Positions 1-64,000 of a DNA stretch of 64,000 nt are shown piece by piece (position 1 is the first letter of the stretch; every line of letters starts with the position of its first letter). Source of the DNA: an uncultured Thermodesulfobacteriota bacterium (GTDB taxonomy: Bacteria; Desulfobacterota; DSWW01); NCBI GenBank assembly GCA_964479535.1, contig CAYZMM010000035.1, forward strand, positions 159 through 64,158. Reading direction: 5' to 3'. Below the pieces are notes generated by a model. That model was not told the origin of the DNA, did not search any database, and saw only the letters and a program-made list of their open reading frames with translations. The translations under genes were made by a program, and so were the position numbers.

Positions 1-188
1 TCTACCATGTGAGGCGGTTTTGATCAGGTTTCCTCTTGGCGTACCATATACCTGAAAACCGTCTTCCCGGCTCTATCTGCGGACTCTACCCGCGAACGGA
101 TCCCGGGCCTTAGTCATTGCGCTTTTCGCATTCTGTCCCTCCCGCAGCCCGTTCTCCGGGAAAAGGCGCGGCCGGGGAGTGGGTAGAT

Positions 189-395
189 CTAGAAGCCGGT
201 GATCGAGTACGCCTGGATGCCCTTGTAGAGTACGGCGCCGAGATAGCACACGACCACCACCGTGGCGGCGACCATGCCGGCTTCCGCGATTCTCTCCGCC
301 GTGAGTCTGCTTCTCACCCAGTCCCGGATCGCCCCAAGGTCCAGGTGAGGGGTGAACACCTCGTGCCTGCGAATTGCGTTTCCGTTGCTCCTCAT
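189..395 (-). CDS. small hypothetical membrane protein (68 aa, one TM helix)
   Basis: Strong AGGAGG RBS upstream of ATG; hydrophobic stretch AGMVAATVVVVCYLGAVLY. Confidence 0.6.
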   Translation of the reverse strand: MRSNGNAIRRHEVFTPHLDLGAIRDWVRSRLTAERIAEAGMVAATVVVVCYLGAVLYKGIQAYSITGF

Positions 396-586
396 GATCC
401 TTCCCTCCTTCTCTGTTTTCCCTGTTGCGCGCAGAACGCAGCAACAGCCGTGCCAACGGGAAGCGGGACGGATAACCTGCTGTAAAGTGGAGGTTCTGCC
501 GGGCGACGGCCGTCGGCCGGGAACGGGAGGCCTGTCATGGAGATTGACAGGGAAGATACAAGATGGACAGACCGGGAGAGGGGCCT

Positions 587-2293
587 TCAGCCGAGTTCCT
601 TCTCGAGCTCCTCCTTCATCACCTTACCGGTCGCCGTCATCGGAAGCTGATGGAGAATCCGGATCTCGGGCACCTTGTAGCCGGCCATGTTCTCTCTGCA
701 CCAGCCGGTCAGGTCCTCTTCGCCGATCCGACCTTCGTATCCGGGGGCGAGTATGATGAAGGCGACCGGAACCTGACCTTTGACCGGGTCGTCCCGGCCG
801 ATGACTCCGCTGCCTGCGACCGCGGGGTGCTGCCCCAGGAGGGTCTCGATCTCCGCGGGGAAGACGCTCATCCCCTTCACCTTGAGCATCTCCTTGTTCC
901 GGCCCAGGTAGTGGATGAACCCTTCTTCGTCGATCATTCCGATATCCCCGGTGTGGAACCAGCCGTCCCCGGACGGGTCGCGATCCGCCTCGGTCTTGTT
1001 CCAGTAGGCCTTGAAAAGAGAAGGGGTGCGGATCACCATCTCCCCCTCCTTGCCGTGGGGCAGCAATTCGCCTGTATCGAAATCAACGATCTTGAACTGC
1101 GTGCCGGGAATCGGCAGGCCCGCAAAGAGGGGCCTGGACTTCAGGTCCATATCGTCGGACTGCAATCCGGTCGTGAAGGTGTCGTTCGTGTGGGTTTCCG
1201 TCATGCCGTAGCCGGCTTCCCGTATTTCGCTGCCGGTCAGCTCTTTCCAGCGGCGTCGATAGTCCACGTTCAGCTTCTTGACAAAGGAGACCCCGAGCGT
1301 GACGCGCAGGGACGTGAGATCGAACCCGCCCACCCCCGGATGCTCCATCAGTTCGACCATGTTGTCCACGAGGCCCACGATCGATGTCGCCCTGTAGTGG
1401 TCGATCGCCTTCATGGCCGCCACGGGATCCCAGCGGGCGAGCAGGATCTCGGTGATCCCGCCCAGCACGGGGAACAGGACGCCCGCATTCTCGCCGGCGA
1501 TCCAGAAGATGGGCAGGTACGTCAGAAATGCATCCCCTGGGCCCGCTTGCCCGCCGGTCGTGAAGGTATGGATGGAGGCTGCCGTGTAGAGCATGTCTCT
1601 GTGGGTGTGTTCGCACCCTTTGGGCATACCCGTCGTGCCCCCTGTGTAGTTCAGGGCGGCCACATCGTCCAGCCCGATCTCCAGGTCAGGGGGTTCCGGA
1701 CCGTAGTCCTCGAGCACGTCCGTCAGGTCGAGCGTGCCGGGACATTCCGTGGCCGGCAGCCCGGCGATGTCCGGAACGGGAATCAAAGGGTCCGCCGGGA
1801 TGAAATCGGAAAGCCTCGTGATGACCACCGTCTCGAGGGTCGTACGGTCCCGTGTCGCCTCGATCAGGGGAAAGAGCAGGTCCAGGGCCACCATGAGCCT
1901 CGGTTCGGCGTCGTTCATCTCGTAGAGGAACTCGTGCTCCTTGAAGAGCGGATTCACGGGTACGTGAATGCACCCTGCCTTCAGGATTCCGTAGAAGGCG
2001 ATCAGGAACTGGGGGCAGTTCGCCATCAGTACGGCTACCCGGTCGCCTTTCCCCAGGCCCCGGGCCGCGAGGAAAGAGGCGAACCGGTCGCTCCAGGCAT
2101 CGAGCTCTCCGAAGGTGATTTCCCGGCCGTAGAAGATGATCACCGGCCTGTCCGGGTGCAGCCGGGCCCGCTTCCGCAGGTACTCCCACAGGGGAATCTC
2201 GCCCAGAGGGTAGTCGACCTGCCGGGGCAGGCCGGCCGGCCAGTTCTTCGCCCAGAGTCTTTCCAGATCCTCGAGATACTGTTTTTCGTTCAT
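587..2293 (-). CDS. long-chain-fatty-acid--CoA ligase (AMP-binding)
   Basis: YTGGTTGMPKG, GYGMTE, FHTGD and LPMTATGK motifs; start moved to MNEKQ after GGAGG RBS. Confidence 0.9.
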   Translation of the reverse strand: MNEKQYLEDLERLWAKNWPAGLPRQVDYPLGEIPLWEYLRKRARLHPDRPVIIFYGREITFGELDAWSDRFASFLAARGLGKGDRVAVLMANCPQFLIAFYGILKAGCIHVPVNPLFKEHEFLYEMNDAEPRLMVALDLLFPLIEATRDRTTLETVVITRLSDFIPADPLIPVPDIAGLPATECPGTLDLTDVLEDYGPEPPDLEIGLDDVAALNYTGGTTGMPKGCEHTHRDMLYTAASIHTFTTGGQAGPGDAFLTYLPIFWIAGENAGVLFPVLGGITEILLARWDPVAAMKAIDHYRATSIVGLVDNMVELMEHPGVGGFDLTSLRVTLGVSFVKKLNVDYRRRWKELTGSEIREAGYGMTETHTNDTFTTGLQSDDMDLKSRPLFAGLPIPGTQFKIVDFDTGELLPHGKEGEMVIRTPSLFKAYWNKTEADRDPSGDGWFHTGDIGMIDEEGFIHYLGRNKEMLKVKGMSVFPAEIETLLGQHPAVAGSGVIGRDDPVKGQVPVAFIILAPGYEGRIGEEDLTGWCRENMAGYKVPEIRILHQLPMTATGKVMKEELEKELG

Positions 2294-2390
2294 CTCCACC
2301 TCCGAACGGGGGCCGTCCCCCCGGTTGGCTGAAGGGACACCAGTATACATCCGGCGCAGCAGGAGAACCAAGGGGGAGAGGAAAAGGAGC

Positions 2391-2420
2391 TTGACAAGGA
2401 CTCTTGAACCCTCCTACATT
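2391..2420 (+). promoter_or_regulatory. putative sigma70 promoter for the acyl-CoA synthetase operon
   Basis: TTGACA-18 nt-TACATT upstream of ATG 2454. Confidence 0.45.
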
Positions 2421-2453
2421 CCAGAACACGTAACCACGGATAAGGGGGGAACC

Positions 2454-4292
2454 ATGGGCGACCAGGAGAAACCGGGACCGGGCGCAGTCCTCAAGCTCAC
2501 CGATATCTTGCCGGGGCTTCTGTCCCTTTCCTGGCGAATTCCATCGATCCTGAAGACCATGCGAGGGATTCTGGGCTTTCGGAACGACAGCCCCATGTCG
2601 ATGGGGACCACCCTCGAAGGGAACGCGGAGAAGTACCCTGACCACACTGCGATCCTGTACGAGGATGTCCGGCTCACCCACAGGGAATTCAACAGCAGAA
2701 TCAATCAGCACGCCCATTTCCTCGTATCCCGGGGGGTGGCCAGGGGAGACGTCGCTCTCGTCCTTGTGGACAACCGGCCCGAGTTGCTGATGATCATCGG
2801 GGCGTTGTCGAAGCTCGGTGCGGTCGCATCTCTGATCAACCCGAACCTCCGGGGCAAGGTTCTTCTCTACAGCATCCGCCTGACACGGGGCAACACCTTC
2901 ATCGTGGGCGAGGAACTGCTGGAGGCCTTCGAGGAAATCAAGGAGGAATGCCAGCTTGGCGGCGAAGACCGGCTCTGCTACCAGCCGGAAACCGGTCGGG
3001 TCGCGGCCCCGGACGGATACGAGAACCTTGAGGAGGCGATCCGGGACCAACCCACGAGCAACCCGGACACCACCGGCGGGATCGAGCTCGGTGATCCCTT
3101 CGCCTATGTGTTCACCTCCGGAACCACGGGACTGCCCAAGGCCTCGGTTCAGACCCACCGGCGCTGGTTCAGCGGCATGTACTGGTTCGGAAGGATCGTC
3201 ATGAACCTCAAGCCGGAGGATGTCTACTACTGCCCTCTGCCCTTCTGCCACACGAACGGCCTGCACGTTGCCTGGGGGGCGGCCGCGGGCTGCGGCACGG
3301 CCCTTGCCATCCGGCAGCGCTTTTCCGCGAGCCAGTTCTGGGAGGACACCCGCAAGTTCAACGCGAACGCCTTCATCTACGTGGGGGAGGTGTGCCGCTA
3401 CCTGATGAACCAGCCGCCCCGGCCGCACGATCGTGACAACCCGATCGAGATGATGGTCGGCAACGGGCTGCGGCCCGACATCTGGAAGGCCTTCAAGGAG
3501 AGGTTCGGTATCTCGAAGGCATACGAGCTCTACGGGGCCGCCGAAGCCCCTCTGATCTTCTCCAACATCCTGAACGTGGACTGCACGGTCGGCACGTGCC
3601 TGACGCCCTATGCGATCGTCGAGTATGACCTGGAGGCGGACGAACCGTTTCGGGGCGGGGACGGGTTCATGAACAAGGTGGCCCCCGGGGGAAGCGGTCT
3701 GCTCCTGGCGGAGATATCCGAGTCCATGCCCTTCAGCGGCTACACCGAGAAAGAGGAGACGGAGCGGAAGATCTTCCGTGACGTCTTCGAGAAAGGGGAT
3801 GTCTGGTTCAACAGCGGGGACCTGGTCCTGAACCAGGGTTACAGGCACATCCAGTTCGCGGACCGACTCGGCGACACCTTCCGCTGGAAGGGGGAGAACG
3901 TGTCGACCTCCGAGGTGGAAAAGGTGGTGAACAGCCTGGATCAGGTCGAGGAGTCGACCGTGTACGGCGTCCGGATCCCGGGAACGGACGGCCGCGCCGG
4001 CATGGTGGCCATCATTCCCAGTACGACCGTGGAGGCGTTCGACCTGAAGGCCCTGGCGGAGACCGTGCGCACGGCCCTGCCCTCCTACGCGGCGCCGAAG
4101 TTCGTTCGTTTCAAGCAGGCATTCGAAACAACGGGAACCCACAAGATCAAGAAGAAGGTTCTCCGGGACGAGGGTTTCGACCCGAAGGTGGTGGCCGACC
4201 CGCTGTACGTGCTCCTGCCCGAGGCGATTGCGTACGAGCCCCTGACCGAGGAACTGTATCAGGAGGTGGTGTCGGGCAAGCATCGCTTATAG
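2454..4292 (+). CDS. long-chain acyl-CoA synthetase, FATP/FadD6-like
   Basis: FTSGTTGLPK, YVGEVCRYL, GNGLRPDIW, DRLGDTFRWKGENVST (FATP signature). Confidence 0.9.
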   Translation: MGDQEKPGPGAVLKLTDILPGLLSLSWRIPSILKTMRGILGFRNDSPMSMGTTLEGNAEKYPDHTAILYEDVRLTHREFNSRINQHAHFLVSRGVARGDVALVLVDNRPELLMIIGALSKLGAVASLINPNLRGKVLLYSIRLTRGNTFIVGEELLEAFEEIKEECQLGGEDRLCYQPETGRVAAPDGYENLEEAIRDQPTSNPDTTGGIELGDPFAYVFTSGTTGLPKASVQTHRRWFSGMYWFGRIVMNLKPEDVYYCPLPFCHTNGLHVAWGAAAGCGTALAIRQRFSASQFWEDTRKFNANAFIYVGEVCRYLMNQPPRPHDRDNPIEMMVGNGLRPDIWKAFKERFGISKAYELYGAAEAPLIFSNILNVDCTVGTCLTPYAIVEYDLEADEPFRGGDGFMNKVAPGGSGLLLAEISESMPFSGYTEKEETERKIFRDVFEKGDVWFNSGDLVLNQGYRHIQFADRLGDTFRWKGENVSTSEVEKVVNSLDQVEESTVYGVRIPGTDGRAGMVAIIPSTTVEAFDLKALAETVRTALPSYAAPKFVRFKQAFETTGTHKIKKKVLRDEGFDPKVVADPLYVLLPEAIAYEPLTEELYQEVVSGKHRL

Positions 4293-4317
4293 TGTTGTGT
4301 CTCAGAAATACCTTTAC
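4290..4317 (+). repeat. isolated MITE/IS-end-like repeat, copy 1
   Basis: GTGTTGTGTCTCAGAAATACCTTTAC is 25/26 identical to 22228-22253; overlaps the TAG stop of the upstream gene. Confidence 0.7.
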
Positions 4318-4361
4318 ACATTCGAGCGGGGCAAGGACAGCGCAGATCAGGGGAGGAAACC

Positions 4362-5936
4362 GTGAAGGTCAACTTCGGGACCATGCTCCTACAAGTGGCC
4401 AGACAATTCGCAGACAAGGAAGTTCTGGTCAACATCGACCGGGGCAGACGGTTCACGTTCATGGAGCTGCACCGTCTGACGAACCGTATCTGCAACATGC
4501 TCAGGGACCGCTGTGGGATGGTTCGAGGGGACATCTACGCCGGCCTCCTGGAAAACGACAATGTGGGCCTGCTCCTCCCGTGGATCTACAAGGCCGAGCC
4601 CGGAGGGGCATGGCTCAATTACCGTGATTCCTATGAGGAGCACCTGTGGCAGATCGATCACGTGAACCCGCGGCTCATGTTCATGGAGAATGCACTCCTG
4701 GACACCTATTACGATGCCCTCCGCGCACGGGGCGTGGAGATCATCTGCATGGATCCTCTGGACAGGGAGATCGAGGGGGTCCGTTGCCTGTGGGAACTGC
4801 TCGAGGGCGTATCGGATGCGGAGACGAATGTCGTTCACGATCGGGACGAAGACATCCTGGTGTACCGGTTCACGGGCGGGACTACGGGCAAGGGGAAGTG
4901 CGCCATGTACACCCTGGGCAACTTCCTGGCAGCCATGAATCAGGTCCACTCCCACCCGGAGAATCTGGTGGGACAGGAGATCCGGCACCTTCACATCACG
5001 CCGCTGAGCCATGCAAGCGGCATGTTCGTGCTGCCGATCTATTTCAAGGGCGGCACCCAGCTGACCTTGAACCTTCCTGATCTGCACCAGTTCTGCATGT
5101 CCATCCAGGACGAAAAGGTCACGTCCACCTTCATGGTCCCCACCCTGCTCTACCGTTTCCTGGAGTTCGAGGTGGAGAAACAGTATGACCTTTCAAGCCT
5201 GGATCTGGTCTTCTACGGCGCTTCGCCGATGAGCGTGGAGAAGCTCAAGGGCCTGCAGACCAAGTTCGGCAACGTCTTCGTCCAGGTCTACGGCGCCACC
5301 GAGGCCGTCCCCCCGGTCATCGTGCTCGGAAAAGCGGAGCACCTCGTGACCTCGGAGGAGGAGGCGATCCGCCTCGGATCCGCAGGCTCTCCGCTGGCCG
5401 GGGTGGAGATCCGGATCGCCGATGAACAAGGAGGGGAGGTGCCCACGGGCGAGACAGGCGAGATCTGGATTCGGACCGCCGGAATTATCAAGGGCTATTA
5501 CAGGAACCCGGAACAGACCGCTGCCGAGTTCCAGGACGGCTACTGGAAATCGGGTGACGTGGGAACCACGGATGAGAAGGGTTATGTCTACATCGTGGAC
5601 AGGAAGAAGGACCTGATCATCAGCGGAGGCTTCAATGTCTATCCTGTGGAAGTGGAGGCGGCGTTGAACGGCCATCCGGCCGTGCTCATGTCCGCTGTGG
5701 TGGGCATCCCCGATCCGCACTGGGGCGAGGCGGTTCACGCGGAGGTGGTGCTGAAGGATGGAGCTCATCTCGACGAATCCGAGCTGATCCGGTTCTGCAA
5801 GGAAAAGAAGGCCAAGTACAAGGCTCCGAAATCGGTCACGTTCGTTCCCGAGCTGCCGCTCACGGCCGTCGGGAAGGTCCTGCGCCGCAAGGTGCGTGAG
5901 AAGTACTGGAAGGGAGAACAGCGAAAGGTACACTGA
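4362..5936 (+). CDS. acyl-CoA synthetase (class I adenylate-forming enzyme)
   Basis: FTGGTTGKGK, VYGATE, SGD, DRKKDLIISGG, LPLTAVGK; GTG start after GGAGG. Confidence 0.9.
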   Translation: MKVNFGTMLLQVARQFADKEVLVNIDRGRRFTFMELHRLTNRICNMLRDRCGMVRGDIYAGLLENDNVGLLLPWIYKAEPGGAWLNYRDSYEEHLWQIDHVNPRLMFMENALLDTYYDALRARGVEIICMDPLDREIEGVRCLWELLEGVSDAETNVVHDRDEDILVYRFTGGTTGKGKCAMYTLGNFLAAMNQVHSHPENLVGQEIRHLHITPLSHASGMFVLPIYFKGGTQLTLNLPDLHQFCMSIQDEKVTSTFMVPTLLYRFLEFEVEKQYDLSSLDLVFYGASPMSVEKLKGLQTKFGNVFVQVYGATEAVPPVIVLGKAEHLVTSEEEAIRLGSAGSPLAGVEIRIADEQGGEVPTGETGEIWIRTAGIIKGYYRNPEQTAAEFQDGYWKSGDVGTTDEKGYVYIVDRKKDLIISGGFNVYPVEVEAALNGHPAVLMSAVVGIPDPHWGEAVHAEVVLKDGAHLDESELIRFCKEKKAKYKAPKSVTFVPELPLTAVGKVLRRKVREKYWKGEQRKVH

Positions 5937-5948
5937 CGGAGGTTTCCC

Positions 5949-6407
5949 ATGAGCGCTGAGGCGAGAGTGAAAGAGCTGGGGCTGGAGCTTCCGGCCTCTG
6001 CAGCACCGGTCGGCAATTACGTTTCCGCTGTCCGTACCGGGAATCTGGTTTTTTTGTCCGGGCACGGCCCCGTCGGCAAGGACGGGATCGTCACGGGCAA
6101 GGTGGGCGGGGATCTGACGGTCGAGCAGGGCTACGAGGCGGCGAAGATCGTCGCCATCGGGCTTCTCGGATCCCTGAAAGACCTGATCGGCAGCCTCGAC
6201 AAGGTGAGCAGGGTCGTGAAGCTCCTCGGGATGGTCAACTGCGACGCGTCCTTCATGGACCAGCCCCAGGTGATCAACGGCGCTTCGGATCTCCTGGTGG
6301 AGGTCTTCGGGGAAAGCGGAAAGCACGCCCGGTCGGCGGTGGGGATGAACGCCCTGCCCTTCAACATTGCCGTGGAAATCGAGATGATCGTCGAGGTGGC
6401 GGACTAG
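5949..6407 (+). CDS. RidA/YjgF family protein
   Basis: GNLVFLSGHGP, INGASDLL..VFGE.GKHARSAVG..LP....VEIE. Confidence 0.9.
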   Translation: MSAEARVKELGLELPASAAPVGNYVSAVRTGNLVFLSGHGPVGKDGIVTGKVGGDLTVEQGYEAAKIVAIGLLGSLKDLIGSLDKVSRVVKLLGMVNCDASFMDQPQVINGASDLLVEVFGESGKHARSAVGMNALPFNIAVEIEMIVEVAD

Positions 6408-7135
6408 CCCGTAGTCGCCTGATCGACCATGCTCTTGAAATAGGCGTTGGCGCCCTCGACGAACTGCTCCTTGGTGAGCAGCTCCGCCGCCACGGCTTGT
6501 TCGGTCTCGGGGGATACCCGGCCGTCTTGCACCAGCTGCCCGCCCGCTTCCCGGGCGGCCTGATAGACGGCCTCCGCCTTCTCCGGCATCAGCTTTTCGG
6601 CCATTTCCAGGAACTCGCCCTCGGGACGGAGCAGCGCGCCCAACCATTCCGTCTTGCCGTGGCGGGCGATGACCCGGAAATGGGCCATCATTTCGTCGAA
6701 ATTGTCCAGCTCGTGAAACCCGCAGTTGGACACCACCACCATCCCCCTGTCCTGCTTCCTTTCCCGGGCCGGATGTGAGCAGTGCCCCTGGTCGTCCAGC
6801 TCGATGAAAGGCTCTGCGGACGGGATGATCCGGTCGAGAAGCAGCTTCATCTGCGCGGTCATTCCGAAGACGTACAGGGGCGTCGCATAGACGATCACAT
6901 CCGCGCCATCCATGGCAGGAAGCAGTTCGTTCATGTCATCTTTCTGGCAGCACGCTCCCGGCGTCTTGAGCCAGCAGGCATAGCAGCCGAGGCAAGGCTT
7001 GATCTCTTTGTCGTAGAGATACACGAGATCCACTTCGGCGCCTGCTTCCCGGGCCCCTTCGAGAAAGGGAAGCAGGATGCGGTTCGTGTTGCTCTTCTTC
7101 CTCCTCGGGCTTCCATTCAAGGCGAGGATGTTCAT
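6404..7135 (-). CDS. flavodoxin-like iron-sulfur flavoprotein / NADPH-dependent FMN reductase family
   Basis: LNGSPR, CLGCYAC-x6-CC, ATPLY..GMTAQMK..LDR. Confidence 0.85.
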   Translation of the reverse strand: MNILALNGSPRRKKSNTNRILLPFLEGAREAGAEVDLVYLYDKEIKPCLGCYACWLKTPGACCQKDDMNELLPAMDGADVIVYATPLYVFGMTAQMKLLLDRIIPSAEPFIELDDQGHCSHPARERKQDRGMVVVSNCGFHELDNFDEMMAHFRVIARHGKTEWLGALLRPEGEFLEMAEKLMPEKAEAVYQAAREAGGQLVQDGRVSPETEQAVAAELLTKEQFVEGANAYFKSMVDQATTG

Positions 7136-7168
7136 GGTCTCTTCCTTCCACCTCCGGCAAGAGGCTTC

Positions 7169-8062
7169 TCATGGGCCCCGTTCGTCTTCCGAGTCCCAGG
7201 GAAGCCGTTTTCCTTCTCTGGTGTACCGGTAAAAACCTTTGGCGACCTTCCTTCCCAGACGCCCCTCGTTGACCATCCCTTCCACCAGATCAAGACTCGG
7301 GACGAGGCGGTCTTCCCCGAGTGCCTTCATGGCCCGGCCGACCCGGAAGAACGTGTCGAGGCCTGCATTGTCAGCGATCTCGAAGGGGCCGATGTTCCAG
7401 CCCAGGCCCAGCCGCATGCCCGTGTCCACGTTCTCGGGGCTGGCAATGCCCTCCTCGACCAACTCCGTACACTCCCGGAACGCGGCGAAGAGGATGCGAT
7501 TGATCACGAACCCCGGGATGTCTCTGCGCACGGGAAGAGGCCACTTGCCGAGAGACCGAACAAAGGATACGCCGCGCTCAAAAACCGCCTCCGACGTCTC
7601 CCCACCCTTGACGACTTCCACGAGTGCCATGAACGGGACCGGACCGAAGAAGTGCAGCCCGAGCACCCTTTCCGGCCGCTGCGTCGCAGCGGCGAGCCGG
7701 GTGATCGGAATCGATGAGGTGTTGCTCGCCAGAGGCGTCTCGGCCGGCGCCAGGCGGTCCAGTTCTTCGAAAATCTCCTTCTTCAAGTCCTCCTCTTCGA
7801 ACACCGCCTCGACCACCCACTCCGCCTCGGCCGCCCTGGCCAGGCCCTGTTCCGGGCGAATTCGGTCGAGCACGGTCTCGGGCGATTCCTTCACCAACCC
7901 CTTCCCGGCCAGTTTCTCCACCGACCACTTGATTCCCCCCATGGATCGGTCCAGGGCTTTCGAATCGTTGTCGGACAGAAAGACCCGGCAGCCCGACTGG
8001 GCACACACCTGGGCGATGCCTGCTCCCATGAAGCCTGCACCGATCACGAGCACTTTTTCCAA
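7169..8062 (-). CDS. 3-hydroxyacyl-CoA (3-hydroxybutyryl-CoA) dehydrogenase
   Basis: VIGAGFMGAGIAQ, EAVFE, ASNTSSI, GLHFF, PGFVINR; TTG start behind GAGGAGG. Confidence 0.9.
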   Translation of the reverse strand: MEKVLVIGAGFMGAGIAQVCAQSGCRVFLSDNDSKALDRSMGGIKWSVEKLAGKGLVKESPETVLDRIRPEQGLARAAEAEWVVEAVFEEEDLKKEIFEELDRLAPAETPLASNTSSIPITRLAAATQRPERVLGLHFFGPVPFMALVEVVKGGETSEAVFERGVSFVRSLGKWPLPVRRDIPGFVINRILFAAFRECTELVEEGIASPENVDTGMRLGLGWNIGPFEIADNAGLDTFFRVGRAMKALGEDRLVPSLDLVEGMVNEGRLGRKVAKGFYRYTREGKRLPWDSEDERGP

Positions 8063-8118
8063 TGGTACCTCCTCGAATCGATTCACGTAGGGACGGAAAG
8101 GAGCCTCCAAGAGGGGTG

Positions 8119-9174
8119 TCAGCCGCCGGAGGCGATCTGCCAGCCCGTATCCGAGAGGAACCTCACATAGATACCGAAGGATTCCGCCTTGGCAGAGCTC
8201 GCGATTCCGTCGAGCCCTCTCTTGTACACGCCCTGCACGATGGCGGCCACTCGGAAGATACTGAAAGCGAGGAAAAAGCTCCAGTTCGGTATGGGGCCGT
8301 GGCCCATACGCCGGCAGTACGCGTCCACATAGTCTTCCTCGGAGGGAATCCCGAGGGCCTCGAGATCCAGACCGGCCAGGCCCAGGTTCGTGCCCGAGCC
8401 GGCCGGGAAGTGGTAGAGCATGCAGTTGTAGGCAAGGTCCGCCAGAGGGTGCCCGAGCGTGCAAAGCTCCCAGTCGAGGATGGCGACCACCCGTGGCTCG
8501 GAAGGGTGTATGACCATGTTCTCGAGGCGATAGTCGCCATGGACGATGGTGGTGGTCTCGTCGTCCGGGATGTTGTCGTTCAGCCAACGGATCAGGTTGT
8601 CCATGCTTTCGATATCGTCCGTCTTCGAGGCCTCGTACTGCCGGGTCCAGCGGTCCACCTGTCTCGCCATGTAGTTGCCCGACTTGCCGAAGTCCTCCAG
8701 CCCCACCGCCTTCACGTCCACCTTGTGGAGCTTCACCAGGGCATCGTTCATTGCATCGAAGACGGCCCCCCGCTCCTCCGGACGCGCGACCTCCGGCATG
8801 GAAGGGTTCCGGAAGATCCTTCCCACGGCCCGCTTCATGACATAGAAGGCCGTGCCGATCACCGAATCGTCCTCGCACAGCAGACAGGCCTCCGGGACCG
8901 GGACGTCCGTGTCCCGAAGCGCACTGATCACTCGATATTCCCGGTCCACCGCGTGGGCGGAGGGGAGCAGCTTCCCCGGAGGCTTCTTGCGAAGGACCCA
9001 CTCCCGGTCACCGGAGGTCAGCAGAAAAGTCGGATTGGACTGGCCCTGTCCGAACTGCTGGACCGTCAGAGGGCCTTCGAACCCCTCCAGGTGTTCCGCG
9101 AGGTACCCGGCAAGGGATGCCTCATCGAAAACATGGGCCGACCTGACAGGAATGATCTCTTCTTCTGTGCTCAT
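8119..9174 (-). CDS. APH-family phosphotransferase (ACAD10/11 N-terminal-like)
   Basis: GQSNPTF, LRKKPPGKLLPSAHAVDREY, HGDYRLEN, LDWEL. Confidence 0.9.
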   Translation of the reverse strand: MSTEEEIIPVRSAHVFDEASLAGYLAEHLEGFEGPLTVQQFGQGQSNPTFLLTSGDREWVLRKKPPGKLLPSAHAVDREYRVISALRDTDVPVPEACLLCEDDSVIGTAFYVMKRAVGRIFRNPSMPEVARPEERGAVFDAMNDALVKLHKVDVKAVGLEDFGKSGNYMARQVDRWTRQYEASKTDDIESMDNLIRWLNDNIPDDETTTIVHGDYRLENMVIHPSEPRVVAILDWELCTLGHPLADLAYNCMLYHFPAGSGTNLGLAGLDLEALGIPSEEDYVDAYCRRMGHGPIPNWSFFLAFSIFRVAAIVQGVYKRGLDGIASSAKAESFGIYVRFLSDTGWQIASGG

Positions 9175-9376
9175 ACGTCTTTCCTCGGCTGCGGGTTGGA
9201 TTAGAGCAAGTCTAAGCGCCTGCTCCGCCCCCGTCAAGGGCACGGGAGACCGAGCCGGCATCCCTTTCCACGGGCCCGTGCAACCGGACGCGCCCGTGGA
9301 GCGACGTAACCTTTGAGGCCTCGGACCGATCACCCAACATTCGAATCGTCAACCATCTACAAGGGAGGAAGGAAGA

Positions 9377-9880
9377 ATGAAGAAGCTGCTCATCGCTACG
9401 GTGACAATGGCCGTCCTTTCCGGAACCGCCTATGCAATGGCGGGACATGGAATGCACGGAATGGGCGGGCCGGGCGCCCACTTCGGCGAGGGCCTGCTGC
9501 GGGCCCTGATCCGCCTCGACCTCACGGAGGAGCAGAAACACCAGTCCGCGCTGATCCTGTCGAAATACCGGGACGACGGCACGGAGCTGCGCGAGGACCT
9601 TCGGCGGGCCATGGACGCACTCCGGACCGCTGTGGAGGCCGAGCCACTGGATGAGCGGGCCGTTCGAGCAGCCTTCAGCGGGGTAGCCGCTGCAGGCGAG
9701 GAGATGGCTGTACACGGGGCCAAGCTTGTTGCAGAATTGAAGGGAATCCTGACGCCGGAGCAGAAGGCCTCCCTGGAAGAGAACAAAGCCTCGCGGCACC
9801 AGAAGCGCAGACACCGGATGGAAAATCGGAGGTCCTTCCTGGACGAATGGATCGAGACGCACGCACAACCGTCCCCGTAG
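9377..9880 (+). CDS. Spy/CpxP family periplasmic chaperone-like protein
   Basis: Sec signal peptide, Gly/His/Met-rich N-terminus, LTEEQ and LTPEQ (LTxxQ) motifs. Confidence 0.85.
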   Translation: MKKLLIATVTMAVLSGTAYAMAGHGMHGMGGPGAHFGEGLLRALIRLDLTEEQKHQSALILSKYRDDGTELREDLRRAMDALRTAVEAEPLDERAVRAAFSGVAAAGEEMAVHGAKLVAELKGILTPEQKASLEENKASRHQKRRHRMENRRSFLDEWIETHAQPSP

Positions 9881-9961
9881 CCCATTGCATTCTCGGAGCG
9901 GCCCGGCAGGCGACGGCCGGGCCGCTGTCTACGGTGCCTCTGGACCCTGGAGCCCTTCACT

Positions 9962-10558
9962 GTGATGGACGAAGTGCAAAACGAAGGCAGCGACGCACAG
10001 GTCATCCGACAGGTACTCGACGGAAATGTCAACGCCTTTGAAACCCTCATGGAGCGATACCAGGGCTATGTGGCTGCCATCGCCGCTAAAAACGTTCCAC
10101 GGGACCGAATCGAGGAGATCGCGCAAGAGACCTTTCTGCGGGCCTACCGGTCCCTCGAAACGTTCCGGGGGAAGACGCACTTCAAGCACTGGCTCGCCAC
10201 CATCGCCGTGCGTTGTTGCCAGGATTTCTGGCGTCAACACTACAGACGGTCGGAAAGGGCGATCGGCTCGATTTCGGAGGAAGAGTCGGATTGGATCCAG
10301 GGCCTCCTCGTGGATGGATCCGCCCATGCAGCTTCCGACCCGTCACGGAACCCGGAGGCCCTCAGGGTTCTCCGCTGGGCCATGGAGGGCCTGTCCGCCG
10401 AGGACAGGGCGGTCCTCACACTGGTTCATCTCGAAGAGTACACGACCGCAGAGGCGGCAAGACTCTTGCGTTGGAGCGTTGCCAAGGTAAAGATTCGCGC
10501 TCATCGAGCCCGCAAGAAGCTTCGGAAAACCCTCGAAGAGGTCCTTCCGGACCGATAG
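9962..10558 (+). CDS. ECF RNA polymerase sigma factor
   Basis: AFETLMERY, QETFLRAY, F..WL..IA, region 4 with KVKIRAHRAR. Confidence 0.9.
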   Translation: MMDEVQNEGSDAQVIRQVLDGNVNAFETLMERYQGYVAAIAAKNVPRDRIEEIAQETFLRAYRSLETFRGKTHFKHWLATIAVRCCQDFWRQHYRRSERAIGSISEEESDWIQGLLVDGSAHAASDPSRNPEALRVLRWAMEGLSAEDRAVLTLVHLEEYTTAEAARLLRWSVAKVKIRAHRARKKLRKTLEEVLPDR

Positions 10559-10569
10559 GGGGCACAGGC

Positions 10570-10905
10570 ATGGAAGAGAAGAAAGAGCAGCTCGACAGAA
10601 TCGAGAAGGTCCTCGCAAAGGCGCACAGAGAGCAACCCGTGCCGGAGCTTTCGCCGGCGTGGCGGGAGGGCGTGATGCGCCGCGTCCGACGCTTACACGC
10701 GGAAACGGTTGAAAAGCAGGCGAGCCTGCCCTTGGCCCTGGTATTCCGGAGGATGATCCTTCCCTGTGCCACGGCAACCGGACTCGTCGCCGTGGCCCTG
10801 CTGGTCTATCTGCTCACGGCCGTCCCGGGGATGGAACAGGACCTCTTCGCCATGCTCACCCATGATCCTTCCGGTCTGCTCACCACCGAGGCGCTGGGGT
10901 TATAG
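10570..10905 (+). CDS. putative membrane-anchored anti-sigma factor
   Basis: Follows the ECF sigma gene; helical N-terminus plus a single TM segment. Confidence 0.6.
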   Translation: MEEKKEQLDRIEKVLAKAHREQPVPELSPAWREGVMRRVRRLHAETVEKQASLPLALVFRRMILPCATATGLVAVALLVYLLTAVPGMEQDLFAMLTHDPSGLLTTEALGL

Positions 10906-10923
10906 AGAAACGAGGGGAACGTC

Positions 10924-11391
10924 ATGGCAAAATGGAAGATATGGGTCGGACTCCTGGTACTCTTCGTCTCCGGGGTGCTCATCGGCAGCATCGGCACGCG
11001 GATGTATGTGCGGCACCAGATCACCGGCGTCTTCTCCAGAGAACGCCCCGCCGTCCGGAACCTGTTCATGCGCCGCCTCACCCGGGAACTGGATCTCACC
11101 AGGGAGCAGAGGCAGGAAGTCGAACAGATCGCGAGCCGTGCCGCCGAGAAGTTTCACAAGATTCACACGCGACACAGGAGTGAGGTGCAGACCGTCTTCG
11201 ATGAGTCCGCAGAGGAGATAAAGAAGCACCTCTCGCCGGCACAGCAGGAACGGTTCGATGAGTTCCGGACGAGGATGAAGGAGCGGCACGAGAGATGGAA
11301 ACACCGCCGCCACCGCGACCGCCGCGGCCACCACCGCGGCCCCCCACCGGGCATGATGGAGCCGCCGCCTCCGGGGCCGCCGCTCGAGTAG
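10924..11391 (+). CDS. periplasmic heavy-metal sensor / Spy-like helical protein
   Basis: N-terminal TM, LDLTREQ and LSPAQ motifs, His/Arg/Pro-rich tail. Confidence 0.7.
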   Translation: MAKWKIWVGLLVLFVSGVLIGSIGTRMYVRHQITGVFSRERPAVRNLFMRRLTRELDLTREQRQEVEQIASRAAEKFHKIHTRHRSEVQTVFDESAEEIKKHLSPAQQERFDEFRTRMKERHERWKHRRHRDRRGHHRGPPPGMMEPPPPGPPLE

Positions 11392-11543
11392 TGGCACATG
11401 AGCACCCCGGAATCGACGGCCGCCTTCGGCACCTCCCTGTCGTTCCGTCCCTGCGGATTGACACCGAAGATTTGGAATGCGCATACTCATAGGGCGTCCC
11501 TGCGTCGGGGTTTGGACGAACAGCGCGGAAAGGAGGCTCGGCA

Positions 11544-12392
11544 ATGAAGATTCTGGGAATGACCGGGAGCTACCGGAGGAACGGGAACTCCGACATCCTG
11601 CTGAAGGAAGCCCTGATGGGGGCCGAGGAGGCGGGCGCAGAAGTGGAGATGATTCGGCTGACAGACTATGCGATTCAGGCCTGTCAGGGATTCGGGCTCT
11701 GCCTCTTTCGTGCCGAAGGCTGCCACATCGAGGACGGCGTGAAGGAGATCTGGGCCAAGATCGGCGAGTCGGAGGCGGTGCTCCTGAGTGTCCCGTGCTA
11801 TTTCCTGGAATCGACCGCCATCCTGAAGCAGCTCCTGGACCGCGGCTGGGTGCTGGCCCATCGGGGCACGTTTCGAGGCAAGTACGCGTCGGTGCTCGTC
11901 CCCTACGCGACCCGGGGATGGATCCCCTATGCGATGCTGCAGCCGAACATCTTCTTCGGCATCCTCGGGATCCACGTCATTCACCGGGCCGCCTTCAACG
12001 TCCAGGGGCTGGGAGAAGCGGTCCACGACGAGCCGGGGATCGAGAAGGCCCACCGCATCGGCGGGGAACTGGTGCAGGCCGTCCGTGACCAGGACCCGAC
12101 CTATCGATCGGAACCGGGCATCTGCCCGATCTGCCAGGACCGGAACATCCGGATCCTCCAGAACCGGGAGGCGGTCGAGTGCCCGACCTGCGGGGTCCGC
12201 GGTTCCCTCACGATCCAGAACGGAAAGATCGACGTCTCTTTCGACCCGAAGGCCCTGGCGGAATACCGATTCGACCCGGAGGTGGGTTACAACCATTTCA
12301 CCTACCACATCAAGCCCTCGAAGGACTACTTCCTGCGGACCCGGGAAGAACGTAAGGCCCGCGTCAAGAAATACAAGAGCTATCTTGCATAG
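11544..12392 (+). CDS. flavodoxin-like iron-sulfur flavoprotein with C-terminal zinc ribbon
   Basis: MTGSYR..GNS, CQGFGLC-x6-C, C-terminal CPIC...CPTC; AGGAGG RBS. Confidence 0.8.
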   Translation: MKILGMTGSYRRNGNSDILLKEALMGAEEAGAEVEMIRLTDYAIQACQGFGLCLFRAEGCHIEDGVKEIWAKIGESEAVLLSVPCYFLESTAILKQLLDRGWVLAHRGTFRGKYASVLVPYATRGWIPYAMLQPNIFFGILGIHVIHRAAFNVQGLGEAVHDEPGIEKAHRIGGELVQAVRDQDPTYRSEPGICPICQDRNIRILQNREAVECPTCGVRGSLTIQNGKIDVSFDPKALAEYRFDPEVGYNHFTYHIKPSKDYFLRTREERKARVKKYKSYLA

Positions 12393-12405
12393 GGGGGACG
12401 ATCCC

Positions 12406-12765
12406 ATGGGAGCATACACCGCCCGCCTTCGCTACTACCCGGGCGACCCTCTCGAAGAGATTCGGCAGGAGGATCTGGACCGTATCGCCGAGGCAAGCGG
12501 CGTCACGGCCTCTCTCGAGCGGATCGACAACCGGGTGCTCCAAGATGGGTTGATGCAGGAGGAAACCCTGGACAAGACCATCGAGGAGATGACCCAGGAG
12601 GTGATCACGGTTGCCTCGGACAACGAGGAAGCCTTGCGGCGGGCCATCACGGCCCTCTACCTGAAATATCGTTCTCCAAGAACACCTTACAGCTTCTGGG
12701 GCAGCAGCCGCGAGGGTGAGCGGATCGCCAAGGAGGTGGCCGAGGAGACGGGGGGCGGATGGTAG
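12406..12765 (+). CDS. hypothetical protein (119 aa)
   Basis: RBS-like GGGGG, coding-like composition, operonic with the upstream flavoprotein. Confidence 0.65.
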   Translation: MGAYTARLRYYPGDPLEEIRQEDLDRIAEASGVTASLERIDNRVLQDGLMQEETLDKTIEEMTQEVITVASDNEEALRRAITALYLKYRSPRTPYSFWGSSREGERIAKEVAEETGGGW

Positions 12766-12921
12766 GTCCGGACGACGAAGAAAGCACTTTCCGCAATTGT
12801 TTAATATGTGTTAGAATACTTTTACATCGCAATCGATGGGATCCAGGCCGGTGTCCCCTCGCCGGTCGCCCCTGCCTGAGGGCTCGGATCGTCGAGCCGG
12901 CAAGACCAGGAGGTAGGCATC

Positions 12922-14244
12922 ATGTTGACGCGCAAGACACTCGCCGTCTGGACGGGAATCATCCTGTTGTCCTCCGGCTTCCTCATGGGGCAGGAGCCCA
13001 CCTGGGCCCCTTCCGAGGTGATCTACTGTGAGGACATCGACGGGGACGGGTACGGCGTCCGGCCGGCTGTTCTCTGCCCTTTCCTCGTTCTTCTCGACTG
13101 CAACGACCTGGACCCGATGGTCAACCCAAGGGCCGTGGAGGTCTGCAACGGGATCGATGACAACTGCGACGGCTTGATCGACGTGATCGACGACGATGAG
13201 GACGGCTACTTCTCCGGCGAGCCGCCCTGCGCGGGGAACGACTGCAACGACAGCGATCCGAGCGTGCATCCGGGTGCGTTGGAGAGGTGCAACGGTCTGG
13301 ACGACGACTGCGACACGGTCGTTCCGGTGGACGAGACCGACGTGGATGGAGACAGCTACGTGGAATGCAGTGCGTGGTCAGGAAGCATTCCCGGCATCCT
13401 GGGCGGGGGCGATTGCGACGAAACGGACCCGGCTCGGAATCCGGGTGTGGTCGAAGCTCCGAATGGGGCACCGATCTGTCTCGACGGTCTGGACAACGAC
13501 TGCGACGGCCTGGTCGATGTGGACGACAATCAGTGCCAGCAGTGCACCCAGCCGACGGACTGCGATGACGGCAATCCGTGCACCGACGACGACTGCGTCG
13601 CCTACGGCTGCACCCACACGGGCAACACCCTTCCGTGCGACGATGCGGATGCCTGCACGACGAACGACACGTGCTCGGGAGGGGTCTGCATAGGCGGACC
13701 CCCTCTGGACGGCGACACGGACGGCTACATAAGCGATGCATGTCCCGGCGGGGACGACTGTCTCGATTCCGATCCGAACGTCAACCCGGGAACCACCGAG
13801 GGACCGCCGGGGGATCCAAACTGCTCGGACGGTCTGGACAACGACTGCGACGGCCTGACAGACGATGCCGAGGACCTGGACTGCGTCGCAGACCCTTGCA
13901 CGTTGCCGTCAGACTGTGACGACGGCAACCCCTGCACCGACGACGACTGCGTCAACTCACATTGTTCCTATTCCAGCAATACGGCCTCTTGCGACGACGG
14001 GGACCCCTGCACGACCAATGACACGTGCTTCGACGGTTCCTGTGTGGGAGGGCCCGCTCTGGACGGCGACACGGACGGCTACATAAGCGATGCATGTCCC
14101 GGCGGGAACGACTGCCTCGATTCCGACCCGAACGTCAACCCGGGGGAGATCGAAGGACCGCTCGGGGACCCCACCTGCTCCGACGCCCTGGACAACGACT
14201 GCGACGGGCTGACGGACAGCGCCGAGGACCCCGGTTGCGCGTGA
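12922..14244 (+). CDS. secreted Cys/Asp-rich repeat protein (putative metal-binding MopE-type and CDDGNPCT repeats)
   Basis: Signal peptide; repeated DxDxDGY...DCxDxDPxVxPG..E.C.DG.DNDCDG and CDDGNPCTxDxC; AGGAGG RBS. Confidence 0.85.
   Translation: MLTRKTLAVWTGIILLSSGFLMGQEPTWAPSEVIYCEDIDGDGYGVRPAVLCPFLVLLDCNDLDPMVNPRAVEVCNGIDDNCDGLIDVIDDDEDGYFSGEPPCAGNDCNDSDPSVHPGALERCNGLDDDCDTVVPVDETDVDGDSYVECSAWSGSIPGILGGGDCDETDPARNPGVVEAPNGAPICLDGLDNDCDGLVDVDDNQCQQCTQPTDCDDGNPCTDDDCVAYGCTHTGNTLPCDDADACTTNDTCSGGVCIGGPPLDGDTDGYISDACPGGDDCLDSDPNVNPGTTEGPPGDPNCSDGLDNDCDGLTDDAEDLDCVADPCTLPSDCDDGNPCTDDDCVNSHCSYSSNTASCDDGDPCTTNDTCFDGSCVGGPALDGDTDGYISDACPGGNDCLDSDPNVNPGEIEGPLGDPTCSDALDNDCDGLTDSAEDPGCA
13543..14241 (+). 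repeat. intragenic tandem duplication, 354-bp period
   Basis: Two approximately 118-codon units starting at 13543 and 13897; identical 50-nt block at 13703-13752 and 14057-14106. Confidence 0.85.
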
Positions 14245-14275
14245 TGACCTCCGGCGGGCAGTCTTGGACGGCGGG

Positions 14276-15088
14276 CTAAAGGTTCTTTCGTGCTGTCACC
14301 CAATCCGGGTTGTTGCATATCTCGCAGTCCGCGTCCTGCCCGAAGAACGCCTCCTCGGCTTCTTCGTGACCGAGCAGTACCGCGCAGAACCAGGCCGTAA
14401 CATACCCTCGCATCATCCCCGCATCACCCAGAGGTGTGAAATGAGTGGCGCCCTGGGCGATTCCATAGACTGTCGGAACCAGGGCACGGTCGAAGGTGGA
14501 CGCAGTGACCCATGGCGCGGGAACGAAGGAGTCATCGGACCCTGCAACCAGAAACATGGGTCCCTGCAGCTCCCGCACTCTCCCCGGAATCGGTTCGATC
14601 GGGGCGGTGCAGGTGACCCTGGGGTCGGTCCCGGCATTGATCGTGCCGCCGCCTCCCTGGGAATGACCGGTAGCGCCCACGTTGTCCGTGTCGATCTTGT
14701 TGAAGAAGATGCTCTCTTCCCGGGAGTTCTCCTCGAAGAGCCAATCCACCCCCTCGAGCATCTCCTCTCCCGTGCCGGTCATTGTGCTTGTTGAGGCGAT
14801 TACGACGAATCCGTAGGAGGCGAGGTGATCCAGCAAGCCCTGATAAAAGGCCGGAATCGCGAACGTGCCGTTTCCCCAGGTGATGATTGGGTGCTCACCG
14901 TCCTGCATAGCCGACGGGTAGAAGAGCACGTACCCGGGAATGGAGGCGCGGCTCGTGTCGTTGGGGCCTCTGGCCGCATACTGCATCTCGATGGTCTTCT
15001 TGGTCGACTCCTCCTCCGGAGGGTCGGATCCGCCACAGGAAACGATCGCGATCGCCAGACACGCTGCAGTCAAGATGCTCTTCCTCAT
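14276..15088 (-). CDS. alpha/beta-hydrolase lipoprotein, cutinase/PETase/chlorophyllase-like
   Basis: Lipobox IVSC; WGNGT, HLASYGFVV, GHSQGGG nucleophile elbow, AGSDD, GATHF. Confidence 0.85.
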   Translation of the reverse strand: MRKSILTAACLAIAIVSCGGSDPPEEESTKKTIEMQYAARGPNDTSRASIPGYVLFYPSAMQDGEHPIITWGNGTFAIPAFYQGLLDHLASYGFVVIASTSTMTGTGEEMLEGVDWLFEENSREESIFFNKIDTDNVGATGHSQGGGGTINAGTDPRVTCTAPIEPIPGRVRELQGPMFLVAGSDDSFVPAPWVTASTFDRALVPTVYGIAQGATHFTPLGDAGMMRGYVTAWFCAVLLGHEEAEEAFFGQDADCEICNNPDWVTARKNL

Positions 15089-15199
15089 ATTCCTATCTCC
15101 CGGCACCACGGGCCTCTACGGGGGTCGTCGGTCGTTCTTGGTCCGGCTTGTTAAATGTATTTAGAGGAACTTTCCGCAGCATTGGTTCCACGGCCTCAT

Positions 15200-15228
15200 T
15201 TGTCAACCTTCTCCGGCCGTGCTATAAC
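15200..15228 (+). promoter_or_regulatory. putative sigma70 promoter
   Basis: TTGTCA-17 nt-TATAAC with extended -10 TG, upstream of ATG 15271. Confidence 0.5.
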
Positions 15229-15270
15229 CGCATTCACCCACCCCGCCGCAAAACGTTCGGAGCAGACGTC

Positions 15271-16317
15271 ATGGCGATCTCGGATCATCCCGGACTGGCT
15301 TCCTACCTGGCAGAGAAACTGGAGGCAACCCATCTCCACATCACGGACGAGTGGCAGAACACCGAAGGCTGGTCCATGGAGACCTTCAGCCTGTCCCTGG
15401 AGTACAAGAAGAGCGGTGTCCCTGTCCAACAGAACATCATTCTGCGTCGGCAACCCGTCAGCGGGTTGCTCGAGCCCTACGACGCTTCCACCGAATACCG
15501 GGTCCTCAGCGCCCTTCAGGACACGGGCATTGCCCTACCGGAAACGTACTGGTACGAGCCTGACCCCACGGTGTTCGAGCGCCCCTTCTACGCGATGGAA
15601 AAGGTGGACGGCGAGGTCCACTTCCTGATTCAGAGCGCGGACCCGGATTATCGGCTGATCCGGGACGATCGGGAAAGGGAAAGCCTGGCGGCAGACTTCA
15701 TCACCCATCTGGTTCGCATCCACACTTGCGACTGGCGGTCCCTAGGGCTCGATTTTCTGGGCGACCCGGGAGGGGGCAAGGGCTCCGCCCTTTGCCAGAC
15801 CGAGTATTGGGAGGCGGTCATCGACCGGGCCGGACACAGGAACAAGCCTCTCGTGACCCTCGCGGTCAACTGGCTCAGGACGAATGCGCCGGAAAACGAC
15901 ACGCCCCGGCTCATCCACGGCGATTACCGGAGCGGCAACTATCTGTACCGAGACAAGAGGATCCGGGCGATCCTCGACTGGGAGATGGTGCACATCGGGG
16001 ACCCCCACGAGGACCTGACGTACGTGCTTGGCCAGCTGTGGCGGTCACCCCCACCGACCAACTGGGTGTGCCACCTTCTCCCCGAGGAGGAGTTCCTGAG
16101 AAGGTACGAGGAGGAGTCGGGAATCACCGTGGAACCGGAGAAGCTCCACTACTGCCAGGTCCTGAACGACTTGAAGGCGGTAGGGATCATCTCCACCGCC
16201 ATCAACGCCTTTGTCAAGAACAAGACCCCGGATCTCCGGCCCGGCATATTCGGCAGCTTGCTCGATATGGCATACGCGGGCCTTGCCCAGCACCTGGACG
16301 GGGGGCTCAAGGAATGA
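15271..16317 (+). CDS. APH-family phosphotransferase
   Basis: GWSMET, LRRQP, PFYAMEKVDG, HGDYRSGN, LDWEMVHIGDP. Confidence 0.85.
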   Translation: MAISDHPGLASYLAEKLEATHLHITDEWQNTEGWSMETFSLSLEYKKSGVPVQQNIILRRQPVSGLLEPYDASTEYRVLSALQDTGIALPETYWYEPDPTVFERPFYAMEKVDGEVHFLIQSADPDYRLIRDDRERESLAADFITHLVRIHTCDWRSLGLDFLGDPGGGKGSALCQTEYWEAVIDRAGHRNKPLVTLAVNWLRTNAPENDTPRLIHGDYRSGNYLYRDKRIRAILDWEMVHIGDPHEDLTYVLGQLWRSPPPTNWVCHLLPEEEFLRRYEEESGITVEPEKLHYCQVLNDLKAVGIISTAINAFVKNKTPDLRPGIFGSLLDMAYAGLAQHLDGGLKE

Positions 16318-16814
16318 AGGATGCACGCCTGACCACGATCGTGGAGAGAATCAACCACGCCCTGGAGTACGTGATCGCCCCTGAGGTCGAATCCCCCATC
16401 GTGCGGGGCCAGCTCTTCGCCGTCGTCGAGATGCTGAATCAGCTTCCGGGGAAGTACGAATACAGACACGACCTGATGGTCCAGGACATCGAGGTCGGCA
16501 AGGAGATGCTCGCCACGATCCTGGACGCCCTGGAGAGGGCAGGGATCGAGATGCCCGCGGAGATCTCGGAGGAGACCCGGCACGTCGACTGGGCGGGAAT
16601 GAGCGGTGATCAACTCCGGGAGGAAAGAGGACGGGTGGAAGGAGCGGTAACTGAGGCCCTCGATCTGCTCGATGCCCACCGGTCCGCCATCCCGGAGGCC
16701 GAGAAGGTGGAGAAGACCGTGCTGGGACAACTTGGCCGGAACATCCTTCGTGATATGATGCTCTTTCGTACTCCACGGTTCGAAACGATCTCTCAAAGAC
16801 TCCAGGAGGAATGA
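16314..16814 (+). CDS. hypothetical helical protein coupled to the kinase
   Basis: ATGA overlap with the upstream gene; coding-like composition. Confidence 0.7.
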   Translation: MKDARLTTIVERINHALEYVIAPEVESPIVRGQLFAVVEMLNQLPGKYEYRHDLMVQDIEVGKEMLATILDALERAGIEMPAEISEETRHVDWAGMSGDQLREERGRVEGAVTEALDLLDAHRSAIPEAEKVEKTVLGQLGRNILRDMMLFRTPRFETISQRLQEE

Positions 16815-17725
16815 AGACCATGTCCAACGTGCCGCCACAGGATGAGTTCGTCCACAAGGACTACCCGCGTAACGAGGAGAGGGCCTGGAAAGAGAACTGG
16901 TACTTCAACTTCATCGACCGGGAGAACAACGCCTGGGGCATCAACCACATCTCCCTGGAGCGCCACAAGGAGAAGGGCCGGTTCAGCGCTTTCCACGTGG
17001 TGGACGGTGAAGCCCTCATGTACTTGAACTACATCGACCTGACCGAGGACTTCGAGGAGCTCGACGATGGAAAACTGCGCGTCGCGTTCTTGGAGCCTCA
17101 CAAGAGATTCCGCCTCACCTTCGAGGGGCCGAGCCATTCCGTGGAGCTCGACTACCGTGCCCGGTTCGATGTGTTCGACTACGGGGCCAATGGGAACACG
17201 TCTCTGGAAGGAGACAAGAACAGCATGTCGATCCAGCACTACGAGCAGGCCCTCTTCGTAAGCGGAACCCTCACCAAGGACGGAGCATCGAGACCTATCG
17301 AGTGCCTCGGCCACCGGGACCACTCCTGGGGCTACCGGGACGAGACCAACGTCGCGGGCTGGAACTGGATTGCGGTGCAGTTTCCGGACAGGACGATCAA
17401 CGTCTCCCAGGTTCGCGTCGAGGGCATGGAGCCCATGAGCCGGGGATTCGTTTCGGAGGCCTCCGGGAACGTGGGCATCCGGCAGGTCAAGATCGTGCCG
17501 GGGGAACGGAACCAGGAAGGCATCCCCTTGAGCTCGACCTTCGAGGCCGTCGACGAGAGCGGGCGACCCTGGACCCTCACGTCCAGCCGCTTCTCGGGGC
17601 TGGTGCTGCCCCTGAGCGAAAAGGGGAAGAACGTGGTGGTGTACGAGAACTTCTCCGACTACACGATTGCGGAAACCGGCGAGCAGGGAGTCGGGATCGA
17701 CGAGTACCTGCACAACCCGGGGTAG
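16811..17725 (+). CDS. hypothetical beta-rich protein (CrtC/tocopherol-cyclase-like fold, DUF7064/7065-like)
   Basis: WKENWYFNF, HYEQ, GHRDHSWGYR, WNW motifs; ATGA overlap. Confidence 0.65.
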   Translation: MKTMSNVPPQDEFVHKDYPRNEERAWKENWYFNFIDRENNAWGINHISLERHKEKGRFSAFHVVDGEALMYLNYIDLTEDFEELDDGKLRVAFLEPHKRFRLTFEGPSHSVELDYRARFDVFDYGANGNTSLEGDKNSMSIQHYEQALFVSGTLTKDGASRPIECLGHRDHSWGYRDETNVAGWNWIAVQFPDRTINVSQVRVEGMEPMSRGFVSEASGNVGIRQVKIVPGERNQEGIPLSSTFEAVDESGRPWTLTSSRFSGLVLPLSEKGKNVVVYENFSDYTIAETGEQGVGIDEYLHNPG

Positions 17726-17744
17726 GAACCTACGACCTTCGGGC

Positions 17745-18281
17745 CTAGAGAAAGAGGCTCTTGTAGAGATCGATCAGCAGGTAATGCAGTCCGACCCCTT
17801 CGCCCCAGACCAGCACACCATAGATCCCCAGGATGCCGGCCACAGAGGCGAGAATCGAAAACGAAGACAAGGCCCTCGTGTCTTCTATTCCGCCCCGCCT
17901 CTCGATGAGTCTGCAGAAGACGTCGCAAACGCCCATGATCAGGAACTGCCCTGCGATGGTTCCTATGATCAGGATATTGACCCCGTAGAAAAGCGACTCT
18001 GCAAACGTGAAGGCCTGGGCCACGTTGTACATCTCGATCCCGTTCCAGATCAGGGGGGTCGCTACGCAACCGATGATACGCTCTCCCAGGGAGGCGCCCC
18101 GGAAATAGCTCACAGGGTAAATCAGAAAAGAGCCGAAGCCGATGGACAGAAACATCACGATCCCCGACAGGGTCGCCACAGTGGCCGAGGAGTGGAAGTA
18201 GACGATTCTCGACAGGATCATGGCAACCAGCACGATCGCCGTGGGGACTACGATCCGTTGAGAGAAGCTGCTGTTCCGCAT
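17745..18281 (-). CDS. hypothetical integral membrane protein
   Basis: About 5 hydrophobic segments; 3 nt downstream of the sulfatase stop. Confidence 0.7.
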   Translation of the reverse strand: MRNSSFSQRIVVPTAIVLVAMILSRIVYFHSSATVATLSGIVMFLSIGFGSFLIYPVSYFRGASLGERIIGCVATPLIWNGIEMYNVAQAFTFAESLFYGVNILIIGTIAGQFLIMGVCDVFCRLIERRGGIEDTRALSSFSILASVAGILGIYGVLVWGEGVGLHYLLIDLYKSLFL

Positions 18282-18284
18282 CTT

Positions 18285-19712
18285 TCACCCCCGGTCTCTG
18301 TTCATGGACTCGAGCATCTTCCTCAACTCGATCGCCTTCGAAGCTCCTTCATCGGTGTTCATGAGGTTCCTCTTCTGAAGCGGATCCCTCTCCATGTCGT
18401 AGAGTTCGGATTTCAGCCGGCCTTCGTACTCGATGTACATGTATTTCCCGGTTCGGACCCCCTTCGTGGGGGGAACCCTGTACGGAAAGTCCTTGAAGTA
18501 CTCGTACAGAAACGCATCCCTCCCAGGCGCGGATGCCGAGCGAAGGATGGGCAGGAAGCTTGCTCCCTCCATGTCTCCGGGAATCGGCACCCCGGCAGCC
18601 TCCAGAAACGTCGGGGCCACGTCGATGTTCAGAACCATCTGTTCCGCCCGCCTCCCCGAATCCGGGATCACCCCCGGGAACCGAACGATGAAGGGCACCC
18701 GGATCGAATCGTCGTAGGGCCATCTGCCCGTTCCGAACAACTCGTGCTCACCCCAGAAGAAGCCGTTGTCTCCCGCAAAAACCACCAGGGTGTTCTCCGT
18801 CACGCCGAGTGCGTCCAGACGGTCCAGGAGGCGCCCGAGTTGCTCGTCCAGGGCTACGATGGTGCGGCAGTAGTCTCGGTAGAGTTGGGATGCGAATCCC
18901 TGGTTCGTCCCCTCGAACAGATGCCCCCGGGTCACCGGGATCCAGGGGTCGAAGCCCTCCGGAAAGGGAGGCTTCTCGCCCTCGTAAAGGTTCGTCAAAT
19001 GAGCAGGTGGCGTCCAGCGGTGGTGGACCGCCTTGTGAGCGAGATAGAGGCAGAACGGGGCATCCCGCTCCTTCTCGATGAATTCGATCGCGTGGTCGGT
19101 CAGCTCCTCTGTTATGTAAGGCTTGCGGGACGGCGTCTCCTCCCCGTTGACGATGAGCGGACAGTTCACGTATCTGCCCTGCCCCCCCTGAAGGGTAAAG
19201 GTGATGAAGGGGTCCACGTCCTTCAACTCCGGCAGCTTGCCCGGCATGTGCCATTTCCCGATGAAGGCCGTTTCGTAGCCGGCATCCTCGAGCATTTCGA
19301 GAAAGGTTCGATGGCTCCCATCCCAGGGCGTGAAATTGTTCCGGACCCCGTGGGTGTGAGCGTACTTCCCCGTGAGGAAGCTGGCCCTGCTCGGGCTGCA
19401 GAGCGAGGTCGTGACGAAGGCGTTGACGAACTGCACACCCCCCCGTGCCAGGCGGTCCATGTTCGGTGTCTCGAGGAAGGGATGTCCGGCGCAACCCATG
19501 AACTTGTAGTTCTGGTTGTCACTGAGAACGAATACGATGTTTGGTCTTTCCCCCGGCGAGCGGCTTGCCGCCGACGCGTGGGCCCCAAAAGACGGGAGGA
19601 AACAGACGGCCGTGACACCCAGCAGAAGCCCGCACAAATGCCTCTTCCAGCCTCTGTGCTTCCCCCTGCCCGTTCCACGCCGCGCTTGAAACAGGGCTTC
19701 CAACGGTCCCAT
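18285..19712 (-). CDS. Cys-type sulfatase (likely exported)
   Basis: PNIVFVLSD, CSPSRASFLTG, GKWH, GDNG. Confidence 0.9.
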   Translation of the reverse strand: MGPLEALFQARRGTGRGKHRGWKRHLCGLLLGVTAVCFLPSFGAHASAASRSPGERPNIVFVLSDNQNYKFMGCAGHPFLETPNMDRLARGGVQFVNAFVTTSLCSPSRASFLTGKYAHTHGVRNNFTPWDGSHRTFLEMLEDAGYETAFIGKWHMPGKLPELKDVDPFITFTLQGGQGRYVNCPLIVNGEETPSRKPYITEELTDHAIEFIEKERDAPFCLYLAHKAVHHRWTPPAHLTNLYEGEKPPFPEGFDPWIPVTRGHLFEGTNQGFASQLYRDYCRTIVALDEQLGRLLDRLDALGVTENTLVVFAGDNGFFWGEHELFGTGRWPYDDSIRVPFIVRFPGVIPDSGRRAEQMVLNIDVAPTFLEAAGVPIPGDMEGASFLPILRSASAPGRDAFLYEYFKDFPYRVPPTKGVRTGKYMYIEYEGRLKSELYDMERDPLQKRNLMNTDEGASKAIELRKMLESMNRDRG

Positions 19713-19915
19713 GTCCCCATCCTCCTCGACCCGCACGCCTGAAGGGTGCGGCCTTGTGATAGCATGCCTGCCAGCCGAATCGTATCCTTGGAGACGCCAA
19801 TCTACGGCGACCGGATCGGCGATGTCAATCGCGCCCCGGGGGGGGCCGATTTGAGGAATTCTACGTTTTTGATAATATAAAACAAAGAGAACAAAGGCGC
19901 AGGAGATACGGTTCG

Positions 19916-21280
19916 ATGAAGAAGCCCAGCATTGCCATCCTGGGGACAGGTTACGTGGGCCTGGTCGCGGCGGCCGTCTTCGCCGATCGAGGCTTCCAGG
20001 TAATCACCTCGAGTCAGGATGAACCGAAGGTCGAGCGGATCAACCAGGGGAAGGCCCCCTTCTTCGAGGAGGGTCTGGACCCTCTGGTGGAGAAGACGGT
20101 CAGGGAGGGGACGCTCAAGGCCGTGTGCGGAAGAGAAGAGGCGGTGCTGGCATCCGACATCCTCTTCATCGCCGTTGGCACGCCCAGCCTGATGAGCGGC
20201 GAGGCGGATCTGCGTCTGATCAAGGAGACGGCGCAGGCCATCGGAACGGCACTCAAAGAGAAGGACGAATACACCCTCGTCGTGACCCGCAGCACCGTTG
20301 TCCCGAGCACCACCCGACATCTCGTCCTGCCTCTGCTGGAGCAGCATTCCGGGAAGAAGGCCGGCACGGACTTCGGCGTCTGCATGAGTCCGGAGTTCCT
20401 TCGACAGGGCGCCGCCGTCCGGGATACCCAGTCCCCGGACAGTGTGGTCATAGGCGAACTGGACGCCCGTTCCGGCGACACCCTCGAGGACTTCTCCAAC
20501 CAGGTCTACGCGGGACAGGACGTGCGGGTCCTTCGCATGAACCTGGAAAGCGCCGAGATGGTGAAGTACGGGCGGAACACATTCCTCGCCATGAACATCT
20601 CCTTTGCGAACGAAATGGCTCGACTCGCCGAGACGATCGCCGGGGTGGATATCGAACAGGTCGTACGGGGCGTGGGTGCCGACTGGCGGATCAATCCAGC
20701 CTTCCTGAACGCAGGGTGCGGTTACGGAGGTTCTTGCTTCCCGAAGGACGTCAAGGCGTTGATCTCTTTTGCCCGGACCCGCGGCGTAGAGCCTCAGCTT
20801 CTCGAGGCAGTGGAAGAAGTCAACGAGCAGCAGGCGGCCCACATGGTGGCCATCGCCCGGCAGGAGATGTCCGGAACGCTCAAGGGCAAGAGGTTCGCCC
20901 TCCTCGGCCTCTCTTTCAAGCCGGGCACGGATGACATGCGGGAAGCGCCCTCCATCAAGATCGCGAATCACCTATACGCTCACGAGGCCGAAATCGTCGC
21001 TTATGACCCGAAATCGATTCGGAATGCCCGGGAGCGATTCATCGGCGACACGATCGAGATCTCTTATGCGGACACCGTCGAAGCGTGCCTGCAGGACGCG
21101 GAATGCTGCATGATCCTGACCGAGTGGGAGGAGTTCAGGACCTTGTCGGCAGAGATCTTCAACCGACGCATGAAGCGTTCCTTCATCATCGACGGAAGAA
21201 GGGTCTTCGACGAGAGCGTCCGAAACGCAGTGGCGGTCTACAGGGGGATCGGGCTCGGCGCTCAGAGGCCGCCCGCCTGA
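19916..21280 (+). CDS. ugd: UDP-glucose 6-dehydrogenase family
   Basis: GTGYVG, IAVGTP, PEFLRQG, GYGGSCFPKD, GLSFKPGTDDMREAP. Confidence 0.9.
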   Translation: MKKPSIAILGTGYVGLVAAAVFADRGFQVITSSQDEPKVERINQGKAPFFEEGLDPLVEKTVREGTLKAVCGREEAVLASDILFIAVGTPSLMSGEADLRLIKETAQAIGTALKEKDEYTLVVTRSTVVPSTTRHLVLPLLEQHSGKKAGTDFGVCMSPEFLRQGAAVRDTQSPDSVVIGELDARSGDTLEDFSNQVYAGQDVRVLRMNLESAEMVKYGRNTFLAMNISFANEMARLAETIAGVDIEQVVRGVGADWRINPAFLNAGCGYGGSCFPKDVKALISFARTRGVEPQLLEAVEEVNEQQAAHMVAIARQEMSGTLKGKRFALLGLSFKPGTDDMREAPSIKIANHLYAHEAEIVAYDPKSIRNARERFIGDTIEISYADTVEACLQDAECCMILTEWEEFRTLSAEIFNRRMKRSFIIDGRRVFDESVRNAVAVYRGIGLGAQRPPA

Positions 21281-21303
21281 ATTCGCATGTCGGCCGAGGC
21301 CTC

Positions 21304-22206
21304 CTACTGCGAGGGGGCCTTCATCCATGTGTAGCCGATCAGCTTGTACACCAGACGGGCCAGGGTGAAGTCCGCATGGTGCATTCCTTCGATGGGAGAG
21401 AACTCCGACAGATCGAACCCGACGACCGTCTTCTCGGTGCAAACCCTGCGCAAGAAACGGATCGTCTCGTACCAGAGGAGCCCACCCGGTTCCGGCGTAC
21501 CCACCGAAGGGATGATCGAGGGATCGAAGAAATCGCTGTCGATCGAAATGTACACCTTTTCCCTCAGATCCCCGAGCACGCGATCTTCCCAGTCCGGCAT
21601 TTCGCCTGTCTTGATCTTCTGTGCATAGTAGGTCTGCACGTTCCGCGTCCGGTCGTACAGAACCTCCTCCTGGCTGTGGCTTCGGATGCCCACTTGCACC
21701 AGCGACCGGATGAACTCGAGGGCACGGGCCATGACCGAAGCGTGACTGTAGGGGTCGCCCAGGTAGGAATCGCGCAGATCCCTGTGAGCATCCAGCTGCA
21801 ACACGCTCAGCTCGTCCCCGTGCCGACTGTGGAAGGCCCGGATCGGACCCAGGCTGCTCGTGTGCTCCCCGCCGAGACAGATGACGAACTTGCCCAGGTC
21901 CAGCAGGCTGCTGACGGCCCGGCGAATCCGGTCGACCGCCTCGGGCGCCGATTCCGTGAGGAACTGCATCGGCTCGAGCGTGGCGATCCCTCCGCACAAA
22001 CGGTAGATTTCCTTGCCGATCTCTTCGTCATACTCCTCGAGTTGGGAAGAAGCCTCGAGGAGGGCCTTGGGCCCCCGGAAGGCACCTCGCACGTAGCTGG
22101 AGGTTCTCTCGTACGGCAGTGGAAGGATGACGACCCCCGCTTGTTCCAGGTCCCCCTCCTCGCCCCGGAGATCCAGGAATCTCGGCCCGGCGCTTCTCGA
22201 TTTCAT
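21304..22206 (-). CDS. speB: agmatinase
   Basis: GGEH, DAHRD, SIDSDFFDP, GTPEPGG. Confidence 0.88.
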   Translation of the reverse strand: MKSRSAGPRFLDLRGEEGDLEQAGVVILPLPYERTSSYVRGAFRGPKALLEASSQLEEYDEEIGKEIYRLCGGIATLEPMQFLTESAPEAVDRIRRAVSSLLDLGKFVICLGGEHTSSLGPIRAFHSRHGDELSVLQLDAHRDLRDSYLGDPYSHASVMARALEFIRSLVQVGIRSHSQEEVLYDRTRNVQTYYAQKIKTGEMPDWEDRVLGDLREKVYISIDSDFFDPSIIPSVGTPEPGGLLWYETIRFLRRVCTEKTVVGFDLSEFSPIEGMHHADFTLARLVYKLIGYTWMKAPSQ

Positions 22207-22227
22207 CGCCTCTCTCTCCTATTCCTC

Positions 22228-22253
22228 GTGTTGTGTCCCAGAAATACCTTTAC
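22228..22253 (+). repeat. isolated MITE/IS-end-like repeat, copy 2
   Basis: 25/26 identity to 4292-4317. Confidence 0.7.
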
Positions 22254-22303
22254 GGGGCTTGCTCTCTCCTTGGGGCAACCGCTTCGGCAGTTGGGGGGAG
22301 ATC

Positions 22304-22372
22304 GGGGACAGCCACCGATTTCCTCTCTGCGCCAACCGTCCATCCGGGCTGAGGAAATCGGTGGCTGTCCCC
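22304..22372. repeat. REP-like perfect 22-bp inverted repeat
   Basis: GGGGACAGCCACCGATTTCCTC-25 nt-GAGGAAATCGGTGGCTGTCCCC. Confidence 0.8.
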
Positions 22373-22470
22373 CAATTACGCCCCATATTCCTTGCGATTC
22401 GAGTAGATTGAATGGTAACAAGGTACTCAAATCCGCCGCCTTTTCCAAGACGCGATCACGAACCGGCAAC

Positions 22471-23313
22471 ATGACCTCTTCGCAACCTCTCCACAGACGT
22501 TCCGCAGGGAAGCGACCCCTTTGGGTCGTCGACCTGGGCAGACAGGCTTACGAGAAGTCGTGGGGCCTCCAGAAGCGTCTCGCGCGAGCCCGTCGGGAGG
22601 ATCGAATCCCGGACGTCCTGCTTCTTCTGGAACACGACCCGGTGTTCACCATGGGCATACGGGGGCGTTCGGAGAGCCTCTTGCTGACACCCGAGGCCCT
22701 CCTTGCAAGGGGCATGGCCTGCATCGAGACCGAACGGGGTGGGGATGTCACCTATCACGGTCCCGGACAGTTGGTGGGGTATCCGATTGTGAGCGTCCCC
22801 GGAGGGGGCAGGCGCGTACATGCGCTGGTCGGGGGGTTCGAAGAGGTGATGCTGCAGACGCTGGCGCGCTTCGGGGTGGAGGCGACGCGAGATCCGGATC
22901 ACCCGGGTGTCTGGGTCGGCCGAGCGAAGATCGGTTCGGTCGGACTCGCCGTTCGGCAGGGAATCTCGTTCCACGGTTTCTCGCTGAATGTGGACATGGA
23001 TCTCACGCCCTTCTCCTGGATCCATACGTGCGGACACCGGGATCTCAAGGTCACGTCCCTGCGTGACGAGATTGGAGACGGCGTTTCCTTGCACGACCTG
23101 AAGGGGGGGGTCGCCGCTCTCTTTGTGGAGACATTGAGCTACCGGCACTGCATGCCGGCCGGAGGTCTGGGGCCGGAGGTGACGGCCCTGGGCCTGCCTG
23201 CCCTGGAAGAGCGCTTCCTTCGCTACAGGGAGAACCACTCCGGCTGGATCGAACCCGAGGCGGCCACAGAGGCTGAAACGGGGAAGGGCCCGCCGGTCCT
23301 TCAGCCGAGGTAG
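22471..23313 (+). CDS. lipB: lipoyl(octanoyl) transferase
   Basis: LEHDPVFTMG, RGGDVTYHGPGQLVGYPI, KIGSVG, HGFSLN. Confidence 0.9.
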   Translation: MTSSQPLHRRSAGKRPLWVVDLGRQAYEKSWGLQKRLARARREDRIPDVLLLLEHDPVFTMGIRGRSESLLLTPEALLARGMACIETERGGDVTYHGPGQLVGYPIVSVPGGGRRVHALVGGFEEVMLQTLARFGVEATRDPDHPGVWVGRAKIGSVGLAVRQGISFHGFSLNVDMDLTPFSWIHTCGHRDLKVTSLRDEIGDGVSLHDLKGGVAALFVETLSYRHCMPAGGLGPEVTALGLPALEERFLRYRENHSGWIEPEAATEAETGKGPPVLQPR

Positions 23314-24389
23314 CGCTCCCCCTCGGTGCGCACCACCTCATCCGACCCGAAGATGACCGAGATCAGGGAGGCGCGCGTCCACATGCCGTTTCGTTCCTGC
23401 CTCCAGTACATGGCCCTTGGATCCTTGTCCACCGCCACGTCGACCTCTCCGCGTCGCGGCAGGGGATGCATGATGACCGCATCCTCCTTCATCCTCGCAA
23501 GGTCTTTCTTTGCCAGCGAGAACTCTTCGTACTGGGACTCGGACTTCCCCTCCGTGTCGTGCTCGTCCTGGATACGCGTCATGTAGATCGCATCCGCTCG
23601 ACCGAGCAGAGGGATGAGGGAATCGTGCTCCTCAAAGGAGATGCTCTGACCGGCAAGGAAATCCTTGATGTCCTCTCCGATCTGGAAGGCGGGGGGGGCG
23701 GCGAAGAGGAGCCGCACGCCGGGATAGTTCTTCATCAGGTAGCTCAAAGAGCGGACGGTCCTCCCCCTCTTCAGGTCGCCCACCAGGGCAATGACCTTGC
23801 CTTCGATACCCCCGCGGTCTTCGAACGATCGCTGCAGTGTGTACACGTCCAGCAGTGCCTGTGTCGGGTGCTGGTCACTCCCCGAACCCGCGTTGATCAA
23901 GGGAACCGGCCGGTCCGCATAGACGTTCAACAGCCAGGCGGTCTTCTCTGCGAATCCCTCCCGGGGGTGGCGCATGATGATGAGATCCACATAGCTGCTG
24001 AAGGTTCGAATCGAGTCCTCCGGAGACTCGCCCTTGATCTCAGAGGACGTGTTCGGATCACGGATCTCGCTGGTGTGGAAGCCGAGGATATGGCACGCAT
24101 TCAGGAAGGAGAGAAAGGTCCGCGTCGAGGGCTGCACGAAGTAGAGCATGGCCCTGCGGTGCCGGTGGAGCTCCTGCAGCCACCGCGCCCCCTCACTGGA
24201 CTTGGCGATCTTTCGTATTCGGTTGGTCAGATCGTAGAGGCGATCCAGAAAAGGACGATCAAACTGCTGGGAGAAAAGGACGTCAAAGATCCTGCCGTTC
24301 CTGAAGAAGACGGGCAGCCTCTCCCCGAGAGGCCGGTTCTTGAATTCCTCCCATCCCTCGAAGTGCTGAGAAAACAAATACTTCTGCAT
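23301..24389 (-). CDS. pyrB: aspartate carbamoyltransferase
   Basis: PSTRT, KGES, HPTQALLD, GDLKRGRTVRS, TRIQ, HPLPR. Confidence 0.92.
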   Translation of the reverse strand: MQKYLFSQHFEGWEEFKNRPLGERLPVFFRNGRIFDVLFSQQFDRPFLDRLYDLTNRIRKIAKSSEGARWLQELHRHRRAMLYFVQPSTRTFLSFLNACHILGFHTSEIRDPNTSSEIKGESPEDSIRTFSSYVDLIIMRHPREGFAEKTAWLLNVYADRPVPLINAGSGSDQHPTQALLDVYTLQRSFEDRGGIEGKVIALVGDLKRGRTVRSLSYLMKNYPGVRLLFAAPPAFQIGEDIKDFLAGQSISFEEHDSLIPLLGRADAIYMTRIQDEHDTEGKSESQYEEFSLAKKDLARMKEDAVIMHPLPRRGEVDVAVDKDPRAMYWRQERNGMWTRASLISVIFGSDEVVRTEGERYLG

Positions 24390-24541
24390 TCACCCTCCCC
24401 GGATGTCCCACCATCGTCTCTTGACAGACTACGCTAATCGAAGCGTACCCGTTCGTCAAGCGAAAACCTCCCCCTCTCGGCACAAAAATTTCTTAATTAA
24501 TCCAAACACTTGACAATCCCCTCCCCACTTTCGGGCTTGCA

Positions 24542-24585
24542 TTGACAAGCATATGGGTAAACAGTAATCTACATTACATGTAATG
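24542..24585 (+). promoter_or_regulatory. sigma70 promoter with palindromic operator (candidate PadR site)
   Basis: TTGACA-17 nt-TAATCT followed by the perfect palindrome CATTACATGTAATG (24572-24585). Confidence 0.6.
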
Positions 24586-24652
24586 CATATTCCCGAGGCT
24601 GGGAAACCGCGCTGCCGCAGAAAGCGGCGTTTATCGACCAAGGAGGTAAGAC

Positions 24653-25210
24653 TTGTCCCTGCGTCATGTCCTGCTGGGCCTGCTTTCGGAACATCCCGGT
24701 CACGGGTACGGCCTCAGGAAGCGGATCGTGCACCGGCTGGGCCATTTCCGGAACATCAATGAGGGCCAGCTCTACACCCAGCTGGCCAAGATGGAGGAAG
24801 AAGGGCTGATCGAGCGGGAGCTCGTCGTACCGGACAGGGGACCGGCCCGAAAGAATCTCCACATCACGCCAAAGGGGAAAGAGGCCTTCCTGAATTGGCT
24901 CCGATCGGACCAGTACGAGGGCGACTCGGTCCTCTACGATTTCATGCACGGGTACGCCTTCTTCTCCAAGGTCAATTTCTTTCGGCATCTGGATCCGGAA
25001 GAGGCCTGCGAGAAGGTCCGCGCCCAGATCCTCCTCACGAGGGAGAAGAAGAAGACCTACGAAGAGATCCTTTCGCAGATGGAACGGCGAGGGGCGGACC
25101 CCTTCAGGATCCGGATCCTCACCTTCGGACTGCGAGAGCTCGACAGCCGAATCGAGTGGCTGACCGAGCTCGAGGAGGATCTGGCACGCAACCGAAAGGA
25201 GGCCATGTGA
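24653..25210 (+). CDS. PadR family transcriptional regulator
   Basis: LRHVLLGLL...HGYGL...GQLY..L.KME.EGLI...ITPKG; TTG start with AGGAGG. Confidence 0.9.
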   Translation: MSLRHVLLGLLSEHPGHGYGLRKRIVHRLGHFRNINEGQLYTQLAKMEEEGLIERELVVPDRGPARKNLHITPKGKEAFLNWLRSDQYEGDSVLYDFMHGYAFFSKVNFFRHLDPEEACEKVRAQILLTREKKKTYEEILSQMERRGADPFRIRILTFGLRELDSRIEWLTELEEDLARNRKEAM

Positions 25211-25212
25211 AG

Positions 25213-26346
25213 ATGAACCCGGCGGAGATCCACACCTTTGCCCGGAACGAAGTCTTCACCACCCTGGCGGATCGTTACCAGGGGCGAACCTTCTCCCGCG
25301 ATCTTTGGAAGAAGATGGCCCGGGAGGGCCTTTTCGGGCTGCTCACCCCTCCCCGCTTCGGCGGCTCCGACCAGGGCCCCATGGCGCTCATCGAAGCGAT
25401 CGAGGCCTTCATGCAGGGTGGGCAGGATCTCGGACTGTGCCTCTCCTGGCTGGACCACCTGCTGATTCATACCCACGTGATCTCCCGGTTCGGCTCCGAG
25501 CAGCAGAAGCGGAAATATCTGCCGGGGCTGGTCACGGGAGAACGGATCGGCGCCCTGGCAGCTTCGGAACCGGGAACAGGGGCCCATCCGGTGAAGATGA
25601 AGGCGAGTGCGGAGAAGCGGAACGGGACGTTCCGCCTCACCGCTCACAAGCTCTTCATCACCAACGGCCCCGTGGCAGATTCGATCATCGTCCTTGCCCG
25701 AACCGGACCCGCGCCTGGAAAGGACGGCATCTCCGCCTTGATCTTCGATACACGCTCTCCCGGCTTTCGGGTCAAGCAGAAGATGGACTTCGGGTACCTG
25801 CATACCTCGCCCCACGGGGAACTCCTCTTCGAGGATTGTGTCGTGCCGGCCGAGGATCTTCTGGGTGACCTCGGAGACGGCCACGTTCGCATATCGCGGG
25901 CGGTCTTCGGCTGGGAACGCTTCATGGGCATGGTGACCCTCACGGCCCATTTCCGTCTGATCCTGGACCGGACGATCCGGCTGCTCTCCGATTCCGGTTC
26001 ACCCATGGATGAGAAGGTCAGGCGTCTCGTTGCCGAGCTTCACATCACCCTGGAAGGCCTCGGCGAGTTTGCTCGAGGGCTGGCCTGCGAGGTCATCGAA
26101 CGGACCGACCTGGACAGACGTCTCACCGAACGTCTCCTGTTCACGGTCGGCCTGCTGACAGAATGGTGGGAACTCTTTGAACGGATACGGCAGGGCCTTG
26201 CCGAGAATCTACCCTTTCCCCTGGGAATCCTTCTTCAGGATGCACGCCTGCTCACGGTAAGCGGCCAGCTGTACGAACTCCAGAAATCCCGCGTCGCCGC
26301 GAATCTGCTCGAGGGAGTGCCAAAGCCAAAGGGGAATTCCGCTTAG
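25213..26346 (+). CDS. acyl-CoA dehydrogenase family protein with divergent C-terminus
   Basis: GSEQQK.KYLP, ALAASEPGTG, KLFITNGPVAD, L.FEDC.VP. Confidence 0.8.
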   Translation: MNPAEIHTFARNEVFTTLADRYQGRTFSRDLWKKMAREGLFGLLTPPRFGGSDQGPMALIEAIEAFMQGGQDLGLCLSWLDHLLIHTHVISRFGSEQQKRKYLPGLVTGERIGALAASEPGTGAHPVKMKASAEKRNGTFRLTAHKLFITNGPVADSIIVLARTGPAPGKDGISALIFDTRSPGFRVKQKMDFGYLHTSPHGELLFEDCVVPAEDLLGDLGDGHVRISRAVFGWERFMGMVTLTAHFRLILDRTIRLLSDSGSPMDEKVRRLVAELHITLEGLGEFARGLACEVIERTDLDRRLTERLLFTVGLLTEWWELFERIRQGLAENLPFPLGILLQDARLLTVSGQLYELQKSRVAANLLEGVPKPKGNSA

Positions 26347-26391
26347 GCGGTCGAGGAGGTCCCTGGCGACTCCCCAAAGGGAGGAGGGAAG

Positions 26392-27315
26392 ATGTTCGAC
26401 TCGTTTCAGGAGGTTCAGGAGCGCTTCGACTCGGAGCAGTACATCTGCAGCCAGGAAGCTGCAACCGTGGTGTATCTTGCCTGCAGGATGCAGAGGCCGC
26501 TGCTCGTAGAGGGGCCGGCGGGCGTGGGCAAGACCGATCTCGCCAAGGTCCTGGCCGCTTCTCAGGGAATGAACCTCATACGTCTGCAGTGCTACGAGGG
26601 CCTGGACGAAACAAAGGCACTCTATGAGTGGGAGTATTCCAAACAGCTTCTGTATACTCAGATACTGAAGGACAAGATCGCCCAGACGCTTCAGGAAGCG
26701 AGCACCCTGTCCGAGGCCGTGGAGACCGTCTCGACCGAGGAGGATGCCTTCTTCTCGGAGCGCTTCCTCGTGGCCCGGCCTCTTCTGAAGGCGATTCTGT
26801 CCGAAGAGCTCACGGTGCTTCTTATCGACGAGGTGGACAAGTCTGACCCGGAGTTCGAGGCCTTTCTGCTCGAGGTGCTGAGCGACTTCCAGGTGAGCAT
26901 TCCGGAAATCGGAACCCTGAAGGCCAGGCACATCCCCCTGGTCGTGCTCACCAGCAACAACAGCCGCGAGTTGAGCGACGCCCTCAAGCGCAGATGCTTC
27001 TACCTCTACCTCGATTTCCCCTCTACGGAACAGGAGGCGGCCATTCTGAGGAAGAAGGTGCCGGACCTCGACGACAGACTCGTCCTTCAGGTCTCCGAGG
27101 CGGTCGAATCGATCCGAAAGATGGATCTGAAGAAGCCGCCCAGCATCGGTGAAAGCCTGGACTGGGCCAAGGCCCTCGTCCTGCTCAACGCGGACCGGCT
27201 CGCAGCGGAAACGGTACGGCTCACGCTGCCCACCCTGATCAAGTACCCGGCGGATCGGGACAGGGTGCTCAAGGACATGGGCAGGGTCCTCCCCCGGGAG
27301 CGGGAAGAGAACTGA
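26392..27315 (+). CDS. MoxR AAA+ ATPase, CoxD-like
   Basis: EGPAGVGKT, RLQCYEGLD, LIDEVDK, LTSN..RELSDALKRRC. Confidence 0.92.
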   Translation: MFDSFQEVQERFDSEQYICSQEAATVVYLACRMQRPLLVEGPAGVGKTDLAKVLAASQGMNLIRLQCYEGLDETKALYEWEYSKQLLYTQILKDKIAQTLQEASTLSEAVETVSTEEDAFFSERFLVARPLLKAILSEELTVLLIDEVDKSDPEFEAFLLEVLSDFQVSIPEIGTLKARHIPLVVLTSNNSRELSDALKRRCFYLYLDFPSTEQEAAILRKKVPDLDDRLVLQVSEAVESIRKMDLKKPPSIGESLDWAKALVLLNADRLAAETVRLTLPTLIKYPADRDRVLKDMGRVLPREREEN

Positions 27316-27330
27316 CCCTGCAACGGACGG

Positions 27331-28719
27331 ATGGATATGGAAAGAGCCGTCCTCGCATTTGCGAACACCTTGCGAAAGAACGGTTTTCGAATCTCCGTGG
27401 ACGAGGTCCTCGTCGCTCTCGCCGGAATCGAATGGATCGATCTGGCAAGCCGGGAACAGTTCCGAACCCTCCTCAAGACGACCTGGGTCAAGAGCGCGGA
27501 TCAAATCGATGCATTCAACCGGCTTTTCGACCTCTTCTTCGCCGGTTCTTCGGCCCCTGAGGAGGCCCTCTCCGAACCACTGGCCCCGGAGGCTCTCGAA
27601 GGCCCCCTCAGGGACGTGCTCCATCAGGCGAACGGGCTCATCTCCCCCGAGTTCCGGCAGATGGTTCTCGAGGGAATCGCTGCCCTGGCGGCCACCCTGC
27701 CCGATGTGGGGGAAAGGGTGGGTCTCGGGCAGATCCGCTATCCGCTGCAGGTGAGTCACTATGCCCAGAAGATCCGGAGGGAGCTCGGAATGGACCGGTG
27801 GCCGGCCGAGGCAGAGCACCTGCTCTCCCTTCTGGAGCAGGCGGGCGCCTCGGGGGAAGAACGGTCGGCCATGGAGTCGGGAATCATGGAAAGGACCGAG
27901 CTCTTCGGTGAGATCATCCGCGACTTCGTGGCACGGCAGGCCGAGGCCCTGATCCGGACGGAGGATGCCCGCGATCTGCCGAGAGACATCATGGAGAAGG
28001 GATTCGGCGCCCTCACGCCCTGGGAAATACAGGCCATGCGGGAGGCGATCCGGGAACTGGTCAAGAAGATCCGCGACGAAGCCGCGCTGCGCCAGAAGCG
28101 AAGACAGAGAGGCCGGTTCGATCTCAAGCATACTCTGCGGAGAAGCCTCGCATACGGGGGCGTTCCCCTGGAGGTGGCGTTCCGCAAGCGGAAGAAGTCC
28201 AAGTCGCGGATCGTCACCCTCTGCGACGTCTCCAGCTCCGTCTGGAACGCCTCACGATTCATGCTGCACCTCCTGTATTCCCTGCAGGACCAATTCGACA
28301 AGGTCCGGAGCTTTGTCTTCGTGGACCGGCTCGGAGAGGTCACCGAGTGCTTCGAACGGCAAGAAGTGAACGAGGCGATCGAAACCGCCCTGCAGAAGGC
28401 CGACATCCCCTACAACCGTTACACGGACTATGGGAGCGTATTCAAGGAGTTCTTCGAAGACTACATGGATGCGGTGAACCGGAAGACCACGTTCATTGTG
28501 ATCGGGGACGGCAGGAACAACTTCTTCATGCCCGGAGACGAGTATCTGTCCCGGATACGTTCCCGTGCACGTCGAACGATCTGGCTCAACCCGGAAAACA
28601 GGGGGTTCTGGAAATTCGGTGACTCCATGATGCACCGCTACGAGAAGGAGTGCGACGAAGTCCGCGAGTGCCGGAACCTGAAGCAGCTCATCGAGTTCAT
28701 CAACCAGCTGACCCTGTAG
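27331..28719 (+). CDS. VWA-domain protein, CoxE-like
   Basis: CDVSSSV MIDAS, TDYG, IGDGRNN, WLNPE, ECRNL. Confidence 0.9.
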   Translation: MDMERAVLAFANTLRKNGFRISVDEVLVALAGIEWIDLASREQFRTLLKTTWVKSADQIDAFNRLFDLFFAGSSAPEEALSEPLAPEALEGPLRDVLHQANGLISPEFRQMVLEGIAALAATLPDVGERVGLGQIRYPLQVSHYAQKIRRELGMDRWPAEAEHLLSLLEQAGASGEERSAMESGIMERTELFGEIIRDFVARQAEALIRTEDARDLPRDIMEKGFGALTPWEIQAMREAIRELVKKIRDEAALRQKRRQRGRFDLKHTLRRSLAYGGVPLEVAFRKRKKSKSRIVTLCDVSSSVWNASRFMLHLLYSLQDQFDKVRSFVFVDRLGEVTECFERQEVNEAIETALQKADIPYNRYTDYGSVFKEFFEDYMDAVNRKTTFIVIGDGRNNFFMPGDEYLSRIRSRARRTIWLNPENRGFWKFGDSMMHRYEKECDEVRECRNLKQLIEFINQLTL

Positions 28720-28820
28720 ACGGGAAGTGCGAGTATTCCGCCGGGAAACGACCCCGGGATTACGATCATCCAACTCTTTGGTTGTTTGCCGCAACCGGAA
28801 GCGAACAGGAGGAGGGAGAT

Positions 28821-29429
28821 ATGGCTCAGCCGACCATCGAGTTCTTCTGGGATGTGGGGAGCCCCTACACGTTTCTCGCATCGACCCGCATCGATCAGAT
28901 CGCAGAGGCCTGCGACGTTCAGGTGCAATGGAGGCCTTTCCTCTTGGGTGGGGTATTCCGGGAAACGGGCAACCGACCGCCCCTGGAGGTACCCGCGAAG
29001 CTCAACTACATGCTCGACGACCTGAACACCTGGGCGGCCCACTACGGGATTCGGATGGGATTCCCTTCCTGTTTTCCCGTCAACAGCCTCCTGCCCATGC
29101 GGGCTGCGGTGGGGGCGGACACCCTCGGCAAGGGCAGGGAGTTCGCCAAGGCGGTGTTGGAGGCCCTCTGGGTGGCGGGAAAGGATCCTGGTCAGCAGGA
29201 CACCTTGAACGAGGTGGCCGCCTCCGTCGGACTGGACGGGCAGAAGCTCGCCGAAATGGCGCAGGACCCCCGGATCAAAGACGCCCTCAAGAAGAACACC
29301 GCGGAGGCGGTCGAGCGGGGAGCTTTCGGCGCACCCACCTTCTTCGTGGGAAAGAAGATGTTCTGGGGTCACGACAGGCTGGTGCTGGTCGAAGCCTACG
29401 TAAGAGGCGGGCTGCCGAAGGCGGAGTAG
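28821..29429 (+). CDS. 2-hydroxychromene-2-carboxylate isomerase / kappa-class GST (DsbA fold)
   Basis: FFWDVGSPYTFL, WRPFLLGG, GAFGAPTF, FWGHDR. Confidence 0.88.
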   Translation: MAQPTIEFFWDVGSPYTFLASTRIDQIAEACDVQVQWRPFLLGGVFRETGNRPPLEVPAKLNYMLDDLNTWAAHYGIRMGFPSCFPVNSLLPMRAAVGADTLGKGREFAKAVLEALWVAGKDPGQQDTLNEVAASVGLDGQKLAEMAQDPRIKDALKKNTAEAVERGAFGAPTFFVGKKMFWGHDRLVLVEAYVRGGLPKAE

Positions 29430-29798
29430 CGGGTCCCTTGGGGCGAGGGTACGGCATCCGGTCGACCCTGCTTTGCGCCGCCTTCTGCGTCCAGAGCTTC
29501 AGCCCGCTCGCGAGCCCATACCCTGCATGCTGGGGCAGACAAGCGGTCGTGCCCGTTCCGGCAGGAATGGCAGCCCATCGAGCAGGAGCGGTCGAAGACC
29601 GCCAGGTTCCTGTACCCCCGCTCAGGGCCTCTGGCGTATGCGTACTTCCCCCATCCTGGTGGACAGTCGGTGTCGCAATGCCTCGAGGTCCGTCGTCAGG
29701 CACGACCTGCAGCCACCGAACCTCTCCGAGAGCACCGGAGGGAAACCGCCGCAACCCCGGCACGTCGATCGGCTCGGTTCCCGGTCACCCGTTGGCAC
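29430..29798 (-). pseudogene. relic of a radical SAM (PFL-activase-like) gene
   Basis: One frame gives CRGCGG...GGCRSCL; another gives KYAYARGPERGYRNLAVFDRSCSMGCHSCRN (CxxxCxxC); truncated and frameshifted. Confidence 0.6.
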
Positions 29799-30261
29799 TC
29801 ACCGGGATTTGCGTGACGATTCCCTGGAGGCGGCCAAGCAGGTCGATGTAGCGCGTAAAATAGGTCTGTGCCACCTCGTTCATGATGTAGAAACCGGCCA
29901 GGCAATCCGCCTGAAGCAGGTCGCGAAGCTCCTTGGCATCGATGGCCAGAACTTCCGAAGCCTCTGCGCACTGGGCTTCGGCCGTGTAGTTCGCGGATCC
30001 CAACAGAGGAGACAAACCGAACAGTTCTCCCTCTTCGATCCGGGCGATGACCATCCGGAACTCATCCGGTTGCGTGGGCAGACGCAAGAGCACACGCCCC
30101 TTGAGCAGGATGTAGGTCAGGGCCGCTTCCGACCCGTGGGAGAAGACCGTGTCGTTCTTGGCGTACTGCTGTCGTTCCGAGAACTTGCTGATCCTGTCGA
30201 CCTCCTCCATCGTTAGGTTCTTGAGCAACTCGTGGCCCTGCAGGATGCTTGCAACACTCAT
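29785..30261 (-). CDS. stand-alone cyclic nucleotide-binding domain protein
   Basis: Crp-type beta barrel (YILLKGRV...GELFG...YTAEAQC), no HTH. Confidence 0.85.
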   Translation of the reverse strand: MSVASILQGHELLKNLTMEEVDRISKFSERQQYAKNDTVFSHGSEAALTYILLKGRVLLRLPTQPDEFRMVIARIEEGELFGLSPLLGSANYTAEAQCAEASEVLAIDAKELRDLLQADCLAGFYIMNEVAQTYFTRYIDLLGRLQGIVTQIPVSANG

Positions 30262-30429
30262 CGCGTCCCCCTTTCTGTTGGAATTCTATGAATATTATGA
30301 AGAACTGCGTTTTGACGGGTCAAGGGTTTTTTCTGCCGGCCCGCACACAGCACGAAACGTCACGAGAAAGGCGAACGTGGGGAGGATTCGGGCCCGAAGG
30401 GCGAAGGTGATTCTTGTGTTACGAAGCCC

Positions 30430-31269
30430 CTACTCTTCTTCCTGATCGACCTCGCCCGGGGTGTAGGTTGCTTCCAGGCGGTAGTCGGTCGGGGCCCCCC
30501 AACTTTCCAGGAAGGCGGAAATCGATTCGCCTCGCAGCGGCACAAGCTTCTGTTCGCCGATGACGACCACATCGTATCCGGGTCCCAGATTCAGGGAGAC
30601 CAGGCTCTCCACCTCGCTTCCCAGCCCCACCAGGAGATCCGCGTCCCCCTCTCCAAGACTCTCCAGAACGATCTCCATGGAGAGAGCGTCCTCGGGCACT
30701 TCGACCTGGACTTCCTCGTGAACGATGTTGCCCGGTGTGCTGGCGGGCACCCGACCCTCCTGCGAGAGCAGCCCCCTGCCTCGAGGCCCGGTGGATCGGC
30801 TGACGAGGAGCCTCCAGTCCGGGTCGTCTCCTTCCTCGCACTCCTCAAGGATCGCGAGGGGCCCGCTGTCGAGCGAGACGAACCAAGGGCGCAACATCAC
30901 GGGCTCGAAGCTCTGGCGACCGACCAGGATCTTCTGCGTACCCGTCCCCCTGCCGAAGCCGAAGTAATCGGAAGGGGGGGCCGAGGCACCCAGAACAAGA
31001 TCCACCTGTCCGCGGAGCACCTCGAGCTTCACCTCCATGAGGGGAAGGTCCTCCGAGGAGGGGAACGAGTAGTCAAGCGAGGTGGCATCCTCCAGGCCGG
31101 GCTCGTCCAGGAGGCATCCCTGAGCCTCGAGGAAGATGTTTTGCGGGGGGATATCCCCGGACGATCCTTTGTCGAGTCCGCAACCGGTCCCGAGCGCACA
31201 AGGCACCAAAAGGAGGACGAGGAACCTCGCCCGTCGCCTGATCTCATCTCTTCCTAGGCTGTCCGTCAT
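30430..31269 (-). CDS. hypothetical lipoprotein (PPC-like beta domains)
   Basis: Lipobox LGTGC; acidic and beta-rich with GDADLLV / GQVDLVL repeats. Confidence 0.65.
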   Translation of the reverse strand: MTDSLGRDEIRRRARFLVLLLVPCALGTGCGLDKGSSGDIPPQNIFLEAQGCLLDEPGLEDATSLDYSFPSSEDLPLMEVKLEVLRGQVDLVLGASAPPSDYFGFGRGTGTQKILVGRQSFEPVMLRPWFVSLDSGPLAILEECEEGDDPDWRLLVSRSTGPRGRGLLSQEGRVPASTPGNIVHEEVQVEVPEDALSMEIVLESLGEGDADLLVGLGSEVESLVSLNLGPGYDVVVIGEQKLVPLRGESISAFLESWGAPTDYRLEATYTPGEVDQEEE

Positions 31270-31493
31270 GGAGCCGTTTCACCCTGGTAGCGTGTGGAGG
31301 AGAAGATGAAGCCCACTTTCACGGTACTGGAAGCACCTTCAGGTTGTCAATTTTGCATTCTTCCGGTCTGACGAGCGGACACGACCGGCAATCCGGGTTG
31401 ACGGAAGTCTCCCGGGGGGGCAATCTAGACCATGAAGAAGGCCGCGGGAGGGGCCTCCCTCCCCTTCGCGGGCCACGGTGGAGGCTGTTCCGG

Positions 31494-31814
31494 ATGGAAA
31501 GGCAGGGAAGGGCCGGCAAAGGCCCTGAACGGTTGGGTGCTGTTCTCGAAGCCCTCTTCGAGCAGCAGGGCATCGAAGAGCCGATCCGGATTCATCGCAC
31601 TGTGGTCGACTGGGAGAGCGTCGTCGGAGAGTCCGTGGCGAGACACGCGCGTGCTGCCCATGTTGAGCACGGTACGATGATCGTCGAAGTGGACAGCCCG
31701 GCATGGATGCACCGGCTCCAGCTCGAGGAGTCCGCCCTTCGAACCCGCATCAATCAGCATTTCGGAGAGGAGATCATTCGTCACATCCGGTTCCGGCTCG
31801 GTTCGCCCGAATGA
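31494..31814 (+). CDS. DUF721/DciA family protein
   Basis: WESVVG..VA.HA......G...VEVDSPAW...L........IN......I..IRF. Confidence 0.8.
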   Translation: MERQGRAGKGPERLGAVLEALFEQQGIEEPIRIHRTVVDWESVVGESVARHARAAHVEHGTMIVEVDSPAWMHRLQLEESALRTRINQHFGEEIIRHIRFRLGSPE

Positions 31815-31841
31815 TAACGGGGTCGGGTCTCACAAAGTCAC

Positions 31842-32645
31842 TCAGGCGTCCCACCGGAAGATCCGGTTCATCTCCTCGGTGTAGGCACCCCGTGCATCCT
31901 CGATGTACAGGGGTTGCTCGAGGGTAAGCCCCTCTCCGGCGTTCCGGACCGCCTCCACCAGCACCCAGCTCGCCCTCTCTCGGGGTTTCGGATAGACGGG
32001 CCGCACGAACTTCGGCTCGAGGCCTGCTTCCCTCAAGTGGACGACCAGACCCGCAAAACGGCCGGCAGGATAGACCAGATACACCCTGCCCTTGTCCCTC
32101 AGCAAGAGGGCCATTACCCGGCAGAGTTCTTCGAGGGAAACAGCGAGTTCGTGGCGCGCCGTTGCCTTCCGGGGATCCGGGTTGATGCGTCCCGTGCCCC
32201 TCTTTCGATACGGCGGATTCGAGGTGATCCAGTCGAAGGAGGCGCGGGGAAAGCGGGAGGGAAGATCTTTGAGGTCGGCCAAGAGAATCCGAAACCGGGG
32301 CTCCAGTCCGTGCAGTTGAAGGTTTCGGGCCGCCAGATCCGCGAGTTCCTCCTGAATCTCTACCCCGTATCCCTGAAGGCCAGCCACCCGTTTCGCCAGG
32401 AGGACGAGGACGACACCACACCCGGTGCCCAGATCCAGGCAGGTCGCAGGACGGGCCGCTTTCTGCGCACCCTGACGCCGGGCAGCGAAATCGGCCAGGA
32501 CAACAGCGTCCAGAGAGAACCGGTAGCCGTGCCGCTTCTGGAGGATGTATCCCTTTTCCGTGAGCAGGGGTTCCAGGGTCTCGTCCGGCCGCCTGAGCGC
32601 CTCGGAGGCATCGGCCATTCCGCCCCACTTCCCGGAATCTTCCAT
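31842..32645 (-). CDS. tRNA1(Val) adenine(37)-N6 methyltransferase-like
   Basis: Q...GYRFSLDAVVLA, LDLGTGCG, SNPPY, ARHE. Confidence 0.88.
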   Translation of the reverse strand: MEDSGKWGGMADASEALRRPDETLEPLLTEKGYILQKRHGYRFSLDAVVLADFAARRQGAQKAARPATCLDLGTGCGVVLVLLAKRVAGLQGYGVEIQEELADLAARNLQLHGLEPRFRILLADLKDLPSRFPRASFDWITSNPPYRKRGTGRINPDPRKATARHELAVSLEELCRVMALLLRDKGRVYLVYPAGRFAGLVVHLREAGLEPKFVRPVYPKPRERASWVLVEAVRNAGEGLTLEQPLYIEDARGAYTEEMNRIFRWDA

Positions 32646-34264
32646 CAGACGGGGCCCTCTTCCTGTGACGTGAGAGGGGCCGTGCTTTCAGGCAGTTCCA
32701 GAACGTCCACCTTCGGCTCCAGGAAGATCCGCTCTCGATGAAGGGCTTCCCTGTAGGAACCCTCCTTCTGCCTGATCTCACCCGAGGGAACCACGATGAT
32801 GGCCGCCTCCCCGATGACCGGGCAGACGGCCTCGCACATCCCGCAGCCGTTGCATCGGCTTTCGTCCACAAAGGGACGTTTGTGCCCGTCCACCGGCCGG
32901 AAGACGATCGCGTTGTAGGGGCAGGCCTCGTCGCAAAGCAGACAGAGTCGATCCTTTGCCCAGGCTACACACGTCTCTCGTATGAGGACCGCGGTTCCGA
33001 TCTTGGCGTGCTGGCGCTCGATCAACGGCAGGTTGCGAATCGCCCCGGTGGGGCACACCTTCCCGCACAGATTGCACTGCTGTTCACAGCCCGCGAAACG
33101 CATGTTGTGAACCGGAGTCCCCCAACGGATCAGGCCGGTGTCCATGCCTGCGGCCTGAAGCGTGTGCGTCACACAAACGCGCAGGCAGGCCCCGCACCGG
33201 ATGCACGCCGCGAGGAAATCCGCCTCGGGCAGGGCGCCGGGCGGGCGGATGGTTCGGTCAATCTTCTTCAGCGTGCGCGGCTCCAGTCTCATCAGCACCA
33301 CCGCCATGCCCCCGAGCCCCAGGCCGAAAAAGAAGTTCCGCCTCGAGAGTCCTTCGGGCAATGGAAGATAACGGGCTTCGCGTCGGGGCCGCAGCGAGAA
33401 GGAGATGGCGTCCGTCGGGCAAACCGCCTGGCACGCCTTGCACTGAATGCAGGCAGAGGCCTTCGTGCGAAAAGGGTCGTCCCGAATGGCTCCCATGGGA
33501 CATGCGACCTCGCATTGACCACAGTTCGTGCACGCACGGGTCACGCGTCTTCGTGACGGAGCCACGCGCCCCAGCAGACCGAGTCCGGCGCCCAGGGGGC
33601 ACAGGCTCCGGCACCAGAACCTCCGCATGAGAAGACCCAGTCCGAGAACGAGCGCTAGAAGGATCAGATTCCCCATGGCGGCATGTGAACCGGGTTGCAG
33701 GAAGGAATGGTAGGCGAGCTCATACCATCCCCTCTGTTCCGCCACGGGACGGAACAACCCGATCAAGCTGTTTGCCACCCAGATGCCCAGTGGATAGAAG
33801 ATGACGGCGAAGCTCCTCGTCAACAGGCCGATCGGGTCCAGGACCAGGGGAAGGCTGTTCTTGAAGAGCAGGCCGACAAGCACCACCCCCAGCACGATCC
33901 ATTGGAGTCCGTACAAGGAAGAGCCTCTCTGCGGCCGCCCTCGCCCGGTCCTGCCCAGACCATGGTCCGCGACATCGATACAAAAACCGAGGGGGCACAC
34001 GTAGGCGCAGAAGATCCTTCCCCAGACCAGCGCCACCAAGATCATGAGAAGAGCGAGCAGAAAGAACTGTCTCGTCCCGGCCAGGGCCGCCAGGGAGGTG
34101 AGAGGATCAAGGTCGAGAAAGAGGCGATAGGGCATCCATGACCGCCACGGGTGATGCATGGATGCAAAGAGGAAAAGGAAGAGGGCAAAGAACACGCCCT
34201 GAATCAACCATTTTCGGCGACGGCTGCCCCAGGGGAGTCTCGCTTCCGAGGGGGCCTTCTTCAC
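32645..34264 (-). CDS. membrane 4Fe-4S protein (NapH/MauN plus NapG/MauM-type fusion)
   Basis: GRIFCAYVCPLG, RFWCRSLCPLG, multiple CxxCxxCxxxCP, RPPGA; GTGA overlap with the DUF362 gene. Confidence 0.88.
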   Translation of the reverse strand: MKKAPSEARLPWGSRRRKWLIQGVFFALFLFLFASMHHPWRSWMPYRLFLDLDPLTSLAALAGTRQFFLLALLMILVALVWGRIFCAYVCPLGFCIDVADHGLGRTGRGRPQRGSSLYGLQWIVLGVVLVGLLFKNSLPLVLDPIGLLTRSFAVIFYPLGIWVANSLIGLFRPVAEQRGWYELAYHSFLQPGSHAAMGNLILLALVLGLGLLMRRFWCRSLCPLGAGLGLLGRVAPSRRRVTRACTNCGQCEVACPMGAIRDDPFRTKASACIQCKACQAVCPTDAISFSLRPRREARYLPLPEGLSRRNFFFGLGLGGMAVVLMRLEPRTLKKIDRTIRPPGALPEADFLAACIRCGACLRVCVTHTLQAAGMDTGLIRWGTPVHNMRFAGCEQQCNLCGKVCPTGAIRNLPLIERQHAKIGTAVLIRETCVAWAKDRLCLLCDEACPYNAIVFRPVDGHKRPFVDESRCNGCGMCEAVCPVIGEAAIIVVPSGEIRQKEGSYREALHRERIFLEPKVDVLELPESTAPLTSQEEGPV

Positions 34265-35196
34265 GATCGGGGTGCCTCCCGAGAAACGATGTCCGCGAGG
34301 TCGAGATCGATTGCGCCGATTCCTCTCTTGTGGCAGGCCACCAGGTGGGGAATCTGTTCGGGAGCCACTCGCTTTCCGTACCACTTCACTCTTTGTGCGC
34401 CGTAAGCATCGACAGCGACCGGGTCCACCCCTCCGATCAAACAGCCCAGCTCCTCTACCGGACCGGGCCCGAGAGGTCCCCCTGCGGTCAGCACACGTGA
34501 ACCATCCAGGATCGTCAAATCGGCCCGAATCACCGTGTTCAAATCCCCGATCGCCTCGTTCAGGTTCAGACGGGAATGAAAAACGGCCCGATCCCAGATC
34601 AGCCCCATGTTGCCCTTCGTGCCGAGCGAGACGGTGGTGGCGCCATGCGATTTCATCCGGGGCAGATTGATCTGTACGTTCACCTCCTGGACCGCCCTCA
34701 GGACCTTCACCGAGGTCAACTCACGGGTCCCGGACAGGTTGGCGGAACGAAACATCCCTTCCTGAGAAGCCCCGATCAGATGCACGCCCCGGAGGTCCTG
34801 CAGGGCCTCCTCCATACCGGTCATCTCCAGACAGAGCTTGACAGAGCGCATCGGATAGTCTGCCACGAGCACACTCCTGGCACCCGCCTCCAGGCAATGA
34901 CGGCTCATCGCCTTTACCAGCCTTGGGTCCGTGGTCGTGGCCTGTTCCGGCCGGTTCGGAAAGCTCATGTTCGGCTTTATCAGGACCGTGTCTCCCGACT
35001 TGACGAATCGACCGATACCCCCCAGTTCCTCGAGAAGGATCGTAAGAGAGTCCTCGATCGGGCCGCTCACCTCCACCAAACGGGGCCGGCCTCGAGCAAC
35101 ACCCCGATCACGAGAGAGCACAATCGATGGAAAGACGAAAGGAACGGAAGAGGCGAGGCCCGCCTTGAGGAGTGCCCTTCTTGAGATGACGTGCAT
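34261..35196 (-). CDS. DUF362 domain protein with Tat-like signal
   Basis: SRRALLK, VLIKPN, TTDP, INLP.MKSH, DPVAVD. Confidence 0.85.
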   Translation of the reverse strand: MHVISRRALLKAGLASSVPFVFPSIVLSRDRGVARGRPRLVEVSGPIEDSLTILLEELGGIGRFVKSGDTVLIKPNMSFPNRPEQATTTDPRLVKAMSRHCLEAGARSVLVADYPMRSVKLCLEMTGMEEALQDLRGVHLIGASQEGMFRSANLSGTRELTSVKVLRAVQEVNVQINLPRMKSHGATTVSLGTKGNMGLIWDRAVFHSRLNLNEAIGDLNTVIRADLTILDGSRVLTAGGPLGPGPVEELGCLIGGVDPVAVDAYGAQRVKWYGKRVAPEQIPHLVACHKRGIGAIDLDLADIVSREAPRS

Positions 35197-35348
35197 AGTC
35201 TGGCTCCAAATCCTGCTGCGACGGCTTCTTGTTGCATCCGGGAACATCCGGATCCGCCACCTACTAGAAGTGTATCGGTCGGACGAAATCCATGTCAATC
35301 GGAAGCGTTGCCGCGGGGCTGCGCTCCCGGTCCTCAGAGGCGCCCGTC

Positions 35349-35377
35349 TTTACATTTGCGGCGTTTTTCGGTATATT
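35349..35377 (+). promoter_or_regulatory. putative sigma70 promoter of dksA
   Basis: TTTACA-17 nt-TATATT. Confidence 0.55.
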
Positions 35378-35420
35378 TGCAGATTGTTAAATAGGCCGAT
35401 TTCTGCTCAGGTAGGGCAAC

Positions 35421-35783
35421 ATGAACAAGCGAAAACGCGGACAATTCAAGAAGCTGCTTGAAAAGAGCCTCGAGCGACTCGTCGAAGAAGCGTCTCAAAC
35501 CCTGAACGGCATGTCCAGCGAAAAGGCACTGTTCCCGGACCCAACCGACAGGGCTTCCCTGGAATCGGACAGGAACTTCCTGCTGCGCATACGCGATCGG
35601 GAAAGAAAGCTTCTCGTCAAGATCCAGGAAGCACTGAAACGGATCGATGAAGGAACTTTCGGGGTCTGCCAGGAATGCGGTCAGGAAATTTCGGAGAGCA
35701 GGCTGAAAGCGCGACCGGTTGCCACACTCTGTGTGGAGTGTAAGCGCATGCAGGAAAGAGACGAAAAGATAGCCGGCGTTTAG
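35421..35783 (+). CDS. dksA: RNA polymerase-binding protein DksA
   Basis: DPTDRA tip, RDRERKL, CQEC...CVEC zinc finger. Confidence 0.95.
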   Translation: MNKRKRGQFKKLLEKSLERLVEEASQTLNGMSSEKALFPDPTDRASLESDRNFLLRIRDRERKLLVKIQEALKRIDEGTFGVCQECGQEISESRLKARPVATLCVECKRMQERDEKIAGV

Positions 35784-35794
35784 GGCGTCCACAC

Positions 35795-36166
35795 CTACTT
35801 CTTGTGCGGCACCTTCCCCTCCAGCGCCTTCTTCACCTTCTGCTTCAACTCGGAAAGATCGGATGACTTGACGACGTAGTAATCGGCCGCAAGCGTCTTG
35901 TAGTCCCCTTTGTACGCACCATAGGCGGAAGAGATGATCACGGGCAGGTCCTGAAACCTCTGCCGGATCTCTTGAAGAAGATCCAGACCGTCGTAGGCCG
36001 CCATCTTGATGTCCAGAACGATCACATCCGGCTTGTCCTGTTCAATGCGTTCCATCAGCTTGTGTCCGTCCTCCGCCTCCACCACCTCGTATCCCTCGTC
36101 CTGAAACTCTTCCCGGTAAAGCATCCGGATACTTGCTTCATCGTCAACGATCAGTATCTTCGTCAT
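35795..36166 (-). CDS. single-domain response regulator
   Basis: ILIVDD, LDIKM, SSAY, YVVK. Confidence 0.9.
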   Translation of the reverse strand: MTKILIVDDEASIRMLYREEFQDEGYEVVEAEDGHKLMERIEQDKPDVIVLDIKMAAYDGLDLLQEIRQRFQDLPVIISSAYGAYKGDYKTLAADYYVVKSSDLSELKQKVKKALEGKVPHKK

Positions 36167-36191
36167 CACAACCCCCTCTTGACTCGTCAAC

Positions 36192-37466
36192 CTACCCCTT
36201 CCCCGCCTCCCATCGCTCCACCAAATAGGGCTTCGTCTCCTCGAAGACGAGACATTGCTCTTCGATATAGTCCTCGACCACGCGCAGTTCCATGCCCTGG
36301 GTCGTTCGCACGTAGGATCCGGTCCGTCCGAAATAGAGCGGCACGAAGGCCTGAATCAATTGATCCTGCGGCACGACCTTCGTGTTGAATCCCACCGCGA
36401 AATCGTACACGATCTTCGCCCACAGGGCCGGAGGAAGCTCGAACTGGTCATAGGAAAGACCCGCGATTTCCCTGGTCTTCCTGTACACATCCTTGGTCAT
36501 GGTCTTCTCATAGACCTCGATGTTCTCCTTGAACCCGCCCGCGAAACCCTGATACAGCTTCTCTTCGTTGACCTCCACGGGAGGAGGCATCTCCGTTTCG
36601 CCCAGTCCGAACCCGAAGATCGGGGTCGGCTTGCTCCAACGCACCTGATTCCAGGTCTGATCGAAGGCTTCCATCAGCCGAAAGAAGGTGGAAATGACAT
36701 GACGAAACATCGGGCCGAGGCTTGCGGCAGGGTCCTTCGCCCGGTGGATCTTCGGAGCCCCCAGAAAGGCCTGGGCCGTCGGGTAGGGGCTGTTGATTGC
36801 GAGGGTCGTCATCCATATGTCGATCCCGAAGAGCGCTACACATTCGTCCCAGAGCCGGCCTTCCAGGTAGACCTTCGCCATGGCACCGGAAAAACCGAAA
36901 TCACCTCCAATGGGCTGACGCATTCTTCTTCCGTACAGGGCCCGGGAAAGGGGGTAGGCGATGTGGTTCGTGATCGTGCCGTCGTACTTGTGGCGGATGT
37001 AGATGGGAGCCACGTAGCCGTAGTCCTGAAAGAGGGGTTCTCCGAGATTCTTGATCCACCGCGGAGTGATGCTCCGAAGGTCCGCGTCTACGACCACAAT
37101 CGCCCGGGCATCCAGGTCGACCGCCTTTCGGAAGAGGTTGCGGAAATTGTTTCCCTTTCCCTTCACACCCGGGGGCGTCGACAGATAGATCTTCGGGATC
37201 TCTGTGTCCACGGAAAGAAATGCCTCGCGGGTCTGATCTTCGGAGTTGTTGTCGCAGTTGATCAAGACGCTGCGATAATCCTTGAAGTAGGTCTTCAGCC
37301 CGATGGCGGCCTGCTCCGCTACGAAGGGGATGCAGTCCGCCTCGTTAAAGGACGGGATCCCGACGATGATGTCCGCATCTCGAACCTTCCCGGGGTTCTC
37401 CTCGATCCAGTCCATCCACTCCGTCTCGGGATCCTTGGCGCCCTGGTTCGTGGTGTCCACTTGCAC
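36192..37466 (-). CDS. GT-A glycosyltransferase, glucosyl/mannosyl-glycerate synthase-like
   Basis: VGIPSFNEA, GKG, VDADL, YDGTIT, RQPIGGDFG, FGIDIW. Confidence 0.75.
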   Translation of the reverse strand: MQVDTTNQGAKDPETEWMDWIEENPGKVRDADIIVGIPSFNEADCIPFVAEQAAIGLKTYFKDYRSVLINCDNNSEDQTREAFLSVDTEIPKIYLSTPPGVKGKGNNFRNLFRKAVDLDARAIVVVDADLRSITPRWIKNLGEPLFQDYGYVAPIYIRHKYDGTITNHIAYPLSRALYGRRMRQPIGGDFGFSGAMAKVYLEGRLWDECVALFGIDIWMTTLAINSPYPTAQAFLGAPKIHRAKDPAASLGPMFRHVISTFFRLMEAFDQTWNQVRWSKPTPIFGFGLGETEMPPPVEVNEEKLYQGFAGGFKENIEVYEKTMTKDVYRKTREIAGLSYDQFELPPALWAKIVYDFAVGFNTKVVPQDQLIQAFVPLYFGRTGSYVRTTQGMELRVVEDYIEEQCLVFEETKPYLVERWEAGKG

Positions 37467-37639
37467 GATGTGAGGCCTCCTTTCCTCCGGCGATTCGCCC
37501 TTTACGTGCCTATCTCCTTAATATAAAGGGAGTTCTCGTGTCAAGCAATGCCTGTTGAGACGGAGGGAGTCCCGTGCTCCGAAAGCGAAAGGCCTTGTCT
37601 TTTTCAGGATGCTACGTTATACCATAAGGAAGCAATTAT

Positions 37640-37715
37640 GGGGATGTAGCTCAGCTGGGAGAGCACCACGTTCGCAACGTGGGGGTCGGCGGTTCGAATC
37701 CGCTCATCTCCACCA
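37640..37715 (+). tRNA. tRNA-Ala(CGC)
   Basis: Cloverleaf, G3:U70 pair, anticodon CGC, GTTCGAATC, 3' CCA. Confidence 0.97.
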
Positions 37716-37852
37716 GGCACAACCAACGGTCCCGCCCCGCGGAGGGTTCTCCGGTATCACGACGCTTCCACAGTGGCGTCGATGCGGGGGCCCGTTTCCA
37801 GCGGGAAGGAATGAGGCCGTTCCGAGGGGGTGAGCTGGCTGGAAAGACGGAG

Positions 37853-40348
37853 ATGATCCCCGAACCTCCAAACGTCGAGGTCGCCCTCCCCCTTCCCATC
37901 CGCGAGCCGCTCACCTACCTCTGGCCGGAACCGGCTCCCATCTCCCCTTCCGTGGGCCTGAGGGTTCTGGTTCCCTTGGGTAACAGACGGGTGACCGGTT
38001 ATGTCATCCGCGTGAACGCGGCGCCACCCAAGACCTCCCCCGCTTCCCGCAGGACGCACGCCTTCAAGCCCATAGCCGCCGTTCTGGACGACGAACCGCT
38101 CTTCGGAGTGAAAGAGCTACGGTTCTATGAATGGGTCGCGGAGTACTACCTCTCTTCCGTCGGCGAGGTTCTTCGCACGGCCCTGCCGGGCTCGATGAAC
38201 GTCAAGAGCTACCGGGCGGTCCGAATCCTTCCCCAGGGGTTGCTGGCCCTGAAGCACGGAGTCTTTCTCACCGGGCAAGAGGCGGAGCTCCTGGGGCACC
38301 TGGAACGGGGCGGCAGGATGACGCTGCAAGCCCTCCGGAAGAAGATGGGAAGGCAGGTCGAAAAGGGGCTGGGAAGCCTGGAGCAGAAGGGCTTCGTCCA
38401 GGGATGCCAGATCCTCAAGGGAAGCAAGGCTAAGGCCGAGACCGAACAAGGCCGCCTTTACCTGACCCTCCCTGTCCCTTCCCCACCGGTGGAGGAATGG
38501 GCGTCCCTCCTGCCCAAGATGGAAGCACGGATCGTCACGCATCTCGACCGTAGGGGACCTTGCCCCCCCCGGGCTTTGAGGCACTCCGTCCCCCGATGCG
38601 ACAAAGCTCTCCAGGAACTCCTCGAGAAGGGGTTCATCGAATTCAGGAGAGAGGAGGTGATTCCGGAAACGACCCTTCCGGCACCTCTTTCCACGGACTC
38701 TCTGCCCCGTCTGACATCCGAGCAGGTCACAGCCGTCGAGGCCATACGTCCCTGCATGGAGGAGAACGCATTTCACCCGTTCCTGCTTCACGGCGTGACG
38801 AGCAGCGGAAAGACCGAAGTTTATCTGCAGGTGATCGAACGGGCACTCGAAACGGACAAGGATGCACTCGTGCTCGTTCCCGAAATCGCGCTCACGCCAC
38901 AGACGCTTCATCGTTTCTCGTCACGTTTCGGTGCACACGTCGCCGTGCTTCACTCGGGCCTCACCGACCGGGAACGCCTCGATTTCTGGTGGAGAATCCG
39001 GAGAGGCCAGGCGCGCATCGCCGTCGGCGCCCGTTCCGCGGTCTTCGCGCCCTTTCGGAACCTGGGCGTCATCGTGGTGGACGAGGAACACGATCCGTCT
39101 TACAAGCAACAGGATCGAGTCCGATACAATGCCAGGGATCTGGCACTGCTGCGGGGCCAGCGGGAAAAGGCCGTCGTCATCCTCGGCTCCGCCACGCCTT
39201 CTCTCGAGTCGTACCACAACGTGCGAATCGGCAAAGCGACGCTTCTGGAACTCACCCGACGGATCCGTGAGCGGCCCCAACCCGAGGTCATCCCCGTCGA
39301 CATGCGAAAGCCCGCTTCCCATGGAGCAACGAGGAGTTCCCTGTCGCTCCCCCTCCAACAGGCGCTCATACGGAATTGGGAGGAGGGGAGGAAGAGCCTC
39401 GTCTTCCTCAACCGGCGTGGCTATGCACCAACCCTTTTGTGCAAGGACTGCGGGCATCTGGTTCGTTGCCCCCACTGCAGCGTGAGTCTCACGCTCCATC
39501 GGGCCAGGAAGCGCCTTTGCTGCCACTACTGTGAGCACCATGCCGTTCCACCTTCCGAATGCCCCGCGTGCCATGGACAGCAACTCCAGCCCGCGGGCAA
39601 GGGGACGGAGCGGGTCGAAGAGGAAATCGGGGCGCTTCTCCCCGAGGCACGCATCGGACGAATGGACCGGGACACGACACGTGCCAAAGGGGCCCACGAG
39701 CAGATACTGAACCGATTCAGGGGGGGGGGCCTGGACATCCTGATCGGCACCCAGATGATTACAAAGGGTCACGACATCCCGGAAGTCACCCTGGTGGGGG
39801 TGGTCCTTGCCGACGCCTCCCTGGACCTTCCCGATTTTCGTGCCTCCGAACGGACTCTCCAGCTTCTGATGCAGGTCTCGGGAAGGGCGGGAAGGGGGGA
39901 ATGGCCCGGGCGGGTTCTGATCCAGAGCTATCATCCGGACCACGCCTGCATCGAAGCGGTCCGTTTGCACGACTTCAAGGGCTTCTACGAACAGGAGATC
40001 GCCGCCCGGCAAGAGCTCGACTATCCTCCCTTCTGCAGAATGGTGAACCTTCGCATCACCGGCAGGAGCGAAGAGACCACCCATGAAGCAGCCCGCCGAA
40101 TGGGAGATGTGGCCAGGAAGATCCGGGAAGAGAACCGATCCAGATACCGTGGAATCGAGATCCTCGGCCCTTCACCCGCGCCCCTTGCCCGACTGCGGGA
40201 CCGCTTCCGCTACCACTGCTTCTTCAAGGGGAAGGCTCCCAGGGCGCTGCTCGCCTTCACTCGTGAGATCCTCGCGAGGCGTGCCTCTTTCCTGCCCTCC
40301 CCCCGCATACAGCTCGAGGTCGACGTGGACCCCATCCAAGTCCTCTAG
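37853..40348 (+). CDS. priA: primosomal protein N'
   Basis: GVTSSGKTEVY, LVPEIALT, DEEHD, four CxxC pairs, GRAGR, VDVDP. Confidence 0.95.
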   Translation: MIPEPPNVEVALPLPIREPLTYLWPEPAPISPSVGLRVLVPLGNRRVTGYVIRVNAAPPKTSPASRRTHAFKPIAAVLDDEPLFGVKELRFYEWVAEYYLSSVGEVLRTALPGSMNVKSYRAVRILPQGLLALKHGVFLTGQEAELLGHLERGGRMTLQALRKKMGRQVEKGLGSLEQKGFVQGCQILKGSKAKAETEQGRLYLTLPVPSPPVEEWASLLPKMEARIVTHLDRRGPCPPRALRHSVPRCDKALQELLEKGFIEFRREEVIPETTLPAPLSTDSLPRLTSEQVTAVEAIRPCMEENAFHPFLLHGVTSSGKTEVYLQVIERALETDKDALVLVPEIALTPQTLHRFSSRFGAHVAVLHSGLTDRERLDFWWRIRRGQARIAVGARSAVFAPFRNLGVIVVDEEHDPSYKQQDRVRYNARDLALLRGQREKAVVILGSATPSLESYHNVRIGKATLLELTRRIRERPQPEVIPVDMRKPASHGATRSSLSLPLQQALIRNWEEGRKSLVFLNRRGYAPTLLCKDCGHLVRCPHCSVSLTLHRARKRLCCHYCEHHAVPPSECPACHGQQLQPAGKGTERVEEEIGALLPEARIGRMDRDTTRAKGAHEQILNRFRGGGLDILIGTQMITKGHDIPEVTLVGVVLADASLDLPDFRASERTLQLLMQVSGRAGRGEWPGRVLIQSYHPDHACIEAVRLHDFKGFYEQEIAARQELDYPPFCRMVNLRITGRSEETTHEAARRMGDVARKIREENRSRYRGIEILGPSPAPLARLRDRFRYHCFFKGKAPRALLAFTREILARRASFLPSPRIQLEVDVDPIQVL

Positions 40349-40489
40349 CAGGCCGTCCGAGAACACCCATCGAATCCCCATTGCGTCACCTTGCATATCT
40401 GGAGCAAATCGGCGGCTTCGCCAATTTCGTCACGAACAGTCTGGTCGGCGACAGGAAGCCATCCCCGTGCTTGCTCGGGAGCACTGGAG

Positions 40490-40625
40490 TTGTACCGTGC
40501 TGGACCGGGTTCCCTCGGAGATTTGCGCCGGGCGATCCCCGCCTTCGCGGCGACATGCTTTGTAGGGGGAGGGAGAGACGGAGCCCAAGCAAATCGGAGA
40601 GGGAACCCGGTCCAGCACGGTACAA
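40490..40625. mobile_element. MITE/REP-like element with 27-bp perfect terminal inverted repeats
   Basis: TTGTACCGTGCTGGACCGGGTTCCCTC (40490-40516) and its reverse complement (40599-40625), extended by GATTTGC/GCAAATC. Confidence 0.7.
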
Positions 40626-40668
40626 AGAGGCCCCCTCGAGGGGCAAGGGGCATTGCGGACGTAAGCTG

Positions 40669-40935
40669 TCAATCTTCGGAAACGAAGGAGAAGAGAGCGA
40701 AGAGCAGGAGGAGGAAGCCGCTGAGAAAGTAGAGGAGCAGGAAAGGGCTCGATCCTTCGAAGCTCGCGAAGAACACCTCTTTGTTGTAAATGAAGCCCCA
40801 GTAGAAGGTGAAGCAGAAGGTGATCGAAAGACCCAGCTTGTATCTCGCAAAGAGCAGACAGAAGGATAGGAGTGCGATGAAAAGGGCCATGTGGGCCACC
40901 GGAATCGTCAGCTGCATTTCTTGTAGGTTTTCCAT
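40669..40935 (-). CDS. small hypothetical membrane protein (about 3 TM)
   Basis: 88 aa, highly hydrophobic, FTFYWGFIYN. Confidence 0.7.
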   Translation of the reverse strand: MENLQEMQLTIPVAHMALFIALLSFCLLFARYKLGLSITFCFTFYWGFIYNKEVFFASFEGSSPFLLLYFLSGFLLLLFALFSFVSED

Positions 40936-41283
40936 GGTGCGTGTGCCGTTCCTGAAACGTCTCAACAGATGACGTCCCTCCAAACAGCAAAGTACGTGCC
41001 AAGCGCGCCTTCCTGGTCCCGGCAAGTCCCGGGGGTCCGTACCCGGGCATGGATGAGTCTCTCTAAGTTGACCGCCTGTTTGGTTCTGTGTCACCATGGG
41101 AAGCCCGCAGGCAAGGGCCCTCTCCCTGCTCGCGCGCATGGGCTGGCGCTTGCTGGTTACATTTTTCGACTTCTGGTTTCATTTTTCGTCCGTGCTTTCC
41201 GTCTTCCCGGGCCCGGTCTTCCCGTATATACCCGGCCTGCAACACAGAACACCGGGCTGTACAGAAGGGGAACCGACAAACGG

Positions 41284-42198
41284 ATGGTCCTTTCGAGAAT
41301 CAAGATGCCAGCGCTCACTTGCCCTTTGGTGGCGGTGCTTTTCCTCGTCGCAACGGCGCCCTCGGCCCATGCCGCATCGACGGCTGTGGTGGTCGTTCCC
41401 GACAAGCTCTGCTTTCCCGGCGAGGAGATCCATATAGAGGCGACCCTCCACAGAAGCGGTCTCCTCGGCCTCTTCAAGAGTGGAATTCAAGGAGAACTGC
41501 TGCGATTCATCGATCCGCAGGGGGAGAGGATCCGCGACCTTCTCACCGATCCTTCCGGGTCGGCACGGATCCGTTACACCGCCGGGGCACCCGGTCGCTA
41601 CCCGATCACGGTTCGCCTCCTTGACAACCCCCGTTACGCCGCCGAACCTGCTACGGGGAATGTGTTCGTACGGGACACGAAGGTCCCCCTCCTGTTCGTC
41701 ACTGTCGAGGCGGGGCTCATGCCCGCGGCCCCTTCACCCCTGCTCGCCAGAGACCCGGAATCGGTGAAGGCCGAGCCGGGTTCGCAGAAGGCCCTGTCGG
41801 AGGTCGCCCCCTGCTACATGCCGGTCTATCTCACCCAGACGGCAGGGCCGTCCTCGGCCAAGATCCGATCCTGGCTGGAGCAGAGGGGATATCCCGTCGG
41901 CCCCATCTTCCTTCTGGATCGGCCCCTGATGGCAGGCGTACTTTCCGAAGCCCCTCCGCCGGATACGGACGTGCTCGAGTCTCTGTGGAAAGAACGTTCG
42001 TTGCCCGCATACCTGTTGACACGCGATTCCGTCTTGGCCAAGGCTGCAGCTGACAAGGGGATAAGGGTCCTGCTGCTCGAGCCGAAAAGCTCGGAAGACC
42101 AGGACGCTTCCTCTCAAGAAGCAAAGGGCGAGAGGGACAAGATCACCTACGTTCAGGAATGGTCGAAGGTTGCGGAAACATGCAGTTGCGAGCAATAG
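41284..42198 (+). CDS. secreted protein with Ig-like domain and LNS2/PITP-type HAD-like domain (degenerate)
   Basis: Signal peptide AHA-A; LTDPSGSA; PGSQKAL...VYLT...RSWLEQRGYPVGP. Confidence 0.6.
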   Translation: MVLSRIKMPALTCPLVAVLFLVATAPSAHAASTAVVVVPDKLCFPGEEIHIEATLHRSGLLGLFKSGIQGELLRFIDPQGERIRDLLTDPSGSARIRYTAGAPGRYPITVRLLDNPRYAAEPATGNVFVRDTKVPLLFVTVEAGLMPAAPSPLLARDPESVKAEPGSQKALSEVAPCYMPVYLTQTAGPSSAKIRSWLEQRGYPVGPIFLLDRPLMAGVLSEAPPPDTDVLESLWKERSLPAYLLTRDSVLAKAAADKGIRVLLLEPKSSEDQDASSQEAKGERDKITYVQEWSKVAETCSCEQ

Positions 42199-42265
42199 AT
42201 GAGCCGATAGCGTGGAATCGGTCATCGAAGAACCGTAGAGATCCTATTACGGGGAGAAAGGACTC

Positions 42266-42712
42266 ATGAAGAGCTTGAGAGAAATCATCGCAGACCCGGC
42301 CGTATCCGAATCGGTGGTTGCCGACGGCCTCCGGGTGCTCGACGAGGAGATCGCGAGACGTTCCGGCATGGGGGGCATGGCGATCAAGGCGGCGTACAAG
42401 GTCGTCAAGAACGTCCAGGGGGGTCGAACCCTGGAGAAGGCTGTCCGGGTTCTCATGCCCGCGTTCATCGAGAAGCTGGATCCCTACTATGCCGGCTTCC
42501 AGCAGGAGAAGGAGGGAAAGACCTGGGAGGAGTACCTCAGGCCTCACTACGGCGCGATCGCCAACGAGCTGCTCGCCGTTACAGACCGCAAGGTACGGTC
42601 CACGGACAACCGCGCCGTTCGCGGGGCTTACGACAAGCTCCGGCCAAGGGCGAACAAGGAGGTCATGGCCTCTCTTCCCGCACTGACACGGATGATGGAA
42701 AAGTATATCTAG
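42266..42712 (+). CDS. conserved hypothetical protein (DUF6918-like)
   Basis: DEE...SGMGGMAIKAAYKVVK, LMP.F...LDP, LLAVTD, Y.KLRP. Confidence 0.75.
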   Translation: MKSLREIIADPAVSESVVADGLRVLDEEIARRSGMGGMAIKAAYKVVKNVQGGRTLEKAVRVLMPAFIEKLDPYYAGFQQEKEGKTWEEYLRPHYGAIANELLAVTDRKVRSTDNRAVRGAYDKLRPRANKEVMASLPALTRMMEKYI

Positions 42713-42747
42713 CTTCGGATCTTACAACCCACTCCAGACCCGCCCCT

Positions 42748-43494
42748 TCACTTCTTGTTCTGTAACTCGTACAGCTTGGCGTACTTGACGAACTCGTGAA
42801 ATGCGGACAGCACGCTGGCAACCAAGCCCGGGATTCCGTCCAGGAAACCCCGCTTCCCCACGTACTGCTGCAGAAACATGAACACGGGGCTCCCCAGCAG
42901 CCGGGCAAGGGAAAAGGTCCTGCCGGATCTGGCGAGCGAATCGGCGCTCAGGGTCGTATACGTTTGAATGGTCTGCAGGTGGTCCCGGATACTCAGAAAG
43001 GAATAGTGGAGCAACGGGTTCTTCAGGGTTCCGCCAGGTCCGTCCAGAAGAACCGTCTCGTGAACGTCGTGTTGGCTCCAGCGCCCGAGGGACTTGCGGA
43101 ACAGCCGGACCTTGAAATCCGGATACCAGCAATGGTGTAGAAACCGTCCCAGGTAGTAGGCCCTTCTCGGCACCCGGTAGCCGGCAAGGGCGGGTTCGCC
43201 GGCCAGCAGGGAACGAATCTCGTCGGCCAACTCGGGACTCACGACCTCATCCGCGTCCAGACTCAAGACCCAAGGATGAGAGGCATGCTGGAGAGCGATC
43301 GTCTTCTGGCGCGCATAGCCCTGCCACCCATGCTGAAAGACTCTGGCCGTGTACTTCCGGGCGATCTCGAGAGTACGGTCCGTGGAAAAGGAGTCCACCA
43401 CCACGATCTCGTCCGCCCACTCGACAGCGGACAAGCACTTCTCCAGAATCGCTTCCTCGTTGAAACAGATGATGACGACCGAGAGCTTGGCCAT
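42748..43494 (-). CDS. glycosyltransferase family 2 (LPS beta-1,4-glucosyltransferase-like)
   Basis: FNEE, VDSFSTDRT, LDADE, WYPD, VHE, GFLDG. Confidence 0.88.
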   Translation of the reverse strand: MAKLSVVIICFNEEAILEKCLSAVEWADEIVVVDSFSTDRTLEIARKYTARVFQHGWQGYARQKTIALQHASHPWVLSLDADEVVSPELADEIRSLLAGEPALAGYRVPRRAYYLGRFLHHCWYPDFKVRLFRKSLGRWSQHDVHETVLLDGPGGTLKNPLLHYSFLSIRDHLQTIQTYTTLSADSLARSGRTFSLARLLGSPVFMFLQQYVGKRGFLDGIPGLVASVLSAFHEFVKYAKLYELQNKK

Positions 43495-43502
43495 GGGTCC
43501 CC

Positions 43503-44018
43503 TTAGGAACGGGAACCGCGGAGGGGAGCTTTCTTGTGCTCATCAAAGGCGTGCATGTGCTTTCCACCGTCCCAGAGCATGAAGAAGTCGGTAAGAACCT
43601 TGTTGTTCTTGTACATGTCCCTCGCCTGCAGCATTTGCGTCATGATTTCGGTCAACCGATCGAATTCTTCCCGCATCTCCCGCAGGGTCGCTTCCAGGAG
43701 GTGTTCCGTCGTCTTGAAAGGATAGTTCTGCTCGACCATGTGCTGAGCCTCGACCAGGATGTTGGCCGCATGCATCAACGACGCGATCTTGGCACGCAAC
43801 TGGAGTTCGTATACATTGGCAAGTATCTTCTGCGAGGGGTCGTCGGCCTTCTTGAACAGTTCGTCCCAACAGTACTTGGCGGCACGAAGCTCCGCTGCAA
43901 CGATCTGGAAGAGGCCTTCGTACTCGATCTCGGACTTCATCAGGCTCTGGGCGCGGAGGATGTCGGCGAACATGTCCTTGATGAAATGGTTCATGTTCTG
44001 CTTCACATGCAGCTTCAT
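43503..44018 (-). CDS. hypothetical alpha-helical protein
   Basis: Coding-like composition; 8 nt upstream of the GT2 start. Confidence 0.65.
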   Translation of the reverse strand: MKLHVKQNMNHFIKDMFADILRAQSLMKSEIEYEGLFQIVAAELRAAKYCWDELFKKADDPSQKILANVYELQLRAKIASLMHAANILVEAQHMVEQNYPFKTTEHLLEATLREMREEFDRLTEIMTQMLQARDMYKNNKVLTDFFMLWDGGKHMHAFDEHKKAPLRGSRS

Positions 44019-44184
44019 AGGGCAGGGCCTGCTACGAGTTGGTTCATCCTGGATGGGGCGAAAGGCGCGCTTCTACGCCACGATTTTTCCATAATAGATA
44101 ACTCCTGCGCGTCGTGTCAAGACTCGGGAGCCGGTACGTGCCCCTGACATTCGGAGGAAGCCGGGAACGGAGGATCACCCTTTC

Positions 44185-45177
44185 ATGTTGAAGATCGGAC
44201 CCCTGTCCGTTCCGAGCCCCCTGGTCCTCGCTCCCATGGCGGGAATCACGGACACCTGCGCCCGGAGAATGGCGAAGCGGTTCGGAGCGGGCCTGGTGTA
44301 CAGCGAGATGGTGAGCGCCGCAGGTCTGACGCGCAGGCAGCCGTCCACCCTCGACATGCTCGCCTTCCATGCGGAAGAGCTGCCTTTCGCTGTTCAAATT
44401 TTCGGGTCCGAGCCGGCCGAGATGGCGGAGGCGGCCCGGATTGCCGAGGACTCGGGTGCATCGATCGTGGACATCAACATGGGCTGCCCCGTCAAGCGGG
44501 TCTGCCGCACCGGGGCCGGGGCCGCATTGCTCTCCCGCCCGAGGCGGGTCCGGGAGATCCTGGAGGCCGTGAAGAAGGCGATCCGGTGCCCTCTCACGGT
44601 GAAGATGCGTCTCGGCTGGGATACGAGGGATCTTTCCGTCCTCGAGATCTCCCGAATCGCAGAGGAACAGGGGGTGGATGCGATCGCTCTCCACGCCCGA
44701 ACCCGCGCACAGGGATACCGGGGCAACGCGGACTGGTCATGGATGGCTCGCCTCAAGGAGGAACGAAAGATCCCCATCATCGGGAACGGCGATCTCACCA
44801 GCCCCCGCGGGTGTGTCGAGGCCCTGCGAAGCGGGTGCTGCGACGCGGTCATGGTCGGCCGGGCCGCCCGGGGCAACCCCTGGATCTTCTCCCGGACGCT
44901 GCGCTCCCTGTCGGGCGAGGAGACGCCCCCTCCCTCTCTGGAATCGCGCTTCGAGACCATCCTTCTTCACAAGGAATGGCTCTGCACCCAGTACGGGAAG
45001 GAACCGGGCTTGCGCAGGTTACGGTTTCTTCTGTTCCAGTACGGCCGCGGACTGCCCCGGGCGGCCCGGTTCAGACAGCGGCTCGTCTCGGCACATGATG
45101 AGGCGTCACTGGAGGGCCTGCTGCGGGCCTACTTCGTGGCAGCCCCGTGGCAGGATTCGGTCCCGCCTCGACCTTAG
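44185..45177 (+). CDS. dusB: tRNA-dihydrouridine synthase B
   Basis: LAPMAGITD, DINMGCP, TVKMRLGW, HARTR, GNGD, GRAARGNPW. Confidence 0.92.
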   Translation: MLKIGPLSVPSPLVLAPMAGITDTCARRMAKRFGAGLVYSEMVSAAGLTRRQPSTLDMLAFHAEELPFAVQIFGSEPAEMAEAARIAEDSGASIVDINMGCPVKRVCRTGAGAALLSRPRRVREILEAVKKAIRCPLTVKMRLGWDTRDLSVLEISRIAEEQGVDAIALHARTRAQGYRGNADWSWMARLKEERKIPIIGNGDLTSPRGCVEALRSGCCDAVMVGRAARGNPWIFSRTLRSLSGEETPPPSLESRFETILLHKEWLCTQYGKEPGLRRLRFLLFQYGRGLPRAARFRQRLVSAHDEASLEGLLRAYFVAAPWQDSVPPRP

Positions 45178-45201
45178 TGCTCCATCTCATGAATACGGTG
45201 G
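45172..45201 (+). repeat. solo end of the 51.7-kb MITE
   Basis: CCTTAGTGCTCCATCTCATGAATACGGTGG is 28/30 identical to 51694-51723; overlaps the dusB TAG. Confidence 0.75.
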
Positions 45202-45233
45202 AAGTGCGGAAGGTAGGAGCCAAGAAGGGGTGT

Positions 45234-47435
45234 TCAGGGAAGAGGATCGCACGCCCGCGGATCCGTGGTCACGGTCAGGCCCAGAAGCAACCCCTCGTTC
45301 ACGGCCACGAACTCCAGCAGGTGCAGAACCGCATGGCCCGTCACCGATATGGCCCCTACGCAGACCCGATCCCCTTCCGTGACGGTCTTGCCCGTGAGAT
45401 CCCAGGAGAACGCGTTTCTCGGAAGTTCCGGGACATCGTCTCGGGTAAGGTTGAAGGTGGGCTTCGGGTCCCCTTCTCCGGGAGGCTCCCCGTTCCAGAG
45501 GGCCTTGATCTCGTTGATCTCTGAAACGTTCGGGAATATGGTTGCCGCTACGACCAGACCGTCCGGGTCCACGATATCGCCGTTCTTCAAACCGGCCAGG
45601 ATCACGTTCGGGCCCACGGTCTCCGGCAGGGAGACCGCAATCTGGAAGATTTCCTGGTCCGCTTCCGGTTCGAAAGCGATCTCGATACCGGAGAACTCCG
45701 CTGTGGGCAGGTCTTCCGGGTCCTCTACCTTTTCTCTTGCCACCAGGACGCCGATCGTCTTGCTGATGTCCGGATCTGCAGCGTCGCCGGGATCGATGTG
45801 GATCCACTCCCAGGGGTCCCGTGGGTACTCTCCCCCCGCGTTCAGAGACTCCCAGTCCGGCGTCTCGGGCAGTGGGCAGGCCGCTTCGTTGCAGTAATCG
45901 CACCGCTCCTCCGGATCCTCGGGGTCCCCAGGCGCCCTGTAGGCACACCGGTAATGCGCCAACACGGGTGCGCCCCTGTCGTCGGCGGCCCGGGCACGCA
46001 CACGCACTTCCTCGCCGATGGGCAGCTGCGCCTCCCGGTTCGTGTCGAGACGGGGGAAGATCTCCAGAACCTGAAGCTCCGGAACCTGATTCTCCGCCGT
46101 TGAGGGAGGGAATAGGACGGGGAGGGTCGTTCTCTTCCAGTTCCCCTGCATGTCGAGGGCCACCACCCCGATCGTGTTCGGAATCCCCCCATCCTCCACA
46201 GGTGCGTCCACCACCTCATCCCCGTTCCAATCCGAAACAAAGACGATGGTTGCCGTGAAGCCGCCGGCAAGGGTGATCTGGTCCGGGTTGAAGTGGAGGA
46301 ACCGGCCGGCCGTGCCTCCCGGCCCCTCGGCAAGGCTGAAACCCAGCGTCCGAACCTCACCGCTGAAACTCTCCACGGTGCCGACCACGTTCTCCGCAGC
46401 GGAAGAGGCCTCGATCAACTCCTCCTCTTCCCCGTCCACCTCCAGGTTCGGCTCCTGCGTAACCACCTCGGGCGAGAAGATGAACTCGCGCAACACCTCT
46501 GAAGAACGAAAGACCCCGGTCTTCTGATCCGGTACGTCCTCGGCCGACACCGCGAAGCGAAAGACCGGTGCGTCGTCGTCGCCGGTCATCCCCTGCCGAT
46601 CCCTCGGATCGAAGAGCTGGAACTGTTCTTCGAAGTTCCCTGACGTTGCATCCCAGTTCAGGAAGGAATCGTCGTTCCACTTCACCAGAGATCGCCAAAG
46701 GGCGGTCGGTGGACCGTCCATTTCCACCCCTTCGGGAGCCTCGAGCCCAATTTGGAATACTTCATCGCCCGCGCCCAGGGCCAGAGCGTCGCCGGAGCGC
46801 AAGGGGGTGTCGAAACCTCCGCCGGTCGTTGTCTTCTTCCTGAGGGACCAGAGAAACGGATTCGGTTCCTCCGTCAGGCTGGTCACCCGCAGGATACGGT
46901 ACTCCTCCAGAATTTGGATCGGATCCCCCTCAGAGTCCGGAACCTGGAGGTCCTGCGCCTCCGAGACCTGAACCTGCAGCTCGTGTTCCTCGCCTTCGGC
47001 TGTCGACAGAGTCAACCGGAACAGGTCCCCTCGAATGAGTTTCGAGGCAGGCAGCAGGGGAGCACACTCGAAGAAGCCCGGGCCGGTCTCCTCGCATCTC
47101 ATCTCACATTCGTAGAACTGGTTCTCCGCTTCGGTGCACTCGGTGAAGCCCTGCAGATCCACATCCGCGCGCTCGCCGATCCAGACGATTCGAGGGGAGA
47201 CCACCGCCGTGTTGTCGGAGATGTTTCCTTGAACGCGGACGGGCGACTGAGCGGCGATCCCGCCGTTCTCGAGGGGCACCCAGGCCCCCTCCTCTCCCGG
47301 GGGAGAGTCCCAGTAGGAGAGACGCACATTCGTGATCTGCGGCGCCTCGGGGTTACCGCAGCCATAGGACAAGAGGGAAGCTAGCAAGAACGCCAAGCCG
47401 ATGCCGATCGCTGCCCGATGGTGCCTCCTTCGCAT
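45234..47435 (-). CDS. large acidic hypothetical lipoprotein
   Basis: Lipobox SYGC; 733 aa, Glu/Asp/Pro-rich, beta-rich, paired Cys. Confidence 0.75.
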   Translation of the reverse strand: MRRRHHRAAIGIGLAFLLASLLSYGCGNPEAPQITNVRLSYWDSPPGEEGAWVPLENGGIAAQSPVRVQGNISDNTAVVSPRIVWIGERADVDLQGFTECTEAENQFYECEMRCEETGPGFFECAPLLPASKLIRGDLFRLTLSTAEGEEHELQVQVSEAQDLQVPDSEGDPIQILEEYRILRVTSLTEEPNPFLWSLRKKTTTGGGFDTPLRSGDALALGAGDEVFQIGLEAPEGVEMDGPPTALWRSLVKWNDDSFLNWDATSGNFEEQFQLFDPRDRQGMTGDDDAPVFRFAVSAEDVPDQKTGVFRSSEVLREFIFSPEVVTQEPNLEVDGEEEELIEASSAAENVVGTVESFSGEVRTLGFSLAEGPGGTAGRFLHFNPDQITLAGGFTATIVFVSDWNGDEVVDAPVEDGGIPNTIGVVALDMQGNWKRTTLPVLFPPSTAENQVPELQVLEIFPRLDTNREAQLPIGEEVRVRARAADDRGAPVLAHYRCAYRAPGDPEDPEERCDYCNEAACPLPETPDWESLNAGGEYPRDPWEWIHIDPGDAADPDISKTIGVLVAREKVEDPEDLPTAEFSGIEIAFEPEADQEIFQIAVSLPETVGPNVILAGLKNGDIVDPDGLVVAATIFPNVSEINEIKALWNGEPPGEGDPKPTFNLTRDDVPELPRNAFSWDLTGKTVTEGDRVCVGAISVTGHAVLHLLEFVAVNEGLLLGLTVTTDPRACDPLP

Positions 47436-47482
47436 TTCTCTCCCATTTCTCCTTCGTCAGAAGGGAACCGCGGCGGCGACTT

Positions 47483-48820
47483 CTACCCCTCCCGTTCCCG
47501 CACCGCGTCGTGGAACAACGTGAGTTCCGGCTGGAAGATCAGATCGACCGTTCCGATCGGTCCGTTTCTCTGCTTGCCGATGATCAGCTCGGCCTTGCCC
47601 CGGCACTCAGGCTTGTCCCGGAAGTAGAACTCCTCCCGGTAGATGAAAGCGATCAGGTCCGCATCCTGTTCGATCGCCCCGGACTCGCGCAGGTCCGCCA
47701 GCATCGGTCGCTTGTCCGGCCGGTTCTCCACGCCCCGGTTCAGCTGTGAAAGGGCCAGAACCGGTATGCTCAGCTCCTTTGCCAGCTGCTTCAGAGAGCG
47801 GGAGATCTCGGAAATCTCCTGGACCCGATTCTCGACCTTGCCCGATCCCTGCATCAACTGAAGGTAGTCCACGATGACAAGCTCGATGTTGTGTTCCAGC
47901 TTCATCTGGCGAGCCTTGCCGCGCATCTCGCGGACGTGCATACCCGGCGAGTCGTCGATGAAGATGGGGGCCCTGGAAAGCACATCAGCCGCCTTGGTGA
48001 GCTTCGGGAAGTCCGTCTTCTTCAAATACCCGGAACGTACCTTGGAGCCGTCGATCTTCGCCTCCGCGCAGAGCATGCGGGTGGCCAGCTGCTCCTTCGA
48101 CATCTCCAAAGAGAAGACCGCGACGGGCACCTGTTCCCTCACGGCCACGTTGCGGGCGATGTTCAGAGCGAGGGCGGTCTTTCCCATGCTCGGTCTTCCC
48201 GCAAGAATCACGAGATCCGAGCGCTGCAATCCGGCCGTCTTGTGGTCGAAATCCACGAATCCGGTCGGCACACCGGACGGTATTCCCTGCCTGTCGTAGA
48301 GCCGCTCGATCGATTCAAAGGTCTGGTTCAGCACCGTGCGGAGCGGCACGAAACCTTGTCTCTGCTGCCGGCGGGAGATCTCCAGGATGGCCTGTTCCGC
48401 CCGGTCGAGGAAGGATACCGCATCTTCCGGCTCCTCATAGCCTTGCCGGGCGACCTCGGTGGCGGCCTCGATGAGTTGTCGAAGGACGGATTTCTCTTTG
48501 ACGATCCTGGCATAATAGAGGATGTTGGCAGCCGTCGGCACCTCGTCCGCCAGGGCGGCAAGGTAGACCGCCCCACCCACATCCTGCAACGTGCCCTTCC
48601 GGTTCACCTCCTCGGTGAGGGTGATCAGATCCACCGGATCGTTCCGCTCGAAGAGGTCGGTCATCGCCCGGTAGATCTTCCGGTGCGCGTCCCGGTAGAA
48701 GTCCTCGTCCAGGAGAATCTCCGTCACGTTGGGCATTGCCTGGTTTTCGAGCAGGATCCCCCCGAGGACTGAACGTTCCGCCTCCAGGTTCTGTGGGGGC
48801 ACCCGTTCCAGAAAGCCCAT
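47483..48820 (-). CDS. dnaB: replicative DNA helicase
   Basis: PPQNLEAE, GRPSMGKT, FSLEM, DYLQL, LSQLNR, LRESGAIEQDAD, KQRNG. Confidence 0.97.
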   Translation of the reverse strand: MGFLERVPPQNLEAERSVLGGILLENQAMPNVTEILLDEDFYRDAHRKIYRAMTDLFERNDPVDLITLTEEVNRKGTLQDVGGAVYLAALADEVPTAANILYYARIVKEKSVLRQLIEAATEVARQGYEEPEDAVSFLDRAEQAILEISRRQQRQGFVPLRTVLNQTFESIERLYDRQGIPSGVPTGFVDFDHKTAGLQRSDLVILAGRPSMGKTALALNIARNVAVREQVPVAVFSLEMSKEQLATRMLCAEAKIDGSKVRSGYLKKTDFPKLTKAADVLSRAPIFIDDSPGMHVREMRGKARQMKLEHNIELVIVDYLQLMQGSGKVENRVQEISEISRSLKQLAKELSIPVLALSQLNRGVENRPDKRPMLADLRESGAIEQDADLIAFIYREEFYFRDKPECRGKAELIIGKQRNGPIGTVDLIFQPELTLFHDAVREREG

Positions 48821-48852
48821 ACACCGCGTCCCTCAATTGGGTGGGAACCGCT

Positions 48853-49296
48853 TCACTCCTTGACGACCCAGACCTTGATGTTTCCTGTCACGTCCGTGTG
48901 GAGCTTGACGGGGACGGTGTAGACCCCGAGCTTCTTGATCGGTTCTTCGAGCAGGATTCGCTTGCGATCGATCGAGACCCCTTCCTCCTTGAGGGCCTCC
49001 TCGATATCCCGGGAGGTTACGGAACCGTAGAGTTTCTCATCCTCGCCGGTCTTCCTCGCGATGGTGCAGGAGACGGCATCCAGGCTCCCCGCCAGTTCCT
49101 GAGCGTCCCTCCGCTGCTTCTCCATTCGTGTCTGAATGAGTTTCTTCTGGTGCTCCTGCTCCTTCAGGTTCTTCGTGGACGCCTGGACGGCCAGCCCGCG
49201 AGGCAACAGGTAGTTCCTGCCGTAGCCGCCCGCGACTTCGACGACATCGCCGATCTTGCCCAGATTCTCAACATCTTCTCGCAGTATCAGCTTCAC
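48853..49296 (-). CDS. rplI: 50S ribosomal protein L9
   Basis: (V)KLILREDVENLG..GD.V.V..GYGRNYLLP, KLYGSVT. Confidence 0.95.
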   Translation of the reverse strand: MKLILREDVENLGKIGDVVEVAGGYGRNYLLPRGLAVQASTKNLKEQEHQKKLIQTRMEKQRRDAQELAGSLDAVSCTIARKTGEDEKLYGSVTSRDIEEALKEEGVSIDRKRILLEEPIKKLGVYTVPVKLHTDVTGNIKVWVVKE

Positions 49297-49445
49297 CTTC
49301 GTTTCCTCCCTGCCGGAAGCAGGCAATCCTCTTCTTGCCGGGATCCCTGGCAGTCCGTATGGGTCTTCAGGAATTACAGTAACCGTCATCCAGCCACGCG
49401 AGGCCGGCGGGAACGGTACAGTGGCGAGCGACAGGGACCCGAGGA

Positions 49446-49703
49446 CTAGATCTCCATGTTCGTGTAGGGCATCAACGCCAGATGCCGTGCCCGTTTGACG
49501 GCCAACGTGATCTTCCGCTGATGTTTCGCACAGTTGCCGGAAATCCGCCTCGGGATGATCTTGCCCCTTTCGGTGATGAAATATCTGAGCTGCCTCGGGT
49601 CCTTGTAGTTGATCTCCAGCGTCGCGTCCGCACAGAACCGGCACACCTTCTTCCGGACGTAGAGCCTTCTTTTCGCCTTCCGAGCTTCCTTTCGACTGAT
49701 CAT
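49446..49703 (-). CDS. rpsR: 30S ribosomal protein S18 (Zn-binding form)
   Basis: [23 protein letters not shown]. Confidence 0.97.
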
Positions 49704-49733
49704 CTGTGTGGTCCTCTCCCCGACGGATGGATT

Positions 49734-50324
49734 CTACGCTTCTACCGGCTTTTCGCCCTGCCCCTCGCCTTCCTCTGCCGCCTGCGGCCCGGTTTCAGGG
49801 CGCTCCCCTTCCGGCGTCCTTGCCGCATCCGCCACGGGTTCTGCCGTCGACTCTTCCTCCTCCTTCTCGGACGAGGTCTCGGCAGCGGCCGCCTCTTTTT
49901 CCCTGGCTTCCTTTTCCGCAGCGGCCTTTGCCGCAGCCTCCTTCTCCGCAGCTTCCTTCGCGGCCGCCTCTCTCGCCGCCTCCTTGTCCCTTTCCTCCTC
50001 CTGCTCCTGCTTGGCAGCTTCCAGGTCTACGCGCTCATCCGTCTTGACCGTAAGGAATCGGTAGACATCCTCGAGCATCCGCATGTGTCTTTCCAGCTCG
50101 GCGACGATCTGTGCCGTTCCCACGAAGTCGAGCAGGAAATAGTGGCCTTTCTGATGGTTCTTGATCGGATAGGCCAGCCTGCGAACGCCCCAGTCCTCCC
50201 TCTTGACGCGGATTCCTCCGCCCTTCTCCACGACGCCGTCCAGTCGATCGAGGATCTCCTTCTTCTTGCCTTCATCCGAGTCGGACGGAAGGATGAAGAC
50301 CGTTTGGTACCTCCGATTGCGCAT
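49734..50324 (-). CDS. rpsF: 30S ribosomal protein S6 with long Ala/Glu/Lys tail
   Basis: YQTVFIL, WGVRRLAYPI, GHY; AAGGAGG RBS. Confidence 0.93.
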   Translation of the reverse strand: MRNRRYQTVFILPSDSDEGKKKEILDRLDGVVEKGGGIRVKREDWGVRRLAYPIKNHQKGHYFLLDFVGTAQIVAELERHMRMLEDVYRFLTVKTDERVDLEAAKQEQEEERDKEAAREAAAKEAAEKEAAAKAAAEKEAREKEAAAAETSSEKEEEESTAEPVADAARTPEGERPETGPQAAEEGEGQGEKPVEA

Positions 50325-50325
50325 T

Positions 50326-50402
50326 TTCCCTCCTTCTGGTCTCATGGCCCCGCACCGCAGACCGGGTCCCCTGGAGAGAACCGACGGGTGGGAGCAAGGG
50401 GG
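50326..50402 (-). promoter_or_regulatory. putative S6:S18-binding rpsF leader RNA
   Basis: Minus strand CCCCUUGCUCCC...GGGGCCAUGAGACCAGAAGGAGG; stem can pair with the RBS, with a CCR bulge. Confidence 0.55.
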
Positions 50403-50504
50403 TTCACGTTCCGGCGACACCCTGTCGCCCTTCCACGGCTCCTTCTCGCCCAAACCATGCAATGTACCAGTCTCGTCTTGATTTTACAAGATCCACGCGG
50501 GGGC

Positions 50505-51602
50505 TCACTTCTGAAACCTGATCCGGACGATGTCCCCGTCCTGCACTGTGTAGTCCCTGCCCTCCACATGTGTGATGCCCCGCCTGCGGGCCTCCTCTTC
50601 CGTGCCTGCTCCGCAGAAGTCCTCGAAGTGCATGACCTCCGCCCGTATGAACCCGCGCTGCATATCGGAATGGATCCTGCCCGCGGCCTGGTACACGGTC
50701 TGACCCTTGCGCAGCGTCCAGGCGCGGACTTCGATCCCCACCAAGGTGTAGAAAGTGATCAGATCCAACAGCCGGTAGCCCTCCTCGACCATGCGCACGA
50801 GGCCGGAAGGGCCCCATTCCATCTCCGCCCTGAAACGTTCCCTCTCGGCCGGATCCAGGCCGAGAACCTCCGTCTCCACGGCGGCACACAGGGGGAGGAA
50901 AACGGAGTCCACCTCCTGCACCCTCGCCTGCACTTCCTCCACGAGCCTGTCCTGCCCCGGAATCTGATCTTCCCCGAGGTTGAGCACGAACAGCACCGGC
51001 CGGTCCGTCAGGAAGCCCCACTCCTTGGTGCGCCCCAGAAGGTCCGTCCCGATATCCGCCGAGTGCCTCAGCGGGATTCCGCGGTTCAGCGATTCCAGCA
51101 CCTGCTCCAGCAGCTGCATCTCTTCCCGGGCCTCCTTCTGGCCGACCCTGGCAAGCCTTTCCGCCTTCTCCTTGCGTCGTTCGGCCACTTCGATGTCGGC
51201 GAGAACGAGCTCGGTCTGTACGATCTGTATGTCACGGACAGGGTCCGGGCTGCCTGTCACGTGGACGATCTCGGGATCTTCAAACAACCTGACCACATGG
51301 ACGATCGCGTCCACCGCCCGGATATGCCCCAGAAAGGCGTTCCCGAGGCCCTCACCCCGGCTCGCGCCCTCCACAAGCCCCGCCACGTCCAGGAACTCGA
51401 GCCGGGTCGGCGTGAGCTTCTCGGGCTTCAACCGCTCTCCCAGAATACGCAGCCGATCGTCCGGTACGGCCACCCGCCCCCGGTTCGGGTCTACCGTACA
51501 GAAGGGATAGTTCGATGCTTCGGCACCGCCCCCTGCAAGGGCGTTGAAGACCGTCGACTTGCCCACATTCGGCAGGCCGACTATCCCGCAAGTAAAGCCC
51601 AT
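50505..51602 (-). CDS. ychF: redox-regulated ATPase YchF
   Basis: [34 protein letters not shown]. Confidence 0.95.
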
Positions 51603-51655
51603 CGATTCTTGCCTTGCCCGTTCCGTCAAGCAAAATCGAGTCGGAACACAGATCG

Positions 51656-51697
51656 AAAAAAGGCTCGTCCGGGGGTTGCGCTTCCCGGACGAGCCTT
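51656..51697 (-). terminator. rho-independent terminator downstream of hppA
   Basis: AAGGCTCGTCCGGG/CCCGGACGAGCCTT stem followed by a U tract on the minus strand. Confidence 0.75.
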
Positions 51698-51698
51698 A

Positions 51699-51860
51699 GT
51701 ACTCCATCTCATAAATACGGTGGCATTCGGATGCCGATCCATCCCGGCAGGCTGCGTTGCTCGTCGGTTCAAGACTCCCGGTATTCGCCCTCCTCGCGCC
51801 TTGCCTGCCGGGCGCCTCGGCATCCTCGGTGCGTTACCCTATATTGTTGCGATGGAGTAC
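51699..51860. mobile_element. MITE with GTACTCCATC TIRs and TTA target duplication
   Basis: TTA-GTACTCCATCTCA...TGCGATGGAGTAC-TTA; 162 bp; no convincing coding region. Confidence 0.75.
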
Positions 51861-51914
51861 TTAGGATCTCACGCGCCTCAACCCTGAAGGGTGAAGAGGC
51901 CAACTCTCCAAGAG

Positions 51915-52055
51915 GGGTGGCAAGAAACGGCCAGATGCAAGCCGCGCGACGCCTGCCCCGCCAAAGCGGGGGTCCATGTCACGTCGAGGCGTACGAAGTA
52001 TGCCGCAGTGACGATGGGGGAGCGCAACGCCGCAGATGGGCGTTTGTCGCCACCC
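51915..52055. mobile_element. second MITE/palindromic repeat
   Basis: GGGTGGCAAGAAACGGCCA...TGGGCGTTTGTCGCCACCC (16/19 TIR); internal GCAAGCCGC...GCAACGCCGC. Confidence 0.65.
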
Positions 52056-52065
52056 TGACAGCCTC

Positions 52066-54198
52066 CTACAGCAGGGGTGCGATCACCAGGGAGACGACCG
52101 ACATGAGCTTGATCAGGATGTTCATCGACGGTCCGGAGGTGTCCTTGAAAGGATCGCCCACGGTGTCCCCGATCACGGCAGCCTTGTGATTATCGCTGCC
52201 CTTGCCGCCCAGGTTGCCCGCCTCGATGTACTTCTTCGCGTTGTCCCAGGCACCGCCGCCGTTCGCCATCATCAGCGCCAACAGCACACCTGCCGCGGTC
52301 GCTCCGGCCAGGGCCCCTGCCAGTGCCACGGGGCCCATCCAGAAGCCGATGACCGGCGGCGTGATGACCGCGATCAGGCCGGGGACCACCATCCGGCGAA
52401 GGGCACCCTTGGTCGCAATGTCCACGCACCTGGCAGGATCCGGCTTTCCGGTCCCCTCCAGCAGCCCGGGGATCTCCTTGAACTGCCGCCGAATCTCGTT
52501 GACCATGTCAAAGGCCGCAGACCCCACGGCCAGCATGGTCCGGCTGGCGATCAGGAACGGAATCATGGCACCGATCAGCAGCCCGATGACCGCCTGCGGC
52601 TGCGTGATGTTCACCACTAGGAATTCCTTGATGGTCGTCGTGGGGATATCCACATCCACCGCCTGCGTGTAGGCGGAGAAGAGGGCGAGGGCCGTCAAGG
52701 CCGCGCTTCCGATGGCGAAGCCCTTTCCGATCGCCGCCGTGGTGTTGCCCAAAGCGTCCAGGCTGTCGGTGATCTCCCGGGTCTCGGGCCCGAGTTCGGC
52801 CATCTCCGAGATGCCGCCTGCGTTGTCCGCGATCGGTCCGTAGGAGTCAACGCTCATGGTGATACCGACCGTGGCCAGCATGCCTACCGCGGCGATACCG
52901 ATCCCGTAGAGGCCCGCGAAGTAGTTTGCAATGAAGATCCCCACGCAGATGAACAGCACCGGCGCCACCACGCTCTCCATGCCCACGGCCAGGCCCTGGA
53001 TGATCACGGTCGCGGCCCCGGTCTCGGAACTCTTCGCGATATCCCGCACAGGCTTCGCGGCCGTGTAATACTCGGTCACCAGACCGATCGCGACGCCCAC
53101 GATGCAGCCCAGGGTCACGGCCAGCCAGACATTGGCTCGCTCCGCCAGGGCCGCCATGGAACCGCCTCCGTCCTGCACGAGTGCGGCAGCGGCCGCCCCT
53201 TCCCGCATCATGCCGTTCACGCCGAACAGCCAGATCCAGATCCCGGCCAGCACGATGAAGAGTCCGGCTGCAACGAACATCGAGTACCGCAGCGCAGCCG
53301 CGGGGCTGTACTGCTTCAGCCAGTCGATGCTCTTGATGCCGATGAAGGAGCAGACCAGGCCGATGGCCACCATGAAGATCGGCAGGCTCATGAAGTAGAA
53401 GGCGTTCTCTCCTGCCGTAGCCGCCCAGGTAGCCCCGATGGCGATCGTGGCGATGATCGATCCTACATAGGATTCAAAGATATCGGCACCCATACCAGCC
53501 GTGTCGCCCACGCAGTCCCCCACGTTGTCCGCGATCACGCCCGGATTCCTGGGGTCGTCCTCCGGGATTCCGGCCTCCACCTTGCCCACGAGGTCAGCCC
53601 CCACGTCCGCGGCCTTGGTGTAGATACCGCCGCCGACACGGGCGAAGAGCGCAATCGAGCTCGCGCCCATGGCAAAGCCGTTGATGTCCTGCGTCTCGAA
53701 GAAACCGAACCACCGGGAGAGCAGGTACAGGATCGTAACCCCCAGCATGCCCAGGCTGGCCACCGTCAGGCCCATGACGGCCCCGCCGTTGAAAGCCACT
53801 TCCAGGGCGCCGCCTTGTCCTTCCTGGTTCGCCGTCCAGGACGTACGCACGTTCGCCCTCGTTGCCGCCTCCATCCCGACGTATCCGGCTGTCATCGAGC
53901 AGCTCGCGCCCAGCAGGAAACAGAGGGCCGTCACGAAGGAGATCTTCCACGCCAGCAGCAGGAACACCACTCCGATGAACACGGCCAGATACGTGTACTC
54001 CGTCCTCAGGAAGGCCATCGCACCGGTGTGGATCATGTCCGCGATCTCGCGCATCTTGTCCGTACCCGGATCCTTCGCCTCGATGTCGCCGAAGAGCTTG
54101 CGCGCCAGCACGAGGCCGATGCCCCCCACGACGAGTACGCCTATCAGGCCAATTCCGTACATCCCCCAGGTCCGAAAGAAATCCACAAACGCTTCCAT
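52066..54198 (-). CDS. hppA: membrane-integral pyrophosphatase, K+-dependent (Na+/H+ translocating)
   Basis: [47 protein letters not shown]. Confidence 0.95.
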
Positions 54199-54262
54199 AC
54201 AACTCTCCTCCTTTGCTCGGTGGTTTCTCGTCTAGCCCACGTTCGCTTCCACGCTGGAAGGC

Positions 54263-54868
54263 CTATTCCTCAACCGTCCCTTCCCGCTCCGCCTCTTCCT
54301 CTTCTTCCCGAATCCGGGTATTGAAAAGGTTCATGGCCCGGTCGATGCCTTGCTCAAGGATACACTCAAGGGCCTCGGCTCCCCGCTCCAGAATCTGCGG
54401 CAGCCGTCTTGCCTGCTCATCGGGGAACGTCCCCAACACGTAATCCTCGGGTTGCTCACCGGCCTCCGGTCGGCCAATCCCCATCTTGACGCGCAAGAAA
54501 CGTTCGGAATCGAGCTCCCGGAGGATGGATTCGATTCCTCGGTGTCCACCTGACCCTCCCCCCCTCTTCAGCTTCATCGTCTGAAAAGGAAGGTCCATAT
54601 CGTCGTGCACTACGATGATCGACTCGATCGGCACGCGCGAGGCTTCGCGTACCTCCTGTACCACCTCTCCACTTCGATTCATGTAGGCCTGCGGCTTGAC
54701 GAGAAGGACGCTGGCATCCCCCGAGACATGCGATCCGATCGATGCAAACCCTCTACGCTCCTGCCACGGGACCTTCTGCCTGGAGGCGTATCGATCCACC
54801 ACCAGGAATCCGATGTTGTGGCGGGTTCCCGAATAGCGGAGCCCCGGATTCCCGAGTCCGGCAATCAA
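54263..54868 (-). CDS. pth: peptidyl-tRNA hydrolase
   Basis: GLGNPG..Y..TRHNIGF, HDDMDL, GGHRG. Confidence 0.95.
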   Translation of the reverse strand: MIAGLGNPGLRYSGTRHNIGFLVVDRYASRQKVPWQERRGFASIGSHVSGDASVLLVKPQAYMNRSGEVVQEVREASRVPIESIIVVHDDMDLPFQTMKLKRGGGSGGHRGIESILRELDSERFLRVKMGIGRPEAGEQPEDYVLGTFPDEQARRLPQILERGAEALECILEQGIDRAMNLFNTRIREEEEEAEREGTVEE

Positions 54869-54879
54869 CCACGATCGAC

Positions 54880-55554
54880 TCAGCTCTCTTCTTCCTTCTC
54901 CGGCTCCTGATCTGCTTCCTTCTCCGTCGGCTCCGCTCCTTCCTCCACTTCCTCACCCGGCTCCGCCTCCGGCGGCTCCTCTTCCTCCACAGGGGCAGAG
55001 ATCACGACAACCGTCTCCTTCGCATCGGTGAGGACGCGGGCCCCTTCCGGCACTTTCAGCTCCCCCACATGGACCGAATCGCCCATGTTCAGATGGGCGA
55101 TTTCCGCGTCCACGTATTCCGGGATATCCCCCGGCAGGCACTCCAGCTCCACGTTCCACCTGAGCTGCTGGACCATCGCACCTTCCCGCAGCGCCTCTTT
55201 CGGCTCACCGACCAGCCTAACCGCCACCTCGACCGTGATGACCTGGTCCATCAAGACCCCCATCAGATCCGCATGAAGCGTTCGGTTGAGGTGGTCCTTC
55301 TGGATCTCCTTGATGATCACGGTTTCCCTGTTCCCACCGTCCGCCTCGTCCGCGATCTTCAGCTTGATGAGAACGTTCTGTCCGGCCCCCTCCCGAAGAA
55401 TCCCGTCCAGATCCCTCTTCTTGAAGCTCAGCAGAATCGGATCGAGACCCTTGCGATAACAGACCGCCGGGATGAAGCCGTCGGCACGCAACTTGCGCGC
55501 CGTACCCTTCCCGGTTCCCGTTCTCCTTCTGACTTCCAGCTCCTGCGTTTCCAT
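54880..55554 (-). CDS. rplY: 50S ribosomal protein L25/Ctc
   Basis: GKG.ARKLR..G.IPAV.Y, HADL, CLP..IPE, acidic tail. Confidence 0.93.
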   Translation of the reverse strand: METQELEVRRRTGTGKGTARKLRADGFIPAVCYRKGLDPILLSFKKRDLDGILREGAGQNVLIKLKIADEADGGNRETVIIKEIQKDHLNRTLHADLMGVLMDQVITVEVAVRLVGEPKEALREGAMVQQLRWNVELECLPGDIPEYVDAEIAHLNMGDSVHVGELKVPEGARVLTDAKETVVVISAPVEEEEPPEAEPGEEVEEGAEPTEKEADQEPEKEEES

Positions 55555-55609
55555 ACCAGGGAACTCCTTTCCTGGGCTCGACAAAGGGCGTTCTCAAGGC
55601 CCGTTGGAA

Positions 55610-56548
55610 TCAAATGAAAAGGCCGCTGACCGACTCACTGAAGTACGTCCGTTTGATTCCTTCAGCGAGCAGCCTGGCGATCGAGAAAGGCTTGATCTTC
55701 CCGCACTTCGCCGACTCTTCGCTCAGGGGAATCGAATTCGTGACGATGAGCTCCTTGAGGTGGGAGTTCTGAAGCCGCTCCAGGGCCGGACCGGATAGAA
55801 CCGGGTGGGTGCAACAGGCGTAGACCTCTTTCGCACCCGCTATGTGCAGGGCTTCCGCTCCCTGTACCAGGGTTCCGGCCGTGTCGACGATATCGTCGAC
55901 CACCACCGCCCGGCAGTTCTCCACGTTGCCGATAATGTTCAAGCTTCGGGACACATTCGGGGCATCCCGCCGCTTGTCGATGATCGCCATCGGTCGATCC
56001 AGTCGCTTGGCGAACGCCAGGGTCCGTTCCACCCCCCCCGCGTCGGGAGCCACCAGGACTACGTTGTCGGAGAGATGATCTCGAATGTAGGGAAGGAGCA
56101 CGGGCGTAGCGAAGAGGTTGTCCACCGGGATGTCAAAGAAACCCTGAATCTGCCCGGCGTGGAGGTCCAGACAGAGGATGCGCGTCGCCCCTGCAACGGT
56201 GAGCAGATCCGCGATCAGTTTCGCCGAAATCGGCGCCCTCGGGGCCGCCTTTCTGTCCTGGCGTGCATACCCGTAGTAGGGAATGACCGCGGCGATCGTC
56301 TTGGCGGACGCACGCTTCAGTGCGTCGATCATGATCAGCAGTTCCATGAGGTTGGTGTCGCTGGGCCGGCAGATCGACTGCAGCACGAAGACGTCCAGCC
56401 CCCGCACGTTTTCTTCGATTACCACCGAGGTCTCGCCATCGCTGAACTGCTTGACTTCCGCCCTGCCCGGCTTGATGCCGAGTTCGTCGCAGATCTCTCG
56501 AAACAGACTCGGGTTCGAATTGCCGGAAAAAATGCGTAGTTTCTTCAT
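55610..56548 (-). CDS. prs: ribose-phosphate pyrophosphokinase
   Basis: FSDGE, YGYARQDRK, DLHAGQIQGFF, DDIVDTAGT. Confidence 0.96.
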   Translation of the reverse strand: MKKLRIFSGNSNPSLFREICDELGIKPGRAEVKQFSDGETSVVIEENVRGLDVFVLQSICRPSDTNLMELLIMIDALKRASAKTIAAVIPYYGYARQDRKAAPRAPISAKLIADLLTVAGATRILCLDLHAGQIQGFFDIPVDNLFATPVLLPYIRDHLSDNVVLVAPDAGGVERTLAFAKRLDRPMAIIDKRRDAPNVSRSLNIIGNVENCRAVVVDDIVDTAGTLVQGAEALHIAGAKEVYACCTHPVLSGPALERLQNSHLKELIVTNSIPLSEESAKCGKIKPFSIARLLAEGIKRTYFSESVSGLFI

Positions 56549-56718
56549 TCGCTTTCTGTCTCACATACTTGGGCACTGGGTGGCGGGATTCGAGAAAATG
56601 ACAAGATAACAGAGGGGCCGTGGAAAGTAAAGGCCTCCTCGCATCCGGGCCTCGGGTGTCGGGACCCGTCCGAGGGCCAGAATCGGGGCTCAGCAGCGTA
56701 TCCCCGGGAAGGCCTGAG

Positions 56719-56793
56719 TGGCTGGGGTGGGAGGATTCGAACCTCCGAATGCAGGAGCCAAAGTCCTGTGACTTACCGCTTGTCGACACCCCA
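56719..56793 (-). tRNA. tRNA-Gln(TTG)
   Basis: Reverse complement TGGGGTGTCGACAAGCGGTAAG...CTTTGGC...GGTTCGAATCCTCCCACCCCAGCCA; usual position upstream of prs. Confidence 0.95.
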
Positions 56794-56866
56794 ACAAGGA
56801 TCGAGCAGCGTCCCTAAGCAAGTATTATAGTATCCGGGTTGGAAAATGCAACGAAAGACGGGAAGG

Positions 56867-57154
56867 TTACGTCTCGGTGCCGGTCGGAGAATCGCGCAGC
56901 CGATCCAGCTCCTTTCGGTATTCGTCGAGCACTCTATCTTCGATCATCCTTCGCGTGGAATTGTTCAGCGGATGTGCGGTGTCCTTGAACGTACCGTCTT
57001 TGCGCTTCTTGCTGGGCATGGCCACGAACAGCCCCGTGTTTCCGTGAATGATCTTCAAGTCCCTTACAATGAAACAATCATCGAAGATGATGGTTGCGTA
57101 TCCCTTCAACCTCTCCTCGCTCACCGGGAACACCCTGACTTCCGTGATCTTCAT
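56867..57154 (-). CDS. spoVG: SpoVG family nucleic-acid-binding protein
   Basis: MKITEVRV, FDDCFIV, GLFVAMPS, FKDTAHP. Confidence 0.92.
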   Translation of the reverse strand: MKITEVRVFPVSEERLKGYATIIFDDCFIVRDLKIIHGNTGLFVAMPSKKRKDGTFKDTAHPLNNSTRRMIEDRVLDEYRKELDRLRDSPTGTET

Positions 57155-57663
57155 GTTGTCCACTCCCTTGCGCGCCTTGGCTTTTGCGAGTCCATTCGGC
57201 CGGGTCGTATTTACAAAGCTGTTTTCATGATCCCTGAAGACAGGGGAAAATGGGCACACCCTCAGCCCATCGCCCTGTCGTTTCGAGCAAGCCCTGTGGC
57301 CTGACAATGCTCTACTTCCGGACGGATGGAATACCCTTCTCCGGACTCCCGTCGCAAGGAAGACCTGATGGAAAGGCTAATAGATAAATTGCCTTTTTAT
57401 GTTTGGCGGTAGATTAGGGTTTTTGCCCGGAATTGTCAACAAGAAAATCCGTCAAGTGCCCTGTTCGAAAAGCAAGGAGTCCCGAGATGGGTAACAGGGT
57501 TTCCGGCACTGCCTCGGGAGGTGCGAATGTGATTATAGACTCGAAGGGCAGGTCCATGGCCGAATCGACGACCGGCCCTTGCATTCCGGGATAGGTCTTC
57601 ATATCATATTGCCTCAACGAACATGCTAAAACATCTTTTTCAAACAATTCACCCGTCGGGGGC

Positions 57664-59766
57664 ATGGACACTGCGCCTGTGGAAGGGAATCGCAAGTACC
57701 TGATCACCGGAGGCGGCACCGCGGGGCACGTCTATCCGGGGCTCGCCCTGGCGGAAGGAATCCGAAGACAGGAGAGGGATGCGGAATTCCTGTTCGTGGG
57801 AACACGTGGAGGGGCGGAAGAGAGGATCGTTCCCGCTGAAGGGCACGCCCTCCGGACGCTTTCCGTCAAGGGACTCCCGCCGGGGGCGGGCCCTCACGTC
57901 CTGCTTCGGACGGTCTGGTTCCTCGCGCTATCACTCCTGCAGGGCGTCGGGCTCGTTCTGCGGTTCAAGCCCCGAGCGATCATCGGCACAGGAGGGTATG
58001 CGAGTGCACCCGTGCTCCTGGGGGCCATCCTCCTGAGGTCCCTCCGGCTCTGGAAGGGTGTTCTGAGCGTTCACGAGGCAAACATCATCCCGGGCAGATT
58101 CAACCGGTGGGCTTCCCGGTGGGTCGACTTCACAGGCACGAGCTTCCCGGAGACTCTCCGATTCCTGACACCAGGCAAGGCCCTCTGGACCGGCTATCCG
58201 ATCCGGAAGGATCTGGAGGCATCCTCGAAACGGAGAGGGACGGGATGCTCTGAGAAGAAACGACGCCTGGGCATTCCGGCCGAGGGACGCGTCGTGCTCG
58301 TCTTCGGAGGCAGTTCCGGAGCGCGAACGATCAACCGGGCCGTTGTGGAGGCCCTTCCCCGGCTGCTCGCGGACCCGGACCTCTACGTCTTCCATGCCAC
58401 CGGGCACCCCCAGGGAGATTATGATCCGGCGGCGGAATTTCGCGACATGCTGGCCGATCTCTCTTTGAACCGGTCGGACCTCGAAAAACGGTATCGGCAG
58501 ACGCCGTACCTGGACCACATCGATCACTACTATGAAATCGCCGATCTCGTGGTCTGCCGGGCTGGAGCCGGCGCCGTCTGGGAGGTCGCCTCCTACTCCG
58601 TCCCGGCAATTCTCATACCGAAGTCGAACCTTCCCGGAGATCATCAGGTCAAGAACGCCTACTTCCTCGTACGACGGGGCAAGGCCCGGATTCTGTTCGA
58701 GAGGAAATCCCTGCCGCCGGATGCCGGGGACCAGGATACGATCGATGCCTCCGCCCTGGTGGATACGATTTCCGCACTCCTCGCAGACCCGGACCCGGCC
58801 GAAGACACAGGACACGAAGCCGAAGACGGCCCCCTGCTCTCCGGGGACCTGTCGTTCTGTGACCTGCTCCGCAACCTGCGGGAAAGGAAGCAAGCCGGCA
58901 GGAGAGAGGAGGTGACCGCACCCGTCTCGGGAAGGCAACATCCTTCCGAGGACAGCATGGCCACGAGGATCGAGTGGCTGGGGACCGACGCGCTTCTGGC
59001 GTACGTTGAGGGGAAACGGAAGCACAACCAGGATCTGACCGAAGGCGGAAAGGCCTATTTGAGATACAAGACCGATCAACTGCTCGGCTCATCCCTCTGG
59101 CAGGAAAGGAACACGGGCGTCAAGCTCGTGGGACTCATCGGGTACAAGGAACGATTGCCGACGTTGTTGCACTTCATCGTGGACCGCACACCGGTCGCCT
59201 GGCATCGGAGACTCCTCGGGGGGGACTTCGAACAGGTGGGATTCATTCGCCGGAATGCACTGCAGGCGATCTGGCGAATCAACGAATACGGACCGGACGT
59301 CCGAAACGCCCTTCTCGTGGCCTTGAACGATCCCTACTACGAGGTCAGATCCTGGGCGGCCCGCGCAATCCACCGGCTGTCCGGTTCCGTGGGGGAGGAT
59401 GCCGAACTGGTGGCCCTGTTGAGGAAGAACCTGAAGGATCGCTGGTTCGAAGTCGTGGTATGCTCTCTGAGGGCCCTTGGAAGGGTCACGGAAGACCCGG
59501 CGATCCTGTCCGACCTCGTCCCTCTGCTCGCACACAGGAACTGGAAGGTACAGGACGCGGCCGTACGTTGCCTCATGAGACTCATGCAGTCCGGTGTCGT
59601 GCACCTCCCGCCGGAAGCGGAGGAATGGATGCACAAGATCCCGATGAAAGGCCTCGACTTCTTTCCCCGCTTTCCGCTCAAGCAGACCTGGGACGATTTC
59701 CAGCGCCTCGTGTCCGAACGGATGGAGTGCGACAACCCATCGAACACGGAAAAAGGGGCTTTTTGA
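57664..59766 (+). CDS. MurG-like GT28 glycosyltransferase fused to a C-terminal HEAT-repeat domain
   Basis: GGGTAGH, GTGGY, HEAN..PG..N, FGGSSGA..IN, RAGA, DHQ..NA; C-terminal LNDPYYEVR..AA.A, LKDRWFEV, LAHRNWKVQ.AA. Confidence 0.85.
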   Translation: MDTAPVEGNRKYLITGGGTAGHVYPGLALAEGIRRQERDAEFLFVGTRGGAEERIVPAEGHALRTLSVKGLPPGAGPHVLLRTVWFLALSLLQGVGLVLRFKPRAIIGTGGYASAPVLLGAILLRSLRLWKGVLSVHEANIIPGRFNRWASRWVDFTGTSFPETLRFLTPGKALWTGYPIRKDLEASSKRRGTGCSEKKRRLGIPAEGRVVLVFGGSSGARTINRAVVEALPRLLADPDLYVFHATGHPQGDYDPAAEFRDMLADLSLNRSDLEKRYRQTPYLDHIDHYYEIADLVVCRAGAGAVWEVASYSVPAILIPKSNLPGDHQVKNAYFLVRRGKARILFERKSLPPDAGDQDTIDASALVDTISALLADPDPAEDTGHEAEDGPLLSGDLSFCDLLRNLRERKQAGRREEVTAPVSGRQHPSEDSMATRIEWLGTDALLAYVEGKRKHNQDLTEGGKAYLRYKTDQLLGSSLWQERNTGVKLVGLIGYKERLPTLLHFIVDRTPVAWHRRLLGGDFEQVGFIRRNALQAIWRINEYGPDVRNALLVALNDPYYEVRSWAARAIHRLSGSVGEDAELVALLRKNLKDRWFEVVVCSLRALGRVTEDPAILSDLVPLLAHRNWKVQDAAVRCLMRLMQSGVVHLPPEAEEWMHKIPMKGLDFFPRFPLKQTWDDFQRLVSERMECDNPSNTEKGAF

Positions 59767-59767
59767 G

Positions 59768-60880
59768 ATGTTTCATGCGCTTTACAGCTGGTTCTACGAC
59801 CCCGAAGGGCCCTTTTCGTTCATCCGGCTCTTCAACTACATAAGCAGCCGCGCCATTTTCGCCATCATCACCTCCTTCACGTTCACGCTCTTCGCGGGGA
59901 GGCCGCTGATCCGGGCCCTCTACAGAATGGGCATGCGGGACACGGAGCGGGGGGAGATGACGGAAGCGCAAGATCACAAGAAGGGCGGCACCCCGACCAT
60001 GGGCGGCGTCATCCTTTTCTCGGGGACCATGCTGTCCGCACTCCTCTGGTGCGACCTGACGAGCCCCTTCATCCTCCTTCTCCTGTTCGCCTCCGTCTGG
60101 TTCTTCACCCTCGGATTCTGGGACGACAGCCGCAAGATCCGGCATCAGGACAGTGACAAGGGGCTGTCCCGGGGAATGAAGTATCTGGGGCAGGTCTCCT
60201 TCGGGCTCCTCTTCAGCCTGCTCTTTCTGCATCCGGCCACTTCGCCCGTCCCCTCCCAGGTCGTCTCGAAGCTCTACCTCCCCTTTTACAAATATCCGGT
60301 GGTGGACCTGTCCTGGGGATACGCCCTCGTGATCGTGCTCTTCGTCGTCTACGCCGCGAACGCCATCAATTTCGCTGACGGCATGGACGGGCTCGCCGTC
60401 GTGCCTTCCGCATATGCCATCGGCGTCTACGGCGTTTTCGCGTACGTCCTCGGAAACGTGAAGATAAGCGACTACCTGATGTTCGACTATCTTCCTGGAT
60501 GCGGGGAGGTGACCATCCTTTGCGCCGCACTGCTCGGCGCCTGCGTAGGGTTTCTGTGGTACAACAGCTACCCCGCCGAGGTCTTCATGGGGGATACGGG
60601 CTCCATGTTTCTGGGCGGCGTTCTCGGAACGATGGTCGTGCTCCTGAAGCAGGAAGTACTCTTCCTCCTCGTGGGCGGCATCTTCCTCGCAGAGATCCTG
60701 TCGGTCGTGGTCCAGGACTGGATCGGAATTCAGCGCACGGGCAGGAGGTTCCTCTACCGTGCTCCCCTTCACCACACCTTTCAGTACCAGGGCCTCGCGG
60801 AGACGAAGATCACCGTGCGTTTCTGGATTATCTCGGGCGTTCTTGCGCTGGTGGCCCTCGCTTCGCTCAAGATCCGGTAG
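59768..60880 (+). CDS. mraY: phospho-N-acetylmuramoyl-pentapeptide transferase (MraY-like)
   Basis: GTPTMGG, WDD, NAINFADGMDGL, YPAEVFMGDTGS, APLHH, ETKITVRFWI. Confidence 0.85.
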   Translation: MFHALYSWFYDPEGPFSFIRLFNYISSRAIFAIITSFTFTLFAGRPLIRALYRMGMRDTERGEMTEAQDHKKGGTPTMGGVILFSGTMLSALLWCDLTSPFILLLLFASVWFFTLGFWDDSRKIRHQDSDKGLSRGMKYLGQVSFGLLFSLLFLHPATSPVPSQVVSKLYLPFYKYPVVDLSWGYALVIVLFVVYAANAINFADGMDGLAVVPSAYAIGVYGVFAYVLGNVKISDYLMFDYLPGCGEVTILCAALLGACVGFLWYNSYPAEVFMGDTGSMFLGGVLGTMVVLLKQEVLFLLVGGIFLAEILSVVVQDWIGIQRTGRRFLYRAPLHHTFQYQGLAETKITVRFWIISGVLALVALASLKIR

Positions 60881-60891
60881 CCCCTTTCTTG

Positions 60892-60921
60892 TTGACACGG
60901 GCTTTCCCGTCCGGCTAAGCT
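60892..60921 (+). promoter_or_regulatory. putative sigma70 promoter of asd
   Basis: TTGACA-18 nt-TAAGCT. Confidence 0.5.
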
Positions 60922-60996
60922 TTAAGGTTGGTGTTTTTCACGAGTCATCGTTCCCGGATCGAACGCTGCAACCGCAAGCAGAAAGGGCCTTGACCC

Positions 60997-62052
60997 ATGG
61001 CCGGATACAACGTAGCCGTCGTCGGCGCCACGGGCGCTGTGGGGCAGGAGATGCTCTCCATCCTCGAGGAACGGAAGTTCCCCGTGAAATCCCTGCGCCT
61101 GCTCGCATCGAAACGCTCCATTGGGAAGTCCTTCCCCTTCCGCGGGAAACCCGTGGAAGTGCAGGAACTAAAACGAACCGCCTTCAAGGGCGTTGATATC
61201 GCCCTCTTCTCTGCGGGGGGCGACCGTAGCAAGCATTTTGCTCCGGCGGCCGTCGAGGCGGGTGCCGTGGTGATCGACAACAGTTCCGCCTTCCGGATGG
61301 ACCCGGGTGTGCCCCTTGTCGTACCGGAGATCAACGCCGGCGAGATCCGGAAGCACAAGGGCATCATCGCCAACCCGAACTGCACGACCATCGTCACCCT
61401 GATGGGCCTGTACCCCCTGCGTGCCTACGGCATCCGAAGGGTGATTCTGTCGAGCTACCAGGCCGTTTCCGGGGCCGGCGCATGGGCCATCGAGGAACTC
61501 CGGAGGCAGACCCTCACGTGGGCCATTCAGGAGCTGAAGAACGAAGCGCTCGGCACAGAGGAGGAAGCGGTCCTGCGGGCCGAGAAGTTCCCGCACCCGA
61601 TCGCATTCAACCTGATTCCGCACATCGACAAGTTCCTGGACGGGGGCTACACAAAGGAAGAGCTGAAATGCCTGCACGAATCCAGGAAGATCCTCAACCA
61701 GCCGGATCTCCAGGTGTCGGCGACGACGGTCCGTGTGCCCGTCTTCCGTTCCCACTCCGTTTCGGCACACATCGAAACGGACAGGCCCCTGTCCGTGGCA
61801 AAGGCTCGTTCTCTGATCCGTCAGGCAAAGGGCGTTCAGGTCTACGACCAGCCGGGGAGATCGAAATACCCCACCCCGGTCCAGGTGGCCGGCCAGGACG
61901 ATTGTCTGGTCGGCAGGATTCGGAAAGATGAAAGCGTATCGAACGGATTGTGCCTCTGGATCGTAGGAGACCAGCTCCGCAAGGGGGCAGCCCTGAATGC
62001 CGTCCAGATCGCGGAGACCCTGCACGGAGTCACCTCGAAGCGAAAGAGCTGA
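60997..62052 (+). CDS. asd: aspartate-semialdehyde dehydrogenase
   Basis: VGATGAVG, DNSSAFRM, ANPNCTT, YQAVSGAG, RKGAALN. Confidence 0.96.
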   Translation: MAGYNVAVVGATGAVGQEMLSILEERKFPVKSLRLLASKRSIGKSFPFRGKPVEVQELKRTAFKGVDIALFSAGGDRSKHFAPAAVEAGAVVIDNSSAFRMDPGVPLVVPEINAGEIRKHKGIIANPNCTTIVTLMGLYPLRAYGIRRVILSSYQAVSGAGAWAIEELRRQTLTWAIQELKNEALGTEEEAVLRAEKFPHPIAFNLIPHIDKFLDGGYTKEELKCLHESRKILNQPDLQVSATTVRVPVFRSHSVSAHIETDRPLSVAKARSLIRQAKGVQVYDQPGRSKYPTPVQVAGQDDCLVGRIRKDESVSNGLCLWIVGDQLRKGAALNAVQIAETLHGVTSKRKS

Positions 62053-62072
62053 ACGGCCCGCCGGCAGGTGGA

Positions 62073-63422
62073 TCAGGAGGCAACCCGTAGATACTCGCGT
62101 TTCCAGGCCGGAGAGAAGGAGAGGACCCTCTTCGGCTCATCCGCTTCCGCCGAAACCGGGACCTCCGTGCCGGTCGGCCTCTTCAGAACGATCCCGTACG
62201 CATCCAGGATCTGCCGCAAGAGGTGGTACTTCCTCTCGATCGACTCGGAAACCGAATCATACCCGCGCTTGGCCGCCCGCTGCCTCTCCCGCAGGGCGAG
62301 GGGATTCATATCGAAGAACCGGTAATCGTATTCCGTGGGCTGGATCAGGATGATGTCGCCACGGAAGCGGGGGTCGCGTCGGTAGAGATCGATCCCGTAA
62401 TCGAGCCGGGTGTGCAGAAGGATTCGAAAGACCTGATTGAGGATCGAGAAGACGCCCTGGTCCGCAATATGCTTTCCCTCGACGACCTGCTTTCTCTTCT
62501 CCTGGGAGTACCGCGAAACGACCCTGTTGTGAAAGGGCCGAAAGGGGTTGTAACAGATGATGAGGTCTGCCCCGCTTTCGACCGCCACGTCGATATTGGC
62601 GGTCTTGCGGACCCCGCCGTCAACGTAGTCCACTCCCTGGATCCGCGCCGGTCGGAAGAATACGGGCAGGGCGGTGGAGGCCTGAACCGCCTGAGAGATG
62701 GTGAGGTTGTTGTTCTGGTCGTATCCGAAGACCACCCTCTCGGCTGTGTCCAGGTTGGCGGCAACGATATAGAGTTCTTTGCCGGTCCAACGGTACAGGC
62801 TGGTGAAGTCGTTGGGCAGCCGGTTCTTCTCGAAACTTCTTCGGAGCGCGGCCTCGATACGATCGTTCTTGAAGACCCCTCTTGGCAGGTACTGCATGGG
62901 CGACGGAAACTGACGCGTGAAGCCGAGGATACGCCCATACCTTTTGATCAGCCGCGCGCAGTTCTCGTACGAGGGATGCCGCACCAGCTCGAAAACGGAT
63001 TTTCGAAAATCCTCCTTCAGCAGGCTGTTGGAAAGAAGAGCGGCGAGAAGGAGGTCCGGCACGAAATTCAGGAAATCCCATAGGAACTGTGCCGGTGCTT
63101 TGATAAAATCTTCCAGGTTCGGATTGTAGAAGTCGAGGAAGCGGACACCGTCCAGGTGATCGGCCCCTCCCTGGAGGCTGCTCAGCATTTCGCCGGGGCT
63201 GACCCCGTTCGCAAGAAGGGAAGCGATGATCGAACCTGCACTCAAGCCGACAAAGGAGTCGAAATCCGTAACCTTGCGGTTTTCGAGGCAGCCGTTCAAG
63301 GCGTGGAGACCGCCTACCTTGTACGCCCCGCCGGTAACGGCCCCGCCCGCGAGAACGATGGCGATCTTCGGGTTCTTCTTGGGGCGGCTGAGGTCGCTCT
63401 TCTGTACGATGGTTATGCCCAT
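62073..63422 (-). CDS. patatin-like phospholipase
   Basis: AGGAVTG, GLSAG (GxSxG), YVDGG. Confidence 0.9.
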   Translation of the reverse strand: MGITIVQKSDLSRPKKNPKIAIVLAGGAVTGGAYKVGGLHALNGCLENRKVTDFDSFVGLSAGSIIASLLANGVSPGEMLSSLQGGADHLDGVRFLDFYNPNLEDFIKAPAQFLWDFLNFVPDLLLAALLSNSLLKEDFRKSVFELVRHPSYENCARLIKRYGRILGFTRQFPSPMQYLPRGVFKNDRIEAALRRSFEKNRLPNDFTSLYRWTGKELYIVAANLDTAERVVFGYDQNNNLTISQAVQASTALPVFFRPARIQGVDYVDGGVRKTANIDVAVESGADLIICYNPFRPFHNRVVSRYSQEKRKQVVEGKHIADQGVFSILNQVFRILLHTRLDYGIDLYRRDPRFRGDIILIQPTEYDYRFFDMNPLALRERQRAAKRGYDSVSESIERKYHLLRQILDAYGIVLKRPTGTEVPVSAEADEPKRVLSFSPAWKREYLRVAS

Positions 63423-63600
63423 GTCAAAATCGGAACAAAACCTCCCTGTCCGTGAGCGCTTCGAGGTGCGGGTCGGAGATGTTGTTTCGCATTGTGTCAT
63501 TGTAGTATCTTTTCAAAAAAAGTAAAGAAATTTATGGGATGGCTGTCCATTCCCCCTCCTTGGGGATGCCCCCTTCGAACACGACAAAGAGCGATCGTTC

Positions 63601-64000
63601 ATGGACTCGAAGAGCACAAGGACGCAGGCGCCACCCTCCAATGTGCCCGTCGCCCACGAGGAATCCCTCCAGCAGCTCGAATGGCCCTGGCTTCTGGAGC
63701 AGATGCGGAAGAGGCTGCGCACGGAGCCTGCACGCCAGGCGTGCGGGGACCTGCTCTGGGTTCCGGACCGGGAGGTTGCCTTGCAGACCATGCAGGAGGT
63801 CGAGGAGGTGCGCTCCCTCGGGGCAGCGGGGCACTCCTTTCCCATCGGGGATCCGCCGGATATAAGGCCCCTGCGACCGCGAATCGACAAGGGAGCGATC
63901 CTGGGCCCCGAGGAGCTCCGGGATATCGCCTCCTGGATGGACACCGTGGAGGCGCTCAGAAAGTTCCTGGTCATCCGGCGACAGCAGGCGCCCATGCTCT
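63601..64000 (+). CDS. mutS2: endonuclease MutS2, N-terminal part (runs off the window; missing from the ORF track)
   Basis: Open frame: SLQQLEWPWLLEQM...TEPARQAC...QEVEE...DIRP...RIDKGAILGPEELRDIA. Confidence 0.7.
   Translation, partial: MDSKSTRTQAPPSNVPVAHEESLQQLEWPWLLEQMRKRLRTEPARQACGDLLWVPDREVALQTMQEVEEVRSLGAAGHSFPIGDPPDIRPLRPRIDKGAILGPEELRDIASWMDTVEALRKFLVIRRQQAPML

Follow-up and report, generated by a model that had tools for sequence, protein, structure and literature searches.

A fused MurG-HEAT gene and its neighbouring mraY are the only credible murG and mraY of an uncultured Thermodesulfobacteriota genome

The only credible murG and mraY genes of the source genome lie side by side, outside the dcw cluster, in the window analysed here (the whole 64-kb stretch of DNA), and the encoded MurG is fused to a HEAT-type alpha-solenoid (Table 1). 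MraY and then MurG act consecutively in making lipid I and lipid II; their genes usually occur in the dcw order mraY-murD-ftsW-murG, and the usual MurG is about 360 residues long and has no extra domain. Taken together, the data point to a housekeeping lipid I/II pair in a relocated cassette, in which the HEAT domain probably docks MurG to MraY and/or MurJ. A wider reading, in which the HEAT domain would be the hub of a lipid II factory (MraY, MurG and linked MurJ) and the cassette would have spread between phyla and displaced the dcw mraY and murG, is put forward tentatively.

The gene pair and the dcw cluster

The murG-HEAT gene is divergent from spoVG, beyond which prs is located, and mraY is followed by asd and a patatin-like gene. 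The divergence had been seen in a first-pass annotation, which had also described a 700-residue protein composed of a MurG-like domain, a linker and HEAT-like repeats, with an MraY starting 1 nt behind it. The open reading frame, Pfam and AlphaFold bear out the architecture, and the junction indeed consists of TGA, one base and ATG. The altered MraY motifs ADGMDG and HHTFQ were likewise read (NFADGMDGLA and LHHTFQ). Dcw genes had been said not to flank the pair, and this holds for the entire window, in which tblastn with the genome's own dcw proteins matched none; mraY is not between murF and murD, nor is murG between ftsW and murC. A sigma-70 consensus scan of positions 57200-61100 yielded 0 promoter-like sites against 0.8 expected, and no promoter was located.

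Table 1. Features of the murG-HEAT/mraY locus (positions in the window).
Feature	Position	Strand	Description
spoVG	56867-57307	-	divergent, upstream of murG-HEAT
Intergenic region, spoVG/murG-HEAT	57308-57663	.	divergent; presumed promoter region
murG-HEAT	57664-59766	+	700 aa, P0001; ORF
MurG catalytic part (GT28, GT-B fold)	57691-58818	+	~aa 10-385; Pfam, Foldseek, phmmer
Last MurG helix and variable charged linker	58819-58983	+	~aa 386-440
GAGGA and in-frame ATG	58948-58959	+	GAGGA 58948-58952, 4 nt before ATG 58957 (Met432)
HEAT-type alpha-solenoid domain	58984-59763	+	aa 441-700; Pfam HEAT_2 and HEAT, model
Insertion loop, most conserved HEAT piece	59182-59256	+	aa 507-531, non-repeat, DRTP...GGDFxQVGFIRRN
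C-terminal motif DFxPxFPLK	59656-59682	+	aa 665-673; F666, P668 and F670 invariant
Gene junction	59764-59770	+	stop TGA 59764-59766, one base, ATG at 59768
mraY, cassette-type clade	59768-60880	+	370 aa, P0002; ORF
HHT replacing canonical HHH, MraY loop E	60770-60778	+	

The source genome (101 contigs, 98.85% complete) was searched with the mraY and murG families. The window mraY scored 281.3 bits; the only other match (88.3 bits) was rejected as a second mraY, being a WecA-like GT4 with 179.8 bits to TIGR02380. The window murG scored 200.6 bits and the next matches 28.8 and 25.2 bits. The dcw cluster was found on contig C8 with the order rsmH-ftsI-murE-murF-murD-ftsW-murC-ftsQ-ftsA-ftsZ, and the genes missing from it are exactly mraY and murG. 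Five of five other cassette genomes tested likewise had no MraY over the cut-off and no strong MurG besides the cassette genes, and a single MraY match per genome was obtained at E<=1e-20 in 41 of 41 genomes and in 61 of 61 of another set. The first-pass annotation had interpreted the pair as a second lipid I/II module, a paralogous pathway beside the dcw genes. This interpretation fails, as the genome has no other mraY above the cut-off, no other murG above 29 bits and a dcw cluster without exactly these two genes. The suggested check of whether these are the only copies was thus answered with yes. Its other proposal, a scaffolded MurG, fits the data.

The MurG and MraY proteins

The MurG part matches both GT28 families of Pfam, Glyco_transf_28 N (PF03033; aa 13-155, 1.8e-23, 83.6 bits against a cut-off of 26.2) and Glyco_tran_28_C (PF04101; aa 210-349, 1.7e-26, 93.7 bits against 22). 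The GT-B fold was recognized by Foldseek, with 3s2u (E 3e-17, TMt 0.83) and 1f0k (TMt 0.79) as best matches, and phmmer aligned aa 12-348 with 3s2u at 4.8e-32. GGGTAGH (aa 16-22), GGS (aa 215-217), E307 and H327-Q328 vary little or not at all among the 25 sequences of alignment A1, and the glycine-rich loop and pocket residues of MurG are also kept in the alignment to 3s2u. We take these positions to be the glycine-rich loops and UDP-GlcNAc pocket of the E. coli structure papers. The score against TIGR01133 was 199 bits (profile positions 6-311 of 353 aligned) and thus below the cut-off of 250.25, which is a naming threshold and not a biochemical feature; five other cassette MurGs are also below it (204-244 bits). 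The protein is therefore filed as a GT28 protein acting as MurG and not as a TIGR01133 equivalog. It is the predicted lipid II synthase, that is, the GlcNAc transferase from lipid I to lipid II, because it is the sole candidate in a genome in which murC, murD, murE, murF, ftsW and murJ are present.

In the AlphaFold model, the MurG fold (~aa 10-411) is joined by a linker of low confidence (~aa 412-440) to a helical solenoid (aa 441-700); pLDDT is below 50 at aa 379-385, 420-423 and 425-432. The full-length model (pLDDT 84.5) has a pTM of 0.81, which suggests that the solenoid holds a fixed position on MurG. Neither the length nor the sequence of the linker is conserved in A1. In the first-pass annotation, translation from the ATG at 58957 had been considered as a possible source of a separate HEAT product; the GAGGA and the ATG are present, but none of the other 24 rows of A1, close relatives included, has Met432 (Val, Ala or others stand there), so that an internal start is unsupported.

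MraY passes the TIGR00445 equivalog threshold (281.2 bits against 192.05), and aa 16-370 align with the solved E. coli MraY 8g01 (6.6e-74). D119, D120, N198, N201, D204, G205, D207, G208, L209, D276 and H335 are invariant in all 31 cassette MraYs, and in E. coli MraY the aspartates have their counterparts in VDDYRK and FMGDVGS. The invariant residues include the catalytic aspartates (DD after TM3 and D of GDxGS) and those of the NxxNxxDGxDGL loop. The HHH of loop E, which is typical for canonical MraY and stands outside the curated definition, reads HHT in the window; the cassette clade as a whole does not retain the third His, and the consensus is HHxfQ in cassette MraYs and HHHFE in dcw-type MraYs. 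Sixteen positions separate the two groups (in the cassette R20, L21, R53, D58, W111, F145, P160, P177, V220, G222, F299, I319, G320, R326, R331 and Q339). The last five and the lost third His are located in the stretch that surrounds the HH motif; R53 and D58 immediately precede the GTPTMGG motif, and we take these stretches to be the cytoplasmic loops E and A on the basis of topology.

In the MraY tree, a single clade (SH-aLRT 100, stem length 0.75) unites the 39 cassette MraYs with the MraY of genome G036 and excludes the 29 dcw-type MraYs, among them those of the same phyla. The 38 cassette MurG domains also form one clade (SH-aLRT 99), and both clades are separate from the canonical genes of the same phyla. 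When all 19 MraYs from the window's phylum were constrained to a single clade, lnL fell by 211.5 (p-AU 1e-07), the trees being unrooted and from a quick search and the tested group having been named after tree inspection.

The HEAT domain and the distribution of the cassette

The HEAT domain was detected by HEAT_2 (PF13646; aa 528-595, 5.5e-12, 46.3 bits against a cut-off of 27.7) and HEAT (PF02985; aa 548-573, 1.7e-08, 34.4 bits against 23.5), and the model of the domain alone has a pLDDT of 92.1 and a pTM of 0.88. Structure searches returned generic solenoids only, the closest being designed alphaRep/HEAT proteins (Z 17-18), CpcE/F (Z 15.1) and YibA (Z 14.8). The identity of the 25 sequences of A1 to the query is only 36-76%, and 18 residues of the HEAT domain are invariant in all of them (W479, N483, K487, G490, D507, G519, F527, R529, R530, N531, D556, Y558, E560, R562, A566, F666, P668 and F670). 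The HEAT domain is as conserved across phyla as the catalytic domain, which disposes of the earlier reservation that it might be a non-conserved or misassembled fusion. Six of the 18 (D507, G519, F527, R529, R530 and N531) are found in the insertion loop, which the models show as an interhelical loop containing short strands, and R529, R530, D556, Y558 and E560 stay invariant when split and MurJ-fused forms are added (A3). We infer that the loop is a putative binding site and that DFxPxFPLK, where local model confidence is lower (block means 59-71), is a putative partner-binding motif.

GT28 and HEAT domains occur together in all but two of 120 homologues among the matches listed (precomputed Pfam column), and the fusion is therefore not due to chance. 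Database names for such proteins are only 'glycosyltransferase' or MurG. MurG plus HEAT was found in 32 of 80 public loci. MraY directly follows in 31 of these and the 32nd locus ends ~345 nt past the stop; murF, murD, ftsW, murC and ftsZ were found within 7 kb in none of the 32. Where the start could be placed in related loci, the gap between the two genes is commonly -4, -1, +1 or +7 nt. The cassette loci span at least six phyla; the record titles name Myxococcota, Acidobacteriota, Aminicenantes, Fermentibacteria, Syntrophobacterales, Gemmatimonadetes, Latescibacterota and one Bacteroidaceae MAG. In a sample of 401 genomes of the window's phylum, the HEAT domain is present in 23. The special MraY is inherited together with it: a match at E<=1e-92 was obtained in 22 of the 23 (in the remaining one, G005, MraY is cut by the contig end) and in none of the 378 genomes that lack the HEAT domain. 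Adjacency is not obligatory, since the two genes are unlinked in G036 and G079, both assemblies of the same genus. Most likely, horizontal transfer brought the cassette into scattered lineages of several phyla, where it took the place of the mraY and murG embedded in dcw; ancient paralogy with reciprocal loss is a less likely alternative.

The cassette is often flanked by murJ, and MurJ is also fused to it. Single reading frames encode MurG-MurJ-HEAT (L031, L045 and six library clusters of ~1290-1333 aa) or MurJ-MurG-HEAT (L044, 1202 aa; P0147, 1219 aa). Three Acidobacteriota loci have operons in the order murG-HEAT, mraY, murJ, and one Fermentibacteria locus has the order murJ, murG-HEAT, mraY. 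In the source genome, murJ is on a different contig and its best matches outside the family (53-54% identical) are from HEAT-less genomes; it looks vertically inherited, and the MurJ link is therefore not universal. Split operons of murG, a HEAT gene (229-234 aa) and mraY were found at L029 and L048. Stand-alone HEAT genes thus exist in other lineages.

Proposed role of the HEAT domain and comparison with known systems

In the proposed mechanism, MraY would be the lipid I synthase and MurG-HEAT the lipid II synthase of the organism, and the HEAT solenoid would be a protein-binding scaffold that keeps MurG, a peripheral enzyme, docked on membrane proteins: on MraY and, in many lineages, also on the flippase MurJ. 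One assembly would then make lipid I, turn it into lipid II and pass it on for flipping, and substrate channelling might result from the binding of the HEAT partner or partners. Both ends of MraY face the periplasm in the solved structures, and MraY itself is therefore barred from fusion with cytoplasmic domains; this barrier would be circumvented by a docking domain that binds non-covalently and is encoded immediately before mraY. The scaffolded MurG considered in the first-pass annotation agrees with the conservation of the HEAT domain, the special MraY clade always alongside and the MurJ fusions and linkage. Complex prediction for MraY with HEAT aa 445-700 gave a score of 0.38 (runs 0.38, 0.37 and 0.44), against 0.00 for the best of three controls; the runs share at least 78% of contacts and the partner pLDDT is at least 71. 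Of 157 solved complexes, 116 attained the mark for such predictions, as did 2 of 215 mismatched pairs (rough counts, as own alignments were used); at scores up to 0.60 it was attained by only 18 of the 157 solved complexes but by both passing mismatches. At 0.38, the model is a weak hint of MraY-HEAT docking. The changes around the HH motif of MraY are close to the active site and could mean altered chemistry and not a docking surface, which counts against docking.

The HEAT domain of a housekeeping pair could instead recruit MurG to the divisome or elongasome (FtsA, MreB, SEDS-PBP pairs) or to a regulator, and would then replace positional cues lost on leaving the dcw operon. HEAT solenoids serve generally as scaffolds for protein binding, interactions of MurG with division and cytoskeletal proteins are reported for model bacteria, and the complex prediction with MraY is weak; nevertheless we consider this unlikely, since it leaves unexplained the one-to-one co-occurrence of HEAT with the special MraY clade, the fusion to MurJ in two orders and the position of HEAT directly before mraY. 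Action in cis on MurG only (stabilisation, autoinhibition, or binding of membrane or lipid I), with no protein partner, appears quite unlikely. The pTM of the full-length protein suggests that the solenoid packs on MurG and the invariant basic loop GFIRRN could bind lipid or nucleotide phosphates, but HEAT is attached at the MurJ end of MurG-MurJ-HEAT, ~650 residues from MurG, is a separate gene in the split operons, and the linked, long-branched MraY clade would have no explanation.

The two remaining alternatives concern the product. A chemically distinct lipid II as the cassette product, with an altered nucleotide substrate or carrier lipid and with HEAT as part of the specificity, is very unlikely: the clade-wide changes beside the active-site loop of MraY (loss of the third His, M331R, E339Q and a one-residue insertion) would be in line with it, but the catalytic Asp residues and NxxNxxDGxDGL are invariant, as are the residues that we take to form the nucleotide-sugar pocket of MurG, while murC, murD, murE and murF are ordinary and the pair is the sole route to peptidoglycan in cassette genomes. 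We give hardly any credence to a second, paralogous module that makes an alternative lipid-linked precursor alongside canonical dcw genes. The location outside dcw, the murG-mraY order, the altered ADGMDG and HHTFQ motifs and the low TIGR01133 score of MurG would suit such a module; the sole-copy state of the pair in this and the five other cassette genomes tested, the gap of exactly these two genes in dcw and the single MraY matches in the sets of 41 and 61 genomes contradict it. A housekeeping pair with a docking HEAT domain thus remains the preferred reading.

MraY, MurG and MurJ, which are antibiotic targets, are responsible for the essential steps at the membrane by which the peptidoglycan precursor is made. 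A physical MraY-MurG-MurJ complex is still debated, and the cassette offers natural evidence on the question: a conserved docking-type domain, a co-inherited MraY clade and single polypeptides of MurG, MurJ and HEAT, which make the complex hypothesis directly testable. If the HEAT domain is a hub, MurG-MurJ-HEAT and MurJ-MurG-HEAT would be ready material for solving the postulated complex. In at least six phyla, a foreign pair also appears to have taken the place of two core dcw genes at once, which matters for deep phylogeny with dcw gene order or MraY trees as markers.

A literature search found no paper describing the MurG-HEAT/MraY cassette. MurG-HEAT shares the GT28 GT-B fold, the glycine-rich loop, E307 and H327-Q328 with canonical MurG (E. 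coli 1f0k/1nlm, P. aeruginosa 3s2u), but has ~315 extra residues (linker and HEAT solenoid), is below the TIGR01133 cut-off, is encoded outside dcw directly before mraY and belongs to a separate clade (SH-aLRT 99). The cassette MraY has TIGR00445, the catalytic DD and GDxGS and NxxNxxDGxDGL in common with canonical MraY (E. coli 8g01, Aquifex 4j72); it differs in HHxfQ for HHHFE, R331 for Met, D58 for Gln, one extra residue ahead of loop E, a small insertion at P160, the long-stem clade and its neighbours (HEAT upstream, no murF or murD). In mycobacterial MurJ (MviN), a cytoplasmic pseudokinase extension regulates MurJ. This is likewise an accessory cytoplasmic domain, for partners or regulators, on a membrane protein of the lipid II pathway, whereas the domain here is HEAT, mostly on another host protein, and MviN is not known to have a linked MraY clade. 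PBS-type HEAT and alphaRep proteins (CpcE/F 5n3u, YibA 1oyz, alphaRep 6fsq) resemble the domain in repeat type and solenoid (Z 14.8-18.1), with sequence matches to alphaRep designs down to 1.4e-09; none of them is linked to cell-wall synthesis, and the GGDFxQVGFIRRN loop and DFxPxFPLK tail are known here from cassette-family alignments alone.

Natural Mur chimeras (MurE-MurF, MurC-Ddl, MurC-MurB, MurG-MurC and MurD-FtsW, with a mention of MraY-MurG) are described in the main text of PMC10214165 and taken as evidence for multi-enzyme complexes. They are also fusions of peptidoglycan-precursor proteins, but the partner here is HEAT, a word with 0 occurrences in that main text, where MurJ appears only in a figure legend; MurG-HEAT, MurG-MurJ-HEAT and MurJ-MurG-HEAT are absent from the types it lists. 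Unidentified species, in which the MurG-HEAT proteins occur, were excluded from that survey. MglA of actinobacteria (PMC8092295) is described as a second type of lipid II synthase, able to take over from MurG. MglA is likewise a MurG-like enzyme encoded outside dcw; there it is an extra paralogue beside murG, whereas the murG-HEAT of the window is the only copy and carries the HEAT domain.

The murG-HEAT and mraY genes and their genome

The first-pass annotation had described a MurG-HEAT fusion with an adjoining mraY, and both were confirmed from the open reading frames, the Pfam domains and the junction, in which the stop codon TGA is followed after one base by the ATG of mraY. The coordinates of these and the other features are collected in the table. 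GT28 domains were found at residues 13–155 and 210–349 of the longer protein and HEAT repeats at residues 528–595 (Pfam). The shorter protein is an MraY (281.2 bits, cut-off 192.05, NCBIfam TIGR00445), and the MurG part scored below the curated cut-off (199 against 250.25 bits, TIGR01133). The genes around the pair are housekeeping genes, and the reported absence of flanking genes of the division and cell wall (dcw) cluster was borne out for the entire 64 kb. Scanning of positions 57200–61100 gave no promoter-like sites and four terminator-like sites (3.9 expected), none of them past mraY. An in-frame ATG at 58957, four bases past GAGGA, had been put forward as a possible start of a separate HEAT product; the ATG is present, but such a product is unsupported, because the methionine is kept in none of the 24 other aligned sequences. 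Elsewhere in the window, five open reading frames of 640–865 residues had no Pfam match at 1e-12, and some of these may be a wrong frame in GC-rich DNA.

Coordinates of the gene pair and of other features in the window, in its genome (G000) and in other loci (L-numbers)
Feature	Location	Strand	Description
murG-HEAT	window 57664-59766	+	ORF, 700 aa
mraY	window 59768-60880	+	ORF, 370 aa
Upstream neighbours	window	-	H+-pyrophosphatase, pth, ribosomal protein L25, prs, spoVG
Downstream neighbours of mraY	window		asd, patatin-like gene
ORF without Pfam match	window 1689-4283	-
ORF without Pfam match	window 17667-19739	+
ORF without Pfam match	window 26212-28131	-
ORF without Pfam match	window 45237-47435	-
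ORF without Pfam match	window 49482-51884	+
MopE-type protein	window 12922-14241	+	440 aa, repeated putative metal-binding motifs (PF11617, 2.3e-24)
WecA-like GT4 phosphotransferase	G000:C10:81297-82937 (L002:1474-3114)		546 aa, ~200 extra C-terminal residues
B12-binding radical SAM gene	G000:C8 (L007:1300-3018)	-	directly after ftsZ, at the dcw end
Myxococcales cassette MraY	L020:8973-10352		~460 aa
MurG-MurJ-HEAT	L031:6989-10768 (Aminicenantes MAG)		single ORF, ~1260 aa; mraY overlaps its end by 4 nt
MurG-MurJ-HEAT	L045:6956-10732		single ORF, ~1260 aa; mraY overlaps its end by 4 nt
MurJ-MurG-HEAT	L044:5426-9031 (Syntrophobacterales MAG)		single ORF, 1202 aa
Split cassette	L029:7010-10035		murG (382-386 aa), HEAT gene (229-234 aa), mraY
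Split cassette	L048:6965-9963		murG (382-386 aa), HEAT gene (229-234 aa), mraY

Searches for further copies were performed on the genome of the window (6.45 Mb in 101 contigs, 98.85% complete). The murG family search returned the window gene, all other matches being at or below 29 bits; the mraY family search returned the window gene and only one 88-bit match, a WecA-like GT4 protein. The latter, on contig C10, scored 179.8 bits to TIGR02380, under the cut-off of that model, and is the sole other member of the MraY superfamily in the genome. On contig C8, ftsZ closes the cluster rsmH, ftsI, murE, murF, murD, ftsW, murC, ftsQ, ftsA, ftsZ, which is canonical apart from mraY and murG: murF is followed by murD and ftsW by murC, and these two are exactly the genes missing. 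The radical SAM gene at its end resembles TIGR03960 (439 bits, slightly below cut-off). The second lipid I/II module proposed at first is thus contradicted, as there is no other credible mraY or murG in the genome and the dcw cluster lacks precisely this pair. The window pair is therefore the sole lipid I and lipid II synthase pair of the genome, relocated rather than duplicated, and almost certainly represents the housekeeping MraY and MurG of the organism.

A conserved MurG-HEAT family with its own MraY clade

Homologues of MurG-HEAT were sought in a collection of 5.8 billion proteins, which yielded 445 matches among 8000 scored candidates. All but two of the 120 matches listed carried both GT28 and HEAT Pfam domains, and most of those listed were 650–790 residues long; the architecture is that of a conserved family and not of a lone fusion. 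The few names present among them were 'glycosyltransferase' or MurG, the named sources being MAGs of Thermodesulfobacteriota, Latescibacteria, Gemmatimonadetes and Acidobacteria, and no cultured organism was found among the names of cluster members. In an alignment of 25 members (36–76% identity to the query) the HEAT part was conserved to the same degree as the catalytic part, with W479, N483, K487, G490, D507, G519, F527, R529, R530, N531, D556, Y558, E560, R562, A566, F666, P668 and F670 invariant, and the linker between the two parts varied in length and sequence. The strongest HEAT block, GGDFxQVGFIRRN, is in the models a non-repeat loop inserted into the solenoid; a second one, DFxPxFPLK, is found towards the C-terminus, where model confidence is lower.

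The full-length model (mean pLDDT 84.5) has its low-confidence stretches at, among others, the chain ends and residues 379–385, 420–423 and 425–432 of the linker region, and its N-terminal half superposes on solved MurG. The pTM of 0.81, for a protein of two modules, suggests that the solenoid would sit at a fixed position on MurG. The HEAT domain alone was modelled confidently (pLDDT 92.1) and matched generic solenoids only (designed alphaRep, Z about 18; CpcE/F, Z 15.1; YibA, Z 14.8; VIA-align). Likeness gave no function for it, a PDB sequence search returning designed alphaRep only and the ESM Atlas generic HEAT clusters.

The gene surroundings were assessed by a scan in which each species was represented by a single genome; it returned 80 loci, 32 of them with MurG plus HEAT. 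In 31 of these 32, mraY lay directly downstream, and the remaining locus stops about 345 nt past the stop codon. The gap between the two genes was commonly −4, −1, +1 or +7 nt (447 nt in one locus), and murF, murD, ftsW, murC and ftsZ were absent within 7 kb in all 32. The record titles of these cassette loci name Myxococcota, Acidobacteriota (including Thermoanaerobaculia), Aminicenantes, Fermentibacteria, Syntrophobacterales, Gemmatimonadetes and Latescibacterota, and one of the loci is titled as a Bacteroidaceae MAG. Five cassette genomes of various groups were searched for further copies, and none had another MraY above cut-off, or another strong MurG, beside those of the cassette. The dcw cluster of G042, one of these five, lacks mraY and murG. 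An otherwise intact dcw cluster is not a general rule. It holds for the window's genome and G042; in G041, G043, G044 and G045, murD stood apart from all other dcw genes over about 8 kb (the G044 locus ends at a contig end), so that dcw looks dispersed there anyway.

A position of murG away from dcw was also considered as unusual in itself, and this was rejected. Many loci of Lachnospiraceae and other Bacillota contain a plain murG of about 350 residues (L067-L069, L071, L072, L074, L077-L079, L082-L086, L088, L090, L091, L093-L097; titles mostly of these groups, L082 being Bacteroides thetaiotaomicron), with no dcw gene at E<=1e-8 in flanks of at most 7 kb, several loci being shorter. Since murG without HEAT is thus common outside dcw in those loci, the position is not special on its own.

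The motifs on which the MraY had been called divergent, NFADGMDGLA and LHHTFQ, are present; their meaning is another one. Sixteen positions are conserved in cassette MraYs and rare in dcw MraYs (R20, L21, R53, D58, W111, F145, P160, P177, V220, G222, F299, I319, G320, R326, R331 and Q339). Five of these (I319, G320, R326, R331, Q339) surround the HH motif, where the third histidine is also lost and one residue is inserted; every dcw row has Met in place of R331, and 97% of these rows have Glu in place of Q339. R53 and D58 precede GTPTMGG, with Gln at the latter position in 93% of dcw rows. We take the HH-motif stretch to be cytoplasmic loop E and the stretch before GTPTMGG to be cytoplasmic loop A. 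As the changes are conserved across the clade and neither the catalytic aspartates nor the NxxNxxDGxDGL loop varies, they are clade signatures and not decay. In the Myxococcales cassette MraYs (L020, L021), some 80 extra residues, in frame and free of stops, are inserted close to where P160 lies in the window protein.

Of 401 genomes sampled from the window's phylum to assess co-inheritance, 23 carried the HEAT domain; these came from seven families and included all seven genomes of the window's own family. An MraY matching the window protein at E<=1e-92 was found in 22 of the 23 HEAT genomes versus 0 of the 378 others; in the 23rd (G005) a contig end leaves just 87 residues of MraY. The two genes were adjacent by coordinates in 21 of 23, the exceptions being two genomes of one genus, G036 (L016 and L107) and G079, where murG-HEAT and a cassette-type mraY are on different contigs; the G036 mraY adjoins a 187-residue gene with a hydrophobic start, a candidate LemA-like protein judging from its first residues. 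The order murF-mraY-murD was usual in the remaining genomes. Of 61 genomes sampled from the phylum to which G042 belongs, the only count that the unpublished G429 and G454 enter, each had one MraY match; among the best 30 of those loci, HEAT lay upstream of mraY in 7, and 23 had a Mur ligase gene upstream (murF, or murE in one) and murD downstream.

For an unrooted MraY tree (69 rows, quick IQ-TREE search), duplicate genomes (L009-L015, L021, L132) and rows under 300 residues or with stops were left out, and one row in two was kept of the dcw sets. A single clade (SH-aLRT 100, stem length 0.75) held every one of the 39 HEAT-associated MraYs together with the unlinked G036 MraY; the 29 dcw-type rows fell outside it, among them the rows from Acidobacteriota and from the window's own phylum. 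In an equally quick, unrooted tree of MurG domains (57 rows: 38 from cassettes and 19 plain ones hand-picked from 48), the cassette rows again formed one clade (SH-aLRT 99). Both trees grouped Syntrophobacterales with Acidobacteriota rows, and paired L047 with L055 (Latescibacterota with Gemmatimonadota), L038 with L041, L029 with L048 and L031 with L045. Forcing monophyly on the full set of 19 MraY rows from the window's phylum, a group chosen after the tree had been seen, cost 211.5 log-likelihood units (AU test, p-AU 1e-07). No genome with both cassette and dcw-type MraY/MurG was found among those examined. From these sequence comparisons, we read the pair as probably transferred between phyla, displacing the resident genes; ancient paralogy with reciprocal loss stays in consideration as another explanation.

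MurJ fusions and possible partners of the HEAT domain

In several loci the lipid II flippase MurJ is part of the same chain as MurG and HEAT (see the table); that no mraY is seen beside the L044 fusion follows from the locus ending about 345 nt past its stop. In addition, operons of murG-HEAT, mraY and murJ occur in three Acidobacteriota loci and one of murJ, murG-HEAT and mraY in a Fermentibacteria locus. The split cassettes, from two independent assemblies, are clean operons of three genes, in which the HEAT gene starts 13–20 nt after murG. When the HEAT domain was used by itself as the query of an exhaustive profile-free search, 1692 matches were obtained, 39 of them at E<=1e-30, and Pfam was run on 19. 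These comprised MurG-MurJ-HEAT in six clusters (1292–1333 residues), one MurJ-MurG-HEAT (1219), one MurJ-HEAT (771), two MurG-HEAT (758 and 781), two fragments, six stand-alone HEAT proteins (245–283) and P0266 (1110), in which MurG and HEAT flank about 550 residues without a Pfam match at 1e-5, a stretch that could represent a highly divergent MurJ or some other membrane module.

Solved structures place both ends of MurJ in the cytoplasm and both ends of MraY in the periplasm, so that a single chain can hold MurG, MurJ and HEAT and cannot hold MraY. This topology fits MraY as the one partner that is always separate yet tightly coupled. In the window's genome murJ is unlinked to the cassette, lying on contig C2 with no copy in the window. 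Co-transfer of murJ with the cassette was rejected for this genome, since its MurJ has its nearest counterparts in members of the phylum that lack HEAT.

Complex prediction for MraY with HEAT residues 445–700 gave a score of 0.38 (runs 0.38, 0.37 and 0.44), versus 0.00 for the best of three controls, with at least 78% of contacts shared between runs and a partner pLDDT of at least 71. Among solved complexes 116 of 157 attain the mark for this score, as do 2 of 215 mismatched pairs; at 0.60 or below it is attained by only 18 of the 157, along with both passing mismatches. These counts are only approximate here because the alignments were self-made. The prediction lends weak support to a HEAT-MraY complex.

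Role of the cassette and comparison with known Mur fusions

Overall, it is well supported that the window pair belongs to a cross-phylum cassette with a dedicated HEAT domain, a co-inherited MraY clade and repeated fusion or linkage to MurJ. For the role of the HEAT domain we tentatively favour, at somewhat under an even chance, a docking of MurG onto MraY and/or MurJ, by which the enzymes would form an assembly for lipid II synthesis and export. The domain might instead recruit MurG to other morphogenetic partners, which we consider unlikely, or act purely in cis on MurG, which seems a little less likely again. That the cassette reflects an altered precursor chemistry is improbable, and the second pathway first suggested is the least credible reading, the genome having a single mraY and murG and a dcw cluster without them.

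In the literature searched, neither MurG-HEAT nor the fusions that include MurJ (MurG-MurJ-HEAT, MurJ-MurG-HEAT) were found described, and the architecture does not appear to have been characterised before; we rate the enzymes as known, and the widespread architecture and cassette in which they occur as undescribed. A survey of natural Mur chimeras, which excluded unidentified species, lists MurE-MurF, MurC-Ddl, MurC-MurB, MurG-MurC and MurD-FtsW and mentions MraY-MurG (PMC10214165). The term HEAT is absent from the survey's text, and its supplement might list further types (PMC10214165). As far as that text goes, the known chimeras are fusions of two Mur or cell-wall proteins, whereas in the cassette the partner is a HEAT domain (PMC10214165).
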